Shown here: one piece after another, positions 1 to 64,000 of the stretch | Position numbering within the stretch: position 1 is the first letter of the stretch | Layout of the letters: each line of letters begins with the position of its first letter | Source of the DNA: Macrostomum hystrix | Lineage: Eukaryota > Animalia > Platyhelminthes | Direction of reading: 5' to 3' | Assembly: GCA_950097015.1 (NCBI GenBank) | Contig: CATNEN010000001.1 | Span: forward strand, 9,548,001 to 9,612,000 | DNA: 64,000 bases | Program-made: the position numbers and the translations under genes | The notes under the pieces: generated by a model | Databases searched by the model: none | The model's input: only the letters and a program-made list of their open reading frames with translations | What the model was told of the DNA's origin: nothing

Positions 1-670
1 ATCTAATAGCCTGTTAGACATAGATCTAATAACCTGTTAGACATAGATCTAATAGCCTGTTAGACATAGATCTAATAACCTGTTAGACATAGATCTAATA
101 GCCTGTTAGACATAGATCTAATAGCCTGTTAGACATAGATCTAATAGCCTGTTAGACATAGATCAAATAGCCTGTTAGACATAGATCTAATAGCCTGTTA
201 GACATAGATCTAATAGCCTGTTAGACATAGATCTAATAGCCTGTTAGACATAGATCTAATAACCTGTTAGACATAGATCTAGTAACCTGTTAGACATAGA
301 TCTAATAGCCTGTTAGACATAGATCTAATAGCCTGTTAGACATAGATCTAATAACCTGTTAGACATAGATCAAATAGCCTGTTAGACATAGATCTAATAG
401 CCTGTTAGACATAGATCTAATAGCCTGTTAGACATAGATCTAATAGCCTGTTAGACATAGATCTAATAACCTGTTAGACATAGATCTAATAGCCTGTTAG
501 ACATAGATCTAATAGCCTGTTAGACATAGATCTAATAGCCTGTTAGACATAGATCTAATAGCCTGTTAGACATAGATCTAATAGCCTGTTATACATAGAT
601 CTAATAACCTGTTAGACATAGATCAAATAACCTGTTAGACATGGATCAAATAGCCTGTTAGACAAAGATC
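1..670. repeat. 23-bp minisatellite (ATCTAATAGCCTGTTAGACATAG)n, running off the window start
   Basis: Direct tandem units visible; the array decays near 660-740. Confidence 0.95.
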
Positions 671-869
671 TGAGAACCTTTAGACACATATCTAACATGT
701 TATGTATGGATCTAACCAGTTGGACACAGACATAACATGTTATGCGGCCTAGTTTGAAGCCTTAGAAAATTGAAATTCATGCATGTAATAAACAAGTTAA
801 TCATTGAAGATTGACACAAAATAGCGATATGGAGTTCTTATTTCATGGATTATAAACAATGCCACTCAC

Positions 870-3800
870 CCGTTTCTTAGTTGCTGGTTGATAATGTTAA
901 CTTTTCTCGCTTTCGCTGCACCGAGCAAATATCCTGCAATAGTTAAAAAATTTATTGCACAAAGTTTAGCTACAGACTACTATGAGTAATATGAGAGAAT
1001 TGTTGATGAGGGAATTTGTAGATGAGGGAATTTGTAGATGAAACTGAGGAAAAAGGCGTGAGGGAATCAGAGAATTTAGTATATTAGGAGATTATTAAAA
1101 ACGAATGAAAGAACATAAGCTTACTAGAAGTAGAAGATAAGTTAAAAAATATTCCTCTTCTCTCCTCTCTCCTCTCCTCTCCTCTCTTCTCTCTCCTCTC
1201 CTCTCTTCTCTCTCCTCTCCTCTCTTCTCTCTCCTCTCCTCTCCTCTCTTCTCTCGTCTACCCTACTCTCTCCTCTCCTCTACTCTCTTCTCTCTCCTCT
1301 CTCCTCTCCTCTCTTCTCTCGTCTACTCTCCTCTCTCCTCTCCTCTACTCACTTCTCTCTCCTCTCTCCTCTTTTCTATCTCCTCTCTCCTCTACTCTCT
1401 CCTCTCTTCTCTCTTCTCTCTCCTCTCTCCTCTCTCCTCTACTCTCTTCTCTCTACTCTCTCCTCTCTTCTCTCTTCTCTCTCCTCTCTCCTCTCTCCTC
1501 TACTCTCTTCTCTCTACTCTCTCCTCTCTCCTCTTTTCTCTCTCCTCTCTCCTCTCTCCTCTCTCCTCCTTTCCTCTCTCCTCTCTCCTCTCCTCTCTCC
1601 TCCTTTCCTCTCTCCTCTCTCATCTCTTCTCCTCTCTCCACTCCTCTCTTCTCTCTCCTCTCTCCTCTCTCCTCTCCTTTCCTCTCTCCTCTCTCTTCTC
1701 TCCTCTCTCACACCCTCTCCTTTCATCATTCCACTCTCCTCTCTCGCCACTTCTCTCTCATTCCCCTCTTTTCTCATCTCCGGATGTACAGTCTATGAAA
1801 AGAGCAAATTTCCTAGACCAACATGTCACTAAATGCTCGCAGCAATCAGCAGAAAAAAGCACAATTTCCAATTTCATCAAATATCCAACGCAGTTTAAAA
1901 GCAAATTACAATGCCAACTAAAACACTGGACTAAGGTCAAACTATACCCCACACGCAACCGCATATGGCTTGCACCCTGTTCTATAGTCAATCATGTCTG
2001 CAAGGACAAAGGTAGGAAGGTAGTGTTGCTAGGCCCACAGCATTCCACAGTTTAAATACGCCACATGCCCACACAGACACACACACACACACACACACCG
2101 ACTAAATGATACAAGCCAGTGAAAGAATCCTGCTTTCTGCGAACTTAAAGCAAGAAAAAACACAGAGATAGAGAGACGCACAACAGATTGGCATTCCAGT
2201 TAATGAATGACTGTTTTGCGCAATTTTCCATCCCTTCATAACGATTCGGTACTGATTCCAACTAACAATCAACCGCGCCATGTGTGCTGCGCGCCTAGCG
2301 CTAGCTTTTGGCACTTTAAGCTAATTAGTTTTACAGCTTCATTTAATTGTACACAAGGCAAGCAATGTGGAATAAACTCGCTGATTGGACTCATAAATTC
2401 TTCTCTCCAACTCTCTCCCCAATACTCGGACAACTGTTCTCTCTTCTATCGCATCTCTCCCCTCTCCACTTTCTTATCTGTATCTCTCCTCTCTCCTCTC
2501 TCCTCTCCTCTCCTCTCTCCTCTCTCCTATCCTCTCTCCTCTCCTATCCTCTCCTCTCCTCTCCTCTCTCCTCTCCTCTCCTCTCTCCTATCCTCTCTCC
2601 TATCTCTCTCCTCTCTCCTCTCCTCTCCTCTCTCCTCTCCTCTCTCCTCTCCTCTCCTCTCCTCTCCTCTCTCCTCTCCTCTCTCCTATCATCTCCTATC
2701 TCTCTCCTCTCTCCTCTCCTCTCTCCTATCCTCTCTTCTCTCTCCTCTCCTCTCCTATCTCTCTCCTCTCTCCTCTCCTCTCTCCTCTCCTCTCCTCTCT
2801 CCTCTCCTCTCTCCTCTCCTCTCCTCTCTCCTCTCCTCTCTCCTATCCTCTCTTCTCTCTCCTCTCCTCTCCTATCTCTCTCCTCTCTCCTCTCCTCTCT
2901 CCTCTCCTCTCCTCTCCTCTCTCCTTTCCTCTCTCCTCTCCTCTCTCCTCTCCTCTCTCCTCTCCTCTCTCCTCTCCTCTCTCCTCTCCTCTCTCCTCTC
3001 CTCTCTCCTCTCCTCTCTCCTTTTCCTCCTCATTCCCCTATCCTGTCTGTTCTCATTTTCTCTATCTGGTGAGCGCATTTTAACTTCAAATGAAACAAAA
3101 AATGGCGATTCCTTGCCAAGAAAGTTTTCCAGTCAATCCAAGTGATTGCAAGGATTTCATATTTTTGCTTTTACTGTTCGCTTGAAAACACCAGTTAATT
3201 TTCTAATCTTCACATATCGTTCTGCTTAATTAAGCGCGCGCATTCTCACCCATAACTAATCGAAAAAACCTATAAATTTAGTTGCAATAAATGACTCATA
3301 AAAAAATAATTCTACGTGACCTCTTTAGAGCAATGTTATGATTTCTAATACTCGTTACATAGAAACCTAAACCTATAGAACAGTATAGAACACTAATAAC
3401 TACAGGAGGGCTGCTGGCAATGGCACATCATTTGGTGACACTAGACCCGCAGCCAACGAGGAGGCAATTCTGCCCCTAGTTCGCTGACTCCTGAGCACAC
3501 ACGCACACAGATACTGTACACAGGCATTCGCTCACACAGGTGTGTACATCTGCCCTGACTTTCTCATCTCCACAATATCAACAGTATTCTGGCTAATATT
3601 TTGGCTAATTTTCACTGCTTACTTTTATCGTTTAGAAATCTAAGGTTTGTACCAGCGAAATAGTTTCTCTCTCCAAATCTTAATGTTAGCTTTATTCAAG
3701 TCTAGACAATTCCATTTGGCAACAGACGAATATGCTTTAGATTATCTAATTAGCCTAATCATGCTTTATGATAAATCTTTGAGAGTAAATATGGTGATGT

Positions 3801-5995
3801 TCACTCCAACATTTATGCAATAAAAAGCTAACGATAAACTAAAATATAAATAATGCGGAGATTTAGGGGTAGATGGGTGGGAGAATGAAGCGAAGATTTA
3901 GGGGTAGATGGGTGAGAGAATGAAGCGGAGATTTAGGGGTAGATGAGTGAGAGAATGAAGCGGAGATTTAGAGGTAGATGGGTGAGAGAATGAAGCGGAG
4001 ATTTAGGGGTAGATGAGTGAGAGAATGAAGCGGAGATTTAGGGGTAGATGGGTGAGAGAATGAAGCGGAGATTTAGGGGTAGATGGGTGAGAGAATGAAG
4101 CGGAGATTTAGGGGTAGATGAGTGAGAGAATGAAGGGCAGATTTAGGGGTAGATGGGTGAGAGAATGAAGCGGAGATTTAGGGGTAGATGAGTGAGAGAA
4201 TGAAGCGGAGATTTAGGGGTAGATGGGTCAGAGAATGAAGCGGAGATTTAGGGGTAGATGAGTGAGAGAATGAAGGGCAGATTTAGGGGTAGATGGGTGA
4301 GAGAATGAAGCGGAGATTTTGGGGTAGATGAGTGAGAGAATGAAGGGTAGATTTAGGGGTAGATGAGTGAGAGAATGAAGCGGAGATTTAGGGGTAGATG
4401 GGTGAGAGAATGAAGCGGAGATTTTGGGGTAGATGAGTGAGAGAATGAAGGGTAGATTTAGGGGTAGATGAGTGAGAGAATGAAGCGGAGATTTAGGGGT
4501 AGATGAGTGAGAGAATGAAGCGGAGATTTAGGGGTAGATGGGTGAGAGAATGAAGGGGAGATTCAAGGGGTAGATGGGTGAGAGAATGAAGGGGAGATTC
4601 AAGGGGTAGATAAGTGAGAGAATGAAGCGTAGATTTAGGGGTAGATGGGTGAGAGAATGAAGGGTAGATTTAGGGGTAGATGAGTGAGAGAATGAAGGGC
4701 AGATTTAGGGGTAGATGGGTGAGAGAATGAAGGGTAGATTTAGGGGTAGATTAGTGAGAGAATGAAGCGGAGATTTAGGGGTAGATGGGTGAGAGAATGA
4801 AGCGGAGATTTAGGGGTAGATGAGTGAGAGAATGAAGGGCAGATTTAGGGGTAGATGGGTGAGAGAATGAAGCGGAGATTTAGGGGTAGATGGGTGAGAG
4901 AATGAAGCGGAGATTTTGGGGTAGATGAGTGAGAGAATGAAGGGTAGATTTAGGGGTAGATGAGTGAGAGAATGAAGCGGAGATTTAGGGGTAGATGGGT
5001 GAGAGAATGAAGGGGAGATTCAAGGGGTAGATGGGTGAGAGAACGAAGGGGAGATTCAAGGGGTAGATAAGTGAGAGAATGAAGCGTAGATTTAGGGGTA
5101 GGTAGGTGAGAGAATGAAGGGTAGGTTTAGGGGTAGGTAAGTGAGAGAATGTACGTGAGATCTCAGGTAGGTAGGTGAGAGAATGAATGGGAGATCTCAG
5201 GTAGGCAGGTGAGAGAATGAACGGGAGAACTCAGGTAGGTAGGTGAGAGAATGAATGGGAGATCTCAGGTAGGTAGGTGAGAGAATGAACGGGAGATCTC
5301 AGGTAGGCAGGTGAGAGAATGAATGGGAGATCTCAGGTAGGTAGGTGAGAGAATGAATGGGAGATCTCAGGTAGGCAGGTGAGAGAATGAATGGGAGATC
5401 TCAGGTAGGTAGGTGAGAGAATGAATGGGAGATCTCAGGCAGGTGAGAGAATGGGGGTATAGGGGTAGTTTTTCTGACTCCCCCGCTACTCACTTCTCTG
5501 CTGGCAGCCGGAAGCAGCGGTGGCGAGCAGGCGGGTGACGGCAGTCAGATCGTTTCTCTGCACAGCGGACACCAAGTCACGCGTGTCGCCAGCTGTTTGT
5601 GGAATCGGTGGGGGCTGCGGCGGCTTCGCTTGTTGCTGACGGAGAGTTCCCATGGAGGCCGACTGTGACATCATGGCGCTGATGCCGGACAGGGAGACAC
5701 CGCGCTTCAAAGCTGAAGCTGTCGCTGAATAGGTCTGAGGACAAGTCTGCTCGTGCTGCAGCTGCTGAGCTTCCAGATCGCGACGATGATCCTTCGGCGC
5801 GTGTGCGAAGGTTCTAACTTGACTGTCCTGAGACCACTGACACGTCGGAATGGCTGTCTGGAATTTTTGCGAAGCATTGTCTTGAAGCTGGTGTCTCGGC
5901 TTCCGCTGCTGCTGCTGCTGCTGCTGCTGACTTGCACACCGCAGCTGTGCTCTGTCGGACGATACAGAACGTCGAAGTCTGTAAAGCAGGGGCAT
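870..5995 (-). CDS. 5' exons of a Caskin/ANKS1-like ankyrin-repeat scaffold protein (partial; continues left of the window)
   Basis: Exon 5995..5494 (ATG, polyQ, ends AGA A|GTGAGT) splices in phase to exon 933..870 (TTGCAG|GATATT...ACGG|GTGAGT). This gives DLVSAVQRNDLTAVTRLL...RRYLLGAAKARKVNIINQQLRNG, resembling the Caskin N-terminus (ELVQAVK.EDV...RLL...KLLGSTKKINVNFQDPDG, recalled from memory). Confidence 0.65.
1153..1775. repeat. Polypyrimidine (CT/CCT/CTCTC)n low-complexity tract
   Basis: Visible; the source of spurious Glu/Arg ORFs. Confidence 0.95.
2455..3030. repeat. Polypyrimidine (CTCTCCT)n tract
   Basis: Visible; the source of spurious Ser/Leu ORFs. Confidence 0.95.
3395..3569 (-). 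mobile_element. 3' fragment of tRNA-derived SINE family B
   Basis: Reverse complement matches 39787-39960 (GATGAGAAAGTCAGGGCAGATGTACACAC...CAGCCCTCCTG). Confidence 0.85.
3855..5450. repeat. 35-bp minisatellite (GCGGAGATTTAGGGGTAGATGGGTGAGAGAATGAA)n grading into a ~31-bp variant
   Basis: Tandem units visible; lies in the intron of the Caskin-like gene. Confidence 0.95.
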
Positions 5996-6611
5996 GCTCG
6001 GAGCTGTTGTTTTGACCAGTGCAATGACACCGATGGCAAAAACGGTTAAACGATGAAAACTAAAAAAAATGCTAGAATTCACTGCACGTTAACAGCAGCC
6101 AGGTTTGCATTATTAGACTAGGCAAGCCAACCCCAAACCAACACCAACCCCAAGAAAATTGTCGTCCAATGAGAGGCGGTTTGCAAAGTTCCTGTCAATG
6201 TACGCACGGCGATACACAGGAAGGTAATTTAGAACGCTGGGGTTAGTGTAGAAGGATCTTTTATAGCAGATTTCGCTGCATTTCAGGGTCGGAACCGAAT
6301 ATACATTGGCATATTTTTTTCATCGTAGAATTACGAGGAGATGCGTAACACCTGGAATGGAAGCCTTTTTTCAAATTTCTGTTGCATCACGCCAGCGATG
6401 AAGCAGTTTTTGATGATTCAAGAACATTTTCTGGTTGGCCCCAGGTGTAGCGACTTAAGGCTGTGTAATCTAGCAGTGATTTTCTATCCGCGAATCATCA
6501 GCTACAGTTTAGTTCCAGTGACCCGTATCGGAAAGTTAACATTATTATTTTGCTGATGATTCATACTTTCTAATTCCTGAGAGAAAATTATCTGCTTCTG
6601 AGAAATGTAGG

Positions 6612-7030
6612 ACGTAGAGTGAATGGGAGAGAGGCATAGTGAGTGGGATTGAGGTAGAGTGAGTGGGGTGAGGTAGAGTGAGTTGGAGTGAGTTGGAGTG
6701 AGTGGGAGTGAAGTAGAGCTAGTGGGAGAGAGGTAGAGTTTTTTCAGTAAGGTAGAGTAAGTGGGAGAGAGTTAGAGCTAGTGGGAGTGAGGTAGAGTGA
6801 GTGGGAGTGAGGTAGAGCTACTGGGAGTGTGGTAGAGTGAGTGGGAGTGAGTTAGAGTGAGTGGGAGTGAGTTAGAGTGAGTGGGAGTGAGGTAGAGTGA
6901 GTGGGAGTGAGGTAGAGTGAGTGGGAGTGAGGTAGAGTGAGTGGGAGTGAGTTAGAGTGAGTGGGAGTGAGTTAGAGTGAGTGGGAGTGAGGTAGAGCTA
7001 CTGGGAGTGTGGTAGAGTGAGTCGGAGTGA
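6612..7030. repeat. 20-bp minisatellite (GAGTGAGTGGGAGTGAGGTA)n
   Basis: Tandem units visible. Confidence 0.9.
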
Positions 7031-7699
7031 TGGAAGGGTCATTTATCTGAGAAGCATTCAAACAGTGGCGTCAAAGCAACAACAACAAACCTAAACTCTA
7101 AAAGGTGGTAAGGATAAAAGGGATCATTCTGCATCACTGGATCCCGTCACGCTAACGGAATCCCACAATGACGTAATCAAATACCTCCGTGACCCCATGT
7201 TGACAGTCGGTCTGGGCTTAGCATAGAAAGGGTAATTTTTGATGGGAGGACAGAATAGATTGAAAGGGAGAGACAAAACACCCAGTAAGAGTTTGGACGC
7301 ACTCTCTAACTCTAACTTTTCCACACAGTCTAGTTTTCCTTTCTCATTTGTCCGAACCCGACTGTCAGTCAGTCTCGCCCTGAATGCGCCCAGTCCCCAT
7401 TTTGTTACTCAATGACGAGAAGGCAAGCTTACATGGAGCTAGCAAACGCAACGGAATGTGCATTGAGAAATAAAAAACATAGAACTGAACTCAAAGCCCC
7501 ACTGAACCGAAATTGCTCTCTGTCTCTCTCTATCGAGTTGACTCACATTGGGAATGAAAGTTAATGGCGGAGTTTTTTTGTTTAAGGCGTTGCCCCCCCC
7601 ACAGCTCCCAATTATAATTCATGCAGACCAGGGTGTAACTGATGGGCAATCAGTGGGAGATGGAAGTCTGCTTACACATACTGTGAGTAGAGTATGGAA

Positions 7700-8696
7700 G
7701 AGCTGAGAGACAGAGACAGAGAGGCAGACAGGGAGGCAGACAGGGACAGACTGAGAGAGAGACAGACAAGGAGACTGGGAGACTGAGACAGAGAAACACA
7801 AAGGAGACAGTGAGACAGAGAGACAGAGAGACAGAGAGACAGAGGGACAATGAGACAGAGAGACAGAGAGACAGAGAGACAGAGGGACAATGAGACAGTG
7901 AGACAATGAGACAGTAAGACAGAGAGACAGAGAGACAGAGGGACAATGAGACAGTGAGACAATGAGACAGTAAGACAGAGAGACAGAGAGACAGAGGGAC
8001 AATGAGACAGTGAGACAATGAGACAGTAAGACAGAGAGACAGAGAGACAGAGAGACAGAGAGACAGAGAGACAGAGAGACAGAGAGACAGAGAGACAGAG
8101 AGACAGAGAGACAGAGAGACAGAGGGACAATGAGACAGTGAGACAATGAGACAGTAAGACAGAGAGACAGAGAGACAGAGGGACAATGAGACAGTGAGAC
8201 AATGAGACAGTAAGACAGAGAGACAGAGAGACAGAGAGACAGAGAGACAGAGAGACAGAGAGACAGAGAGACAGAGAGACAGAGAGACAGAGAGACAGAG
8301 AGACAGAGAGACAGATGGGTAGACAGAGAGACAGACCGGGAGACAGAGAGACAGACCGGGAGACAGAGAGACAGACCGGGAGACAGAGAGACAGACCGGG
8401 AGACAGAGAGACAGACCGGGAGACAGAGAGACAGACCGGGAGACAGAGAGACAGACCGGGAGACAGAGAGTCAGACACCGGGAGACAGAGAGACAGACCG
8501 GGAGACAGAGAGACAGACCGGGAGACAGAGAGACAGACACCGGGAGACAGAGAGACAGACACCGGGAGACAGAGAGACAGAGAGACAGTGAGACAGAGAG
8601 ACAGGGAGACATAGAGATAGATCGGTAGACAGAGAGACAGAGAGACAGAGAGGCAGAGAGACAGAGAGACAGAGAGACAGGGAGACAGAGAGACAA
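7700..8696. repeat. (AGAGAGACAG)n microsatellite with 20-bp GACAGAGAGACAGACCGGGA sub-array
   Basis: Visible; explains several spurious SLSLCL ORFs. Confidence 0.95.
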
Positions 8697-9749
8697 TGGG
8701 AGGCTGATGGGAGATAGAGGTGCAGTGAGAGCAGAAATTACCCAAAGCATCCCGCAGCATAGCAGCTGAGTTGTGCACTATCAAAGGCTGCTGCTAACAG
8801 ATGTAACAAGGCATCAGCCGCCCCATAGCACCTCCAGAGAGTCGATCAGCCAGCTTAATACATTCTCAAGTAGTTGCACTCTCGACAAAAACGGCCTCAC
8901 TCAGGCACCGGAATAGACCAATTCATTGCCTGCCAGACAATGTGCAGGGCGAGGAAAATTATGGTTCAATATTTCTAGTGGGAAGTTATGAGTCATGCCT
9001 ACGGGTAGGGGTGGGCGTCACTCGCCCTCCTCTCTGTCTCCCTCTCTCCCACTCTATCAATACTAATCTACTAATTCAACACAGTTTCTCTCCACCTAAG
9101 GCAATTTTCTCTTCTTCTTCTGCTGGAAGCAGCAACAAAAGAATTTGCGAGTGAGTGGGAGGGAAGAGGGGAGAGGCTCCGGCCTTCTTAACAACTCAGA
9201 CTGCCAAGGACATGTGCCAGGTCTAGATTAACGAACAACAAGAAGGTAAAAATGGTCCTTGGAAGAGTAAATTAAGGGCTAAGTTGCAGCACTTCATTTG
9301 CACAAATTACTACCTGGGCTGTCGCAACTAATAAACTTAGTCATTATAGCAATAATAGACTGCATTATTAATCTATAATCCGTCTGGACATCTCGTCCTA
9401 ATCCTCCATGAGTCGATATAACTATCATCTGACTAAGGGGTAGAAAAAAAAGTTTTTTTTCCCAAAAGTGAACATTTTTTGCAATTCCGTGTACTTTATA
9501 GTTTAGTTCTTTTTTGCTATGTTAAAATACCAGCAGTAAAAAGATAACATAATTTCCCTTGGGAAAATATCACTGGAGGTATTCCAAATACCCACTGCCT
9601 ACTTTAAGATAGCTATGAACCCGAATGATAATTTTTCGAAAATGTCCACCAAATGGATTAACATTTTCCGCCCTTTGCGATGAGCAAACTTCCTAGGTCC
9701 GAGGTTAGAATCGTCGAGATATTCCGCGATAGGGTCTTGTCAAAGACCC

Positions 9750-10140
9750 TGTGCCAATTGATTACACCTGTGCCAATTGATTACACCTGTGCCAATTGAT
9801 TACACCTGTGCCAATTGATTACACCTGTGCCAATTGATTACACCTGTGTCAATTGATTACACCTGTGCCGATTGATTACACCTGTGCCAATTGATTACAC
9901 CTGTGCCAATTGATTACACCTGTGCCAATTGATTACACCTGTGCCGATTGATTACACCTGTGCCAATTGATTACACCTGTGCCAATTGATTACACCTGTG
10001 TCAATTGATTACACCTGTGCCAATTGATTACACCTGTGCCAATTGATTACACCTGTGCCGATTGATTACACCTGTACCAATTGATTACACCTGTGCCGAT
10101 TGATTACACCTGTGCCAATTGATTACACCTGTGCCGATTG
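9750..10140. repeat. 19-bp minisatellite (CTGTGCCAATTGATTACAC)n
   Basis: About 20 tandem units abutting a SINE. Confidence 0.95.
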
Positions 10141-10372
10141 GGCCAAATGTGCAGCCGACAGCGCAGCCGACAGTTCAGTCCATGGACTGGGGAGACGCCA
10201 CACCCACCCTTAATTACCCCAACTGATGCTGGTACCCATTTAACAGCTGGGTGAACTGAAGCACTGCAGAGTTAAGTATCTTGCTAAAGGACACAAATTG
10301 TTCCAGTGGAGTCGGGAATCGAACCCCTGACCTTCAAGTCGTGAGTCCCACGCTATAACCACAAGGCTGCAA
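10140..10372 (-). mobile_element. tRNA-derived SINE family A
   Basis: Minus strand: A-box-like CAGCCTTGTGG, B-box GGTTCGATTCC, then GTGTCCTTTAGCAAGATACTTAAC...CACCCAGCTGTTAAATGGGTACC, which resembles conserved SINE central domains. Second copy at 62750-62990. Confidence 0.8.
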
Positions 10373-13306
10373 CCTCTTAGTTTAACCTTAATTATAACCT
10401 AACCTTTATTAAATAGCCCATGTGGTCCTCCTACTGTTAAATGCTTTCATCTTCTGCACTTTTGATTACTTCTGATTTAAAATGTCATTTGTGAATCGAC
10501 TAGCAAATTTAATGAAGTCTTTTTTGTCGACAATCTAAAAACTACTACAATATAACTTAGTATTCTTAAAAAAAACAAATTAAATATTCTAGAGTACCAT
10601 AATTAGGACCACTTCAGAATGTAAAGCTTGTGACAATTAGCTCGTAGCCTGCGCCTTGCTTGACAAAAACTCTACTAAAATACTGCCTGTTAACAGTCGC
10701 TGTTTCTTCAGCAAAGAAGATTGCGGCCATCACGCAAAAAAAAAAAAAATTGTGTATAAAAAAGTTGGATTCTTCTATAATTGTCAAGTGTTGTGTTTTG
10801 TGACTGCAGAGTGCAACAAATTTCAAGTGAAACTTTAAGCTGACACAGCTATAGAATCGTAGTTGACACAGCCATAGAATCGCAGCTGACAGCTAAAGAA
10901 TTGTAGCTGACACAGCTATAGAATCGTAGTTGACACAGCCATAGAATCGCAGCTGACAGCTAAAGAATTGTAGCTGACACAGCTATAGAATCGTAGTTGA
11001 CACAGCTATAGAATCGTAGTTGACACAGCTATAGAATCGTAGTTGACACAGCTATAGAATCGTAGTTGACACAGCTATAGAATCGTAGTTGACACAGCTA
11101 TAGAATCGTAGTTGACACAGCTATAGAATCGTAGTTGACACAGCTATAGATACGTAGTTGACACAGCTATAGAATCGTAGTTGACACAGCTATAGAATCG
11201 TAGTTGACACAGCTATAGATACGTAGTTGACACAGCTATAGAATCGTAGTTGACACAGCTATAGAATCGTAGTTGACACAGCTATAGAATCGTAGTTGAC
11301 ACAGCTATAGAATCGTAGTTGACACAGCTATAGAATCGTAGTTGACACAGCTATAGAATCGTAGTTGACACAGCTATAGAATCGTAGTTGACACAGCTAT
11401 AGAATCGTAGTTGACACAGCTATAGAATCGTAGTTGACACAGCTATAGAATCGTAGTTGACACAGCTATAGAATCGTAGTTGACACAGCTATAGAATCGT
11501 AGTTGACACAGCTATAGATACGTAGTTGACACAGCTATAGAATCGTAGTTGACACAGCTATAGAATCGTAGTTGACACAGCTATAGATACGTAGTTGACA
11601 CAGCTATAGAATCGTAGTTGACACAGCTATAGAATCGTAGTTGACACAGCTATAGAATCGTAGTTGACACAGCTATAGAATCGTAGTTGACACAGCTATA
11701 GAATCGTAGTTGACACAGCTATAGAATCGTAGTTGACACAGCTATAGAATCGTAGTTGACACAGCTATAGAATCGTAGTTGACACAGCTATAGAATCGTA
11801 GTTGACACAGCTATAGATACGTAGTTGACACAGCTATAGAATCGTAGTTGACACAGCTATAGAATCGTAGTTGACACAGCTATAGATACGTAGTTGACAC
11901 AGCTATAGAATCGTAGTTGACACAGCTATAGAATCGTAGTTGACACAGCTATAGAATCGTAGTTGACACAGCTATAGAATCGTAGTTGACACAGCTATAG
12001 AATCGTAGTTGACACAGCTATAGAATCGTAGTTGACACAGCTATAGAATCGTAGTTGACACAGCTATAGAATCGTAGTTGACACAGCTATAGAATCGTAG
12101 TTGACACAGCTATAGATACGTAGTTGACACAGCTATAGAATCGTAGTTGACACAGCTATAGAATCGTAGTTGACACAGCTATAGAATCGTAGTTGACACA
12201 GCTATAGAATCGTAGTTGACACAGCTATAGAATCGTAGTTGACACAGCTATAGATACGTAGTTGACACAGCTATAGAATCGTAGTTGACACAGCTATAGA
12301 ATCGTAGTTGACACAGCTATAGAATCGTAGTTGACACAGCTATAGAATCGTAGTTGACACAGCTATAGAATCGCAGCTGACAGCTAAAGAATTGTAGCTG
12401 ACACAGCTATAGAATCGTAGTTGACACAGCTATAGAATCGCAGCTGACAGCTAAAGAATTGTAGCTGACACAGCTATAGAATCGCAGCTGACAGCTAAAG
12501 AATCGCAGCTGACACAGCTATAGAATCGTAGTTGACACAGCTATAGAATCGCAGCTGACACAGCTATAGAATCGTAGTTGACACAGCTATAGAATCGTAG
12601 TTGACACAGCTATAGAATCGTAGTTGACACAGCTATAGAATCGTAGTTGACACAGCTATAGAATCGTAGTTGACACAGCTATAGAATCGTAGTTGACACA
12701 GCTATAGAATCGTAGTTGACACAGCTATAGAATCGCAGCTGACACAGCTATATAGTCGCAGCTGACACAGCTATAGAATCGTCACTGACACAGCTATAGA
12801 ATCGTAGTTGACACAGCTATAGAATCGTAGTTGACACAGCTATAGAATCGTAGTTGACACAGCTATAGATACGTAGTTGACACAGCTATAGAATCGTAGT
12901 TGACACAGCTATAGAATCGTAGTTGACACAGCTATAGAATCGTAGTTGACACAGCTATAGAATCGTAGTTGACACAGCTATAGAATCGTAGTTGACACAG
13001 CTATAGAATCGTAGTTGACACAGCTATAGAATCGTAGTTGACACAGCTATAGAATCGTAGTTGACACAGCTATAGAATCGTAGTTGACACAGCTATAGAA
13101 TCGTCACTGACACAGCTATAGAATCGTAGTTGACACAGCTATAGAATCGTAGTTGACACAGCTATAGAATCGTAGTTGACACAGCTATAGAATCGTAGTT
13201 GACACAGCTATAGATACGTAGTTGACACAGCTATAGAATCGTAGTTGACACAGCTATAGAATCGTAGTTGACACAACTATAGATACGTAGTTGACACAGC
13301 TATAGA

Positions 13307-14189
13307 TGTTGTGAGCTGCGTCTCACAATGACCTTGCCCCGACCCCTGCGTCCCTAACCCTTCCACCCCGGCCACCTGCTCAAACCAGTTCTGGCCGGCC
13401 CCGGCTTAGGCCACCCTCCTTTGTCATGTTTTTCGCTCGCCCATTGGCTGTCCCCTGTGCCGACCTCGCTAGTCCAATCAGGCCTCTCGCCAAGGAGGCT
13501 TCTGATTGGCTAGCCGGTCCCCTTCTCTCTCTCTCTCGGCTTGCAGCCGACCCCAGCCCAGCCCTGTTTGCTACCCCCAGCCCTGCGTGGCTTAGCCCTA
13601 CCCCGCCCAGCCCTATGCCCTCGCCCCACCCCACGCGGTTATTTATTTGCGCGCGCTGCCCGTGGCCAGCCCGCCCCCACCTGAACTCGTGCGAGAGCAT
13701 TGCTGAAGTTAATTTGAAAATCAGAAGCGATTGGACGTAGAAAGTAGAAGCCATAATACACAGCCGGAAGCACCATTTTGCATGAGTTCCACATTCAACC
13801 CCTCTCGGTAAGAAAAGTATTCACGCGTTATTTATTTATTTATTATCAAATCTTGTTCCTCTGCCCGACCTCTGCGGTTGCCAAGAGCTCACCATCATCC
13901 TTCTCATCCAGAGTCTTCCTCGAGTCTGAGAAGTGTCGGTACGCTTCCAGACCATCATCTACCTCTCTCTTGGGCTGTCGAGTGGCTGCCCGCTCGCAGT
14001 CAAAACCTTCAATCAGGGCTTAGCGAGTGTCGGTACGCTCCAAGTCCATCCCGTCTCTCCTCGGAGTGCCTGGACGCCTCGAGGGTCGCTGCTTCCCCTC
14101 CCTCTACTCCCGGCAAGCTTTGGGCGGTCCGTACCCGAACCCCCACTACCGCGTTGGCGAACTGCCGACAGAACGCGAAAACTACAACA
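13307..14189 (-). mobile_element. Solo LTR (883 bp), Gypsy-like, copy 1
   Basis: Termini TGTTGT...ACAACA (inverted); 4-bp TSD TAGA at 13303-13306 and 14190-14193; AATAAA repeats on the minus strand near 13830; no credible ORF. Confidence 0.85.
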
Positions 14190-14814
14190 TAGAATCGTAG
14201 TTGACACAGCTATAGAATCGTAGTTGACACAGCTATAGAATCGTAGTTGACACAGCTATAGAATCGTAGTTGACACAGCTATAGAATCGTAGTTGACACA
14301 GCTATAGAATCGTAGTTGACACAGCTATAGAATCGTAGTTGACACAGCTATAGAATCGCAGTTGACACAGCTATAGAATCGTAGTTGACACAGCTATAGA
14401 ATCGTAGTTGACACAGCTATAGAATCGTAGTTGACACAGCTATAGAATCGTAGTTGACACAGCTATAGAATCGTAGTTGACACAGCTATAGAATCGTAGT
14501 TGACACAGCTATAGAATCGTAGTTGACACAGCTATAGAATCGTAGTTGACACAGCTATAGAATCGTAGTTGACACAGCTATAGAATCGTAGTTGACACAG
14601 CTATAGAATCGTCACTGACACAGCTATAGAATCGTAGTTGACACAGCTATAGAATCGTAGTTGACACAGCTATAGAATCGTAGTTGACACAGCTATAGAA
14701 TCGTAGTTGACACAGCTATAGATACGTAGTTGACACAGCTATAGAATCGTAGTTGACACAGCTATAGAATCGTAGTTGACACAACTATAGATACGTAGTT
14801 GACACAGCTATAGA

Positions 14815-15697
14815 TGTTGTGAGCTGCGTCTCACAATGACCTTGCCCCGACCCCTGCGTCCCTAACCCTTCCACCCCGGCCACCTGCTCAAACCAGTTCT
14901 GGCCGGCCCCGGCTTAGGCCACCCTCCTTTGTCATGTTTTTCGCTCGCCCATTGGCTGTCCCCTGTGCCGACCTCGCTAGTCCAATCAGGCCTCTCGCCA
15001 AGGAGGCTTCTGATTGGCTAGCCGGTCCCCTTCTCTCTCTCTCTCGGCTTGCAGCCGACCCCAGCCCAGCCCTGTTTGCTACCCCCAGCCCTGCGTGGCT
15101 TAGCCCTACCCCGCCCAGCCCTATGCCCTCGCCCCACCCCACGCGGTTATTTATTTGCGCGCGCTGCCCGTGGCCAGCCCGCCCCCACCTGAACTCGTGC
15201 GAGAGCATTGCTGAAGTTAATTTGAAAATCAGAAGCGATTGGACGTAGAAAGTAGAAGCCATAATACACAGCCGGAAGCACCATTTTGCATGAGTTCCAC
15301 ATTCAACCCCTCTCGGTAAGAAAAGTATTCACGCGTTATTTATTTATTTATTATCAAATCTTGTTCCTCTGCCCGACCTCTGCGGTTGCCAAGAGCTCAC
15401 CATCATCCTTCTCATCCAGAGTCTTCCTCGAGTCTGAGAAGTGTCGGTACGCTTCCAGACCATCATCTACCTCTCTCTTGGGCTGTCGAGTGGCTGCCCG
15501 CTCGCAGTCAAAACCTTCAATCAGGGCTTAGCGAGTGTCGGTACGCTCCAAGTCCATCCCGTCTCTCCTCGGAGTGCCTGGACGCCTCGAGGGTCGCTGC
15601 TTCCCCTCCCTCTACTCCCGGCAAGCTTTGGGCGGTCCGTACCCGAACCCCCACTACCGCGTTGGCGAACTGCCGACAGAACGCGAAAACTACAACA
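14815..15697 (-). mobile_element. Solo LTR (883 bp), copy 2, apparently identical to copy 1
   Basis: Same termini and TAGA TSD, offset 1508 bp; ORF-track translations identical. Confidence 0.85.
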
Positions 15698-18600
15698 TAG
15701 AATCGTAGTTGACACAGCTATAGAATCGTAGTTGACACAGCTATAGAATCGTAGTTGACACAGCTATAGAATCGTAGTTGACACAGCTATAGAATCGTAG
15801 TTGACACAGCTATAGAATCGTAGTTGACACAGCTATAGAATCGTAGTTGACACAGCTATAGAATCGCAGTTGACACAGCTATAGAATCGTAGTTGACACA
15901 GCTATAGAATCGTAGTTGACACAGCTATAGAATCGTAGTTGACACAGCTATAGAATCGTAGTTGACACAGCTATAGAATCGTAGTTGACACAGCTATAGA
16001 ATCGTAGTTGACACAGCTATAGAATCGTAGTTGACACAGCTATAGAATCGTAGTTGACACAGCTATAGAATCGTAGTTGACACAGCTATAGAATCGTAGT
16101 TGACACAGCTATAGAATCGTAGTTGACACAGCTATAGAATCGTAGTTGACACAGCTATAGAATCGTAGTTGACACAGCTATAGAATCGCAGTTGACACAG
16201 CTATAGAATCGTAGTTGACACAGCTATAGAATCGTAGTTGACACAGCTATAGAATCGTAGTTGACACAGCTATAGAATCGTAGTTGACACAGCTATAGAA
16301 TCGTAGTTGACACAGCTATAGAATCGTAGTTGACACAGCTATAGAATCGTAGTTGACACAGCTATAGAATCGTAGTTGACACAGCTATAGAATCGTAGTT
16401 GACACAGCTATAGAATCGCAGTTGACACAGCTATAGAATCGCAGTTGACACAGCTATAGAATCGTAGTTGACACAGCTATAGAATCGTAGTTGACACAGC
16501 TATAGAATCGTAGTTGACACAGCTATAGAATCGTAGTTGACACAGCTATAGAATCGTAGTTGACACAGCTATAGAATCGTAGTTGATACAGCTATAGAAT
16601 CGTAGTTGACACAGCTATAGAATCGCTGCTGACACAGCTATAGAGTCGCAGCTGACGCAGCTATAGAATCGTCACTGACACAGCTATAGAATCGTAGTTG
16701 ACACAGCTATAGAATCGTAGTTGATACAGCTATAGAATCGTAGTTGACACAGCTATAGAATCGTAGTTGACACAGCTATAGAATCGTAGTTGACACAGCT
16801 ATAGAATCGTAGTTGACACAGCTATAGAATCGTAGTTGACACAGCTATAGAATCGTAGTTGATACAGCTATAGAATCGTAGTTGACACAGCTATAGAATC
16901 GCTGCTGACACAGCTATAGAGTCGCAGCTGACGCAGCTATAGAATCGTCACTGACACAGCTATAGAATCGTAGTTGACACAGCTATAGAATCGTAGTTGA
17001 TACAGCTATAGAATCGTAGTTGACACAGCTATAGAATCGTCACTGACACAGCTATATAATCGTAGTTGACACAGCTATAGAATCGTAGTTGACACAGCTA
17101 TAGATACGTAGTTGACACAGCTATAGAATCGTAGTTGACACAGCTATAGAATCGTAGTTGACACAGCTATAGAATCGTAGTTGACACAGCTATAGAATCG
17201 TAGTTGACACAGCTATAGAATCGTAGTTGACACAGCTATAGAATCGCTGCTGACACAGCTATAGAGTCGCAGCTGACGCAGCTATAGAATCGTCACTGAC
17301 ACAGCTATAGAATCGTCACTGACACAGCTATAGAGTCGCAGCTGACACAGCTATAGAATCGTCACTGACACAGCTATAGAATCGTCACTGACACAGCTAT
17401 AGAATCGCAGCTGACACAGCTATAGAGTCGCAGCTGACACAGCTATAGAATCGTCACTGACACAGCTATAGAATCGTAGTTGACACAGCTATAGAATCGT
17501 AGTTGACACAGCTATAGAATCGTAGTTGACACAGCTATAGAATCGTAGTTGACACAGCTATAGAATCGCTGCTGACACAGCTATAGAGTCGCAGCTGACG
17601 CAGCTATAGAATCGTCACTGACACAGCTATAGAATCGTCACTGACACAGCTATAGAGTCGCAGCTGACACAGCTATAGAATCGTCACTGACACAGCTATA
17701 GAATCGTCACTGACACAGCTATAGAATCGCAGCTGACACAGCTATAGAGTCGCAGCTGACACAGCTATAGAATCGTCACTGACACAGCTATAGAATCGTA
17801 GTTGACACAGCTATAGAATCGTAGTTGATACAGCTATAGATACGTAGTTGACACAGCTATAGAATCGTAGTTGACACAGCTATAGAATCGTAGTTGACAC
17901 AGCTATAGAATCGTCACTGACACAGCTATATAATCGTAGTTGACACAGCTATAGAATCGTAGTTGACACAGCTATAGATACGTAGTTGACACAGCTATAG
18001 AATCGTAGTTGACACAGCTATAGAATCGTAGTTGACACAGCTATAGAATCGTAGTTGACACAGCTATAGAATCGCTGCTGACACAGCTATAGAGTCGCAG
18101 CTGACGCAGCTATAGAATCGTCACTGACACAGCTATAGAATCGTCACTGACACAGCTATAGAGTCGCAGCTGACACAGCTATAGAATCGTCACTGACACA
18201 GCTATAGAATCGTCACTGACACAGCTATAGAATCGCAGCTGACACAGCTATAGAGTCGCAGCTGACACAGCTATAGAATCGTCACTGACACAGCTATAGA
18301 ATCGTAGCTGACACAGCTATAGAGTCGCAGCTGACACAGCTATAGAGTCGCAGCTGACACAGCTATGGAATCGTCACTGACACTGCTATAGAATCGTAGC
18401 TGACACAGCTATAGAATCGTCACTGACACTGCTATAGAATCGTCACTGACACAGCTATAGAATCGTCACTGACACAGCTATAGAATCGCAGCTGACACAG
18501 CTATAGAGTCGCAGCTGACACAGCTATAGAATCGTCACTGACACAGCTATAGAATCGTCACTGACACAGCTATAGAATCGCTGCTGACACAGCTATAGAG

Positions 18601-20224
18601 TCGCAGCTGACACAGCTATATAATCGCAGCTGACACAGCTATAGAATCGCAGCTGACACAGCTATAGAATCGCAGCTGACACAGTAGCTAGAACTTTTGG
18701 CCAAATGGTTCCTAAATTGAATCTCCGAATGCTAAGAGTGACCTCATTCATTCGGCCGGTATCATAAAATATTGCAGCAACAAGTGCAGTCTCTGTGAAT
18801 GAATGATGAGGTTACTTCCTTAGTAGCTGTTGGCTAATCTAGCCCTTTCAGCTAGCTCAAAGTAATAAGCCAGCGACCTCCTCAACTCGACAATTCAGAG
18901 AGGGAAAGTTTGAGAATATCTGGCACCAATATAAAGGAATTATTAATCCTTTGAGTCCCAAATTATGGGTTCATAATTCATATTTCATAAAATATCAGAG
19001 CATTGTCGAGATATTCAACGATTCCCGTTGGGGTGTCTGATGGCAAAAAACCCCAAACTAGGAATCTTTGTGTCACAAAATTTCACAATGAAACCATGTT
19101 GCTATTATTGTTGATTAATATTGTATTGATTATATCCGTAATTACTTTATTATTGAACCAATATGAGTTCGCCATGAAGACCATGTTGTCTTTCTACGAA
19201 TAAAAACACACTGCGAATGCCACGCAGGAATTTTAACACTTCCAACACAGTAAAAAAGCAGCTTGAACGGCATTCTAAGCTATTATATATTACACTTTGT
19301 GTCGGCATTTCACATTAGCAAACATTCTTCCCAAATACCTCCAGTAGCCGTTCTGAAGTGTCGCAAGCTAAGCTTTAAGTGGATCATTGGGGGGTCACCA
19401 AAGGCACACAGCAGGCCGCAGTGATCGTTTCGGCACAAGTTGAGAGGGGAGAAACGACACTGAAGGTTTCTTAGGTTCACGACCGTATAGGGACAGAAAA
19501 AACACGCGGCTGAGATAGATTTGGAGGATCTGGTGATCATGCCGGACTGGCGGTTCGCTTTCCCTTTCTCTCCCTCCCTGCCGGCCTCTCCAAGAACTTG
19601 AATGACACCAAGAGGCGCTGATTGAGTCAACCTCAGCAGGGGCGTGGCTTATTTTAAATATGAGCACGTCTGTTCAGATTTGTGTCGACTCACACAAACT
19701 GTACGCTATTGTCGTTGAATATTGGGCTATTGGCACCGGATGTAGCAGCTCTGCCCCCCTCCAATGGTCCAGTCGTTCATTCTATTATAGGTAGAGGTAA
19801 TTGTGGAACAGGGGTCGATGCACCTCACACCAAGGACCAGTCTTAGGTCGTGTGGACGGTGGGAATCTCTCATCCTTGCCCGTTGTGCACCTGATTCAGA
19901 ATGCAGATTTCGTGACAGGCATTCATTAGCAAGCTATAGCGAGGATAGTGTCATGCCAGGTGAAAAAATGTAGGGTCAAGTGCCTTATAGAGTAATATAA
20001 GGCATTAATTTCTTAATGCGCACCCGATATTTTTTCGGAGAGAACACCAGGAACAAAAAATGCCGCAGCGTTATCGAATTAGAAGGCCTACATTTTTCTT
20101 AATTCATATAGGTTTATTTCCTATGACACTTTACATCATACGCTCGTATTATGTTTGATAGCCGGTACGTCTTAGTTTGTACTGTAGACTGTACACTTTT
20201 TTGTCTGAAAGACTGCGCATCTTA

Positions 20225-20958
20225 TTCTGTCTGGTAATTATACACCTTACGTCCTTACTCTCTCGTAATTGTACACCTACCTCACTCTGTCTGGTAACTG
20301 TACACCTACCTCACTCTGTCTGGTAACTGTACACCTACCTCACTCTGTCTGGTAACTGTACACCTACCTCACTCTGTCTGGTAACTGTACACCTACCTCA
20401 CTCTGTCTGGTAACTGTACACCTACCTCACTCTGTCTGGTAACTGTACACCTACATCACTGTCTGGTAACTTTACACCTACATCACTCTGTCTGGTAACT
20501 GTACACCTACCTCACTCTGTCTGGTAACTTTACACCTCATTCCGTTTGGTAACTGTACACCTCATTCTGTTTGGTAACTGTACACCTCATTCTGTTTGGT
20601 AACTGTACAACTTATTCTGTCTGGTAGATTGTACACCTCATTCTGTCTGGTAGATTGTACACCTCATTCAGTCTGGTAGATTGTACACCTCATTCAGTCT
20701 GGTAGATTGTACACCTCATTCAGTCTGGTAGATTGTACACCTCATTCTGTCTGGTAGATTGTACACCTCATTCTGTCTGGTAGATTGTACACCTCATTCA
20801 GTCTGGTAGATTGTACACCTCATTCAGTCTGGTAGATTGTACACCTCATTCTGTCTGGTAGATTGTACACCTCATTCTGTCTGGTAGATTGTACACCTCA
20901 TTCTGTCTGGTAGATTGTACACCTCATTCTGTCTGGTAGATTGTACACCTCATTCAGT
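20225..20958. repeat. 29-bp (CTCACTCTGTCTGGTAACTGTACACCTAC) switching to 26-bp (CTCATTCTGTCTGGTAGATTGTACAC) minisatellite
   Basis: Tandem units visible. Confidence 0.92.
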
Positions 20959-21649
20959 CGAAAACACTATAATTACGCAGGCCTCAGTTGAAATAATTAC
21001 GTGCGCAAAGAGAAGCGGACCCACCACATCAACGCTCAGTCTATTGGATATTTTAGTGGTGCAACCAAGCAGGCGTCTTGTAAGCCTCATAAACATTCAT
21101 AAACACCCGGCAGTCTAAAAGCCAGTACTTCTTTGAATCGTTGGTTGTGAAGTCAGAAAATCACACCACTTCGGAGTGAGTTGGTTAAGTCCGACGAAGC
21201 AGATTTTAGAACCGAAAGTGCAGCACGGATACTACCTCCCAAAGAGAAAGATGGCTTAGCATTGATTGGCCGATGATCTGATAAGGCCGACAGAATTAAT
21301 TAAAGCATTAGTCATTCATTCCTTTTCCACAGCTTCTTCACCTGCTTGGCTGCCTATAAGGCATATATCGATTGTAAGGCCACTTGTCCATGCCATGATT
21401 AGCTTTGTTATTTATCCAGTTGTAGCATTGCACCTGTATATTCGATTCGATATGAACAGTGACTAAGTCACAATGCACCGCGCATCGATCTGATAATAAT
21501 ACGGATTAAAACAAAAGGAAACTTAACTCAACAGATAAACATACAGAAAGACGGAGACAAAATAAAGACAAAATAGAAAAAAATAGGAAGAGGATAGAAA
21601 AACAGACAGAAACAGAAAAAAGACAACCAGAAGGACGAAGAAACAGAAA

Positions 21650-22220
21650 GGGCGGAAAGAGGGACAGACAGGGACAGACAGAAAGACAGGCAGAGACAGA
21701 GAGAGACAGGCAGGGACAAAGAGAGAGACTGACAGACAGTGAGACAGGTAGAGAGACAGAGAGAGAGAGACAGGCAGAGACAGAGAGAGAGAGAGACAGG
21801 CAGAGACAGAGAGAGAGACAGGCAGGGGCAGACAGAGAGACAGGCAGAGACAGAGAGAGAGACAGGCAGGTACAGACAGAGAGACAGACAGAGAGACAGG
21901 CAGAGAGACAGACAGAGACAGAGAGACAGACAGGCAGGTACAGACAGAGAGACAGACAGAGAGACAGACAGAAAGACAGGTAGAGAGACAGGCAGAGAGA
22001 CAGGCAGAGAGACAGGCAGAGAGACAGGCAGAGAGACAGGCAGAGAGACAGACAGAGAGACAGGCAGAGAGACAGACAGAGAGACAGGCAGAGAGACAGG
22101 TAGGGAGACAGACAGAGAGACAGGCAGAGAGACAGACAGAGAGACAGAGGGACAGACAGAGTGACACGCAGGGACAGACAGAATGACAGACAGGGAGACA
22201 GGGGGACCGACAGAGAGGCA
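21650..22220. repeat. (AGAGAGACAGGC/AGAC)n microsatellite-like tract
   Basis: Visible. Confidence 0.9.
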
Positions 22221-22867
22221 CAAAGACTGATTAACTGAAGATACTGAAGGCGGGCGGACACAGTTCACGACAAGCATTGACAGCTCGAATTCCTAAAGCA
22301 AGTTCTCACTGGATCTGGCAAGATGCCAGAAAAAAAATCAAATAGTCAATAGTGCCCACCCTGCATTGGCCAGCTCGACCGTTTGATTAGATGTGGAAAT
22401 TAAAGACCTTAGACTGACGGAGGCTGACACAGGAGCGAGGCTGATGGGGAATGAAACATACAGAGAGACTGAGAGTCGGAGACAGACAAGACTCGAAGTT
22501 AGACGGACAAGTCTGTAGAATAAAAAGTATCCATGCTAAAATGAATTTGCATACTGAGAGACTGCGGCAGTGAGGCGGGGAGAGAATCAAGTGATCAACT
22601 TGCAACGCATGCCGCACACACGCATTCTGTCTCTTGACTTCGCTCTAAACTCGATTAACTGGCTCCTTAAAAAGAAGAAGAAATAAAGGATAAGTTTGAG
22701 ATTTCTTTCGGAATAGAAATGAGATAAGAACCACGATATTAATAGTCGGTAATCTCATCCCAGCTGCAATGTCCTTTAAAATCTCATTCGAAGCACTATA
22801 AAAACATTCATGTTCAAAAGCTAATGAAAATTATCCGACGTCCTTCAAAATGCGATTGTAGAAATTA

Positions 22868-23245
22868 AAATCTCCTTCAAAATCTCACCCATTAGATTGT
22901 ACAATCTCCTTTAAAATCTCACCCATCAAACCGTACAATCTCGTTCAAAATCTCACCCATCAGACCGTACAATCTCCTTCAAAATCCCACCCATCAAACC
23001 GTACAATCTCCTTCAAAATCTCACCCATCAGACCGTACAATCTCCTTCAAAATCTCACCCATCAAACCGTACAATCTCCTTCAAAATCTCACCCATTAGA
23101 CCGTACAATCTCCTTCAAAATCTCACCCATTAGACCGTACAATCTACTTCAAAATCTCACCCATTAGACCGTACAATCTACTTCAAAATCTCACCCATTA
23201 GACCGTACAATCTCCTTCAAAATCTCACCTATTAGACCGTACAAA
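22868..23245. repeat. 34-bp minisatellite (AAAATCTCACCCATCAGACCGTACAATCTCCTTC)n
   Basis: About 11 units. Confidence 0.92.
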
Positions 23246-23704
23246 TGTCCTAAAAGTCTCACCTAGACTGTTTAACTCATTTAAAACATGTTGCTTTGGG
23301 ATGCTAAAAAAAGTGCAGAGCCCGGAAGGAAGGAAGGAGGAAGGAGTGCAGAGCCCGGGCCAATAGGCCCAAACCTTATCCCATTCCGGCACATCAAACA
23401 GACTTTCAATAGCCCGGCAAAATCAATACAACACACTGCTGTTCCAGAGTAAGGAGGAAACTAAAATTTAACTTCATTACCTTGCTTAAATATATTGTTT
23501 TATTTATAAGCAAGCTGTTAATACTACGAGATATTAAATAGTATTAACAGTAGTAATTAGCTACAAAAAACTATAAAATACGATACGGTATACCACTGCA
23601 GCTGATACTATTAACTCGATGTAGAACTCTTTGTGAGTGATGAAAAATCTAATCAATCGATTACTAACTACTTCGCTCTCTTAACCAATAACACGCTTTC
23701 ACCT

Positions 23705-24385
23705 AGTCTACCTCTATCTCACTGTCTACCTCACTTAACACTGTCTACCTCACTACTTCACTTCTTCACTACCTCACTACCTCCCTTTTTCACTGTCTAC
23801 CTCACTACCTCCCTTTTTCACTCTCTACCTCACTACCTCCCTTTTTCACTGTCTACCTCCTACCTCCCTTTTTCACTGTCTACCTCCTACCTCCCTTTTT
23901 CACTGTCTACCTCCTACCTCCCTTTTTCACTGTCTACCTCACTACCTCACTTTTTCACTGTCTACCTCACTACCTCACTTTTTCACTGTCTACCTCACTA
24001 CTTCATTTGTTCACTGTCTACCTCACTACTTCATTTGTTCACTGTCTACCTCACTACTTCATTTGTTCACTGTCTACCTCACTACTTCATTTGTTCACTG
24101 TCTACCTCACTACTTCATTTGTTCACTGTCTACCTCACTACTTCACTTCTTCACTGTCTACCTCACTACTTCATTTGTTCACTGTCTAACTCACTACTTC
24201 ACTTCTTCACTACCTCACTACCTCCCTTTTTCACTGTCTACCTCACTACTTCATTTTTTCACTGTCTACCTCACTACCTCCCCTTTTCACTGTCTACCTC
24301 ACTACTTCATTTTTTCACTGTCTACCTCACTACTTCATTTGTTCACTGTCTACCTCACTACTTCACTTTTTCACATTGTCTACCC
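23705..24385. repeat. ~28-bp minisatellite (CACTGTCTACCTCACTACTTCATTTGTT)n
   Basis: Tandem units visible. Confidence 0.9.
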
Positions 24386-24764
24386 CAGACAGCATTTAAT
24401 TACTCTGGACTTTATATAATCGGTCTCAAAAAGAACAACACTGGCTCAGCAAAAATCATTAAAGTTAAACAATAGCGTCTGAACATAAAATGAAATCATT
24501 AATAATGCAAGCAGGCCAAGCTGAAGGCAGTCTTTTTCTAGTATGGATCAGCTGTTGGATGAACTGGCCAACTTTCAAGTGAGACTTTGAAAAAAAGGTT
24601 TTTTAATCGAGAAAGAAGACGGAAAGAAGGAGTTGAGAATGTAGTCAAGCACACACATGGTGAGAAGAAAATCTATGTCTCACAATGATGAAGCCTAGTT
24701 TGAGACTGATGATGAAAACTGACTACTGGGAAGGGCGAAGGTTTGGGAAGAATTGAATCGTAAA

Positions 24765-25390
24765 TGGGATGAGAATGGGAAATGGGAAGAGAATGGGAAA
24801 TGGGAAGAGAATGGGAAATAGGAAGAGAATGGGAAATTGTAAAATAATAGGAACTGGGAAGAGAACGGGAAATGGGAAGAGAATGGGGAATGGGAAGAGA
24901 ATGGGAAGCGGAAAATGGGAATGGGAAATAGGAAGAGAATGGGAAATGGGAAGAGAATGGGAAATAGGAAGAGAATGGGAAATTGTAAAATAATAGGAAC
25001 TGGGAAGAGAACGGGAAATGGGAAGAGAATGGGGAATGGGAAGAGAATGGGAAATGGGAAGAGAATGGGGAATGGGAAGAGAATGGGAAGCGGAAAATGG
25101 GAATGGGAAATGGGAAGATAATGGGGAATGGGAAGAGAATGGGAAGCGGAAAATGGGAATGGGAAATGGGAAGAGAATGGGGAATGGGAATAGAATGGGA
25201 AATAGGAAGAGAATGGGAAATTGTAAAATAATAGGAACTGGGAAGAGAATGGGAAATTCTAAAATAATAGGAAATGGGAAGAGAATGGGAAATGGGAAGA
25301 GAATGGGAAATGGGAAGAGAATGGGAAATAGGAAGAGAATGGGAAATGGGAAGAGAATGGGAAATTGGAAATGGGAATGGAGAGAATGGG
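24765..25390. repeat. 18-bp (GGGAAGAGAATGGGAAAT)n purine-rich minisatellite
   Basis: Tandem units visible. Confidence 0.9.
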
Positions 25391-26022
25391 AGACAGGAAG
25401 ATAAATCAAATACATTACTAAGAAATCACCAGAATAAAGAAATAAGAGCAGCATATATCTCACTATGCAGATACTGTTATCTTATCACTGAAGTCACTGA
25501 AGATCTGCATTATAATTTGTGAAAATTTAACACAAAATGCCAGACAAAAATGCAGAGCTACATATTTATTCAAACAACAAGTTGGCATGATTAATGTTAC
25601 TGAAGTGACACAGTCGTATCTCTCTACTTATCAGTAGTACATTTAGACATTGTTAACCAAGTAAGCAAATCGCTGCTGTTAAAGAGATGAAATGCAAGTT
25701 GAAAAATAGCATGATCAACTTTGAGCCAAAATTGATTTCCTGGTTTTTGTACATTTTTTTAGTTTTGGGGATTAGAAATTTCGGAAATTTTGGGGATTAG
25801 AAATTTCAGGGTGTTAGGCAGAATTAAAAATCGAATAAACGATTTTGCTTTAATTAACGCAATCTTAATTTAAACGATTTAAAAGATCGATAAAGTTTTA
25901 TATTTTGGGTTTTGAAACGGAATTTTCCGATAAACTATATATTTCGCAATTTTCTGGAACAGAAGTTTGAACTTGCATGAATATGCATGAAATGTCTTAA
26001 TAAAATGTTCAGTTAAGCCTCA

Positions 26023-29000
26023 TCAACATTCTTCCATCCGTGATCGCTTCTCAGCCAAAGCATCCATCTCATTGTCTTCAGTCTGGTTTACCCCAGTTTC
26101 ATCTTCAAGACCTGCCTTCAACCGCTTCTTACAATCCACTCGCTGACGCATCTCGTCGAAGCCAACCTGCAGCTGCCTGTTCAGTAGCGGCCGATGCTGT
26201 CTGGAACGCAGTTCGGGCACCAGACCCGAGACCAAATGAAGCCAGTTTGGTGTAGCCGGGCGCAATGGCATGTGATCTAGAGCTAATCGAGTCAGCCTAG
26301 ATCTAACAATCGATTCGGACCATTGTCGCTGCAGCGAGGTGTCAATATGCTGACGAGCCTCCAACGAGCAGCGCCACTCGAGTCCATCAAACTCGGTGTT
26401 GGACAGGATTAACGGCAGGCCATCGGCCAGGACATACTCTGGCTTCCTGTGGAGATACGGAGAAAAATTTATCCTCAAGTTTGGAAACACAGCAATTTAG
26501 CTAGGAATTCTCATCCCTAGAAGGTGGAGTTTATCGGGAAATCTTACCTTAGACTATGGGTCTCTGGGAAATCTCATGTAAGAAGCGCTAAGAGAAGCTT
26601 GGAAAATTCTCACCCTTTTGAAGATTGGAATCTCTAACCAAATCTCACTATAGAGTATGGGAAATCTCACCCTTAGAAGATAGGAGTCTCTAGGGAAATC
26701 TCACCCCTTAGAAGATGGGAGTCTCTAGGGAAATCTCACCCCTTAGAAGATCGAAGTCTCTGGGGAAATCTTATCCCTTAGAACAGGGGTAGGCAAACTT
26801 ATTTGCTGGCGGGCCAAAGAGAGAGCCTAAAAGACGACAGCGGGCCGCATTGACTGTATAAATATGAGATAGGGGAGAGATGAGACACGGGAGAGATAAG
26901 ACAGGGAAGAGATTAGACACGGGAGAGATTAGACACGTGAGAGATTAGACACGGGAGAGATTAGATACGGGAGAGATGAGACACGGGAGAGATAAGACAG
27001 GGAAGAGATTAGACACGGGAGAGATTAGACACGTGAGAGATGAGACACGGGAGAGATGAGACACGAGAGAGATGAGACACGGGAGAGATAAGACAGGGAA
27101 GAGATGAGACACGGGAGAGATAAGATAGGGAAGAGATTAGACACGGGAGAGATTAGACACGGGAGAAATTAGACACGGGAGAGATTAGATACGAGAGAGA
27201 TGAGACACGGGAGAGATTAGACACGAGAGAGATGAAACAGGACACTGTAGATGTCAGAAGGGGCAACGGGCCGGATTTGGGAGCTTCGAGGGCCGCATCT
27301 GGCCCGCGGGCCGGAGTTTGCCGACCCCTGCCTTAGAAGATGTGAGTCTCTAGGGAAATCTCATCCTCATTTCACTTTAATTCTCACATCAAAAGATTAT
27401 ATTTCCCCAGCAAAGATAACAAGCCCCACCTAGGATTAGCATCCACGTCAAGCAGTTTGTTCACAATGTCCGGCTGTTCCAGTCCAGCTCCAACCAAAGC
27501 CAGCACCGAGAACATGTTGCGAATCTGATGATACAGAAACGCTGTTGCTTTAACACGGAATGCGAACATGGCGCGATGGTCGTCTGTTGAGTCGTGCTCA
27601 ACCGGTTCAATGTCGCATTCCAGAACTGTGCGCTCATAGTTGGGCTGGTCCGGTGAGAATTTCGAGAAGTTTCGAAAATCATGATGACCTAGAATTATGA
27701 AGTTTAGTTACTATCCACACAATGGATTCTAATAACACTTAAGTCTACAACAATCTAGGCAGTCATAAACCTAGAAGATTATCAATCTAGGAAGTCATAA
27801 ACCTAGAAGATTATCAATCTAGGAAGTCATAAACCTAGAAGATTATCAATCTAGGAAGTCATAAACCTAGAAGATTATCAATCTAGGAAGTCATAAACCT
27901 AGAAGATTATGAATCTAGGCAGTCATAAACCTAGAAGATTATCAATCTAGGAAGTCATAAACCTAGAAGATTATCAATCTAGGCAGTCATAGACCTAGAA
28001 GATTATCAATCTAGGAAGTCATAAACCTAGAAGATTATCAATCTAGGAAGTCATAAACCTAGAAGATTATCAATCTAGGAAGTCATAAACCTAGAAGATT
28101 ATCAATCTAGGAAGTCATAAACCTAGAAGATTATCAATCTAGGAAGTCATAAACCTAGAAGATTATCAATCTAGGAAGTCATAAACCTAGATGATTATCA
28201 ATTTAGAAGGCCTTATATCCTAGTATCAACACTGAGCAAGTTTACCACTGACCAATGAACCGTTGGCAGGCGTCTCTCATAGCTTCAATGTCGAATTCCG
28301 CCCTCAGGAAATGATACAGATATTCTCTGCTTCTGCAAGCAAACCTGGCGTTGAAATCGGGTGCAACAGGAGCCCAGGCTAAGACTCGCAGCTCTCTGGG
28401 TAGGACCCGATTCAATGGTCCAATCGGATCAACTTCGTTAGCCTCAACATCTTCAGTAAGGGGAGGTTTTCTCCGGCTGTGAATGTCGGGCCCACTGCCG
28501 GGCACACAACCAGTGGAGCAGTCGGCCAATAGGCTGCGTATATTCACCGAGACAACATTAGCAAGAGCCGATACGCCTTTGTCCGTGCGAGCGCACGACA
28601 CCAGATTGCAACTGTCCGCAGACTCAATTAGTTGAACTCGCTTTAAACCTTCGCATAGTCTGCCTAGCACTGTATTGTCTGTGTTGTCCTGTCAGTGCGA
28701 ATTTCGGATAACTTATCAATAATGAATTTAATCTCAATAACGAAAGAATGCCGAATGCTACCTGTCACTCTCATAGAGATACTTGTCACTCTCATACAGC
28801 TATTTGTCACTCTCATAGAGATACTTGTCACTCTCATACAGCTATTTGTCACTCTCATAGAGATACTTGTCACTCTCATACAGCTACCTGTCACTCTCAT
28901 AGAGATACTTGTCACTCTCATACAGCTACTTGTTACTCTCATACAGATACTTGTCACTCTCATACAGATACTTGTCACTCCCATACAGATACTTGTCACT

Positions 29001-29949
29001 CCCATACAGATACTTGTCAGTCTCATACAGTCACTTGTCACTCCCATACAGTCACTTGTTACTCTTATACAGACACTTGTCACTCCCATACAGATAACTT
29101 GTCACTCTCATAGAGATACTTGTCACTCCCTTTCTGTTAATTGTCACTCTCATACAGGTACTCGTCACTCCCCTTCTGCTACTCATCACTCTCCTACAGA
29201 TACTTGTCACTCTCGTACAGACACTTGTCACTCTCATACAGATACCTGTCACTCTCATACAGATACGTGTCACTCTCATACAGATAACTTGTCACTATCA
29301 TACAGATGACTTGTAACTCTCATAGAGATACTTGTCACTCTCATAGAGATACTTGTCACTCCCTTTCTGTTAATTGTCACTCTCATACAGGTACATAACA
29401 TTCAAACTGAGGGGATAAAATTTAAACTGAGGGGATGACATTCAAACTGAGGGGATGACATCACTCCCCTTTCTGCTACTCATCACTCTCCTACATATAC
29501 TTGTCACTCTCCTACATCTAATTATCACTCTACTACCCTACTTGTCACTCGCAAAACATAACTCTTCACTGCGAAAAAACGACTTCTCGCTAAAAACCCC
29601 ACGCACAAATCTATTACCCTGCTAAAGGTAATTTTGAATTGGTTTGCTCGCTCACCTGCATTGCAGAGCCATCGAAAGCCCAGCCCAGATAAGCGATTCG
29701 CAGAGCCACCCTACGCTGTCGGAATTGTTTGAAATCAACCCGACCCTCGCGAATGCGACGCCCCGGCCGGACTTTGCTAGATTGAGACGATGCAATTGCA
29801 TCAGCGAAATTATCCGGAGAAGTTGACAGCAATGGTCGCATTCTCACAACTTGATCTTCCAATTGTTTAACTCTATCAATCAGTTCTTCGCGGGTTAGCG
29901 TTGCTAAGTAACCAGCGCTGTGGCCGCCTTTAGATGGCAAGGACGACAT
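26023..29949 (-). CDS. PUS3: tRNA pseudouridine(38/39) synthase, TruA family; 4 exons, ~470 aa
   Basis: Exons 29949-29656, 28688-28253, 27688-27430 and 26446-26023 total 1413 nt, with GT-AG boundaries and matching phases. Motifs: RRVALRIAYLGWAFDG, catalytic CARTDKGVSA, FNARFAC.SREYLY, GHHDFRNF, ATAFLYHQIRNM, PRKPEY..A...PLIL. Confidence 0.93.
26784..27330. mobile_element. Non-autonomous hAT (Charlie/MER58-like) MITE carrying an internal 16-bp minisatellite, in PUS3 intron 3
   Basis: TIRs CAGGGGTAGGCAAACT / AGTTTGCCGACCCCTG; perfect 8-bp TSD CCTTAGAA (26776-26783, 27331-27338); subterminal GGGCCG motifs; internal (GGGAGAGATTAGACAC)n. Confidence 0.92.
27755..28205. repeat. 32-bp minisatellite (CTAGGAAGTCATAAACCTAGAAGATTATCAAT)n in PUS3 intron 2
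   Basis: About 14 units. Confidence 0.93.
28760..29550. repeat. 21-bp minisatellite (CTTGTCACTCTCATACAGATA)n in PUS3 intron 1
   Basis: Tandem units; the source of the TCHSHTD/VTLIQ ORFs. Confidence 0.92.
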
Positions 29950-30064
29950 GGACCGAATTGTTAACTGTATGTACCGACGCTGAAATACGAAATATATGGT
30001 GCTTTCAAGCGGAGAATGCAAAGACTGATATCCTAACAATGTGAATTAAAATTTTCTAATCGTT

Positions 30065-31372
30065 GGGATAACATTCAAACTGAGGGAATGACATTCAAAC
30101 TGAGGGGATGACATTCAAACTGAGGGGATGACATTCAAACTGAGGGGATGACATTCAAACTGAGGGGATGACATTCAAACTGAGGGGATAACATTCAAAC
30201 TGAGGAGATAACATTCAAACTGAGGGGATAACATTAAAACTGAGGAGATGACATTTAAACTGAGGGCATGACATTCAAACTGAGGCCATGACATTCAAAC
30301 TGAGGAGATAACATTCAAACTGAGGCCATGACATTCAAACTGAGGGCATGACATTCAAACTGAGGCCATGACATTCAAACTGAGGAGATAACATTCAAAC
30401 TGAGGCCATGACATTCAAACTGAGGCCATGACATTCAAACTGAGGCCATGACATTCAAACTGAGGGCATGACATTCAAACTGAGGGCTTGACATTCAAAC
30501 TGAGGCCATGACATTTAAACTGAGGGCATGACATTCAAACTGAGGGCATGACATTCAAACTGAGGCCATGACATTCAAACTGAGGAGATAACATTCAAAC
30601 TGAGGCCATGACATTCAAACTGAGGCCATGACATTCAAACTGAGGGCATGACATTAAAACTGAGGGCATGACATTCAAACTGAGGGCATGACATTCAAAC
30701 TGAGGGGATAACATTCAAACTGAGGGGATAACATTCAAACTGAGGAGATAACATTCAAACTGAGGCCATGAAATTAAAACTGAGGAGATGACATTTAAAC
30801 TGAGGGCATGACATTCAAACTGAGGCCATGACATTCAAACTGAGGAGATAACATTCAAACTGAGGCCATGACATTCAACCTGAGGCCATGACATTTAAAC
30901 TGAGGGCATGACATTCAAACTGAGGCCATGACATTCAAACTGAGGAGATAACATTCAAACTGAGGCCATGACATTCAAACTGAGGCCATGACATTCAAAC
31001 TGAGGGCATGACATTCAAACTGAGGGCATGACATTCAAACTGAGGGCATGACATTCAAACTGAGGGGATAACATTCAAACTGAGGGGATGACATTCAAAC
31101 TGAGGGCATGACATTCAAACTGAGGGCATGACATTCAAACTGAGGGCATGACATTCAAACTGAGGCCATGACATTCAAACTGAGGGCATGACATTCAAAC
31201 TGAGGCCATGACATTCAAACTGAGGGCATGACATTCAAACTGAGGCCATGACATTCAAACTGAGGCCATGACATTCAAACTGAGGGCATGACATTCAAAC
31301 TGATGGGATAACATTCAAACTGAGGAGATGCTATTTGAACTGAGGGGATGACGTTCAAAATAAGGGGATAAC
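30065..31372. repeat. 20-bp minisatellite (ACATTCAAACTGAGGGGATG/GCCATG)n upstream of PUS3
   Basis: About 65 units in perfect 20-bp register. Confidence 0.96.
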
Positions 31373-32887
31373 TTAGAATTTTATTTAAGCTAAAATAGGT
31401 TAATAACGGCCAATGAAACTATTGTGGGTAGGGCCTAACTAGTATTATACTTTGAGGTTCAATATAATTTATAATCAGAGAATAAGATAGAAAAATAAAA
31501 GATAAATAGATATCTTTAATGTGCTAAATACCTTAGTTGGAATGATAGCTAGCTGGCAAAAAAAAATTTGCTAATTATTTTTTGTTAAAATTACATTTTC
31601 TAAATTACAACAATATTGAAAAATACTAGGCCTAGGGCTAAGCAATTAGCATTTGGTTAAGCCTTACAAATGCAATTACTTTTAGCTATTATGAATATTC
31701 TTTTAGCTTAAAATAGCTAAATTAATGTAGCTATTATTACTATAACAAAAGCAAAAAATTAAAAAGGGATAACATTTTTGTAAAAAACTAAACAAACAAA
31801 TAGACACTAGCCTAGGTCTAGCCCTAGGATTGGAAAAAGCAAATAAATATATATAGTAACAAATAAATGTAGAGAAAAGATTTTTATTTACATAGTAGGC
31901 CTAAGGTCTAAAAATAGTGTATAACAATGTCTAAATTTTAAGTTGATAAATACTTTTATAGGTCCAGGCATAGTCTATAGAAAGTGTTTTATATCCAACT
32001 GATTGATTAAAAGGCTATAGGCTCTAATTAATGAACACAGCAAAGTGTTCAAGCTTGCATTATATTCTTGATTCGCCTAACCTTCATTAAAATTTTATGA
32101 TGAAGCTTTAAAGTAAGTAGCTTTAATAAAAATTAAAAGCCTACTCTAGCATTAGGCCTAGTAGATGAACACACCAAAAACACAAATTCGCCAAAATAAA
32201 TTACCTAGGCCTATCAAGCATAGAGCTGTAGCACATATTTGGACGATAAGACCATCATGTGATATCACAAATTTTCATTCTTTTTTTGTTTTGTTTTGTT
32301 AAATGAGCAGACAAACACCACAACGCGTCAAAAAAGAACCAAGTTCAAGATCCTAACCTACCACCCACAACCCACAATTTTACAAAGCTACTTGACAGTC
32401 TTACCCAAAACCCACACATAAAAATATTACTCTTATTGTCTGTTTATTTATTTATTTATAATTCTAAAATTCATTGAGCACATGGCCTAGGCACACGCGA
32501 ATTAATTACTTGTATTGACAACTAGGAACTAGCGCTGTTACGACAGTCGAAAACCCGTCCCAACGCGGCATGCCGAGGCTGAAACTGAGACCAAATGTTC
32601 GTATCTAAGTATATACATGAGCCCAACGAAAATATTAGTAAACAAAAAATCCTTTACGTTTTAGTACACTAACTTATAGCTGAAATATAATTCTTAGAAT
32701 ATTTTTACAGTATATTTTTGTAACTGATGTTTGTTTTACTGTGCAGAAATAAAAAAACATTTAAATTATACAAGTTTTAAAACATCGTACTAAAACTGAA
32801 CCGATTTGTGTACTTCTGTATTAAACCTTTAACACTCAGTAATTTGTGTTTAATAATAAAATAAATTAGCATGTCAACTAAATCATT

Positions 32888-35519
32888 TTAACAGCTGGCA
32901 GGCACATCACCTAACAGGAGCAGCTCAACACGTCCATGTACTTCGCCGCTAATTGAATCGTCCTTGACAAAAAATTCATCGACACCGCAGACGACTGAAC
33001 CTCCGCCGCCACCGGAATGTCCGTAGCCCAGTCCAGCACCACCTCCACTGAAGCCGCCGCCGGCTCCGCCTGCGCCCTTCACGATCGAACGGTTGATGCC
33101 GCCGCAGCCGCCACCGCCGCCTCCACCGCCACCGAAGCCACCTTCCCCGCCTTGAGCGGCCTCCAAAGAACCTAAACCGCCAATGCCTCCCACCCAGTCC
33201 TCGGAAAGACTGCCACCATTATCACCATCGCTAGATCTGAGCCTTTGATTATTTGTCTTCCCAAGCCAGCCCGCACCGCATCCGCCATGGCTGCTGCCAG
33301 CTGGTGTCTTAGATGGATCGCTGTATCCCGGCAGTCCATTGACACCGCCGAATCCACAGTAGATTGCGTGGCCACCCAATGAGTCGCTTCCATTTGCTCT
33401 AGTCAGACCTGGCCGGCCTATTTTAACGATAAATATTTTGCATTCAGCGACATATATAGCAGCAGTTTCTCAGAGAGAAAATAAAATTATCTTTGAACTC
33501 TGAATATTCTATTTCTCGAACATATGTATTAGTTTAGGTGAAGAGTGATCGCGCATTTTCAATCTCTCATTGGTAACATATTTTACAGTATCACTGCCTC
33601 AATCGTTGTCTTTAAAATAAAGCTCTAGTGTCTCTTTGAGCTTGGGTTTTCGCCCAGTGATTAGAGCTTCGAGCACATAACTTGAGAAGCCTGAAGTCTG
33701 ACGTCGGAGAAAAAAAATTCTTCAGAAATACAGGTAATTTATTGTATAGACATTTACGAGCTAATGGGTCTCCCATTAGGTGCTCCAGATTAGCTTATAG
33801 TCCAAAATGAGAACTATCTCTCACCGGGGATTTGTGACGAAGACCCTCCACCTCCGCCACCTGCAGCTAGCAGCAGTTTCTGATGAGCTATCGATAAATG
33901 GTTGTCGAAGACGCCGGTGTATACAAAGCTGCCGCCGCCGCCTCCAGGACCTGCGTCAATGTGAGTCACATTGCCGCCAGCATGTCCAACAACGATAGCA
34001 AGTCGAGTGCCCGCCTTCAGGCTGAATTTGCCAGCCACTGTAGCTCCTATGCCGCCGATCGAAGCCCTGGCCGAGTTGCCACCGCCGTTGGCACCTTTGG
34101 CTCGGATGCGGTAGCAGGCAGTCAAGTTAATGCTCAAGTTCTGAATAGAGCCTAGTCGGCCAGTACTTGTATCTGCATATTAAATCAGGCAAAGGTACAG
34201 TTTATTATATTTTAATTGCATCGTGATTTTTTGCTGTCAATATATCTAGATGCAAGTCACTCAGCTGTAACGCACGCTTGGTGTATATCAATTTTTGACT
34301 CATTGGCTGTTCTATTTTTTGCACACTACAGAAAGCCACATCATGTGACACTTTTCAACCAATAAGACATCTCGAAGGAACCCGCGAGCCCACATCACAT
34401 GACGGCATGTTGAGAAATGAATTTTAGCACTTCGACGAGCTTTATTAGCTCAACAGGCCGCATCTACCTTCAACGATTAGCAGCTGCAGTTAACAGGTAG
34501 AAAGCCAAGCCAAAAAATGCAGAATAAACTGAAAATTAGCATCGCATCTTGCAGATTATGTCTGTCAAACAAGTAAAAGTAACGGTTTAAGCTCAGTATA
34601 CCAGTAGGGGGTGAGTGGCAGAGAGGTTAACTCTCGCACCACGGTCATAAGTTCGATTCCGCGGCGAGGCCACATTTGTTTGACGCGCAGCCGCGGAGAG
34701 AAGGCTTGGTGGCTTGTCGTGCAATTTACGCCATTGAGGGCCAACCTCCAAGGCCCAGTGAGAGTGTACACTGCCTGACGATGAGAAAGTCAGAAGATTT
34801 ACACACCTGTGAGTGAGTGCCTGCGTACAGTATCTGTGTGCGTGGGTGCTCAGGAGGCAGCGTAACGGGCAGAATTGCCTCCTCGCTGGCTGCAAGTCTA
34901 GTCTCACCAATTACATTATGTACCAGTGCTTACAACCCTCCTGCAATAATAACAATAATAATTTATTAGGTGTACGAGTCCTTCAAAGAACATCTGTTAA
35001 TTACCCAAAAATATCACAATCAAATACCAAACTGATAGATGTCAGAAAGAATTGAAAAGGTATTTCGAGTATTTTTCAAAATATACGAACTGAAAGCGAC
35101 TCACTTGAAAACAAAAGTTTGATATTGGCATTCTTTCGCAGCACATCGTCAAGGTTCTCCAATGCCCAAACAGTTCGACTAGAGCCAATCTCCGAGCTGT
35201 TGAAGACTCGGGTCAGCAGACTCTCCAGAGTTCCAGAACTGCCAACGAGAATGACTAACTGGCAGAATGTTTCGGTGAAATCATGAACAAGCAGAATGCA
35301 ATATTTATGGCGACACCTTAACAGACAATCGGCTAGCGATACCACGTTGGCCTCGGTAACTGCGGCAGTGCTAACTGCGGTATCCAAGGTGACGGATTGA
35401 TGCAGCTGAATGAACCTCACAGGTGTGCAGCTCGTTACTGAAGCGGCCGAGGCTGAAAATTGACTAACAATTTTGAACAGCAAGCAAAGGCTAATGCGAA
35501 TTTTAGTTAGCTTTTGCAT
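32888..35519 (-). CDS. Secreted protein: signal peptide + PAN/apple-like Cys domain + ALK/LTK-type glycine-rich domain; 3 exons, ~430 aa
   Basis: Exons 35519-35105, 34172-33825 and 33417-32888 total 1293 nt, with phase-1 GT-AG introns. Hydrophobic N-terminus; SLADCLLRC...C....D.....CQL; YRIRAKGANGG, LAIVVGHAGG, GGGGGSFVY, LLLAAGGGGG, GGEGGFGGGGGG, GGAGGGFSGG are typical of ALK/LTK-like Gly-rich domains. Confidence 0.75.
34607..34962 (+). mobile_element. tRNA-derived SINE family B
   Basis: A-box TGGCAGAGAGG, B-box GTTCGATTCC, (AAT)n tail; homologous copies at 39597, 61975, 3395 and 54965. Confidence 0.88.
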
Positions 35520-36494
35520 GCCTTCCAAAGCTTATTATCTGATATTAGTAAAATTGTTAAACAAATTTAGAGAAAATGCCTATATATCTACCGAGTGTAT
35601 TGCTGCCACCTCCTCAATGCTTCCCATCACCCACACTAACTAACCGGTCTTAACTGGCACTTAAGTATGTGTCAGTCTTCACATAGGTGCCCAGCTTATT
35701 ACAGTGCATTGACATCGCCATTTTTTCTTTTGTATTGAAATATTGACATGTTTGAGAACAATCTAATGATAGAATCTTGACAAGAAACTCGATAAAAATT
35801 TATCAATTTCTGAATCAAGCTTCTCTAGCTCATCTTGTAGACGCATTTATAATTAATTAAAATATTTCAAAAAGGAGTTTTCCGGATCTAAGATCCTATG
35901 CATCTTTAGGTTGACTATATGGCGCAGTACTGATCAAAATGTTTGTGTTTATCTGTTCAGAATCACCTCAGTACTTTTATTTCCATATCTCTAATATGAA
36001 TGTGAATGTCGGTCATATAGAGGCGTCAACTGCGTTTAGAAGTACATTTCGTAGATGCGCAATAATTTATCAGCAAGTGCAGACTTAGCATCGATGACTG
36101 AACGGCTACAGAAACTGCAGAGTCGCTCATTCATCTGAAGAGAGAGATGATCATTGGTCAAATGAAATGGTGATTCGCCCTACAGAAAGTCGTCTCTATA
36201 CCCCAGCAATAATCAGCTGTCCGCCTGGGACACATCAGTCGACGGATGGTGCCTCATTTAGTTGCTAATGGCCTTCCGATAGGAAAGAGGATATACTATA
36301 GAATAGAAATAAAAACTGGGATCTCAGAATCAAAAGATTGGGAAAATTTTTCGACTCAAGACAAATGACCGGCGATTTTCCGTGATGAGACCATTAATCC
36401 GTTAGCATTATCTGGAGCAGAGGTCCGGAGAGAGCTGAATAAATAGGCGGAACGTGCTGCAACTGAGACTAAGAACACTTTCGAGGAGCCAGCA

Positions 36495-39290
36495 ATGCAG
36501 AAACTAACGAACTGTCGTTCATGTCTGAACTCCTGTGCTGTAAGTATCTGTGCTCATGTAATAGTTAGCCTCTTGTATATACGTTATTCTATTATAAAAA
36601 TTATAAAAATAAATAAAATTAAAAATGCGCCAAAAAAATAATAATTTGTTTATCTTTGTACCGTATCAAAAGTAATACTGTATGTAAATAATTTTGTTTT
36701 AAATCGCATATTATAAATAATATTATGTAAAATGCTCCCGTTTAAACAAAAGTTAATTTTTCTCACTATAAATAGCCGCACTTTTGGTCTGGAAAAATAA
36801 CCTGTGAGTGAGTTCGAGAGAGTTCGAAAGTGTTCGAAGTGTTTCAGTGAGTTTGTAAGAGTGTTTCGAAGTGTGTGTTTTTAGAGTTGAAGTTGAAATT
36901 GTTGAGTTGAGTTAAAGCTGAAAGCCTTTGTACAAGAGTATTAAAGTGTTTCAGGAGAGTGTTTAAAGAGTTTAAAGTTGAAGTAGTTTTTCAAGAGGTG
37001 TTTGTAAATATAGTTTTAAGTGTGTTTAAAAGATAAATTTCCGACAGCTTTGCATTGTGTTATTCATTTTAAAGGAAGATAACAGTGAGAAGTATAATTA
37101 GAATTATACTCAGAAGTTATACTAAGAATATTATCGAAGGGAACTGCTAAACTCTAATCTCGGGGACGCCTAATCGGCTGGAAAAGTATACAGTTGCCTA
37201 ATTACCGCTCGTGCATATATAAACGCTACCATTTGAGAAGTTAAAACGGCCCTTTTAAGGTCCACCAGTTAATGTGAGTCAACTGTAGTAGAAATATTAA
37301 AATAGCCCAGTACAACTTTGATAACCACGGTGATATAATTAATTTCCACCTGTACAACTTTGGTGGCATTCAGTAGAAATAAGTAAAAAGAAGTAAGCCC
37401 TGGTACACTCAGTCTGTAACAGTGCGTCAGCACAGATTTCCGACTAATAGCGTTCTTTCAACAATTTTTCAGATTCGCTCAAGTCCAATTCTAGCTAATT
37501 TAAGTCACGCTGTCAGCGATGCTCTATCGAGAAGCTCAGCTCACGGCATCAACAGGATACCAAAGTCGAGGGATCTCACCACGAAGATTATGTGGTCGGT
37601 TCTGTTTCTGCTGTTTTTGGGCTTCTTCTGTAGCACAGCCGTCAATCTGATACAAAAGCTGACGCATGTAAAAATAGTCAAGACTTACAAATTGGACAAT
37701 ACTCCGTTTGTATTTCCCGACCTGTACCTGTGCCCGAATCATCCCTACTCCGGTAGCTTTCCGTTCGCACTGAACGAAAGCCAGGCCAATCAAGTGAATG
37801 ACGAAGTCGAGAAGCTAAATAATCTTTACAGCGTGTTATACTGCAGCAGCAACGAGAGCTGCGAGGCGCCCTACAACCTGACCAGGTTCCGCGCCGCGGT
37901 GATCCAGCACTCTCTTCCGGTACACATGATGCACCAGCTCCTGCTGCACCGGCTGTCTCAGTCAGTGCTTCGCAAGCCGTTCGTTTATTCAGAGGTGCGA
38001 CGCAACACCAGCAAGATCCAGCTTAGAGAGGCCAGTGTGCCGAACAACATGTTCCTCATGTGCATCCAGCTCATTGTGGCTGACGAAGAGAGGCAAACTT
38101 TCGCAGCCAGGAACAGCCGCCTGTCCATCGAGCTGTTCACGGATCCGTTCTTTCCCGAGCTGGGCTACACCGGACAGCCGATCAAGCCGATTGTGAATCC
38201 GCTGAATGGCGAGAGCGTACCATTTCTATACTGGCACCCGGAGTTCGGTGAGCAGCTGCTGAAGAACTCTGGCTTTACGCTGCTTATTGTTCCCAGGGGA
38301 GTTTATCCGTCGATCGCGCACGAGACTCGGCTCAAGCTAGCTCCGGGCAAGTCCTACGAGATTTCGCTGCGCATGGAGGAGAATCGCTACAGCGAGGAGC
38401 TGCACGGCGGTCACTGCCAGCCCAGGCACGCAAACGCGGTGTTCAAGGATCACCTGAGTGACGAACCCCTTGAGTTCAGGTACAGCTACGCGGCCTGCTG
38501 GTACGAGTCACTCAGCACAGCCTGGCAGAGGCACACTGGTCACATCTACTCCGACTATCCGGTGCCCTGGTCTCTGAGGCAGGCGCCACGATGGGAAAAT
38601 CTGAGCGAGGCCGCCGAAAACAGGACCATTCCCAGCTACCTGGCAGTGTGGGACTACATCAATTCACAGGAGGCAGAGGTGGCTAGCAGCTGCATGCACC
38701 AGAGTCCTTGCGTGTTCCACAACTATCACGCCAGGTATTCCTTTGATAACTGGCCCTCGTCTGGCAGCTCCATTGTGGAGTACTTCTCTGAAGATGCCAA
38801 TCCCAGTGAAGACTCATCGGCCCCCGCTCTGGCGCAACTGCGAAGAGTTGCTCGAGAGCTCAAGCTCGGTGAGTTCAATTTCAGCGAACTAAAAATCCTG
38901 TCTCTGAGTACTTTACCGCAGATACTCGTATTTCCTTGCGAATCTCAAGGCAACCATTCAGCTCACACCGAGGCCATGTTTCGCAGCTTCATCTCAGAGT
39001 CCATGCTGGAAGTTCGCATACAGGCTGAGAGTGCCCTATCGCCTCAGGTGCTAATTTCTCACTCTTATTCTGGCACAGCCTTCCTAGCAGATATTGGAGG
39101 CCTATTGGGACTATACATCGGCTGCAGCTTGTTGACTGTATGCGAACTACTGGAACTGCTGTACCAGCTGATACTGAGTGCGGCTCCCGCAGCCAGGAGG
39201 CGCCCGCGTCGAGGAGAAAAAGATCTGCAGGTGACAATCGATGTCATTGCCGAAGAGGACGGCGCCAATCTGGAGATCACCTGTGCTTAA
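36495..39290 (+). CDS. DEG/ENaC (ASIC/FaNaC-like) amiloride-sensitive sodium channel subunit, ~620 aa
   Basis: Pre-TM1 SSAHG, TM1 WSVLFLLFLGFF, FPDLYLCPNHPY, Cys-rich thumb (YSYAAC), TM2 FLADIGGLLGLYIGCSLLTVCELLE. Main exon 37473-39290 (TTTCAG| acceptor). Proposed first exon 36495-36539 (ATG...GCT|GTAAGT, phase 0) is less certain. Confidence 0.9.
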
Positions 39291-39596
39291 ATCACCTTGC
39301 TAATTGGTTTGCCATTAAGATTGATGAAAATTTCGTTCGAGAAAAAATATTTTCAAAGAGTCAAAGTATCAAAGTATCAAAGAGTTTGTTGCAAATTCAC
39401 TTTTTTAGCTTTTATTTAATATAGACTTAGCTTTTTTGTATAACTTTTATCTGGAATATTTTATAAAACTTGTTGGTCCCGCCTATAATATTTTTTATTT
39501 TACACAAGTTATAACCTAATAAAAATTACCAAATCGTTATACCAAGAAAAGATACCAGGTAACTATTTTTATATCCTTGTTTCCTTGCTTGTTGCT

Positions 39597-39965
39597 GGGG
39601 GGGGGGTCGGTGGCAGAGCGGTTAACGCGTTTGCCTCTCGCACCACGGTCACTAAGTTCGATTCCGCGGCGAGGCCACATTTTTATTTGGGGCGCAGCCG
39701 CGGAGAGAAGGCTTGGGGGCTTGTCGTGCAATTTACGCCCTTGAGGGCCAACCTCCAAGGCACAGTGAGAGTGTACATTGCCTGACGATGAGAAAGTCAG
39801 GGCAGATGTACACACATGTGTGAGCGTGGGCCTGCGTACAGTATCTGTGTGCGTGTGTGCTCAGGAGTCAGCGAAATGGGTAGAATTGCCTTCTCTCTGG
39901 CTGCGGTTCTAGTGTCACTAAATTATGTGCCATTGCCCGCAGCCCTCCTGAAATTATTATTACAA
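39597..39965 (+). mobile_element. tRNA-derived SINE family B (most complete copy)
   Basis: A-box TGGCAGAGCGG, B-box GTTCGATTCC, ATT-repeat tail. Confidence 0.88.
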
Positions 39966-41009
39966 TATTATTCCTTGCTTGTTTCTTGTTCATATATTTA
40001 CCCGTCCTATTCTCTCCTGTCCTCTCCTCTCCTCGTAAAATACTGTACAAAAAGCAATTTGAAAAGCGATTCTAAACGTTATGAAGGAGCTAAATAAAGA
40101 GTTCGTTTGCATCCATTTAACAGACTCAGAGAAAATAGACTCAATAAGACTGCTGGGGAATGAAAAGTTTTTTGCTGAAAAAAAACTTTCAGGCTTTCTA
40201 TTCACTCTAGTTTATACTGAGAGGAGAGGAGAGAGGTGAGGCGAGGCACTCCGCAAAGACAGAGACAGAGAGAGAAGGCCTTCTCTACCAACGTCAGCTG
40301 ACACCGTTCCAAGAAATAGTCAGCTCTCCTCCATCTTCAAAACTAAAGCGAGGATAAGAATAAAAATGGTTTAGACCACTGGGCCAACAATTGGGTGAGG
40401 CCACAGCTATGGGGTGAGCTGCTCACCGGAGTTGGTCGTCGCAGACTCTCCGAGCATCTTATTTTCTTATCTCATTTAGAGTTATTAAGCTCGGGAGTAG
40501 CTATTTGGGTTGCTAAGGCCTCAAAGATTTATAATTGTTGGCTCTCATCTGATTAAAGAAACTCGCGGCTCAAAAAAGTGTCTCAAACAGTCTCAAACTA
40601 ACAGCTTCGGCCAGTCCTTAAAGCCAAGCAATTTCGTGCAACTTGGCATACTCAGCACTAGGTAACCAAAGGCCAATTGAGCACACTAGAGACTGGAGGC
40701 TAGTTCTCAGCGCTCACTGAGCAACGGACAACTGTGGCAACTCATCGAGGCAACTGCTAACCTCCTTGCCAGTGTCCGTGGACTGCTGGTTGATTAGTGA
40801 GTAACTTCACGAGAACATTGTTTTAGTGTGTACTTTGCAGTAGAATATTTTAAGGACAAGTTAGACCAGAACTGTAACTGTAGGTTTTTATGAAAGATAT
40901 TCTATTAATCTGAATTCATTCTCTCACAAATTATTGCCATAATATATTTAGACTTATATTTTTATAGCATATAGAATGTCCAATTAAACTTCCTTCCTCT
41001 AACACCTAC

Positions 41010-43245
41010 TTCCTCTCCCATCACCACATCCTCTCCCGCCACCCCATCCAAGACCGTCACCCCATCCTATCCCGTCACCCCATCCTCTCATCACCCATTT
41101 TCTCCCATCACCCCATCCTCTCCCATCACCCCATCCTCTCCCATCACCCCATTCTCTCCCCATCCTATCCCATCACCCCATCCTCTCCCATCACCCCATC
41201 CTCTCCCATCACCCCATCCTCTCCCATCACCCCATCCTCTCCCATCACCCCATCCTCTCCCATCACCCCATCCTCTCCCATCACCCCATCCTCTCCCATC
41301 ACCCCATCCTCTCCCATCACCCCATCCTCTCCCATCACCCCATCCTCTCCCATCACCCCATCCTCTCCCATCACCCCATCCTCTCCCATCACCCCATCCT
41401 CTCCCATCACCCCATTCTCTCCCCATCCTATCCCATCACCCCATCCTCTCCCATCACCCATCCTCTCCCATCACCCATCCTCTCCCATCACCCATCCTCT
41501 CCCGTCACCCATCCTCTCCCGTCACCCCATCCTCCCCCATCACCCATTCTCTCCCATCACCCATCCTCTCCCATCACCCATCCTCTCCCATCACCCCATC
41601 CTCTCCCATCACCCCATCCTCTCCCATCACCCCATCCTCTCCCATCACCCCATCCTCTCCCATCACCCCATCCTCTCCCATCACCCCATCCTCTCCCATC
41701 ACCCCATCCTCTCCCATCACCCATCCTCTCCCATCACCCATCCTCTCCCATCACCCATCCTCTCCCATCACCCATCCTCTCCCGTCACCCATCCTCTCCC
41801 GTCACCCCATCCTATCCCGTCACCCCATCCTCCCCCATCACCCATCCTCTCCCATCACCCATCCTCTCCCATCACCCATCCTCTCCCATCACCCATCCTC
41901 TCCCATCACCCCATTCTCTCCCCATCCTATCCCGTCACCCCATCCTCCCCCATCACCCATCCTCTCCCATCACCCATCCTCTCCCATCACCCATCCTCTC
42001 CCATCACCCCATCCTCTCCCATCACCCCATTCTCTCCCCATTCTCTCCCATCACCCCATCCTCCCATCTCCAATCCCCCGTCACCCCATCCTATCCCATC
42101 ACCCATCCTATCTCATCACCCCATCCTCTCCCATCACCCCATCCTCTCCCATCACCCCATTCTCTCCCCATCCTATCCCATCACCCCATCCTCTCCCATC
42201 ACCCATCCTCTCCCATCACCCATCCTCTCCCATCACCCATCCTCTCCCATCACCCATCCTCTCCCATCACCCATCCTCTCCCGTCACCCATCCTCTCCCG
42301 TCACCCCATCCTATCCCGTCACCCCATCCTCCCCCATCACCCATCCTCTCCCATCACCCATCCTCTCCCATCACCCATCCTCTCCCATCACCCCATCCTA
42401 TCCCATCACCCCATCCACTCCCATCACCCATCCTCTCCCATCACCCATCCTCTCCCATCACCCATCCTCTCCCATCACCCATCCTCTCCCGTCACCCATC
42501 CTCTCCCGTCACCCCATCCTATCCCGTCACCCCATCCTCCCCCATCACCCATCCTCTCCCATCACCCATCCTCTCCCATCACCCATCCTCTCCCATCACC
42601 CATCCTCTCCCATCACCCCATTCTCTCCCCATCCTATCCCGTCACCCCATCCTCCCCCATCACCCATCCTCTCCCATCACCCATCCTCTCCCATCACCCA
42701 TCCTCTCCCATCACCCCATCCTCTCCCATCACCCCATTCTCTCCCCATTCTCTCCCATCACCCCATCCTCCCATCTCCAATCCCCCGTCACCCCATCCTA
42801 TCCCATCACCCATCCTATCCCGTCACCCCATCCTCCCCCATCACCCATCCTCTCCCATCACCCATCCTCTCCCATCACCCATCCTCTCCCATCACCCATC
42901 CTCTCCCATCACCCCATTCTCTCCCCATCCTATCCCGTCACCCCATCCTCCCCCATCACCCATCCTCTCCCATCACCCATCCTCTCCCATCACCCATCCT
43001 CTCCCATCACCCCATCCTCTCCCATCACCCATCCTCTCCCATCACCCATCCTCTCCCATCACCCATCCTCTCCCATCACCCCATTCTCTCCCCATTCTCT
43101 CCCATCACCCCATCCTCCCATCTCCAATCCCCCGTCACCCCATCCTATCCCATCACCCATCCTATCCCATCACCCATCCTATCCCATCACCCCGTCCTAT
43201 CCCATCACCCGATCCTATCCCGTCACCCCATCCTCCCTTCGCCCA
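41010..43245. repeat. 17/18-bp C-rich minisatellite (CCCATCACCCCATCCTCT)n upstream of ANK-cGLR copy 1
   Basis: Tandem units; a homologous shorter array lies at 55727-56232. Confidence 0.95.
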
Positions 43246-44028
43246 TCTTTCATCAGGGTTAGGTTGTCGCAGGCGTATTTAACAAAGAGCGCTGAGCCAC
43301 TCCATCTAAGACCCTCTCCCCCCTTTTTCTCGATTCCAGTCTCACTCGTTGTCCCAGAAGAACCCCAGTCCACAGACAGTTATCGGACTTGTTCCTTTCA
43401 GCCGTAGATGGGCTGATCAGGATTTGCGTGATAAACTTGGGGCTGTGCTTTCCGGGAACCAAAGTTTCCAAATAGCTGTGCAGGTAACGCATTTAGCACT
43501 GGGTGCTACGCCCTGCCATGCCTGGCTCCGGGTATTAATTTATCTCTCCTGTGTGTTATCATCCCCTGGTTTTAAGCATTTTTTGTGGTTGGCACAACAA
43601 TTATTTTCATGCCCTATGGGACCAGTGGGACTAGCTTGCCTGATGCCAATAGGACCATTCACATATTTCACTGACCCCTGTCCCCTTCCCATCTGCACCT
43701 GAGCCTGCTTTCCTCGCTCCTCTCTCCAGTCCGCTCCCCCTGTCCCCTTAACTCTCCCATGTCCTCTACCCTGCTGCCTCCCTGCACTGGTGAGAATAGA
43801 TTTCCTTTCCCTTAATTGCCTGCTCTGCCAGCTGTTCAGTTGTGTGCTAAGTGTTAGTCGCGCGGGTAAGAATTCATGACACTCCGCCACTCTTGAAGTC
43901 CTGGCACCCACACTTCAAAAAAGAAATTCCATAAAAACCATGAAATTTTGCAAATTATAACAAGCTCCATTCTCAAATGACAAAACAAGCAGGCGATACC
44001 GTGAGACGAAAAGCCAACGACATTTGAA

Positions 44029-47000
44029 ATGGGACAACACATTGGCCTCCAAGGAGCTGCCAGACACGGGCACCTCAAAATAGTTCGACTTCACATGACA
44101 TTTGTCTGGGGCAATCAACGAAAGAATGCATTGTGCGTCAAGACTTGTCAAGTAGCAGCGAGGGAGGGTCAGTTGGAAGTGGTTCGATTTCTTGTGGAGT
44201 CAGTCGCTGACCAAACAATGAGAGATCTGTGCTGCATGAAGGCTGCGTATTATGCTGCAATCGAGGATCAGTGGGAAGTGGTTCCATTTCTTGTGCAGAC
44301 AGTCGCTGACCAAACAATGAGAGATCAGTTCTGCATGAAGGCTGCGGATTATGCTGCAATCGAGGGTCAGTGGGAAGTGGTTCGATTTCTTGTGCAGACA
44401 GTCGCCGACCAAAATATGAAAGATCAGTGCTGCATTAAGGCTACGGATTATGCTGCAAGCGAGGGTCAGTGGGAAGTGGTTCCATTTCTTGTGCAGACAA
44501 TCGCTGACCAAACAATGAAAGATCAGTGCTGCATTAAGGCTACGGATTATGCTGCAAGCGAGGGTCAGTGGGAAGTGGTTCGATTTCTTGTGCAGACAAT
44601 CGCTGACCAAACAATGAGAGATCAGTGCTGCATTAAGGCAACGGTTTTTGCTGTAATCAACGGTCAGTGGGAAGTGGTTCGATTTCTTGTGCAGACAATC
44701 GCTGACCAAACAAAGAGAGATCAGTGCTGCATGAAGGCTGCGGAATCTGCTGCAACCAAGGGTCAGTTGGAAGTGGTTCGATTTCTTGTGCAGACAATCG
44801 CTAACCAAACAATGAGAGATCAGTGGTGCATGAAGGCTGCGGAATCTGCTGCAATCAAGGGTCAGTTGGAGGTGGTTCGATTTCTTGTGGAGTCAGTCGC
44901 TGACCAAACAATGAGAGATCAGTGCTGCATGAAGGCTGCGGAATCTGCTGCAACCAAGGGTCAGTGGGAAGTGGTTCGATTTCTTGTTCAGACAGTCGCT
45001 GACCAAACTATGAGAGATCAGTGCTGCATGAAGGCTGCGGAATCTGCTGCAACCAAGGGTCAGTGGGAAGTGGTTCCATTTCTTGTGCAGACAGTCGCTG
45101 ACCAAAAAATGAGAGATCAGTTCTGCATGAAGGCTGCGGATTATGCTGCAATCGAGGGTCAGTTGGAAGTGGTTCCATTTCTTGTGCAGACAGTCGCTGA
45201 CCAAACAATGAGAGATCAGTTCTGCATGAAGGCTGCGGATTATGCTGCAATCGAGGGTCAGTGGGAAGTGGTTCGATTGCTTGTGCAGACATTCGCTGAC
45301 CAAACAATGAGAGATCAGTTCTGCATGAAGGCTGCGGAATCTGCTGCAATCGAGAATCAGTGGGAAGTGGTTCCATTTCTTGTGCAGACAGTCGCTGACC
45401 AAACAATGAGAGATCAGTGCTGCATTAAGGCTGCGGAATCTGCTGCAACCAAGGGTCAGTGGGAAGTGGTTCGATTGCTTGTGCAGACATTCGCTGACCA
45501 AACAATGAGAGATCAGTTCTGCATGAAGGCTGCGGAATCTGCTGCAATCGAGAATCAGTGGGAAGTGGTTCCATTTCTTGTTCAGACAGTCGCTGACCAA
45601 ACTATGAGAGATCAGTGCTGCATGAAGGCTGCGGAATCTGCTGCAACCAAGGGTCAGTGGGAAGTGGTTCGATTGCTTGTGCAGACATTCGCTGACCAAA
45701 CAATGAGAGATCAGTTCTGCATGAAGGCTGCGGAATCTGCTGCAATCGAGAATCAGTGGGAAGTGGTTCCATTTCTTGTGCAGACAGTCGCTGACCAAAC
45801 AATGAGAGATCAGTGCTGCATTAAGGCTGCGGAATCTGCTGCAACCAAGGGTCAGTGGGAAGTGGTTCGATTTCTTGTTCAGACAGTCGCTGACCAAACT
45901 ATGAGAGATCAGTGCTGCATGAAGGCTGCGGAATCTGCTGCAACCAAGGGTCAGTGGGAAGTGGTTCGATTTCTTGTGCAGACAGTCGCTGACCAAACAA
46001 TGAGAGATCAGTTCTGCATGAAGGCTGCGGATTATGCTGCAATCGAGGGTCAGTGGGAAGTGGTTCGATTGCTTGTGCAGACATTCGCTGACCAAACAAT
46101 GAGAGATCAGTTCTGCATGAAGGCTGCGGAATCTGCTGCAATCGAGAATCAGTGGGAAGTGGTTCGATTTCTTGTTCAGACAGTCGCTGACCAAACTATG
46201 AGAGATCAGTGCTGCATGAAGGCTGCGGAATCTGCTGCAACCAAGGGTCAGTGGGAAGTGGTTCGATTTCTTGTTCAGACAGTCGCTGACCAAACTATGA
46301 GAGATCAGTGCTGCATGAAGGCTGCGGAATCTGCTGCAACCAAGGGTCAGTGGGAAGTGGTTCGATTTCTTGTTCAGACAGTCGCTGACCAAACTATGAG
46401 AGATCAGTGCTGCATGAAGGCTGTGGAATCTGCTGCAATCCATGGTCAGTTAGAGGTGGTTCGATTTCTTGTTCAGACAGTCGCTGGTCAGCGTTCAGGG
46501 AATCAGAGCTGCGAAGGGGCTGGTGAGTCTGCTGAAAGAGAACTTGTCCTAACTTCTCTTCGCAAAATATGCATTGAGGCAGCTTGCTCTCGTCTCCACG
46601 AAGACATTGTGGCTTTTCTCGGACTCGAGCCCTGCTGGCTTCTTCACTCAAGCCAAGTCCTCAGATTTGCCGCCTCGATGGCCACTGAGGGCAGGAACTC
46701 TGTTCTCGCCCAGACCCTGTCTCGAATGCAGCCAGATGAGATCACGCAGCTGCTCTGTCTCTCCATCCAACACGGTCATGTTGCGCTGGCTCTTACTGTC
46801 ATGGAAGACAAGCAATTCAGCAGAGAATATGTCGATTCACCCGACGGCGGTGGAGCTACAGCCCTCATGCTGTCAGCTGATGCAGGTCATCACGAGCTCA
46901 TTGACAAGCTGCTAGAATTAGGTGCGTCAGTGAGGGCACAAGACAGTCAGGGTCGGACAGCTCTGTCGCGAGCTTGTGAAGCGGGTCATGTGCGAGCAGC

Positions 47001-49697
47001 CAAGAGTCTGATGGTCAGAGGCGCCGATTCGAGTCATCGAGACACTCGGGGTAGGACATGCGCGCAGCTGGCCGAGCAACACCCGCAGCTGCTGCGACTG
47101 CTGGCGCCCCAGGCTTTGATGTAAGCTGAATTTCTTAAACTGAATTTTCTCATCTCCGGAGACACTGAAGTGCCGCAATTTCTCAAATTGAATTTCGTTA
47201 CTTTTTTGCACAGAAAGTTTGCGTCACACTCTTTAGCTCTTAATTGGAGCAACTGCGCTAGTTTCAACGCTAGGTTTTAGGACACAACTTGTCAATTAAT
47301 TTCTTAATCGTACTTTTAGCTCGTATTTTGCTGGCAATAAAATTTGGGGCTAATTCACATTTCAGCCCTGATGCAAAAGCCACTGTTACTCGTTCTTTAA
47401 GTTTCGGAGGCTTACGGACCGAGACAGAATTTCAGCAGGATCTGGATGCGTAAGTATTCTTTTCGTTTCGCTTGCCAGTTATTTTTGCAGCGTTGATTGG
47501 CTCACCATTTGCCTCATTCTAGGATTTCCCAAAATCCTTTTGATTTTAGCAGCTCTTTGCTCGCAAGCTGGCTCGAGTGGCGAGCTGTACCAAAGAAGCA
47601 TATAACTTGAAAAGTGTGATTTCATAATATTCCAGAACCCGTAGCACTCTCTTGGTCTTGACCTGGAAACCAGCTGGTGTCCTGTCTCGAGACAGGAAAT
47701 ATCAATAATACAGAATATTCAGCATTTAACTAAAAACTCTAGTACATGTAAGAGAGGCCAGAACTTTCCTTTGTTCTGCAGGCTCCAAGACGAGTCACGG
47801 CACGACAGTCGGCTCAGTGAAGATCTGCACCGGCTGCTTAGCGAGGCGGGATTCACTCAGCACAGAGCTCAGTGCCAGCAGCGAATGGCTGCCTGGCTGG
47901 AAGGAGTCGCTCGATTCCTCACTCAAGAGGACAGGTGGATGACAGGTAGCTTCGCAGAGGGCTGGGCCAACAGTGTAGTGCAAGTGAACGGCAGGACAGC
48001 GGCAGACTCCGACATCGACTGGACTGTGCTCGTTGCTGGGCAGGAGTTTCACTTGGAGGGCCACTGCATTGAAAGGTTGTACACCAGCTGCAAAGTGTCT
48101 ACGAAGCTGAAGGTCACGGAGGGTCACGCGCAGGTGGCCGTGGGATCAGGTGAGTTCCTGGACAATTTTGAACAGTCTTGGGACCTGGGACTTAACTCAC
48201 AACTTTTGGATCCCTCACTCACCGTCCTTTGCAGGCAGCCAGCCGGCCGTCAGAACCGATGCATGCGGTGTGCGGCCTGCTCAGGACACCTGCCATGCGA
48301 TCCAGTGCTGCAGCAAGTTCAGTGAGCACAGAATCAAGAAGCTTATAAAGACTGACAACTTTGATGCAGTTCACCTCGTGAGAGCGACCAGACCGAACTC
48401 GACCAACGAGCTCAGACTGAGCTTCAGCTTCCACGAGAGAGAGGCCATGAGACGGCTGAGCACAGTCCAGGGACAGCTTTTTACACTCATCAAATTTATC
48501 TTCAAAAGATACTTGCCACACACTCTGGACACACCTGGACTCAAGACCTACCATGCAAAGACTCTGCTCTTCTTCATGCTGGAGAAGCATGGCACAGATC
48601 CAAATGCTGAAGATTGGCAGCCTCAGAATCTTATCTCACTGCTGAAGGAGTCTCTCGACATGATGCTGAGCTTCATCTACTCAAGCAGCTCACCCGATGA
48701 GTGCATGCCGCACTTCTTCATGTCCGACGCTCCGCTCTACTTCAAGAACGCTGGAATCGGCGGCGACTTCGACAACACGAAGGCGAGGGTTCGAGACCGA
48801 CTGAGAGAGCTGAGAAGCGACATCGGCGGAGTGGTTGAGCAGATAAGGAGACTCGTGAGACCTCTGCAGTCAGAAAATTTCTTCTTTCACCCGTTTACTC
48901 TGCTGCCACTGACAGCGCTTTCCACAGTCACTGAGCTGAAGACATATTACTTTGAAGAGTGTTCGAATGTGTTCAGTGTGGTGCAGCAGTGCATGGCCGA
49001 GCTGCAGTCAGAGTCATCTGACATAGACACCCTGATGAGTCAGCTCAGTCTCCTGCATCAGCTGCGGTGGTGCAAGTGCGCCGCCCTGTGCATGACCGCA
49101 ATTGCTCATCTGAAGTTCGGAGACTCCGAGGAGGCTGAGAGACTCCTGATGGAGCTGCGAGGTCACGAATGCCAAAATGGACTGCGCCCAGAAGATTTCA
49201 GAGAAGTGATGTCCGTCATTCGGCTGCCCTCGGACTCGGACTGGGCGTGGAGGTTCTGCCTCCCCGCACACACTCCGCCTCGATTCCCATTCCTTCCCGA
49301 GTTCACGCAGACTCTGCTCACAGCCAGACTGTCGCAGCCTCGCTCTGAGCACCTGTACGTGAACTTCCGCTGCCTGAGCTGGAGTCTCCAAGCTGAGCTG
49401 CTCCGCAATCGCACAGCAATCGACTTCGGTGCGTGGCGCTCAGAGCTGCAAGAGGACCCGGACTTGGAGGAACTGCTCACTCTGGCTCACTACAGTGACC
49501 AAGCTGAGCACGTGGAGTTCAGTCTGCGACAGATCGTCACGGTCGAAAAACGCGTCGCCATGGAAACGCAGGATGAGAAGAAGATCAGCTGGGTCAGGGA
49601 GAAGCTGGAGCGAATTTGGCGCAATGACATCTCCATGGAGACGGCGGAGCAGCAGAGAGATGGCTGGCTCCACGCAAAGCTGCAGCGGTTTGCATAG
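44029..49697 (+). CDS. Ankyrin-like repeat array + ankyrin + Mab-21/cGAS-like nucleotidyltransferase (cGLR) + helical C-terminus, copy 1; 4 exons, ~1668 aa
   Basis: Exons 44029-47120, 47366-47449, 47782-48149 and 48235-49697 total 5007 nt, in frame, all GT-AG. 24 x 33-aa repeats; canonical ANK (GATALMLSADAGH, GRTALSRACEAGH); NTase MTGSFAEG...DSDID, QDTCHAIQC, LRLSFSFHE, LKTYHAKTLLFF, CMPHFF. Confidence 0.88.
44167..46490 (+). repeat. Coding tandem array of 24 x 99-bp units (last unit partial)
   Basis: GQ(W/L)EVV motif every 99 bp from 44167 to 46444. Confidence 0.95.
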
Positions 49698-50231
49698 TCA
49701 ACCATTGACGGATAAACGACGCGTTGCCATGGTGATTGCTGGTCCATCTTAATTTGAATTTCTGCCAAGCCAGGCAGACCTTTCGGTGTCATTTGCTCTG
49801 ATGCTGCCTTAAGTTCATGCTGTGAAACTTTTAAACAATTTTCTCACATATCCTTGTTATTAGTTATTGGTTATTAGCTTCGTCAATTTAATGCGATATG
49901 TTTTCTTGTGTTTTCATACGTTTGCCTCTCCAATTTCGACTACGATTGAAAATGATAGAAGAAAAAGGAGGTTTCGAAAATGAATTATATCGCTTTTACA
50001 TGATTTCACTGTCAACACGTTTTGAGAAATGACATTTTGACGCTGCGAATTCTCGCTACTGTATCACCTAAACTTTTTGCTTATTCGACTATTACTGTGG
50101 AACAAGAGATAAGCTAAATTTTCCTTCTTGATTTTTCCTGATTTTGTTTTCCTCTCTTTTATTCCCCCCCGTCACTCTGACAAGGCAGTTGAAGTACTTC
50201 CCATTTTTCAGCCGATGTGGCAAGACTTTCT

Positions 50232-51136
50232 CAAGCTACTGGAAGTAAGTGGACGTCCCTAGAAGCTACTGGAAGTGAGTGGACGTCTCTAGAACCTACT
50301 GGAAGTGAGGGGAGGTCTCTAGAAGCTACTGGAAGTCAGTGGAGGTCTCTAGAAGCTACTGGAAGTGAGGGGAGTTCTCTAGAAGCTACTGGAAGTGAGG
50401 GGAGGTCTCTGGAAGCTACTGGAAGTGAGGGGAGGTCTCTAGAAGCTACTGAAAGTGAGTGGAAGTCTCTAGAAGTCTCTAGATGCTACTGGAAGTGAGG
50501 GGAGGTCTCTAGAAGCTACTGGAAGTCAGTGGAGGTCTCTAGAAGCTACTGGAAGTGAGGGGAGTTCTCTAGAAGCTACTGGAAGTGAGGGGAGGTCTCT
50601 GGAAGCTACTGGAAGTCAGTGGAGGTCTCTGGAAGCTACTGGAAGTGAGGGGAGTTCTCTAGAAGCTACTGGAAGTGAGGGGAGTTCTCTAGAAGCTACT
50701 GGAAGTGAGGGGAGGTCTCTAGAAGCTACTGGAAGTCAGTGGAGGTCTCTAGAAGCTACTGGAAGTCAGTGGAGGTCTCTAGAAGCTACTGGAAGTGAGG
50801 GGAGTTCTCTAGAAGCTACTGGACGTCAGTGGAGGTCTCTAGAAGCTACTGGAAGTCAGTGGAGGTCTCTAGAAGCTACTGGAAGTGAGGGGAGTTCTCT
50901 AGAAGCTACTGGAAGTGAGGGGAGGTCTCTAGAAGCTACTGGAAGTGAGTGGAAGTCTCTAGAAGTCTCTAGATGCTACTGGAAGTGAGGGGAGTTCTCT
51001 AGAAGCTACTGGAAGTCAGTGGAGGTCTCTAGAAGCTACTGGAAGTGAGGGGAGTTCTCTAGAAGCTACTGGACGTCAGTGGAGGTCTCTAGAAGCTACT
51101 GGAAGTGAGGGGAGGTCTCTAGAATCTACTGGAAGT
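50232..51136. repeat. 30-bp minisatellite (AGAAGCTACTGGAAGTGAGGGGAGGTCTCT)n
   Basis: About 30 units. Confidence 0.95.
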
Positions 51137-51384
51137 AATTTCAAGTCAGTTTATTATGCGATCAGTGTCACCCCGGCTGAGTTGATTGATTTATTTTTTT
51201 TTCTGAATTATTGTTGTGTAATGTACAAAGTACATGTGTGTACAGAAATATTGTAATATTAGTTGTATTGCATGCATAACATAATTGTATTGCTGAATGA
51301 AAAAGCAATATTCTTATTTAGCCTTGTTAGAATTCTAAATATATTATCTTCTTGGCTTCATTATTTAATTTACTCTTTTACTAT

Positions 51385-52420
51385 CGGCCCCATCATCCAC
51401 TCCATCATCCACTCCATCATCCACTCCATCATTCACTCCATCATCCACTTCATCAACCACGCCACCATCAAACTTATCATCCACTTAATTATCCACTCCA
51501 ACATCCACTCCACCATCAAATCCATTATCCATTCCATCATCGGCACCATCATCCACTACAACATCCGGATTCCCGATGTCACAGATTCCCGATGCCACAG
51601 ATTCCCTATGTCACAGATTCCCTATGTCACAGATTCCTGATGTCACAGATTCCTGATGTCACAGATTCCTGATGTCACAGATTCCTGATGTCACAGATTC
51701 CTCATGTCACAGATTCCTCATGTCACCGATTCCTGATGTCACAGATTTCTCAAGTCACAGATTCCTCATGTCACAGATTCCTGTTCTCACAGATTCCCGA
51801 TGTCACAGATTCCTGATGTCAAATGTCACAGATTCCTGATGTCACACATTCCTGATGTCACACATTCCTGATGTCACAGATTCCTGGTGTCACAGATTCC
51901 TGATGTCACAGATTCCTGATGTCACAGATTCCTGATGTCACAGATTCCTGATGTCACAGATTCCTGATGTCACAGATTCCTGATGTCACAGATTCCTGAT
52001 GTCACAGATTCCTGATGTCACAGATTCCTGATGTCACACATTCCTGATGTCACAGATTCCTGATGTCACAGATTCCTGATGTCACAGATTCCTGATGTCA
52101 CACATTCCTGATGTCACAGATTCCTGATGTCACAGATTCCTGATGTCACAGATTCCTGATGTCACAGATTCCTGATGTCACAGATTCCTGATGTCACACA
52201 TTCCTGATGTCACAGATTCCTGATGTCACACATTCCTGATGTCACAGATTCCTGATGTCACACATTCCTGATGTCACACATTCCTGATGTCACAGATTCC
52301 TGATGTCACACATTCCTGATGTCACAGATTCCTGATGTCACAGATTCCTGATGTCACACATTCCTGATGTCACACATTCCTGATGTCACACATTCCTGAT
52401 TTCACAGATGTTCCTGATGT
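51385..52420. repeat. (ATCCACTCCATC)n tract followed by 16-bp minisatellite (ATTCCTGATGTCACAG)n
   Basis: Tandem units visible; the 16-bp array spans 51570-52420. Confidence 0.93.
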
Positions 52421-53492
52421 TGCCATCAACAGCGGTGATCAACCAGTCGAAACGCGGGCGCATGAAGACTTTGACCTGCGGAACAATCTGGCCGAACCAG
52501 CCGAGCTTTCCAATTACCTTCTGAGCAGAGCGCAAGTGCAGCCGATTCTCCTTGCGAGTCTGACTCAGCAGCTTCATCGTCTCCAGGGCCTTTTCCTCGG
52601 GCAGCGTTTTCGTGCCGGTCGCTGTGTTGATACACACGCCAAGGAAGTTGATGCACTGGGCCGGCCTGACCACCTTGTCCCAGTTGATGGTGAAGCCGAG
52701 ACGCTGGAGGATGTCCAGCAGGTAGTTGAAAACAGCAGAAACTTCAGACTCCGACCGCCCAGCAACAGCCCAGTCGTCCAGGTAGTTCACCGTGGCTGTG
52801 AATCCAAGCTTTTGCATGTGACGAGTCACGGCGGCAGAGAGGCGGTGAAAAACCTCGCAAGCAGCTTTGGCACCAATCGGCAGCCTGGTGTCGCAGAGCA
52901 GACTGTCGTGGCTGTCCGTATCAAACTGCCAGGAGAGACCGACGAGGGCGTAGTCCTCCGGCCTTATCGGCACGGACCTGTAGGCATTCTTGAGGTCGAT
53001 CTTGGCCATGTAGCATCCAGGATGAAGATGGCGGACCAGTTGCTGGACAGTGCCGTACTTAATGTGTTTCTGCTGGTCGTAGCAGTCGTTGACCGACTGG
53101 CCGGACGGGTGGGACAGGTCGTGGATCAGGCAGATCCGCCCGTCGGGCTTGGGGATGGCGCCGATAGGATTGACTTTAATCGGACCGCTGCACCTGATGT
53201 ACATCCCCAGGCGCAGCTCCTCCTGGATCTGGGCTTCAACTGCGTCGTGGTGCATCATGGCGGAGGCGTGATTCTTGGACGACGTCATAGGCGGATGACC
53301 AGCGTTGGTGAGGGCGAACCCGTAAACGGCACCTTGCATCAGGAATTCGCGGTCAGGGTCGTCGCTTAGCAAAGCATTCCAGACATCAGGTTTGAGATCA
53401 GACGAAATGGATGAGGAAGTAAAAGCAGAAACACCGGCGGTAAAATCAGGGTAGTCAGCTTGATAAAAAGACTTCAGTTTTTGCACTCGCAC
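52386..53492 (-). CDS. Reverse transcriptase of the DIRS/Ngaro-like element (3'-truncated)
   Basis: YLDD catalytic motif and conserved RT domains; the ORF runs into the minisatellite. Confidence 0.88.
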   Translation of the reverse strand: MRVQKLKSFYQADYPDFTAGVSAFTSSSISSDLKPDVWNALLSDDPDREFLMQGAVYGFALTNAGHPPMTSSKNHASAMMHHDAVEAQIQEELRLGMYIRCSGPIKVNPIGAIPKPDGRICLIHDLSHPSGQSVNDCYDQQKHIKYGTVQQLVRHLHPGCYMAKIDLKNAYRSVPIRPEDYALVGLSWQFDTDSHDSLLCDTRLPIGAKAACEVFHRLSAAVTRHMQKLGFTATVNYLDDWAVAGRSESEVSAVFNYLLDILQRLGFTINWDKVVRPAQCINFLGVCINTATGTKTLPEEKALETMKLLSQTRKENRLHLRSAQKVIGKLGWFGQIVPQVKVFMRPRFDWLITAVDGNIRNICEIRNV

Positions 53493-54790
53493 CAGTCACG
53501 TGACCTGCGAGCTGACCATGGGCGTGAGCCGGATGCGGTGTCTGGCAGCCTTGGATCTTGCAGACGTGGCGGAACTTGCAGCGCTGGTGTGTGCAGCCCG
53601 CCTCGGAGTTGAACCTCAAGCGAATAGGCCGGGAAGTTGCCGATGTTGAGGGCAGCTGATGTTGGTTGAGTTGCTTAGCCATAGTAAACCGCAGGTTGTT
53701 CGGCGCGTTGAGATGCTTGTGGTACAACTGAGGGGGCTCCTCGCCCCAGAGCATGCCGGTCTCAGCCACCAGTTTTCGATAGTCTTCATCAAACTCCCAG
53801 ATCACGGATTGGGGGTAATCAGCATCCAGCAGCTCTCCAATCTTCCGGTTGTAGTCAAGATAGCCAAGAACATCAGTCAGGAGACCGGTGTCTTCGGAAG
53901 CCGGCTGTAGCTTCTTTCGGATCATCTCTCGCAGGATGATGGAGTTAGCGGCTATCCATTGACCAACCGAGATGCTAGACAGTTTTGGCTCCTGCTTCCT
54001 GAATTTGAGAGCGCCATTCTCCATGGTAGCTATCAGCTGCTCCTGACTGGCTGAACCGACTCTACTGGACGGCTTCATGTGGTCTCTGATCAACTGCGCT
54101 TTGTGGGTTGAGACGCGGGAGTTGCTGGGCTGGAGCTGCGTCGCCTCTCTCACCCCAGAGACAAAAACATCAGACAAATGCAGGTTAGCGTGAAGTTCTG
54201 CTCACCTGGCGTTGGCTGAGGCTGCACCGCCGGTCGTTGCTGGGAGTGAAGCTGCTGCTGGAGTTCACGGCGACGACCCTCCAGGACACGCACTTCGAGC
54301 AGCTCCACCTCCTGCCGCAGCGCCGCCAGCTGGTCGCTCCTCGCCCCCGGAGACGCCTCGCCCGCACTGCCGTTACCGACATCGGTGCCAGGAGAAGCCC
54401 TCGCGGTTTCTTGAGTGTTGACCTGCTCTGAGCTGAGTGCTGTGGATAGACGCTGGGACGCTTGTTGCCAGTAGCAGGTAGGCCTCTATTCTGCAGCTCT
54501 GCCTTGAGTTAAGACGCTGTGGGCTAGCACTCATATCGCAAAGGGCTGCTGAGCAAGGTAAAAAAATTTTAACAAACCGCGGCAGAGGTGAGACGGTAGG
54601 AGCGCGGGGGCTTAAAGCGAGCCGGGGCAGCCAGCCACCCCACGCCCCCCGCCTCCAGAGTACACGCACGCACGCACAAAGCACCACCCCGACGGTGTGT
54701 CTAACACACCTTACTCAGAGAGTAACGAACACAAAAAATCCCGAGTGCCGAATGCTCGAGCGATTTAAACAAATACAACCCGTAAAAGCC
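52420..54790 (-). mobile_element. Truncated tyrosine-recombinase-class (DIRS/Ngaro-like) retrotransposon: gag-like ORF + overlapping RT
   Basis: RT with ICLIHDLS, KIDLKNAYRSVPI, LPIG, NYLDDW, GFTINWDK, FLG. The upstream ORF ends in a Cys/His knuckle (CTHQRCKFRHVC...C..PHPAH) and overlaps RT in another frame. RNase H and YR are absent. The 5' boundary is approximate. Confidence 0.82.
53455..54177 (-). CDS. Gag-like ORF of the DIRS/Ngaro-like element (5' part disrupted)
   Basis: WEFDEDYRKL...W motif and C-terminal Cys/His cluster; lies immediately upstream of RT. Confidence 0.65.
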   Translation of the reverse strand: MSDVFVSGVREATQLQPSNSRVSTHKAQLIRDHMKPSSRVGSASQEQLIATMENGALKFRKQEPKLSSISVGQWIAANSIILREMIRKKLQPASEDTGLLTDVLGYLDYNRKIGELLDADYPQSVIWEFDEDYRKLVAETGMLWGEEPPQLYHKHLNAPNNLRFTMAKQLNQHQLPSTSATSRPIRLRFNSEAGCTHQRCKFRHVCKIQGCQTPHPAHAHGQLAGHVTGASAKTEVFLSS

Positions 54791-54964
54791 GGAATTTATT
54801 TCGGGTCTTTAGTCTGCTGATTGGCATTTCTTTGTCATTCTTTATCATGAGCTATTAAAATCCTTGTATTTTCGCTTCTGTGTTATTGCATTTAATATTT
54901 TTAGAATCCCATATATTAGTTCAAGGGTCCTCAACCAAGTTTACTTATCTAGCCTTGTTCACCC

Positions 54965-55155
54965 TGAGCTTCTCATCGTCAGGCAGAGTACACTCTTCCT
55001 GTGCCTGGGAGATTGGCTCTCAAGGCGTAAATTGCACGACAAGCCCCGAAAGCCTTTTCTGCGCATCTGGATCCCAAATGCCACGACTCGAATTCGAGCC
55101 CAGGACTTTGTCATGAGAGGCCAATGCATTAGACTGTTCTGACACTCAACCCCTC
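54965..55155 (-). mobile_element. Diverged SINE B-related fragment
   Basis: Reverse complement contains GGCTTGTCGTGCAATTTACGCC...GTGTACTCTGCCTGACGATGAGAAG, shared with SINE B. Confidence 0.7.
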
Positions 55156-55726
55156 AGATACAAGGTTCGCCTACAAAAATGTATGAGCCGTTTCTTTTCA
55201 CTGCTCATGCAATTCGATATCAACTAGAAATTCACAGACACACAGGTACCAACTGATAGCCAGTGCTATATCAGATAAGACTGGACTGTAGCATACTCAG
55301 CACTAGAAAAACCAAGACAGTTTGAGCACACAAGAGACTGGAGGCCAAAAACTTTAATTTTTCGCGAGAGACACAAACTAACGACACAGACAGCTCAAAG
55401 CAGTCACTGAGCAACGGACATCGTCGAGTCACAACTGCGAACCTCCCTGCCAGTGTCCGTAAACTGCAGGTTGATCAGTGAGTCACTTTAATATTGCATG
55501 AATTGTTTCAGTATGCATTTTGCAATCGAATACATTTCGGGACAAGCTAACTTGAGGACAAAATGAAACTAAAATTGCAACTAGTTATTTTACAAATAAT
55601 AATTTTTTACTTGATAACTAACTAGCATGAAGTAACGCCATAATCAATTTCAACTTGTATTTTTTGAAGCAAATCGTATGTCTAATCGAACCAGTTTCGT
55701 CTAACACCTCCCAAACACATTCCAAA

Positions 55727-56232
55727 ACCCCATCCTCCCCTATCACCCCATCCTCCCCTATCACCCCATCCTCCCCTATCACCCCATCCTCCCCTATCAC
55801 TCCATCCTCCCCTATCACTCCATCCTCCCCTATCACCCCATCCTCCCCTATCACTCCATCCTCCCCTATCACTCCATCCCCCCTATCACCCCATCCTCCC
55901 CTATCACCCATCCTCTCCCATCACCCCATCCTTTCATGTCACCCCATCCTCACCTAACACCCAATCCATTCATGTCACCCCATCCTCCCCTATCACCCCA
56001 TCCTCCCCTATCACCCCATCCTCCCCTATCACCCCATCCTCCCCTATCACCCATCCTCTCCCATCACCCCATCCTTTCATGTCACCCCATCCTCCCCTAT
56101 CACCCATCCTCTCCCATCACCCCATCCTTTCATGTCACCCCATCCTCCCCTATCACCCATCCTCCCCTATCACCCCATCCTCTCCCATCACCTCATCCTC
56201 TCCCATCACCTCATCCTCTCCCATCACCCCAT
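55727..56232. repeat. 18-bp C-rich minisatellite (CCCCTATCACCCCATCCT)n upstream of ANK-cGLR copy 2
   Basis: Paralogous to 41010-43245. Confidence 0.92.
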
Positions 56233-56821
56233 TGCTGACAGGCCGACCCTTTGCTGACAGGCTAATTGGAATGTGGGTCCCCTGTTTGATTGATCTTAGG
56301 TCGCTGCTTCTTGAACCTGTGTGTTATCATCGCCGGTTTCGAAACATTTTTGTTGTAAGCAAAACATTTTTTCCTCGCCAATGGGACGAGTGGGACTGGC
56401 TTGCCTGATGTCAATAGGACCACTCACATATTTCACTGACCCCTGCCCCCTTCCCCTCCGTCTACTTCCGGAGCCTGCTTTCCTCGCAACTCTCTCCTGT
56501 CCCCTTCCCCCTGTCCCCTTCACTCTCCCCTGTCCTCTACCCTGCTCCCTCCTTCCTTCCCCCTCCCTCCCTGCACTGGCGAGCCTAAATTTCCTCTCCC
56601 TTAATTGCTTGCTCTGCCAGCCGCTCAACTGTGTGCTAGTCCCGCGGGTAAGGATTAATCGACAGTCATGACACTCCACCACTCTTGAAGTCCAGGCACC
56701 CACACTTCAACAAAGAAATTCCATAAAACCATGAAAGACTGAAAATTATAACAAACTCCATACTCCAATGACATAAAACAAGCAGGCGATACCTTGAGAA
56801 GAAAAGCCAACGACATTTGAG

Positions 56822-59800
56822 ATGGGACAACACATTGGCCTTCAAGGAGCTGCCAGACACGGGCACCTCAAAATAGTTCGACTTCACATGACATTTGTCA
56901 GGGGCAATCAACGAAAGAATGCATTGTGCGTCAAGACTTGTCAAGTAGCAGCGGGGGAGGGTCAGTTGAATGTGGTTCGATTTCTTGTGGAGACAATCGC
57001 TGACCAAACAATGAGAGGTCTGTGCTGCATGAATGCAACGGTTATTGCTGTAATCAACGGTCAGTGGGAAGTGGTTCCATTTCTTGTGCAGACAATCGCT
57101 GACCAAACAATGAGAGATCAGAGCTGCATGGAGGCTACGGATTATGCCGCAAACAACGGTCAGTGGGAAGTGGTTCGATTTCTTGTGCAGACAGTCGCCG
57201 ACCAAAATATGAAAGATCAGTGCTGCATTAAGGCTACGGATTATGCTGCAAACAAGGGTCAGTGGGAAGTGGTTCCATTTCTTGTGCAGACAATCGCTGA
57301 CCAAAGTGTGAGAGATCGATGCTGCATGAAGGCTGCGGAATCTGCTGCAATCAAGGGTCAGTTGGAAGTGGTTCCATTTCTTGTGCAGACAATCGCTGAA
57401 CAAACAATGAGAGATCAGTGCTGCATGGAGGCTACGGATTATGCCGCAAACAACGGTCAGTGGGAAGTGGTTCGATTTCTTGTGCAGACAGTCGCCGACC
57501 AAAATATGAAAGATCAGTGCTGCATTAAGGCTACGTATTATGCTGCAAACAAGGGTCAGTGGGAAGTGGTTCCATTTCTTGTGCAGACAATCGCTGACCA
57601 AACAATGAGATATGAATGCTGCATGGAGGCTACGGATTATGCTGCAATCACCGGTCAGTGGGAAGTGGTTCGATTTCTTGTGCAGACAGTCGCTGACCAA
57701 ACTATGAGAGATCAGTTCTGCATGAAGGCTGCGGAATCTGCTGCAATCAAGGGTCAGTTGGAAGTGGTTCGATTTCTTGTGCAGACAATCGCTGACCAAA
57801 CAATGAGAGATCAGTGCTGCATGAAGGCTGTGGAATCTGCTGCAATCAATGGTCAGTTGGAAGTGGTTCGATTTCTTGTTCAGACAGTCGCTGGTCAGCG
57901 TTCACGGAATCAGAGCTGCGAAGAGGCTGGTGAGTCTGCTGAAAGAGAACTTGTCCTAACTTCTCTTCGCAAAAAATGCATTGAGGCAGCTTGCTCTCGT
58001 CTCCACGAAGACATTGTGGCTTTTCTCGGACTAGAGCCCTGCTGGCTTCTTCACTCAAGCCAAGTCCTCAGATTTGCCGCCTCGATGGCCACTGAGGGCA
58101 GGAACTCTGTTCTCGCCCAGACCCTGTCTCGAATGCAGCCAGCTGAGATCACACAGCTGCTCTGTCTCTCCATCCAACACGGTCATGTTGCGCTGGCTCT
58201 TACTGTCATGGAAGACAAGCAATTCAGCAGAGAATATGTCGATTCGCCCGACGGCGGTGGAGCTACAGCCCTCATGCTGTCAGCTGATGCAGGTCATCAC
58301 GAGCTCATTGACAAGCTGCTAGAATTAGGTGCGTCAGTGAGGGCACAAGACAGTCAGGGTCGGACAGCTCTGTCGCGAGCTTGTGAAGCGGGTCATGTGC
58401 GAGCAGCCAAGAGTCTGATGGTCAGAGGCGCGGATGCGAGTCATCGAGACGCTCGGGGTCGGACATGCGCGCAGCTGGCCGAGCAACACCCGCAGCTGCT
58501 GCGACTGCTGGCGCCCCAGGCTTTGATGTAAGCTGAATTTCTTAAACTGAATTTTCTCATCTCCGTGAGACACTGAAGTGCCGCAATTTCTCAAATTGAA
58601 TTTCGTTACTTTTTTGCACAGAAAGTTTGCGTCACACTCTTTAGCTCTTAATTGGAGCATCTGCGCTAGTTTCAACGCTAGGTTTTAGGACACAACTTGT
58701 CAATTAATTTCTTAATCGTACTTTTATTTTGCTGGCAATAAAATTTGCGGCTAATTTACATTTCAGCCCTGATGCAAAAGCCACTGTTACTCGTCCATTA
58801 AGTTTCGGCGGCTTACGGACCGAGACAGAATTTCAGCAGGATCTGGATGCGTAAGTGTTCTTTTCGTTTCGCTTGCCAGTTATTTTTGCAGCGTTGATTG
58901 GCTCACCATTGCCTCATTCTAGGATTTCCCTAAATCCTTTTGATTTTCGCAGCTCTTTGCTCGCAAGCTGGCTCGAGTGGCGAGCTGTTCCAAAGAAGCA
59001 TATAACTTGAAAAGTGTGATTTCATAATATTCCAGAACCCGTAGCACTCTCTTGGCCTTGTCCTAGAAACCAGCTGGTGTCCTCTCTCGAGACAGGAAAT
59101 ATCAATAATACAGAATATTCAGCATTTAACTAAAAACTCTAGTACATGTAAGAGAGGCCAGAACTTTCCTTTGTTCTGCAGGCTCCAAGACGAGTCACGG
59201 CACGACAGTCGGCTCAGTGAAGATCTGCACCGGCTGCTTAGCGAGGCGGGATTCACTCGGCGCAGAGCTCAGTGCCAGCAGCGAATGGCTGCCTGGCTGG
59301 AAGGAGTCGCTCGATTCCTCACTCAAGAGGACAGGTGGATGACAGGTAGCTTCGCAGAGGGCTGGGCCAACAGTCTGGTGCAAGTGAACGGCAGGACAGC
59401 GGCAGACTCCGACATCGACTGGACTGTGCTGGTCGCTGGGCAGGAGTTTCACTTGGAGGGCCACTGCATTGAAAGGTTGTACACCACCTGCAAAGTGTCT
59501 ACGAAGCTGAAGGTCACGGAGGGTCACGCGCAGGTGGCCGTGGGATCAGGTGAGTTCCTGGACAATTTTGAACAGTCTTGGGACCTGGGACTTAACTCAC
59601 AACTTTTGGATCCCTCACTCACCGACCTGTGCAGGCAGCCAGCCGGCCGTCAGAACCGATGCATGCGGTGTGCGGCCTGCTCAGGACACCTGCCATGCGA
59701 TCCAGTGCTGCAGCAAGCTCAGTGAGCACAGAATCAAAAAGCTTATAAAGACTGAAAACTTTGATGCAGTTCACCTCGTGAGAGCGACCAGACCGAACTC

Positions 59801-61073
59801 GACCAACGAGCTCAGACTGAGCTTCAGCTTCCACGAGAGAGAGGCCATGAGACGGCTGAGCACAGTCCAGGGACAGCTTTTTACACTCATCAAATTTATC
59901 TTCAAAAGATACTTGCCACACACTCTGGGCACACCTGGACTCAAGACCTACCATGCAAAGACTCTGCTCTTCTTCATGCTGGAGAAGCATGGCACAGATC
60001 CAAATGCTGAAGATTGGCAGCCTAAGAATCTTATCTCACTGCTGAAGGTGTCTTTCGACATGATGCTGAGCTTCATCGACTCAAGCAGCTCACCCGATGA
60101 GTGCATGCCGCACTTCTTCATGTCCGACGCTCCGCTCTACTTCAAGAACGCTGGAATCGGCGGCGACTTCGACAACACGAAGGCGAGGGTTCGAGACCGA
60201 CTGAGAGAGCTGAGAAGCGACATCGGCGGAGTGGTTGAGCAGATAAGGAGACTCGTGAGACCTCTGCAGTCAGAAAATTTCTTCTTTCACCCGTTTACTC
60301 TGCTGCCCCTGACAGCGCTTTCCACAGTCACTGAGCTGAAGACATATTACTTTGAAGAGTGTTCGAATGTGTTCAGTGTGGTGCAGCAGTGCATGGCCGA
60401 GCTGCAGTCAGAGTCATCTGACAGAGACACCCTGATGAGTCAGCTCAGTCTCCTGCATCAGCTGCGGTGGTGCAAGTGCGCCGCCCTGTGCATGACCGCA
60501 ATTGCTCATCTGAAGTTCGGAGACTCCGAGGAGGCTGAGAGACTCCTGATGGAGCTGCGAGGTCACGAATGCCAAAATGGACTGCGCCCAGAAGATTTCA
60601 GAGAAGTGATGTCCGTCATTCGGCTGCCCTCGGACTCGGACTGGGCGTGGAGGTTCTGCCTCCCCGCACACACTCCGCCTCGATATCCATTCCTTCCCGA
60701 GTCTACGCAGACTCTGCTCACAGCGAGACTGTCACAGCCTCGCTCTGAGCACCTGTACGTGAACTTCCGCTGCCTGAGCTGGAGTCTTCAAGCTGAGCTG
60801 CTCCCCAATCGCACAGCAATCGACTTCGGTGCGTGGCGCTCAGAGCTGCAAGAGGACCCGGACTTGGAGGAACTGCTCACTCTGGCTCACTACAGTGACC
60901 AAGCTGAGCACGTGGAGTTCAGTCTGCGACAGATGGAGATCGTCACGGTCGAAAAACGCGTCGCCATGGAAACGCAGGATGAGAAGAAGATCAGCTGGGT
61001 CAGGGACAAGCTGGAGCGAATTCGGCGCAAAGACATCTCCATGGAGACGGCGGTGCAGCAGAGAGATGGCTGA
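56822..61073 (+). CDS. Ankyrin-like repeat array + ankyrin + Mab-21/cGAS-like nucleotidyltransferase (cGLR), copy 2; 4 exons, ~1198 aa
   Basis: Exons 56822-58527, 58767-58850, 59182-59549 and 59635-61073 total 3597 nt, in frame. Same motifs as copy 1; 10 repeats; TGG>TGA shortens the C-terminus by 10 aa. Confidence 0.88.
56960..57897 (+). repeat. Coding tandem array of 10 x 99-bp units (last unit partial)
   Basis: GQ motif every 99 bp from 56960 to 57851. Confidence 0.95.
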
Positions 61074-61444
61074 CTCCACCCAAAGCTGCAGCGGTTTGCA
61101 TATTCAACAGCGGAGCCACTGACTGTTACATAATGTGAATTTCTACTAAGCCAGGCAGACCTTTCGGTCTCATATGTTCTGTTGCTACCTCAAGTTCATG
61201 TTGTGACACTTGTGACAAGTTCATAATTTCTATTTGCTTCGTAAATTAAATTTGATAAGTTTTGCTTATGTTTTCATATGTTTGCCTTTCCAGTTTCGAC
61301 TCCGATTGAAAAATGATAGAAGCCAAAGAACGTTTCGAAAATGAATTATATCGTTTTTACATGATTTCGCTATCATTGCGTTTTGAGAAATGACATTTTG
61401 ACGCTGCGAATTCACCTAAACTTTTTGCATATTTGAAAATATCA

Positions 61445-61700
61445 ACCACTTCATCATCCACACCAGAATCCGCCCCGTCATTAATTCCATCATCCGCCCC
61501 GTCATCCATTCCATCATCCACTCCAGAATCCGCCCCGTCATTAATTCCATCATCCGCCCCGTCATCCACTCCATCATCCACTCCAGAATCCGCCCCGTCA
61601 TCCGTCCCTTCATTCGCCCTATCATCCACTACATCATCCGCCCCGTCATCCGTCCCTTCATTCGCCCTATCATCCACTCCAACATCCGCCCGTCATTCAT
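61445..61700. repeat. CCATCATCCACTCC/CCGCCCCGTCA low-complexity repeat
   Basis: Visible; similar to the 51385-51565 tract behind copy 1. Confidence 0.8.
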
Positions 61701-61974
61701 TCATCATTCAATAAAATTGTTATAATATCAAGTTTTAAACATGGTTCTGATGAGCAGTCGCTAGTGCTTCATGAATTTTGGTGGGAGTCAGGTGATTCTT
61801 CCTCAGCGTGAAAATTGCTGCTCGCTGGGCCTCAGCGCTTTCAGCATCCAACGGATCGCTTAGCGAGAATTTGTGTTATGACAAGCTCATTGTGATTGGA
61901 CACGAGCCGAATTCGACTGTTTTCACCGCCACTGGACTAACTGCTTTACTAGTCTAAATTCTGCAAGGAGCTCC

Positions 61975-62279
61975 ATGGTCCCTGTGAGCTCGATTCCGCG
62001 GCGAGGCCACATTTATTTGGGGCGCAGCCGCGGACGGAAGGTTTGGGGTCTTGTCCTGCCATTTACGCTCTTGAGGGACAACCTCCAAGGCACAGTGAGA
62101 GTGTACAGTGCCTGACGATGAGAAAGTCAGGGCAGATGTACACACCTGTGTGAGCGTGTGCCTGCCTATATTGCTCGTATATGTGTGCGCGTGTGCTCAG
62201 GAGTCAGCGAAACGGCAGAAGCACGAAATACTGTGCTATTGCCTGCAGCCCTCCTGCAATTATTATTATTATTATTATA
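61975..62279 (+). mobile_element. SINE family B copy (5' degraded)
   Basis: CGATTCCGCGGCGAGGCCACATTT...CCTGACGATGAGAAAGTCAGGGCAG...(TAT)n tail. Confidence 0.85.
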
Positions 62280-62389
62280 CAAGATTTGACTCTAGCAGTA
62301 GCCTAAACTCTGTGAAGTGATCCGCTAGTTTTTTGAGACGCCAGCACTGGACGATTCGGTGTCAATCGACAGGTAAACAGGTAACAGGT

Positions 62390-63620
62390 AGCCAGGCTGC
62401 TATCGAGATGAAGTCGGCTGGGCCAAGGGTGGCGACAGCATTGCGTGGAGCTATTCAGGTGGCAATGGAGCCACGGCAAGCGGTAGCTTTATTGTTGGAC
62501 AGGCGGGCGGTTCAGAAGTTGTGTTTGGTGGCGGCGGCGGCGGCGGAGGAAGCTTCGTCTACGAAGTAGCGAACAATAGGCTGTTAATGGCAGCTGGTGG
62601 CGGAGGCGGCTCTTGTTCCACTCGTGACAGTAAATTAATCTAAATAGGTGGAGTTTTACCAAAATGAATCTTCGCATTGGAGGTCGTCAGTGTAAGAGTA
62701 GCTCGCAGTGGCTTCACAAAATGAAAGGCAATCAATCTGAGCATTGTACAATTGGGCCAGATGTGCAGCCGACAGCACAGCCGCAGCTATTGCGCGTCGC
62801 ATCTGAAGGCTGCGTATGGCTGTTCAGTCCATGGAATGCTGGCACCCATTTAACAGCTTGGTGAGCTGAAACAATGTGTCGCTAAGCTAAGTGTCTTGCT
62901 TAAGATACAAATTGTTCCAGTGGAGTCAGGAATCGAACCTTCGACTTTCAAGCTGTGAGTCCTGCGATCTAACCACTAAGCTACAACCCACTTAGCGACA
63001 CTACAAAGTACGCAATAGAGCAAAGATGCCTGAAATCAGCCAGCCAATCCGCGAGCTGAGCGAGGGCAAAGGGAGAGAGTGTGCGTGTGAACACAGGGAT
63101 CAGCCAATCAGCTCAGAGTGCGTAGCAAGGGTTAGAAAGTTCGGAGAACTGGAGGCCAACCAGCCAGAACCAGCTGACAATGTTGTCCTAAATTATCTAA
63201 CTTGACAATTAGCTTTCAAAGCTTGGAAACATTAATTGCAGGCCTTCCAGGAGAAGCAGGAACCGAAGGCAGCGAGTAGGCAAGCTATCTAATCAATCTG
63301 ATTTGCATTGGAGGTAAAAACGGTCAGCCAGGTTTTAACCAGCTGTGGAAGACTGGCAGCGGGGCCACACACGGAGGCTGTGGTGTAGGCTTGCTTGGCC
63401 CCGGTGAGCGAGGTGGCAGTCTAACCGATCGGCGGCAGCGCCGGAGACGGCCATGGCGACTTCGGCGGCGGCGCTGGCGGCGGCTTCAGCGACGGTGGCG
63501 CCAGCACTGGCGGCGGAAACTGCGGAGGTGGTGGCGTCACTGACGGCGGCTCATTCTGCAATTCCACCATAGCTGGAAATTCAGCTAATGAACACGGCTT
63601 TGTTGTGTTCCGACTCATAG
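62390..63620 (+). pseudogene. Decayed paralog of the ALK/LTK-type glycine-rich protein gene
   Basis: Frameshifted fragments GCYR, AKGGDS...GGNGAT, VGQAGG, GGGGGGSFVYEVANNRLLMAAGGGGGS. After TTGCAG|: GLPG, GGKNGQPG, THGGCGVG, GGAGGGFSDGG. Collinear with exons 2-3 of 32888-35519. Confidence 0.7.
62750..62990 (-). mobile_element. tRNA-derived SINE family A, copy 2
   Basis: Minus strand A-box TAGCTTAGTGG and B-box GGTTCGATTCC; aligns with 10140-10372. Confidence 0.8.
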
Positions 63621-64000
63621 CTCCCTTTGCTGACACCTGCGACTGGTCTATATCGTGGAGAATGAGCTGTTTCCAAGTTGTTTACTGACTTGTTATTTGG
63701 GTTCATATTGTTACATACGAGGATTATTGTAATATACGATGTAGTTGAGACTGACGGAAAAAAGTGCATTTTTCATTTTTAATTTGGCATTAAAAATTAG
63801 CAGGAGCTAAAATTAAAATTCGAATTTTCGCAAAATTGTTTAGCTGAGTAAAACAATTGAATTTTATTAACTTAACGGGCTTGTCGTACGAGCGTACAAA
63901 GGATATTATTAAACAAAAAGGCATTGTATACTAAAAAATACATGCGAGAATCAACAGTTACGAGTAGTACAAAATACTAATATGAAGAAAGCTTTTATAA

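What the first reader, a model, noticed from the sequence alone, without database searches (positions are those of the whole stretch)
44029..61073. Tandem pair of cGAS-like receptors wired to variable-length ankyrin-like sensor arrays: candidate diversifying innate immune receptor system
Seen: the three separate ORFs per copy, plus an 84-nt micro-exon missed by the ORF track, splice in frame (GT-AG; phases 2,2,1) into one protein. The order is N-cap, 24 (or 10) near-identical 33-aa repeats, canonical ankyrins, an NTase with GS..EG/DxD/D motifs and Mab-21 signatures (RLSFS, YHxKT, CxPHFF), then a helical tail. Known: Mab-21-fold cGLRs make cyclic-dinucleotide second messengers in animal innate immunity, and fungal NLRs use highly internally conserved WD/ANK/TPR arrays as shuffleable ligand sensors. 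Inference: this locus couples an NLR-style, recombination-diversified repeat sensor to a cGAS-type signal generator. That would be a receptor architecture able to produce new recognition specificities in an invertebrate.
Basis: partly seen in the sequence, partly recalled or inferred. Interest (0 to 1): 0.92.

Follow-up and report, generated by a model that had tools for sequence, protein, structure and literature searches.

The report
Flatworm ankyrin-array cGAS-like receptor gene pair
Two neighbouring, transcribed flatworm genes each join a long run of near-identical ankyrin repeats (24 or 10 copies, variable on one helix face) to a cGAS-like enzyme with an intact active site, so they look like fast-diversifying innate-immune sensors, though no function has been tested.

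Summary
Two tandem four-exon genes (44029-49697 and 56822-61073) each encode an N-cap, 24 or 10 units of a 33-aa ankyrin repeat, canonical ankyrins, an 84-nt linker exon, a cGAS/Mab-21 nucleotidyltransferase and a helical tail. Spliced contigs in public runs reproduce all three GT..AG introns of copy 1, so the ankyrin exon and the enzyme exons form one transcript.

The catalytic motifs (GS, DxD, third Asp) are unchanged in all 18 family genes examined. A model of a 58%-identical Macrostomum lignano paralog matches human cGAS at Z 20.9.

The genes belong to a large expansion in what is probably a Macrostomum genome: at least 148 NTase-exon hits, about 45 with this ankyrin module. Arrays hold 2-24 units. 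The two copies are about 98% identical outside the arrays, but their arrays differ in number and sequence. Variation sits at unit positions 6, 9, 10, 13, 14 and 17, where nonsynonymous differences are about 3x the synonymous rate.

The architecture is not new. Li et al. 2023 list ANK-cGLR fusions and screened five M. lignano members without the ankyrins. The diversifying, internally conserved array was not found described.

Enzyme activity, ligand, immune role and a STING partner (one sub-threshold hit) are untested. Exons were never joined for any search or fold.

The parts
44029..47120 (+). Copy 1, exon 1: start codon, N-cap, ankyrin array and canonical ankyrins (3092 nt; ends in phase 2 at a GTAAGC donor)
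   Evidence: ORF; Ank_2 E 1e-101; joint 47120>47366 in X3/X4 contigs
44125..46500 (+). Copy 1 array: 24 units of 99 nt / 33 aa. Scaffold is DQCCxKAAxxAAxxGQxEVVRFLVQTVADQTMR. Units A09-A23 are 98-100% identical in blocks
   Evidence: TRF; units in register; unit-to-unit DNA identities
46501..47120 (+). Copy 1 degenerate repeats plus 2-3 canonical ankyrin repeats. This module is shared by about 45 paralogs
47366..47449 (+). Copy 1, exon 2: 84-nt micro-exon encoding a linker
   Evidence: joints 47120>47366 and 47449>47782, GT..AG, in X3/X4; sequence
47782..48149 (+). Copy 1, exon 3: spine helix and first part of the NTase core. G59-S60 codons at 47945-47950; Asp-x-Asp codons at 48011-48019
48235..48875 (+). 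Copy 1, exon 4, first part: third catalytic Asp (48285-48287, in PAQDTCHAI) and the Mab-21 C-terminal lobe (RLSFSF, YHAKT, CMPHFF)
   Evidence: Mab-21_C 30.5 bits; best PDB sequence hits are cGLR1 and cGAS; family alignment
48876..49697 (+). Copy 1, exon 4, tail: 273-aa family-specific domain (TPR-like helices, a small sheet, a long C-terminal helix) and the stop codon
   Evidence: AF2 pLDDT 87.5; no PDB fold above background, Z<=8.4; no Pfam hit
56822..58527 (+). Copy 2, exon 1 (array of 10 units at 56918-57907)
58767..58850 (+). Copy 2, exon 2 (84-nt micro-exon)
   Evidence: 96% identical to copy 1
59182..59549 (+). Copy 2, exon 3 (NTase N-terminal part with GS and DxD)
59635..61073 (+). Copy 2, exon 4 (third Asp, Mab-21_C, tail; 8 aa shorter at the C-terminus)

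Best explanation
SHOWN. These are two recently duplicated, transcribed genes, probably of a Macrostomum flatworm. Each encodes one polypeptide made of four parts: a long ankyrin solenoid built from an internally conserved 33-aa unit (24 or 10 copies), a short linker, a cGAS/Mab-21-fold nucleotidyltransferase with a complete active site, and a family-specific helical tail. They belong to a lineage-specific expansion of more than 100 cGLR-like genes. The enzyme core is invariant in that family. The ankyrin arrays change quickly in unit number and at one stripe of residues (positions 6, 9, 10, 13, 14, 17), which fits the exposed face of the inner ankyrin helix.

INFERRED. The array is the variable ligand-recognition surface. 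It is reshaped by unequal crossing-over or gene conversion between units and by diversifying selection. Ligand binding releases or assembles the NTase, which then makes a cyclic or linear oligonucleotide signal. That signal is read by a downstream receptor, possibly a divergent STING-like protein. On this reading the genes are cytosolic innate-immune or non-self sensors, working like fungal NLRs with highly conserved repeats but with a cGLR as the output module.
For: One transcript: spliced contigs cover all three introns.
Fold: the AF2 model of paralog P0005 (pLDDT 88) matches human cGAS at Z 20.9, rmsd 3.4 A over 263 residues, and oyster Cv-cGLR1 at Z 19.6.
Active site: GS, DxD and the third Asp are identical in 16 of the 18 genes examined; two loci gave no match to the third-Asp pattern. 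They are also conserved across 48 family representatives. They sit on the expected strand-helix elements of the model.
Family size: at least 148 exon-3 hits, at least 90 Mab-21_C hits and about 45 with this ankyrin module. Exon-1 open frames run 236-1810 aa.
Arrays: 2-24 units. Identity within an array is 0.6-0.86 against 0.48 between arrays.
Rate contrast: the two window copies are 96-99% (about 98%) identical in every exon and intron segment outside the arrays. Best unit-to-unit matches between the arrays are only 89-97% identical.
Selection signal: hypervariable positions were defined on 8 other arrays. In the window arrays they give pN 0.17-0.27 against an array-wide pS of 0.05-0.10; the remaining positions give pN about equal to pS.
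Prior knowledge: ANK-cGLR fusions are recognised as candidate ligand-interacting modules (PMC9980059).
Against: No enzymatic activity, ligand, infection response or tissue expression is known. Five M. lignano family members were screened by Li et al. as NTase-only constructs with poly I:C and dsDNA; none is among their 15 characterised active enzymes. The NTase domain of the paralog is basic (pI 9.3), so it could bind nucleic acid itself. The only STING-like hit in the genome is below Pfam's cut-off (25 vs 27 bits). The pN/pS comparison treats repeat units as independent lineages and ignores gene conversion. The structure comes from a 58%-identical paralog, not from the window protein, because exons were not joined. 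Variation in repeat number between individuals was not tested.
Confidence: 0.55

Rival explanations
1. The NTase domain is itself the sensor, binding dsRNA or dsDNA on its basic back face as known cGLRs do. The ankyrin array would then be a scaffold for localisation, autoinhibition or recruitment of partners, and its variability would be a by-product of repeat instability.
For: The paralog's NTase domain has pI 9.3. All characterised cGLRs sense nucleic acids on the NTase (PMC9980059). Non-hypervariable repeat positions evolve at pN about equal to pS, which fits relaxed constraint.
Against: Variation is not uniform. The same six positions, spaced i, i+3, i+4, i+7, i+8, i+11, are hypervariable in independent arrays, with pN about 3x pS. 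NTase-only M. lignano constructs were not among the enzymes reported as activated by poly I:C or dsDNA.
Confidence: 0.2
2. The family serves a non-immune rapid-evolution role, such as conspecific or gamete recognition, sexual conflict or control of transposable elements, and uses the same sensor-plus-NTase logic.
For: The family sits in large tandem, lineage-specific clusters in a repeat-rich region with a retroelement fragment between the two copies. The fungal proteins with the same repeat behaviour act in allorecognition (PMC4986451).
Against: Nothing in the data points to reproduction or transposon control. Every characterised cGLR is immune.
Confidence: 0.15
3. The genes are decaying or catalytically silent duplicates (pseudo-enzymes), and the arrays simply drift.
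For: Some paralogs are broken: the L009 tail has 2 stops, and the arrays in L002, L003 and L010 are split by a stop or frameshift. Overall pN/pS in the arrays is above 1.
Against: Both window genes have fully open 5.0-kb and 3.6-kb reading frames with canonical splice sites. Copy 1 is transcribed and spliced. The catalytic motifs are invariant across paralogs, and nearly all of the 148 exon-3 hits have no stop.
Confidence: 0.05
4. The ankyrin ORF and the NTase ORFs are separate genes.
For: The exon-1 frame ends in a stop 2 nt after the donor site.
Against: The contigs join 47120 to 47366, 47449 to 47782 and 48149 to 48235 in one record. The same fusion is annotated in many M. lignano proteins.
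Confidence: 0.01

Closest known systems
Animal cGAS-like receptors (cGLRs) with appended ankyrin or TPR repeats (Li et al. 2023, PMC9980059), including the M. lignano constructs #89-93 of their Table S3
   Same: Mab-21/cGAS-fold NTase with a complete active site, fused to ankyrin repeats. By eye, constructs #92 and #93 share the GSYAEGWANSL...DSDIDW...RPAQDTC motifs and much of the surrounding sequence with the window genes.
   Different: In the parts of the paper and supplement I read or word-searched, I found nothing on the arrays' high internal conservation, the variation in unit number, the hypervariable stripe or the size of the flatworm expansion. Their constructs start at the NTase and omit the ankyrins. 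No product or ligand is known.
Fungal NLRs with highly internally conserved ANK/TPR/WD repeats (Dyrka et al. 2014, PMC4986451; Podospora het-d/het-e)
   Same: Near-identical tandem repeat units, unit-number variation among paralogs, a few hypervariable positions on the binding face, and large lineage-specific families.
   Different: There is no NACHT or NB-ARC domain. The repeats are N-terminal. The output module is a nucleotidyltransferase. The host is an animal.
Human/mouse cGAS and oyster Cv-cGLR1 (PDB 6ct9, 4k9b, 8gjw)
   Same: Same fold over the whole catalytic domain (Z 19.6-20.9) and the same catalytic triad layout.
   Different: Only 13-19% identity. The flatworm proteins add an ankyrin solenoid of up to about 30 repeats and a 270-aa C-terminal tail.
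Designed ankyrin repeat proteins (DARPins)
   Same: The 33-aa unit aligns position by position with the DARPin consensus (D1, A11, A12, G15, E18, V20, L23, A28, D29). Positions 13 and 14 are variable in both.
   Different: The TPLH motif is replaced by K/E-A-A-x. Natural variation also uses positions 6, 9, 10 and 17, and uses the beta-turn positions 2, 3, 5 and 33 much less.

Membership tests
cGLR / Mab-21 (cGAS-like nucleotidyltransferase) | cGAS/Mab-21 bilobed NTase fold | tested here: met
   The model of paralog P0005 (58% identical over exon 4) matches human cGAS at Z 20.9, rmsd 3.4 A, 263 aligned residues, covering cGAS 161-521. This was tested on the paralog, not the window protein, because exons were not joined.
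cGLR / Mab-21 (cGAS-like nucleotidyltransferase) | Catalytic G-S motif, [D/E]x[D/E] and a third acidic residue | tested here: met
   GS at 47945-47950, DID at 48011-48019 and D at 48285-48287. GS and DxD are identical in all 18 genes examined and the third-Asp strand in 16 (no pattern match in L009 and L012). They lie on strand-helix, strand and strand of the model.
cGLR / Mab-21 (cGAS-like nucleotidyltransferase) | Pfam Mab-21 models above the gathering score | tested here: inconclusive
   Mab-21_C (PF20266) scores 30.5 and 27.5 bits against a cut-off of 24.1 on the exon-4 ORFs. PF03281 gave no hit on single exons or on full-length paralogs. The best PDB sequence hits are cGLR1 (E 6e-4) and cGAS.
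cGLR / Mab-21 (cGAS-like nucleotidyltransferase) | Ligand-dependent synthesis of a nucleotide second messenger | not testable with these tools
   This needs biochemistry. The related M. lignano NTase-only constructs are not among the 15 active enzymes of PMC9980059.
Ankyrin repeat proteins | 33-residue helix-turn-helix repeats matching the Ank profiles | tested here: met
   Ank_2 gives E 1e-101 with 21 stretches on copy 1 and E 5e-51 on copy 2. The unit aligns with the DARPin consensus.
Highly-internally-conserved-repeat immune receptors (fungal NLR type) | Near-identical tandem units with unit-number variation | tested here: met
   DNA matches are 92% and 87%. Many unit pairs are 98-100% identical. 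Sixteen paralog loci carry 2-24 units. Variation between individuals was not tested.
Highly-internally-conserved-repeat immune receptors (fungal NLR type) | Few hypervariable positions with excess nonsynonymous change | tested here: met
   Positions 6, 9, 10, 13, 14 and 17 were defined on other arrays. They give pN 0.17-0.27 against pS 0.05-0.10 in the window arrays. The counts are simple and not recombination-aware.
Highly-internally-conserved-repeat immune receptors (fungal NLR type) | Central NACHT/NB-ARC NTPase | tested here: not met
   Pfam finds no such domain. This is not an NLR; the likeness lies only in how the repeats behave.
cGLR-STING pathway | A STING receptor in the same genome | tested here: inconclusive
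   There is one STING_LBD hit at G000 C2:9104529-9104996, scoring 25 bits against a cut-off of 27 and covering profile positions 3-145 of 182. All 14 weak PDB hits are STING.

The most novel reading that the evidence does not exclude
Macrostomum flatworms have built a germline-diversifying cytosolic receptor repertoire. Dozens of cGLR enzymes would each be gated by a DARPin-like ankyrin solenoid whose specificity is rewritten by unit shuffling and by selection on one helix face. That would be an animal counterpart of fungal NLRs with highly conserved repeats, it would sense protein or other non-nucleic-acid ligands, and its output would be nucleotide second messengers.
Probability: 0.35. Interest if true: 0.9.

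Novelty: new variant of a known kind. Interest (0 to 1): 0.7.

Why it matters
Most animal cGLRs are orphans. Li et al. 2023 list unknown activating ligands as the main limitation of their screen. A cGLR family whose appended repeat array carries the marks of a fast-evolving binding surface offers a concrete, testable route to non-nucleic-acid cGLR ligands.

It would also show that the repeat-shuffling strategy known from fungal NLRs exists in animals and is coupled to a different signalling module. Li et al. further report that most platyhelminths lack immune cGLRs, so an expansion of more than 100 genes in Macrostomum changes the picture of flatworm immunity. M. lignano is an established laboratory model species (my own knowledge, not checked here).

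The naturally variable 33-aa scaffold may also be of interest for binder engineering.

Tried and rejected
- Joining exons: the spliced protein was never assembled for a search or a fold. Exons were searched singly by reference, and the full-domain structure came from database paralog P0005.
- Pfam PF03281: no hit on single exons or on paralogs.
- Profile of alignment A1 against PDB sequences: swamped by ankyrin proteins and uninformative for the NTase.
- C-terminal tail: no Pfam family, ESM Atlas scores of 0.84 or less, and structural matches only at helical-repeat background, Z<=8.4. Its function stays unknown.
- STING: one sub-threshold hit only; neither shown nor excluded.
The array survey therefore covers 16 of about 45 paralogs.
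- Length differences within M. lignano 90%-identity clusters: suggestive of N-terminal length variation, but confounded by partial gene models, so not used as evidence.
- 'Separate genes' reading: rejected.
- 'NFDAVHLV' Asp as the third catalytic residue: rejected because it is not conserved.
- Literature search for Macrostomum together with cGAS-like: no paper found.
- Reads: the single reads call covered only 46500-49900, so copy 2 and the arrays were not examined with reads.
Full report
OBSERVATION. The stated ORFs exist. Tandem Repeats Finder reports a 99-nt unit x23.5 at 44164-46486 (92% matches) and x9.4 at 56960-57893. Read in register, exon 1 of copy 1 holds a 32-aa N-cap, 24 units of 33 aa (44125-46500), three degenerate units and 2-3 canonical ankyrins. 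Copy 2 has the same layout with 10 units at 56918-57907.

The proposed splice sites are all canonical and keep the frame:
- Copy 1 exons are 44029-47120, 47366-47449 (84 nt), 47782-48149 and 48235-49697, with phases 2,2,1 and a CDS of 5007 nt.
- Copy 2 exons are 56822-58527, 58767-58850, 59182-59549 and 59635-61073, giving 3597 nt.

I checked frames by arithmetic and exon-wise translation only.

TRANSCRIPTION. Laying public runs on 46500-49900 gave contigs from organism B (runs X3 and X4) that are 99-100% identical to the window. They skip exactly 47121-47365, 47450-47781 and 48150-48234, all GT..AG. X4 record 23 (853 nt) carries all three joints, and other contigs run past the stop codon. A wastewater metatranscriptome (X2) holds a contig about 92% identical that is spliced at the same third intron, so a relative is expressed in nature. 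These are assembled contigs, not raw reads. They show presence and joints, not expression level or ends.

WHAT THE DOMAINS ARE. Pfam calls exon 1 ankyrin (Ank_2, E 1e-101) and the exon-4 ORFs Mab-21_C above the curated cut-off (30.5 and 27.5 bits against 24.1). By sequence, the best solved-structure matches of the exon-4 Mab-21 part are a cGLR1 (E 6e-4), then many cGAS entries and Mab21L1.

An exhaustive HMMER search of 1.84 billion representatives found only 145 relatives. Most are 800-2400 aa long with the match at the C-terminal end. The closest are hypothetical proteins of the flatworm Macrostomum lignano with ANK plus Mab-21_C architecture. The window's genome (220 Mb, 42 contigs) is therefore most likely a Macrostomum species; this is an inference.

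I folded the 709-aa M. lignano paralog P0005 (58% identical over exon 4, nearly identical around the motifs) with a 48-sequence family alignment. The model has pLDDT 88 and pTM 0.81. Foldseek ranks cGAS structures first. VIA-align gives Z 20.9, rmsd 3.4 A and 263 aligned residues to human cGAS 161-521, and Z 19.6 to oyster Cv-cGLR1.

ACTIVE SITE. In the family alignment the G-S motif, the DxD and an Asp in 'RPAxDxxxA' are conserved. In the model they fall on the strand-helix junction (G153-S154), strand 175-181 and strand 234-243, which is the classic pol-beta NTase layout. In the window they lie at 47945-47950, 48011-48019 and 48285-48287. The GS and DxD motifs are letter-for-letter the same in both window genes and all 16 paralog loci. 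The third-Asp strand matched in 16 of the 18; my pattern found no match in L009 and L012.

TAIL. The 273-aa tail folds confidently (pLDDT 87.5) into TPR-like helices, a small sheet and a long terminal helix. It has no Pfam family and no structural match above helical background, so its role is unknown.

THE FAMILY AND THE ARRAYS. Six-frame searches of the whole assembly gave these counts:

| Query | Matches |
|---|---|
| Mab-21_C | at least 90 |
| Post-array ankyrin module, >=43% identity | about 45 |

The ankyrin-module hits lie mostly in tandem clusters on contig C1, each 1-5 kb from a Mab-21_C hit. Their exon-1 open frames run from 236 to 1810 aa.

An HMM of the unit counts 2-24 units per gene. 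In ten arrays the mean identity between units is 0.60-0.86, against 0.48 between arrays. Units therefore resemble their neighbours more than their counterparts in other genes. This is the pattern expected from repeated local duplication or conversion.

The two window genes give a direct rate comparison. Every exon and intron segment outside the arrays is 96-99% (about 98%) identical. The arrays differ in number (24 vs 10), and each unit's best match in the other array is only 89-97% identical. Units A09-A23 of copy 1 are 98-100% identical to each other in two-unit blocks, which marks a recent expansion.

WHERE THE VARIATION SITS. Within-array diversity peaks at unit positions 14, 13, 9, 10, 6 and 17. 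The spacing is i, i+3, i+4, i+7, i+8, i+11, which is one face of a helix. The unit aligns position by position with the DARPin consensus. That puts positions 13 and 14 at DARPin's randomised sites and the rest along the inner helix (inference from the alignment; no array was folded).

To avoid circularity I defined the six positions on the eight non-window arrays and then measured the window arrays. At those positions pN is 0.17-0.27, against an array-wide pS of 0.05-0.10. The other 27 positions have pN about equal to pS (one search is the post-hoc version). These are simple Nei-Gojobori counts on units that exchange sequence, so they are indicative rather than a formal test. An earlier scan note (s1-847228) made the same suggestion from reading alone; the counts here agree with it.

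MECHANISM. Shown: one transcript, an ankyrin solenoid plus a cGAS-fold enzyme with a conserved active site, a large expansion, and fast, patterned change confined to the arrays. Inferred: the array's variable face binds ligand, binding activates the NTase, the product signals to a receptor, and the purpose is immune or non-self sensing.

Points against or left open:
- The paralog's NTase is basic (pI 9.3), so it could bind nucleic acid itself.
- The genome's only STING-like hit is sub-threshold.
- No activity is known.

COMPARISON WITH WHAT IS KNOWN. Li et al. 2023 (PMC9980059) state that some cGLRs carry ankyrin or TPR modules, and that three Stylophora cGLRs are fused to ankyrin or death domains. 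Their Table S3 lists five M. lignano proteins, #89-93. By eye, two of them share the window genes' motifs and much surrounding sequence, and they were cloned from the NTase onward without the ankyrins. They were screened with poly I:C and dsDNA. The 15 active enzymes the authors describe come from insects, anemones, molluscs, hydras and corals. They also write that most platyhelminths have no cGLR beyond Mab21-like proteins.

So the architecture and the family's cGLR identity are already on record. I did not find the following described: the high internal conservation of the arrays, the unit-number variation, the hypervariable stripe, or the scale of the expansion in this genome. The best functional analogy is the fungal NLRs with highly conserved ANK/TPR/WD repeats (PMC4986451). 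These genes are not NLRs, because they have no NACHT or NB-ARC domain.

VERDICT. This is a new variant of a known kind: ANK-cGLR fusions, here with a diversifying array. Interest is 0.7. That is high for cGLR ligand discovery and flatworm immunity, but tempered by prior description of the architecture and by the absence of any functional data.

Noticed in passing
window 52386-53489 (-): An ORF with a reverse-transcriptase domain (RVT_1, E 1e-12) lies between the two gene copies. It is a retroelement fragment in the intergenic spacer.
   Followed up: partly
window 37422-39290 (+): A single-exon 622-aa ORF matches the amiloride-sensitive sodium channel family (ASC/DEG-ENaC, E 1e-30, full profile length).
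   Followed up: partly
window 1-43235, 50233-52420, 55727-56232, 61441-61696: The window is dense with minisatellites. Examples are a 23-nt unit x340 at 10841-18684 and a 35-nt unit x45 at 3855-5433. A C-rich 17/18-nt satellite lies upstream of each gene copy (41011-43235 and 55727-56232). 30-nt and 16-nt satellites follow copy 1.
   Followed up: no
protein P0007 (M. lignano, 1099 aa): A family member is annotated as Mab-21 NTase plus ankyrins plus a C-terminal caspase domain (Peptidase_C14, E 3e-25). It is either a direct cGLR-to-protease fusion or a merged gene model.
   Followed up: no
L001 1000-2010 (-) = G000 C2:9104529-9104996: This is the only STING_LBD-like frame in the genome (25 bits, cut-off 27; profile positions 3-145 of 182). 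All weak PDB hits are STING. It is a candidate divergent receptor for the family's product.
   Followed up: partly
L010 2699-6467 (+); L009 8146-8928 (+); L002 and L003: Some paralogs look broken. L010 carries about 24 very uniform units split by one stop. The L009 tail has two stops. The arrays in L002 and L003 are split between frames.
   Followed up: partly
window 47812-48755, run X2 record 11: A wastewater metatranscriptome contig is about 92% identical and spliced at the same third intron. A related worm or paralog is expressed in that habitat.
   Followed up: no
G000 C1: 3.35-3.38, 4.29-4.33, 11.36-11.41, 12.72-12.82 and 13.85-13.87 Mb: The ANK-cGLR paralogs sit in tandem clusters on the same contig as the window. 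At least 10 genes lie within 100 kb at 12.72-12.82 Mb.
   Followed up: partly

What the first reader, a model, noticed from the sequence alone, without database searches (positions are those of the whole stretch)
44167..46490. Repeat variation sits on the predicted ankyrin binding face, a natural DARPin-like code
Seen: the framework GQWEVVxFLVQTxADQTMRDQxCMKA is nearly fixed, while helix-1 positions xxx-AA-xx vary as cassettes. Copy 1 order: AYY-IE, ADY-IE, TDY-SE, TDY-SE, TVF-IN, AES-TK, AES-IK, AES-TK, AES-TK, ADY-IE, ADY-IE, AES-IE, AES-TK, AES-IE, AES-TK, AES-IE, AES-TK, AES-TK, ADY-IE, AES-IE, AES-TK, AES-TK, VES-IH. Copy 2 uses a largely different alphabet: TVI-IN, TDY-NN, TDY-NK, AES-IK, TDY-NN, TYY-NK, TDY-IT, AES-IK, VES-IN. 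Most inter-unit differences change amino acids. Known: the AAxxG positions of ankyrin repeats line the binding groove and are among those randomised in DARPin libraries. Inference: diversifying selection on a modular recognition surface, analogous to TALE RVDs or HET-E repeats.
Basis: partly seen in the sequence, partly recalled or inferred. Interest (0 to 1): 0.85.

Follow-up and report, generated by a model that had tools for sequence, protein, structure and literature searches.

The report
Hypervariable ankyrin array on flatworm cGAS-like gene
Two young duplicate flatworm genes join a run of near-identical ankyrin-type repeats, which differ mainly at four or five surface residues under positive selection, to a cGAS-like signalling enzyme; this looks like a fast-reshuffling sensor of the kind known from fungal immune receptors, but what it binds is untested.

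Summary
All 23 + 9 cassette strings match the sequence exactly, and the units hit Pfam ankyrin models.

- **Selection:** The five variable codons carry 29 replacement and 0 silent changes on the unit tree (omega about 4.2, p 8e-6). A recombination-proof count still gives omega 3.3 (p 0.005).
- **Replication:** The same codons, above all the "xx" of AAxxG, are hypervariable in 12 other arrays of this genome and in Macrostomum lignano proteins.
- **DARPin mapping:** Only that "xx" pair matches DARPin-randomised positions 13 and 14. The "xxx" triplet aligns with the canonical L-H-L framework.
- **Fold:** The units lack TPLH and two structural glycines. A pLDDT-96 model gives one short and one 17-residue helix per unit, with no beta-hairpin.
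- **Framework:** It is not held by detectable constraint in this pair (omega about 1.2). Its uniformity reflects recent unit amplification.

RNA contigs splice the array exon in frame to cGAS-like (Mab-21) exons. The two genes differ by dS 0.02-0.04, yet carry 23 and 9 units and share one cassette type.

The closest precedent is the fungal NLR ankyrin repeats. A TALE-like code has no support. Earlier follow-ups in this scan reported sibling genes in this genome.

The parts
44029..47120 (+). Copy 1, exon 1: start codon, N-terminal cap, ankyrin-type array and conserved C-terminal ankyrin domain. The splice donor GT is at 47121.
   Evidence: Open frame. Pfam Ank_2 E 1e-101. RNA contig joint 47120->47366 with GT..AG ends.
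44167..46443 (+). Copy 1 array: 23 regular 99-bp (33-residue) units. The hypervariable codons are unit columns 27-29 and 32-33, that is nt 79-87 and 94-99 of each unit.
   Evidence: Selection counts.
46444..46542 (+). Copy 1 unit 24: a degenerate terminal unit, 71/99 identical to its nearest unit.
46543..47120 (+). Non-repetitive C-terminal ankyrin domain with two canonical repeats. It is conserved in 30 or more paralogs.
   Evidence: Best Pfam stretches at residues 935-1004. Genome search. dN/dS 0.29 between the two copies, computed over 46444-47119, which includes unit 24.
47366..47449 (+). 84-nt linker exon, in frame.
   Evidence: Joints 47120->47366 and 47449->47782, GT..AG, in contigs of three runs. 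Translation has no stop.
47782..48149 (+). cGAS-like exon carrying the GS...DSDID nucleotidyltransferase motif.
   Evidence: Sequence, joints. The motif is conserved in 19 of 20 paralog loci.
48235..49697 (+). cGAS-like exon with the Mab-21 C-terminal domain, ending at the stop codon.
   Evidence: Pfam Mab-21_C E 4e-07, 30.5 bits against a cut-off of 24.1. PDB cGLR1 8gjy at E 0.004, cGAS and Mab21L1 weaker. 85-nt intron joint.
56822..58527 (+). Copy 2, exon 1. The array of 9 regular units is at 56960-57850, with a degenerate unit at 57851-57949.
58767..58850 (+). Copy 2 linker exon, 81/84 identical to copy 1, flanked by AG and GT.
59182..59549 (+). Copy 2 cGAS-like exon with the GS...DSD motif.
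59635..61073 (+). Copy 2 cGAS-like C-terminal exon. Its stop comes about 8 codons earlier than in copy 1.

Best explanation
The array is the N-terminal domain of an expressed gene of about 1668 residues (by exon arithmetic). The gene joins an ankyrin-type solenoid to a cGAS-like (Mab-21 family) nucleotidyltransferase. It belongs to a family of at least 30 genes in this flatworm genome, whose closest database relatives are all from Macrostomum lignano. Unequal crossing-over keeps duplicating, deleting and reordering whole 99-bp units, so the units stay about 92% identical and unit number changes quickly. Against that uniform background, replacement changes build up faster than silent ones at four or five codons at the C-terminal end of the long inner helix and the turn after it. 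These are ankyrin positions 9, 10, 13 and 14, with position 8 marginal. They form a solvent-facing stripe that runs along the stacked units. Most likely the stripe is a ligand-contact surface under diversifying selection. Shuffling units then creates new composite surfaces, and ligand binding controls the attached enzyme, which would make a nucleotide second messenger. Shown here: the array, the splicing, the family, the young duplication and the excess of replacement changes. Inferred: the surface location (from an alignment to designed ankyrin proteins and helix periodicity, not from coordinates), ligand binding, control of the enzyme, and enzyme activity.
For: Spliced RNA contigs from three runs of one study join 46959-47120, the 84-nt exon, 47782-48149 and 48235-48473, all with GT..AG ends. 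The exon phases are in frame. A contig over 46457-46903 reaches into the last array unit, and contigs that loop back at 46484-46486 show further array units in the RNA. On the unit tree the hypervariable codons carry 29 replacement and 0 silent changes (omega 4.2, p 8e-6). A minimum count that recombination cannot inflate gives omega 3.3, p 0.005. Using only columns 32-33, chosen from the other arrays, omega is 5.2, p 3e-5. In the 12 other arrays omega at these codons is 1.0-5.5 and is individually significant in 7. Pooled omega is about 3.0 at columns 32 and 33, against 0.06-0.35 at core columns 6, 9, 22-24 and 30. M. lignano arrays show their highest entropy at the same columns. Columns 32-33 align without gaps to DARPin positions 13 and 14. 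DARPins bind through their randomised positions on the concave face (PMC8229355). The family-alignment AlphaFold model has pLDDT 96.3 and pTM 0.86, and every top Foldseek hit is an ankyrin protein. Variability has a helical moment on the long helix (p 0.003), marking a stripe of columns 17, 21, 25, 28 and 32. The two copies differ by dS 0.02-0.04 with dN/dS 0.29-0.62 outside the array. Yet they have 23 and 9 units and share 1 cassette, and the third units of the two arrays differ only at columns 32 and 33. Nineteen of 20 paralog loci carry the enzyme exons with a conserved GS...DSD motif.
Against: Outside the five codons, omega is about 1.2 in this pair, so constraint on the scaffold is not shown here. 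Columns 1, 7 and 13 are as diverse as the named positions in copy 1, and column 22 nearly so. In the other arrays silent changes are also about 1.5-fold enriched at these codons (p 0.002), so a local mutation or age effect cannot be fully excluded. Normalised to local silent counts, their omega falls to about 1.4. Position 8 (A/T/V) sits on the buried helix face and has a family omega of about 1.0. I could not read model coordinates, so the concave-face claim rests on homology and periodicity. No ligand, enzyme product or allelic variation was tested. STING was found only as one sub-threshold hit (25.6 bits against a cut-off of 27; nothing at E <= 0.1 on the called ORF).
Confidence: 0.6

Rival explanations
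1. Neutral repeat turnover. The array is a young, rapidly amplifying coding minisatellite. Exposed residues are simply unconstrained, a few old unit types were amplified by chance, and the apparent omega above 1 comes from few events, gene conversion and codon-path counting.
For: Framework omega is about 1.2 and variable sites split 15/15/14 by codon position. Six of the 23 copy-1 units are exact duplicates of another unit. The genome is full of minisatellites. Silent changes are mildly enriched at the same codons in other arrays.
Against: Relaxation alone cannot push omega above 1, yet omega stays at 3.3 (p 0.005) in a count immune to recombination. The same codons stand out in 12 independent arrays and in a second species. 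Core columns show omega 0.06-0.35 across the family. There are no indels in 34 units and no stop codon despite 87 inferred changes (chance of that 0.015). The gene is spliced and transcribed, and its flanks evolve at dN/dS 0.29-0.62.
Confidence: 0.2
2. The array is a scaffold or regulator rather than a diversifying sensor. It would hold the enzyme inactive, oligomerise it, or dock it to a conserved host partner or membrane. Unit number and surface residues would tune length, charge or geometry, not ligand specificity.
For: Ankyrin domains often act as adaptors. The arrays are strongly acidic (net charge -29 and -12). The N-terminus MGQ... could be a myristoylation signal (read). The C-terminal ankyrin domain next to the enzyme is conserved.
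Against: A conserved partner predicts purifying selection on the contact surface, not omega of 3-5 at the same few codons in many paralogs. It also does not predict near-complete replacement of cassette types between duplicates with dS 0.02-0.04.
Confidence: 0.12
3. A TALE-like modular code. Each unit would read one element of a linear polymer (a base or a residue) through its variable residues, so the cassette order spells a target sequence.
For: Only the formal resemblance: tandem near-identical units with a few variable residues in fixed positions, plus the fact that some cGAS-like receptors sense nucleic acids (10.1101/2023.02.22.529553).
Against: The arrays are acidic (pI 4.6-4.7) and the variable residues are net acidic. 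Nucleic-acid-sensing cGLRs are reported to have a high isoelectric point. Runs of identical units and 2-unit blocks repeated three times look like recent amplification rather than a spelled target. No ankyrin protein is known to me that reads a polymer unit by unit (my own knowledge).
Confidence: 0.03

Closest known systems
Fungal NOD-like receptors with highly internally conserved ANK, TPR or WD repeats (HET-E/HET-D/NWD family; Dyrka et al. 2014, PMC4986451)
   Same: Near-identical tandem repeats. Rapid change in unit number. Positive selection at about five codons per ankyrin unit that map to the inner helix and concave side. Unit shuffling proposed to create new binding surfaces. The repeats are attached to a signalling or effector domain of an immune-type protein.
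   Different: This is an animal gene, and the partner domain is a cGAS-like nucleotidyltransferase, not NACHT or NB-ARC. The array is N-terminal. The hairpin and loop positions are not variable, and the modelled units have no hairpin at all. Allelic unit-number polymorphism, shown in Podospora, was not tested here.
Designed ankyrin repeat proteins (DARPin libraries)
   Same: 33-residue units aligned without gaps. The two most variable positions equal randomised positions 13 and 14. Identical scaffold units are stacked with variable surface residues. Best Foldseek TM-scores are up to 0.66.
   Different: DARPin positions 2, 3, 5 and 33 are not hypervariable across the family. Natural positions 9 and 10, which are fixed H and L in DARPins, do vary. 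TPLH, G4 and G27 are absent. The model shows a 17-residue inner helix and no beta-turn.
Ankyrin-repeat cGAS-like receptors catalogued by Li et al. 2023 (10.1101/2023.02.22.529553)
   Same: The ANK plus cGLR architecture is listed as a minor class of animal cGLRs. A Macrostomum lignano cGLR (PAA86972.1) with a similar GSFAE...D.D motif is in their screening table.
   Different: That paper does not mention near-identical, hypervariable arrays, and it says most flatworms have only Mab21-like proteins. No activity, ligand or product is known for this clade.
TAL effector repeats with repeat-variable di-residues
   Same: Near-identical tandem units that differ at two adjacent residues in a fixed position.
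   Different: A different fold. TALEs read DNA one base per unit, whereas these arrays are acidic and show no sign of a per-unit register. No homology.

Membership tests
Ankyrin repeat (Pfam clan: Ank, Ank_2, Ank_4) | 33-residue period and a significant match to the family profiles | tested here: met
   99-bp period with no indels. Ank_2 E 1e-101 and 4.6e-51. Ungapped alignment to DARPins and ankyrin-1, E down to 8e-24.
Ankyrin repeat (Pfam clan: Ank, Ank_2, Ank_4) | Canonical structural residues: TPLH motif and the three glycines that end the beta-turn and both helices (PMC9611651) | tested here: not met
   The array units have K, A and E/D/Y/V in place of T, P and H. They have C and V/I/F in place of two of the glycines. 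Only the glycine after helix 1 is kept. The two C-terminal repeats outside the array keep the G-x-T-A-L motif in place of canonical G-x-T-P-L (read).
Ankyrin repeat (Pfam clan: Ank, Ank_2, Ank_4) | Stacked helix-turn-helix solenoid with a beta-hairpin finger | tested here: inconclusive
   The AlphaFold model built from a 28-sequence family alignment has pLDDT 96.3. All top Foldseek hits are ankyrin proteins, but TM-scores reach only 0.5-0.66. Each unit is a 10-residue plus a 17-residue helix with no strand or hairpin. This is a model only.
cGAS-like receptor / Mab-21 nucleotidyltransferase | Mab-21 fold domains | tested here: met
   Mab-21_C at 30.5 and 27.5 bits, above the 24.1 cut-off. PDB cGLR1 8gjy at E 0.004, cGAS and Mab21L1 at E about 0.1. 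The N-terminal Pfam model is not matched.
cGAS-like receptor / Mab-21 nucleotidyltransferase | Catalytic G[SG] and [DE]x[DE] motif plus a third acidic residue | tested here: inconclusive
   GSFAEGW...DSDID is present and conserved in 19 of 20 paralog loci. The third acid was assigned only by eye (FDAV in exon 3). The joined protein was not folded.
cGAS-like receptor / Mab-21 nucleotidyltransferase | Makes a nucleotide second messenger that a receptor such as STING reads | not testable with these tools
   STING_LBD gives a single sub-threshold hit in the genome (25.6 bits against 27), not matched at E <= 0.1 on the called ORF.
Hypervariable, highly internally conserved repeat receptors (fungal NLR type) | High identity between units together with fast change in unit number | tested here: met
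   92% matches. 23 against 9 units between duplicates with dS 0.02-0.04. The paralog open frames holding the arrays span 236-1810 residues.
Hypervariable, highly internally conserved repeat receptors (fungal NLR type) | Positive selection limited to a few codons per unit | tested here: met
   Omega 3.3-4.2 at five codons (p 0.005 to 8e-6), replicated in other arrays. I used counting methods, not likelihood codon models.
Hypervariable, highly internally conserved repeat receptors (fungal NLR type) | Selected sites lie on the ligand-binding surface | tested here: inconclusive
   Two of the five sites equal DARPin binding positions 13 and 14. The stripe on one helix face has p 0.003. No coordinates or accessibility values were available.
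Hypervariable, highly internally conserved repeat receptors (fungal NLR type) | Central NACHT or NB-ARC NOD domain | tested here: not met
   Pfam finds only ankyrin and Mab-21_C domains. It therefore works like these receptors but is not an NLR.
TALE-like repeat code | One unit reads one element of a linear target | not testable with these tools
   Indirect evidence only, and it points the other way: the arrays are acidic with pI 4.6-4.7.

The most novel reading that the evidence does not exclude
Macrostomum flatworms carry an inherited, fast-reshuffling repertoire of dozens of sensors. In each, a stack of near-identical ankyrin-type units presents a positively selected stripe of residues and is wired directly to a cGAS-like enzyme. 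This would be an animal counterpart of the fungal hypervariable-repeat receptors, and a way of giving cGAS-like receptors programmable ligand specificity that has not been described.
Probability: 0.4. Interest if true: 0.8.

Novelty: new variant of a known kind. Interest (0 to 1): 0.62.

Why it matters
How most of the several thousand animal cGAS-like receptors choose their ligands is unknown. A family whose ligand-facing part is a modular, positively selected repeat stack would offer a tractable natural system. Paralogs and recent duplicates such as this pair are ready-made specificity variants on the same enzyme. It would also show that the strategy of uniform repeats, unit shuffling and a few selected surface codons, known from fungal NLRs, arose independently in an animal. 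The atypical unit (no TPLH, long inner helix, no hairpin) may interest repeat-protein designers.

Tried and rejected
- **Opposite-strand frame:** The 516-residue open frame at 44893-46443 on the minus strand is a by-product of a repeat unit that has no stops. Splice signals and Pfam hits are all on the plus strand.
- **Repeat finder:** The repeat finder on the array returned only redundant families and added nothing beyond.
- **N-terminal Mab-21 model:** The Pfam model for the N-terminal Mab-21 domain was not matched by the exon, nor by full-length M. lignano relatives.
- **STING:** One sub-threshold hit in the genome, and no Pfam match at E <= 0.1 on the called ORF. I make no claim that a STING partner exists.
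- **Literature:** Searches for Macrostomum with cGLR, with Mab-21 and with ankyrin repeat found nothing on these arrays. The library lacks most subscription journals.
- **First model:** The single-sequence AlphaFold model was mediocre overall (pLDDT 68) and was replaced by the family-alignment model.
- **Earlier notes:** A word search of earlier findings for the structural oddities returned nothing.
- **Mutation bias:** CpG bias could explain at most a few changes (A to V at column 27, E to K at column 33). It cannot explain all four bases occurring at the second position of codon 32.
- Frames were checked by exon arithmetic only.
Full report
**What is there**

The window looks eukaryotic. It holds dozens of minisatellites and a reverse-transcriptase ORF. 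A second array lies at 56960-57893.

Both arrays sit in long plus-strand open frames: 44029-47124 (1031 residues) and 56822-58531 (569 residues). That is 23 regular units plus a degenerate 24th in copy 1, and 9 plus a degenerate 10th in copy 2. Pfam ankyrin models match at E 1e-101 and 4.6e-51.

One overstatement: the "nearly fixed" framework is polymorphic at unit columns 1, 3, 7, 8, 13, 17, 22 and 24. In copy 1, columns 1, 7 and 13 are as diverse as the named positions, and column 22 nearly so.

**The array is one exon of a larger gene**

Downstream of each array lie open frames that match Pfam Mab-21_C above its cut-off. Contigs from three small runs of one study are spliced, so they are RNA. 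One 853-nt contig joins four pieces:
- 46959-47120
- an 84-nt exon at 47366-47449
- 47782-48149
- 48235-48473

All joints have GT..AG ends. The exon lengths (3092, 84, 368 and 1463 nt) keep one frame with no stop until 49695-49697. By arithmetic that gives about 1668 residues.

Another contig covers 46457-46903, and contigs that loop back within the array show that array units are in the RNA. The second exon carries GSFAEGW...DSDID, the G-S and D-x-D motif of this enzyme class. The last exon matches solved cGLR1 (8gjy, E 0.004) and, more weakly, cGAS and Mab21L1. Copy 2 has the same exons with intact splice sites.

**Family and species**

The non-repetitive C-terminal ankyrin domain has at least 30 paralogs at 56-74% identity in this 220-Mb genome. 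Most lie on the same contig, in open frames of 236-1810 residues. Nineteen of 20 fetched paralog loci carry the enzyme exons downstream, with a conserved GS[YF]AEGW...DSD motif.

The closest database proteins are all from Macrostomum lignano, at 53-62% identity for near-full-length matches. Many combine ankyrin repeats with Mab-21_C, and some with a kinase domain. The genome is therefore a related flatworm, not M. lignano itself.

Earlier follow-ups in this scan had already described sibling genes elsewhere in this genome. I treated those notes as leads and re-tested what I use here.

**Is the variation more than chance, and is it selected?**

Variable nucleotide columns split 15/15/14 across codon positions, so there is no third-position excess.

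| Test (copies 1 + 2, 32 units) | Five named codons (columns 27-29, 32-33) | Other 28 codons |
|---|---|---|
| Changes on a maximum-likelihood unit tree with parsimony states | 29 replacement, 0 silent | 46 replacement, 12 silent |
| Omega against the array-wide silent rate | 4.2 (binomial p 8e-6) | about 1.2 (not different from 1) |
| Minimum changes needed to connect the distinct codons per column | omega 3.3 (p 0.005) | omega 1.25 |

The second count matters because gene conversion between units could inflate tree counts of common variants, and it cannot inflate the minimum count.

To avoid circularity I defined the sites from other arrays. In 13 other array loci (two of them identical, so one was dropped from the later counts), columns 32 and 33 are among the five most diverse in 11 and 12. 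Tested in this window, those two columns give omega 5.2 (p 3e-5).

Across the 12 independent arrays, omega at the five codons is 1.0-5.5 and is individually significant in 7. Pooled per-column values are about 3.0 at columns 32 and 33, 1.7 at column 28, 1.45 at column 29 and 1.0 at column 27. Core columns 6, 9, 22-24 and 30 show 0.06-0.35. M. lignano arrays have their highest entropy at columns 32 and 33, with column 28 also near the top.

Caveats:
- These are counting methods, not likelihood codon models.
- Silent changes are about 1.5-fold enriched at the same codons in the other arrays (p 0.002).
- The scaffold of this particular pair shows no detectable constraint. Its uniformity comes from recent amplification: six of the 23 copy-1 units are exact DNA duplicates of another unit, and a 2-unit block recurs three times.
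- No indels in 34 units, and no stop among 87 inferred changes (chance 0.015), argue that the frame is maintained.

**How young is the pair?**

Outside the array the two copies differ by dS 0.02-0.04 in all but the 27-codon linker exon, which has too few changes to estimate. Their introns are 97.6-98.7% identical. dN/dS is 0.29 for the C-terminal ankyrin domain, 0.39 for the motif exon and 0.62 for the last exon. Both copies therefore look functional.

In that short time the arrays came to hold 23 and 9 units and to share only one cassette, AES-IK. The third units of the two arrays differ by exactly two nucleotides, both replacement changes, at columns 32 and 33.

**Where the variable residues sit**

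The units align without gaps to designed ankyrin proteins.
- Columns 32 and 33 fall on DARPin positions 13 and 14. These visibly vary among the DARPin repeats in that alignment, and they lie among the randomised positions on the concave binding surface (PMC8229355).
- Columns 27-29 fall on L8-H9-L10 of TPLHLAA, which is canonical framework.
- DARPin positions 2, 3, 5 and 33 correspond to columns 21, 22, 24 and 19. These are not hypervariable across the family.

The units lack T, P and H of TPLH and two of the three structural glycines. An AlphaFold model of ten units, built with a 28-sequence in-register family alignment, has pLDDT 96.3 and pTM 0.86. It gives each unit a 10-residue helix (columns 3-12) and a 17-residue helix (columns 16-32), with three-residue turns and no hairpin. 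All top Foldseek hits are ankyrin proteins, at TM-scores of 0.5-0.66.

I could not read model coordinates. Instead I tested whether per-column omega has a helical moment on the long helix. It does (0.46, permutation p 0.003), and it points the same way as in the other arrays. It marks a stripe of columns 17, 21, 25, 28 and 32, opposite a conserved face of columns 16, 19, 23, 26 and 30.

So "one surface" is supported at the level of helix periodicity. "Concave face" follows only by homology with the inner helix of ankyrin repeats.

**Mechanism and rivals**

My best reading (confidence 0.6) is this. Unit shuffling plus positive selection on an exposed stripe creates diverse binding surfaces on a sensor domain that controls a cGAS-like enzyme.
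- **Neutral turnover (0.2):** it fits the unconstrained scaffold, but not omega above 1 replicated at the same codons in many arrays.
- **Conserved-partner scaffold or autoinhibitor (0.12):** it predicts purifying selection on the contact surface, not diversifying selection.
- **TALE-like code (0.03):** it has only a formal resemblance. The arrays are acidic (pI 4.6-4.7, net charge -29 and -12), whereas nucleic-acid-sensing cGLRs are reported to be basic.

**Comparison with what is known**

Dyrka et al. 2014 described fungal NLR ankyrin repeats with high internal conservation, unit-number polymorphism and five positively selected positions on the concave side (PMC4986451). That is the closest functional precedent. 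This gene has no NOD domain, so it is not an NLR.

Li et al. 2023 list ANK-cGLR as a minor architecture and included an M. lignano cGLR in their screening table. They do not describe hypervariable arrays. No paper in the searchable library does so for Macrostomum.

**Verdict**

This is a real, expressed feature and a new variant of a known kind. The function is untested.

Noticed in passing
window 41011-43235 and 55727-56232: A C-rich 17-18-bp minisatellite lies just upstream of both gene copies and is part of the duplicated segment. It is 2.2 kb long before copy 1 and 0.5 kb before copy 2.
   Followed up: no
window 52386-54177, minus strand: A retroelement lies in the spacer between the two gene copies. 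One ORF of 368 residues matches Pfam RVT_1 (E 1e-12). An adjacent 240-residue ORF has no Pfam match.
   Followed up: partly
window 44029-44046 and 56822-56839; paralog loci L031-L034: The proteins start MGQHIG..., and paralogs start MGQKIS or MGQKTS. A glycine at position 2 with a small residue at position 6 resembles an N-myristoylation signal, which would place the sensors at a membrane. Read; no predictor was run.
   Followed up: no
window 61071-61073: The enzyme reading frame of copy 2 stops about 8 codons earlier than that of copy 1.
   Followed up: partly
L051 (G000:C2:9103029-9106496), match at C2:9104529-9104996 minus: This is the only STING ligand-binding-domain match in the genome and it is sub-threshold (25.6 bits against a cut-off of 27, E 8e-4). 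The called 307-residue ORF gives no Pfam hit at E <= 0.1. Whether this flatworm has a STING-type receptor for a cGLR product remains open.
   Followed up: partly
window 10841-18684 and elsewhere: The window has an extreme minisatellite load: 57 Tandem Repeats Finder rows, including a 23-bp unit repeated about 340 times over 7.8 kb.
   Followed up: no
proteins P0018, P0023, P0024, P0033 (Macrostomum lignano): Relatives of the same C-terminal ankyrin domain are fused to a protein kinase domain instead of, or as well as, Mab-21_C. The ankyrin module is therefore combined with different output domains.
   Followed up: no
window 44893-46443, minus strand: A 516-residue open frame runs on the opposite strand of the array. 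It is a side effect of a repeat unit with no stops in that frame, not a gene.
   Followed up: yes
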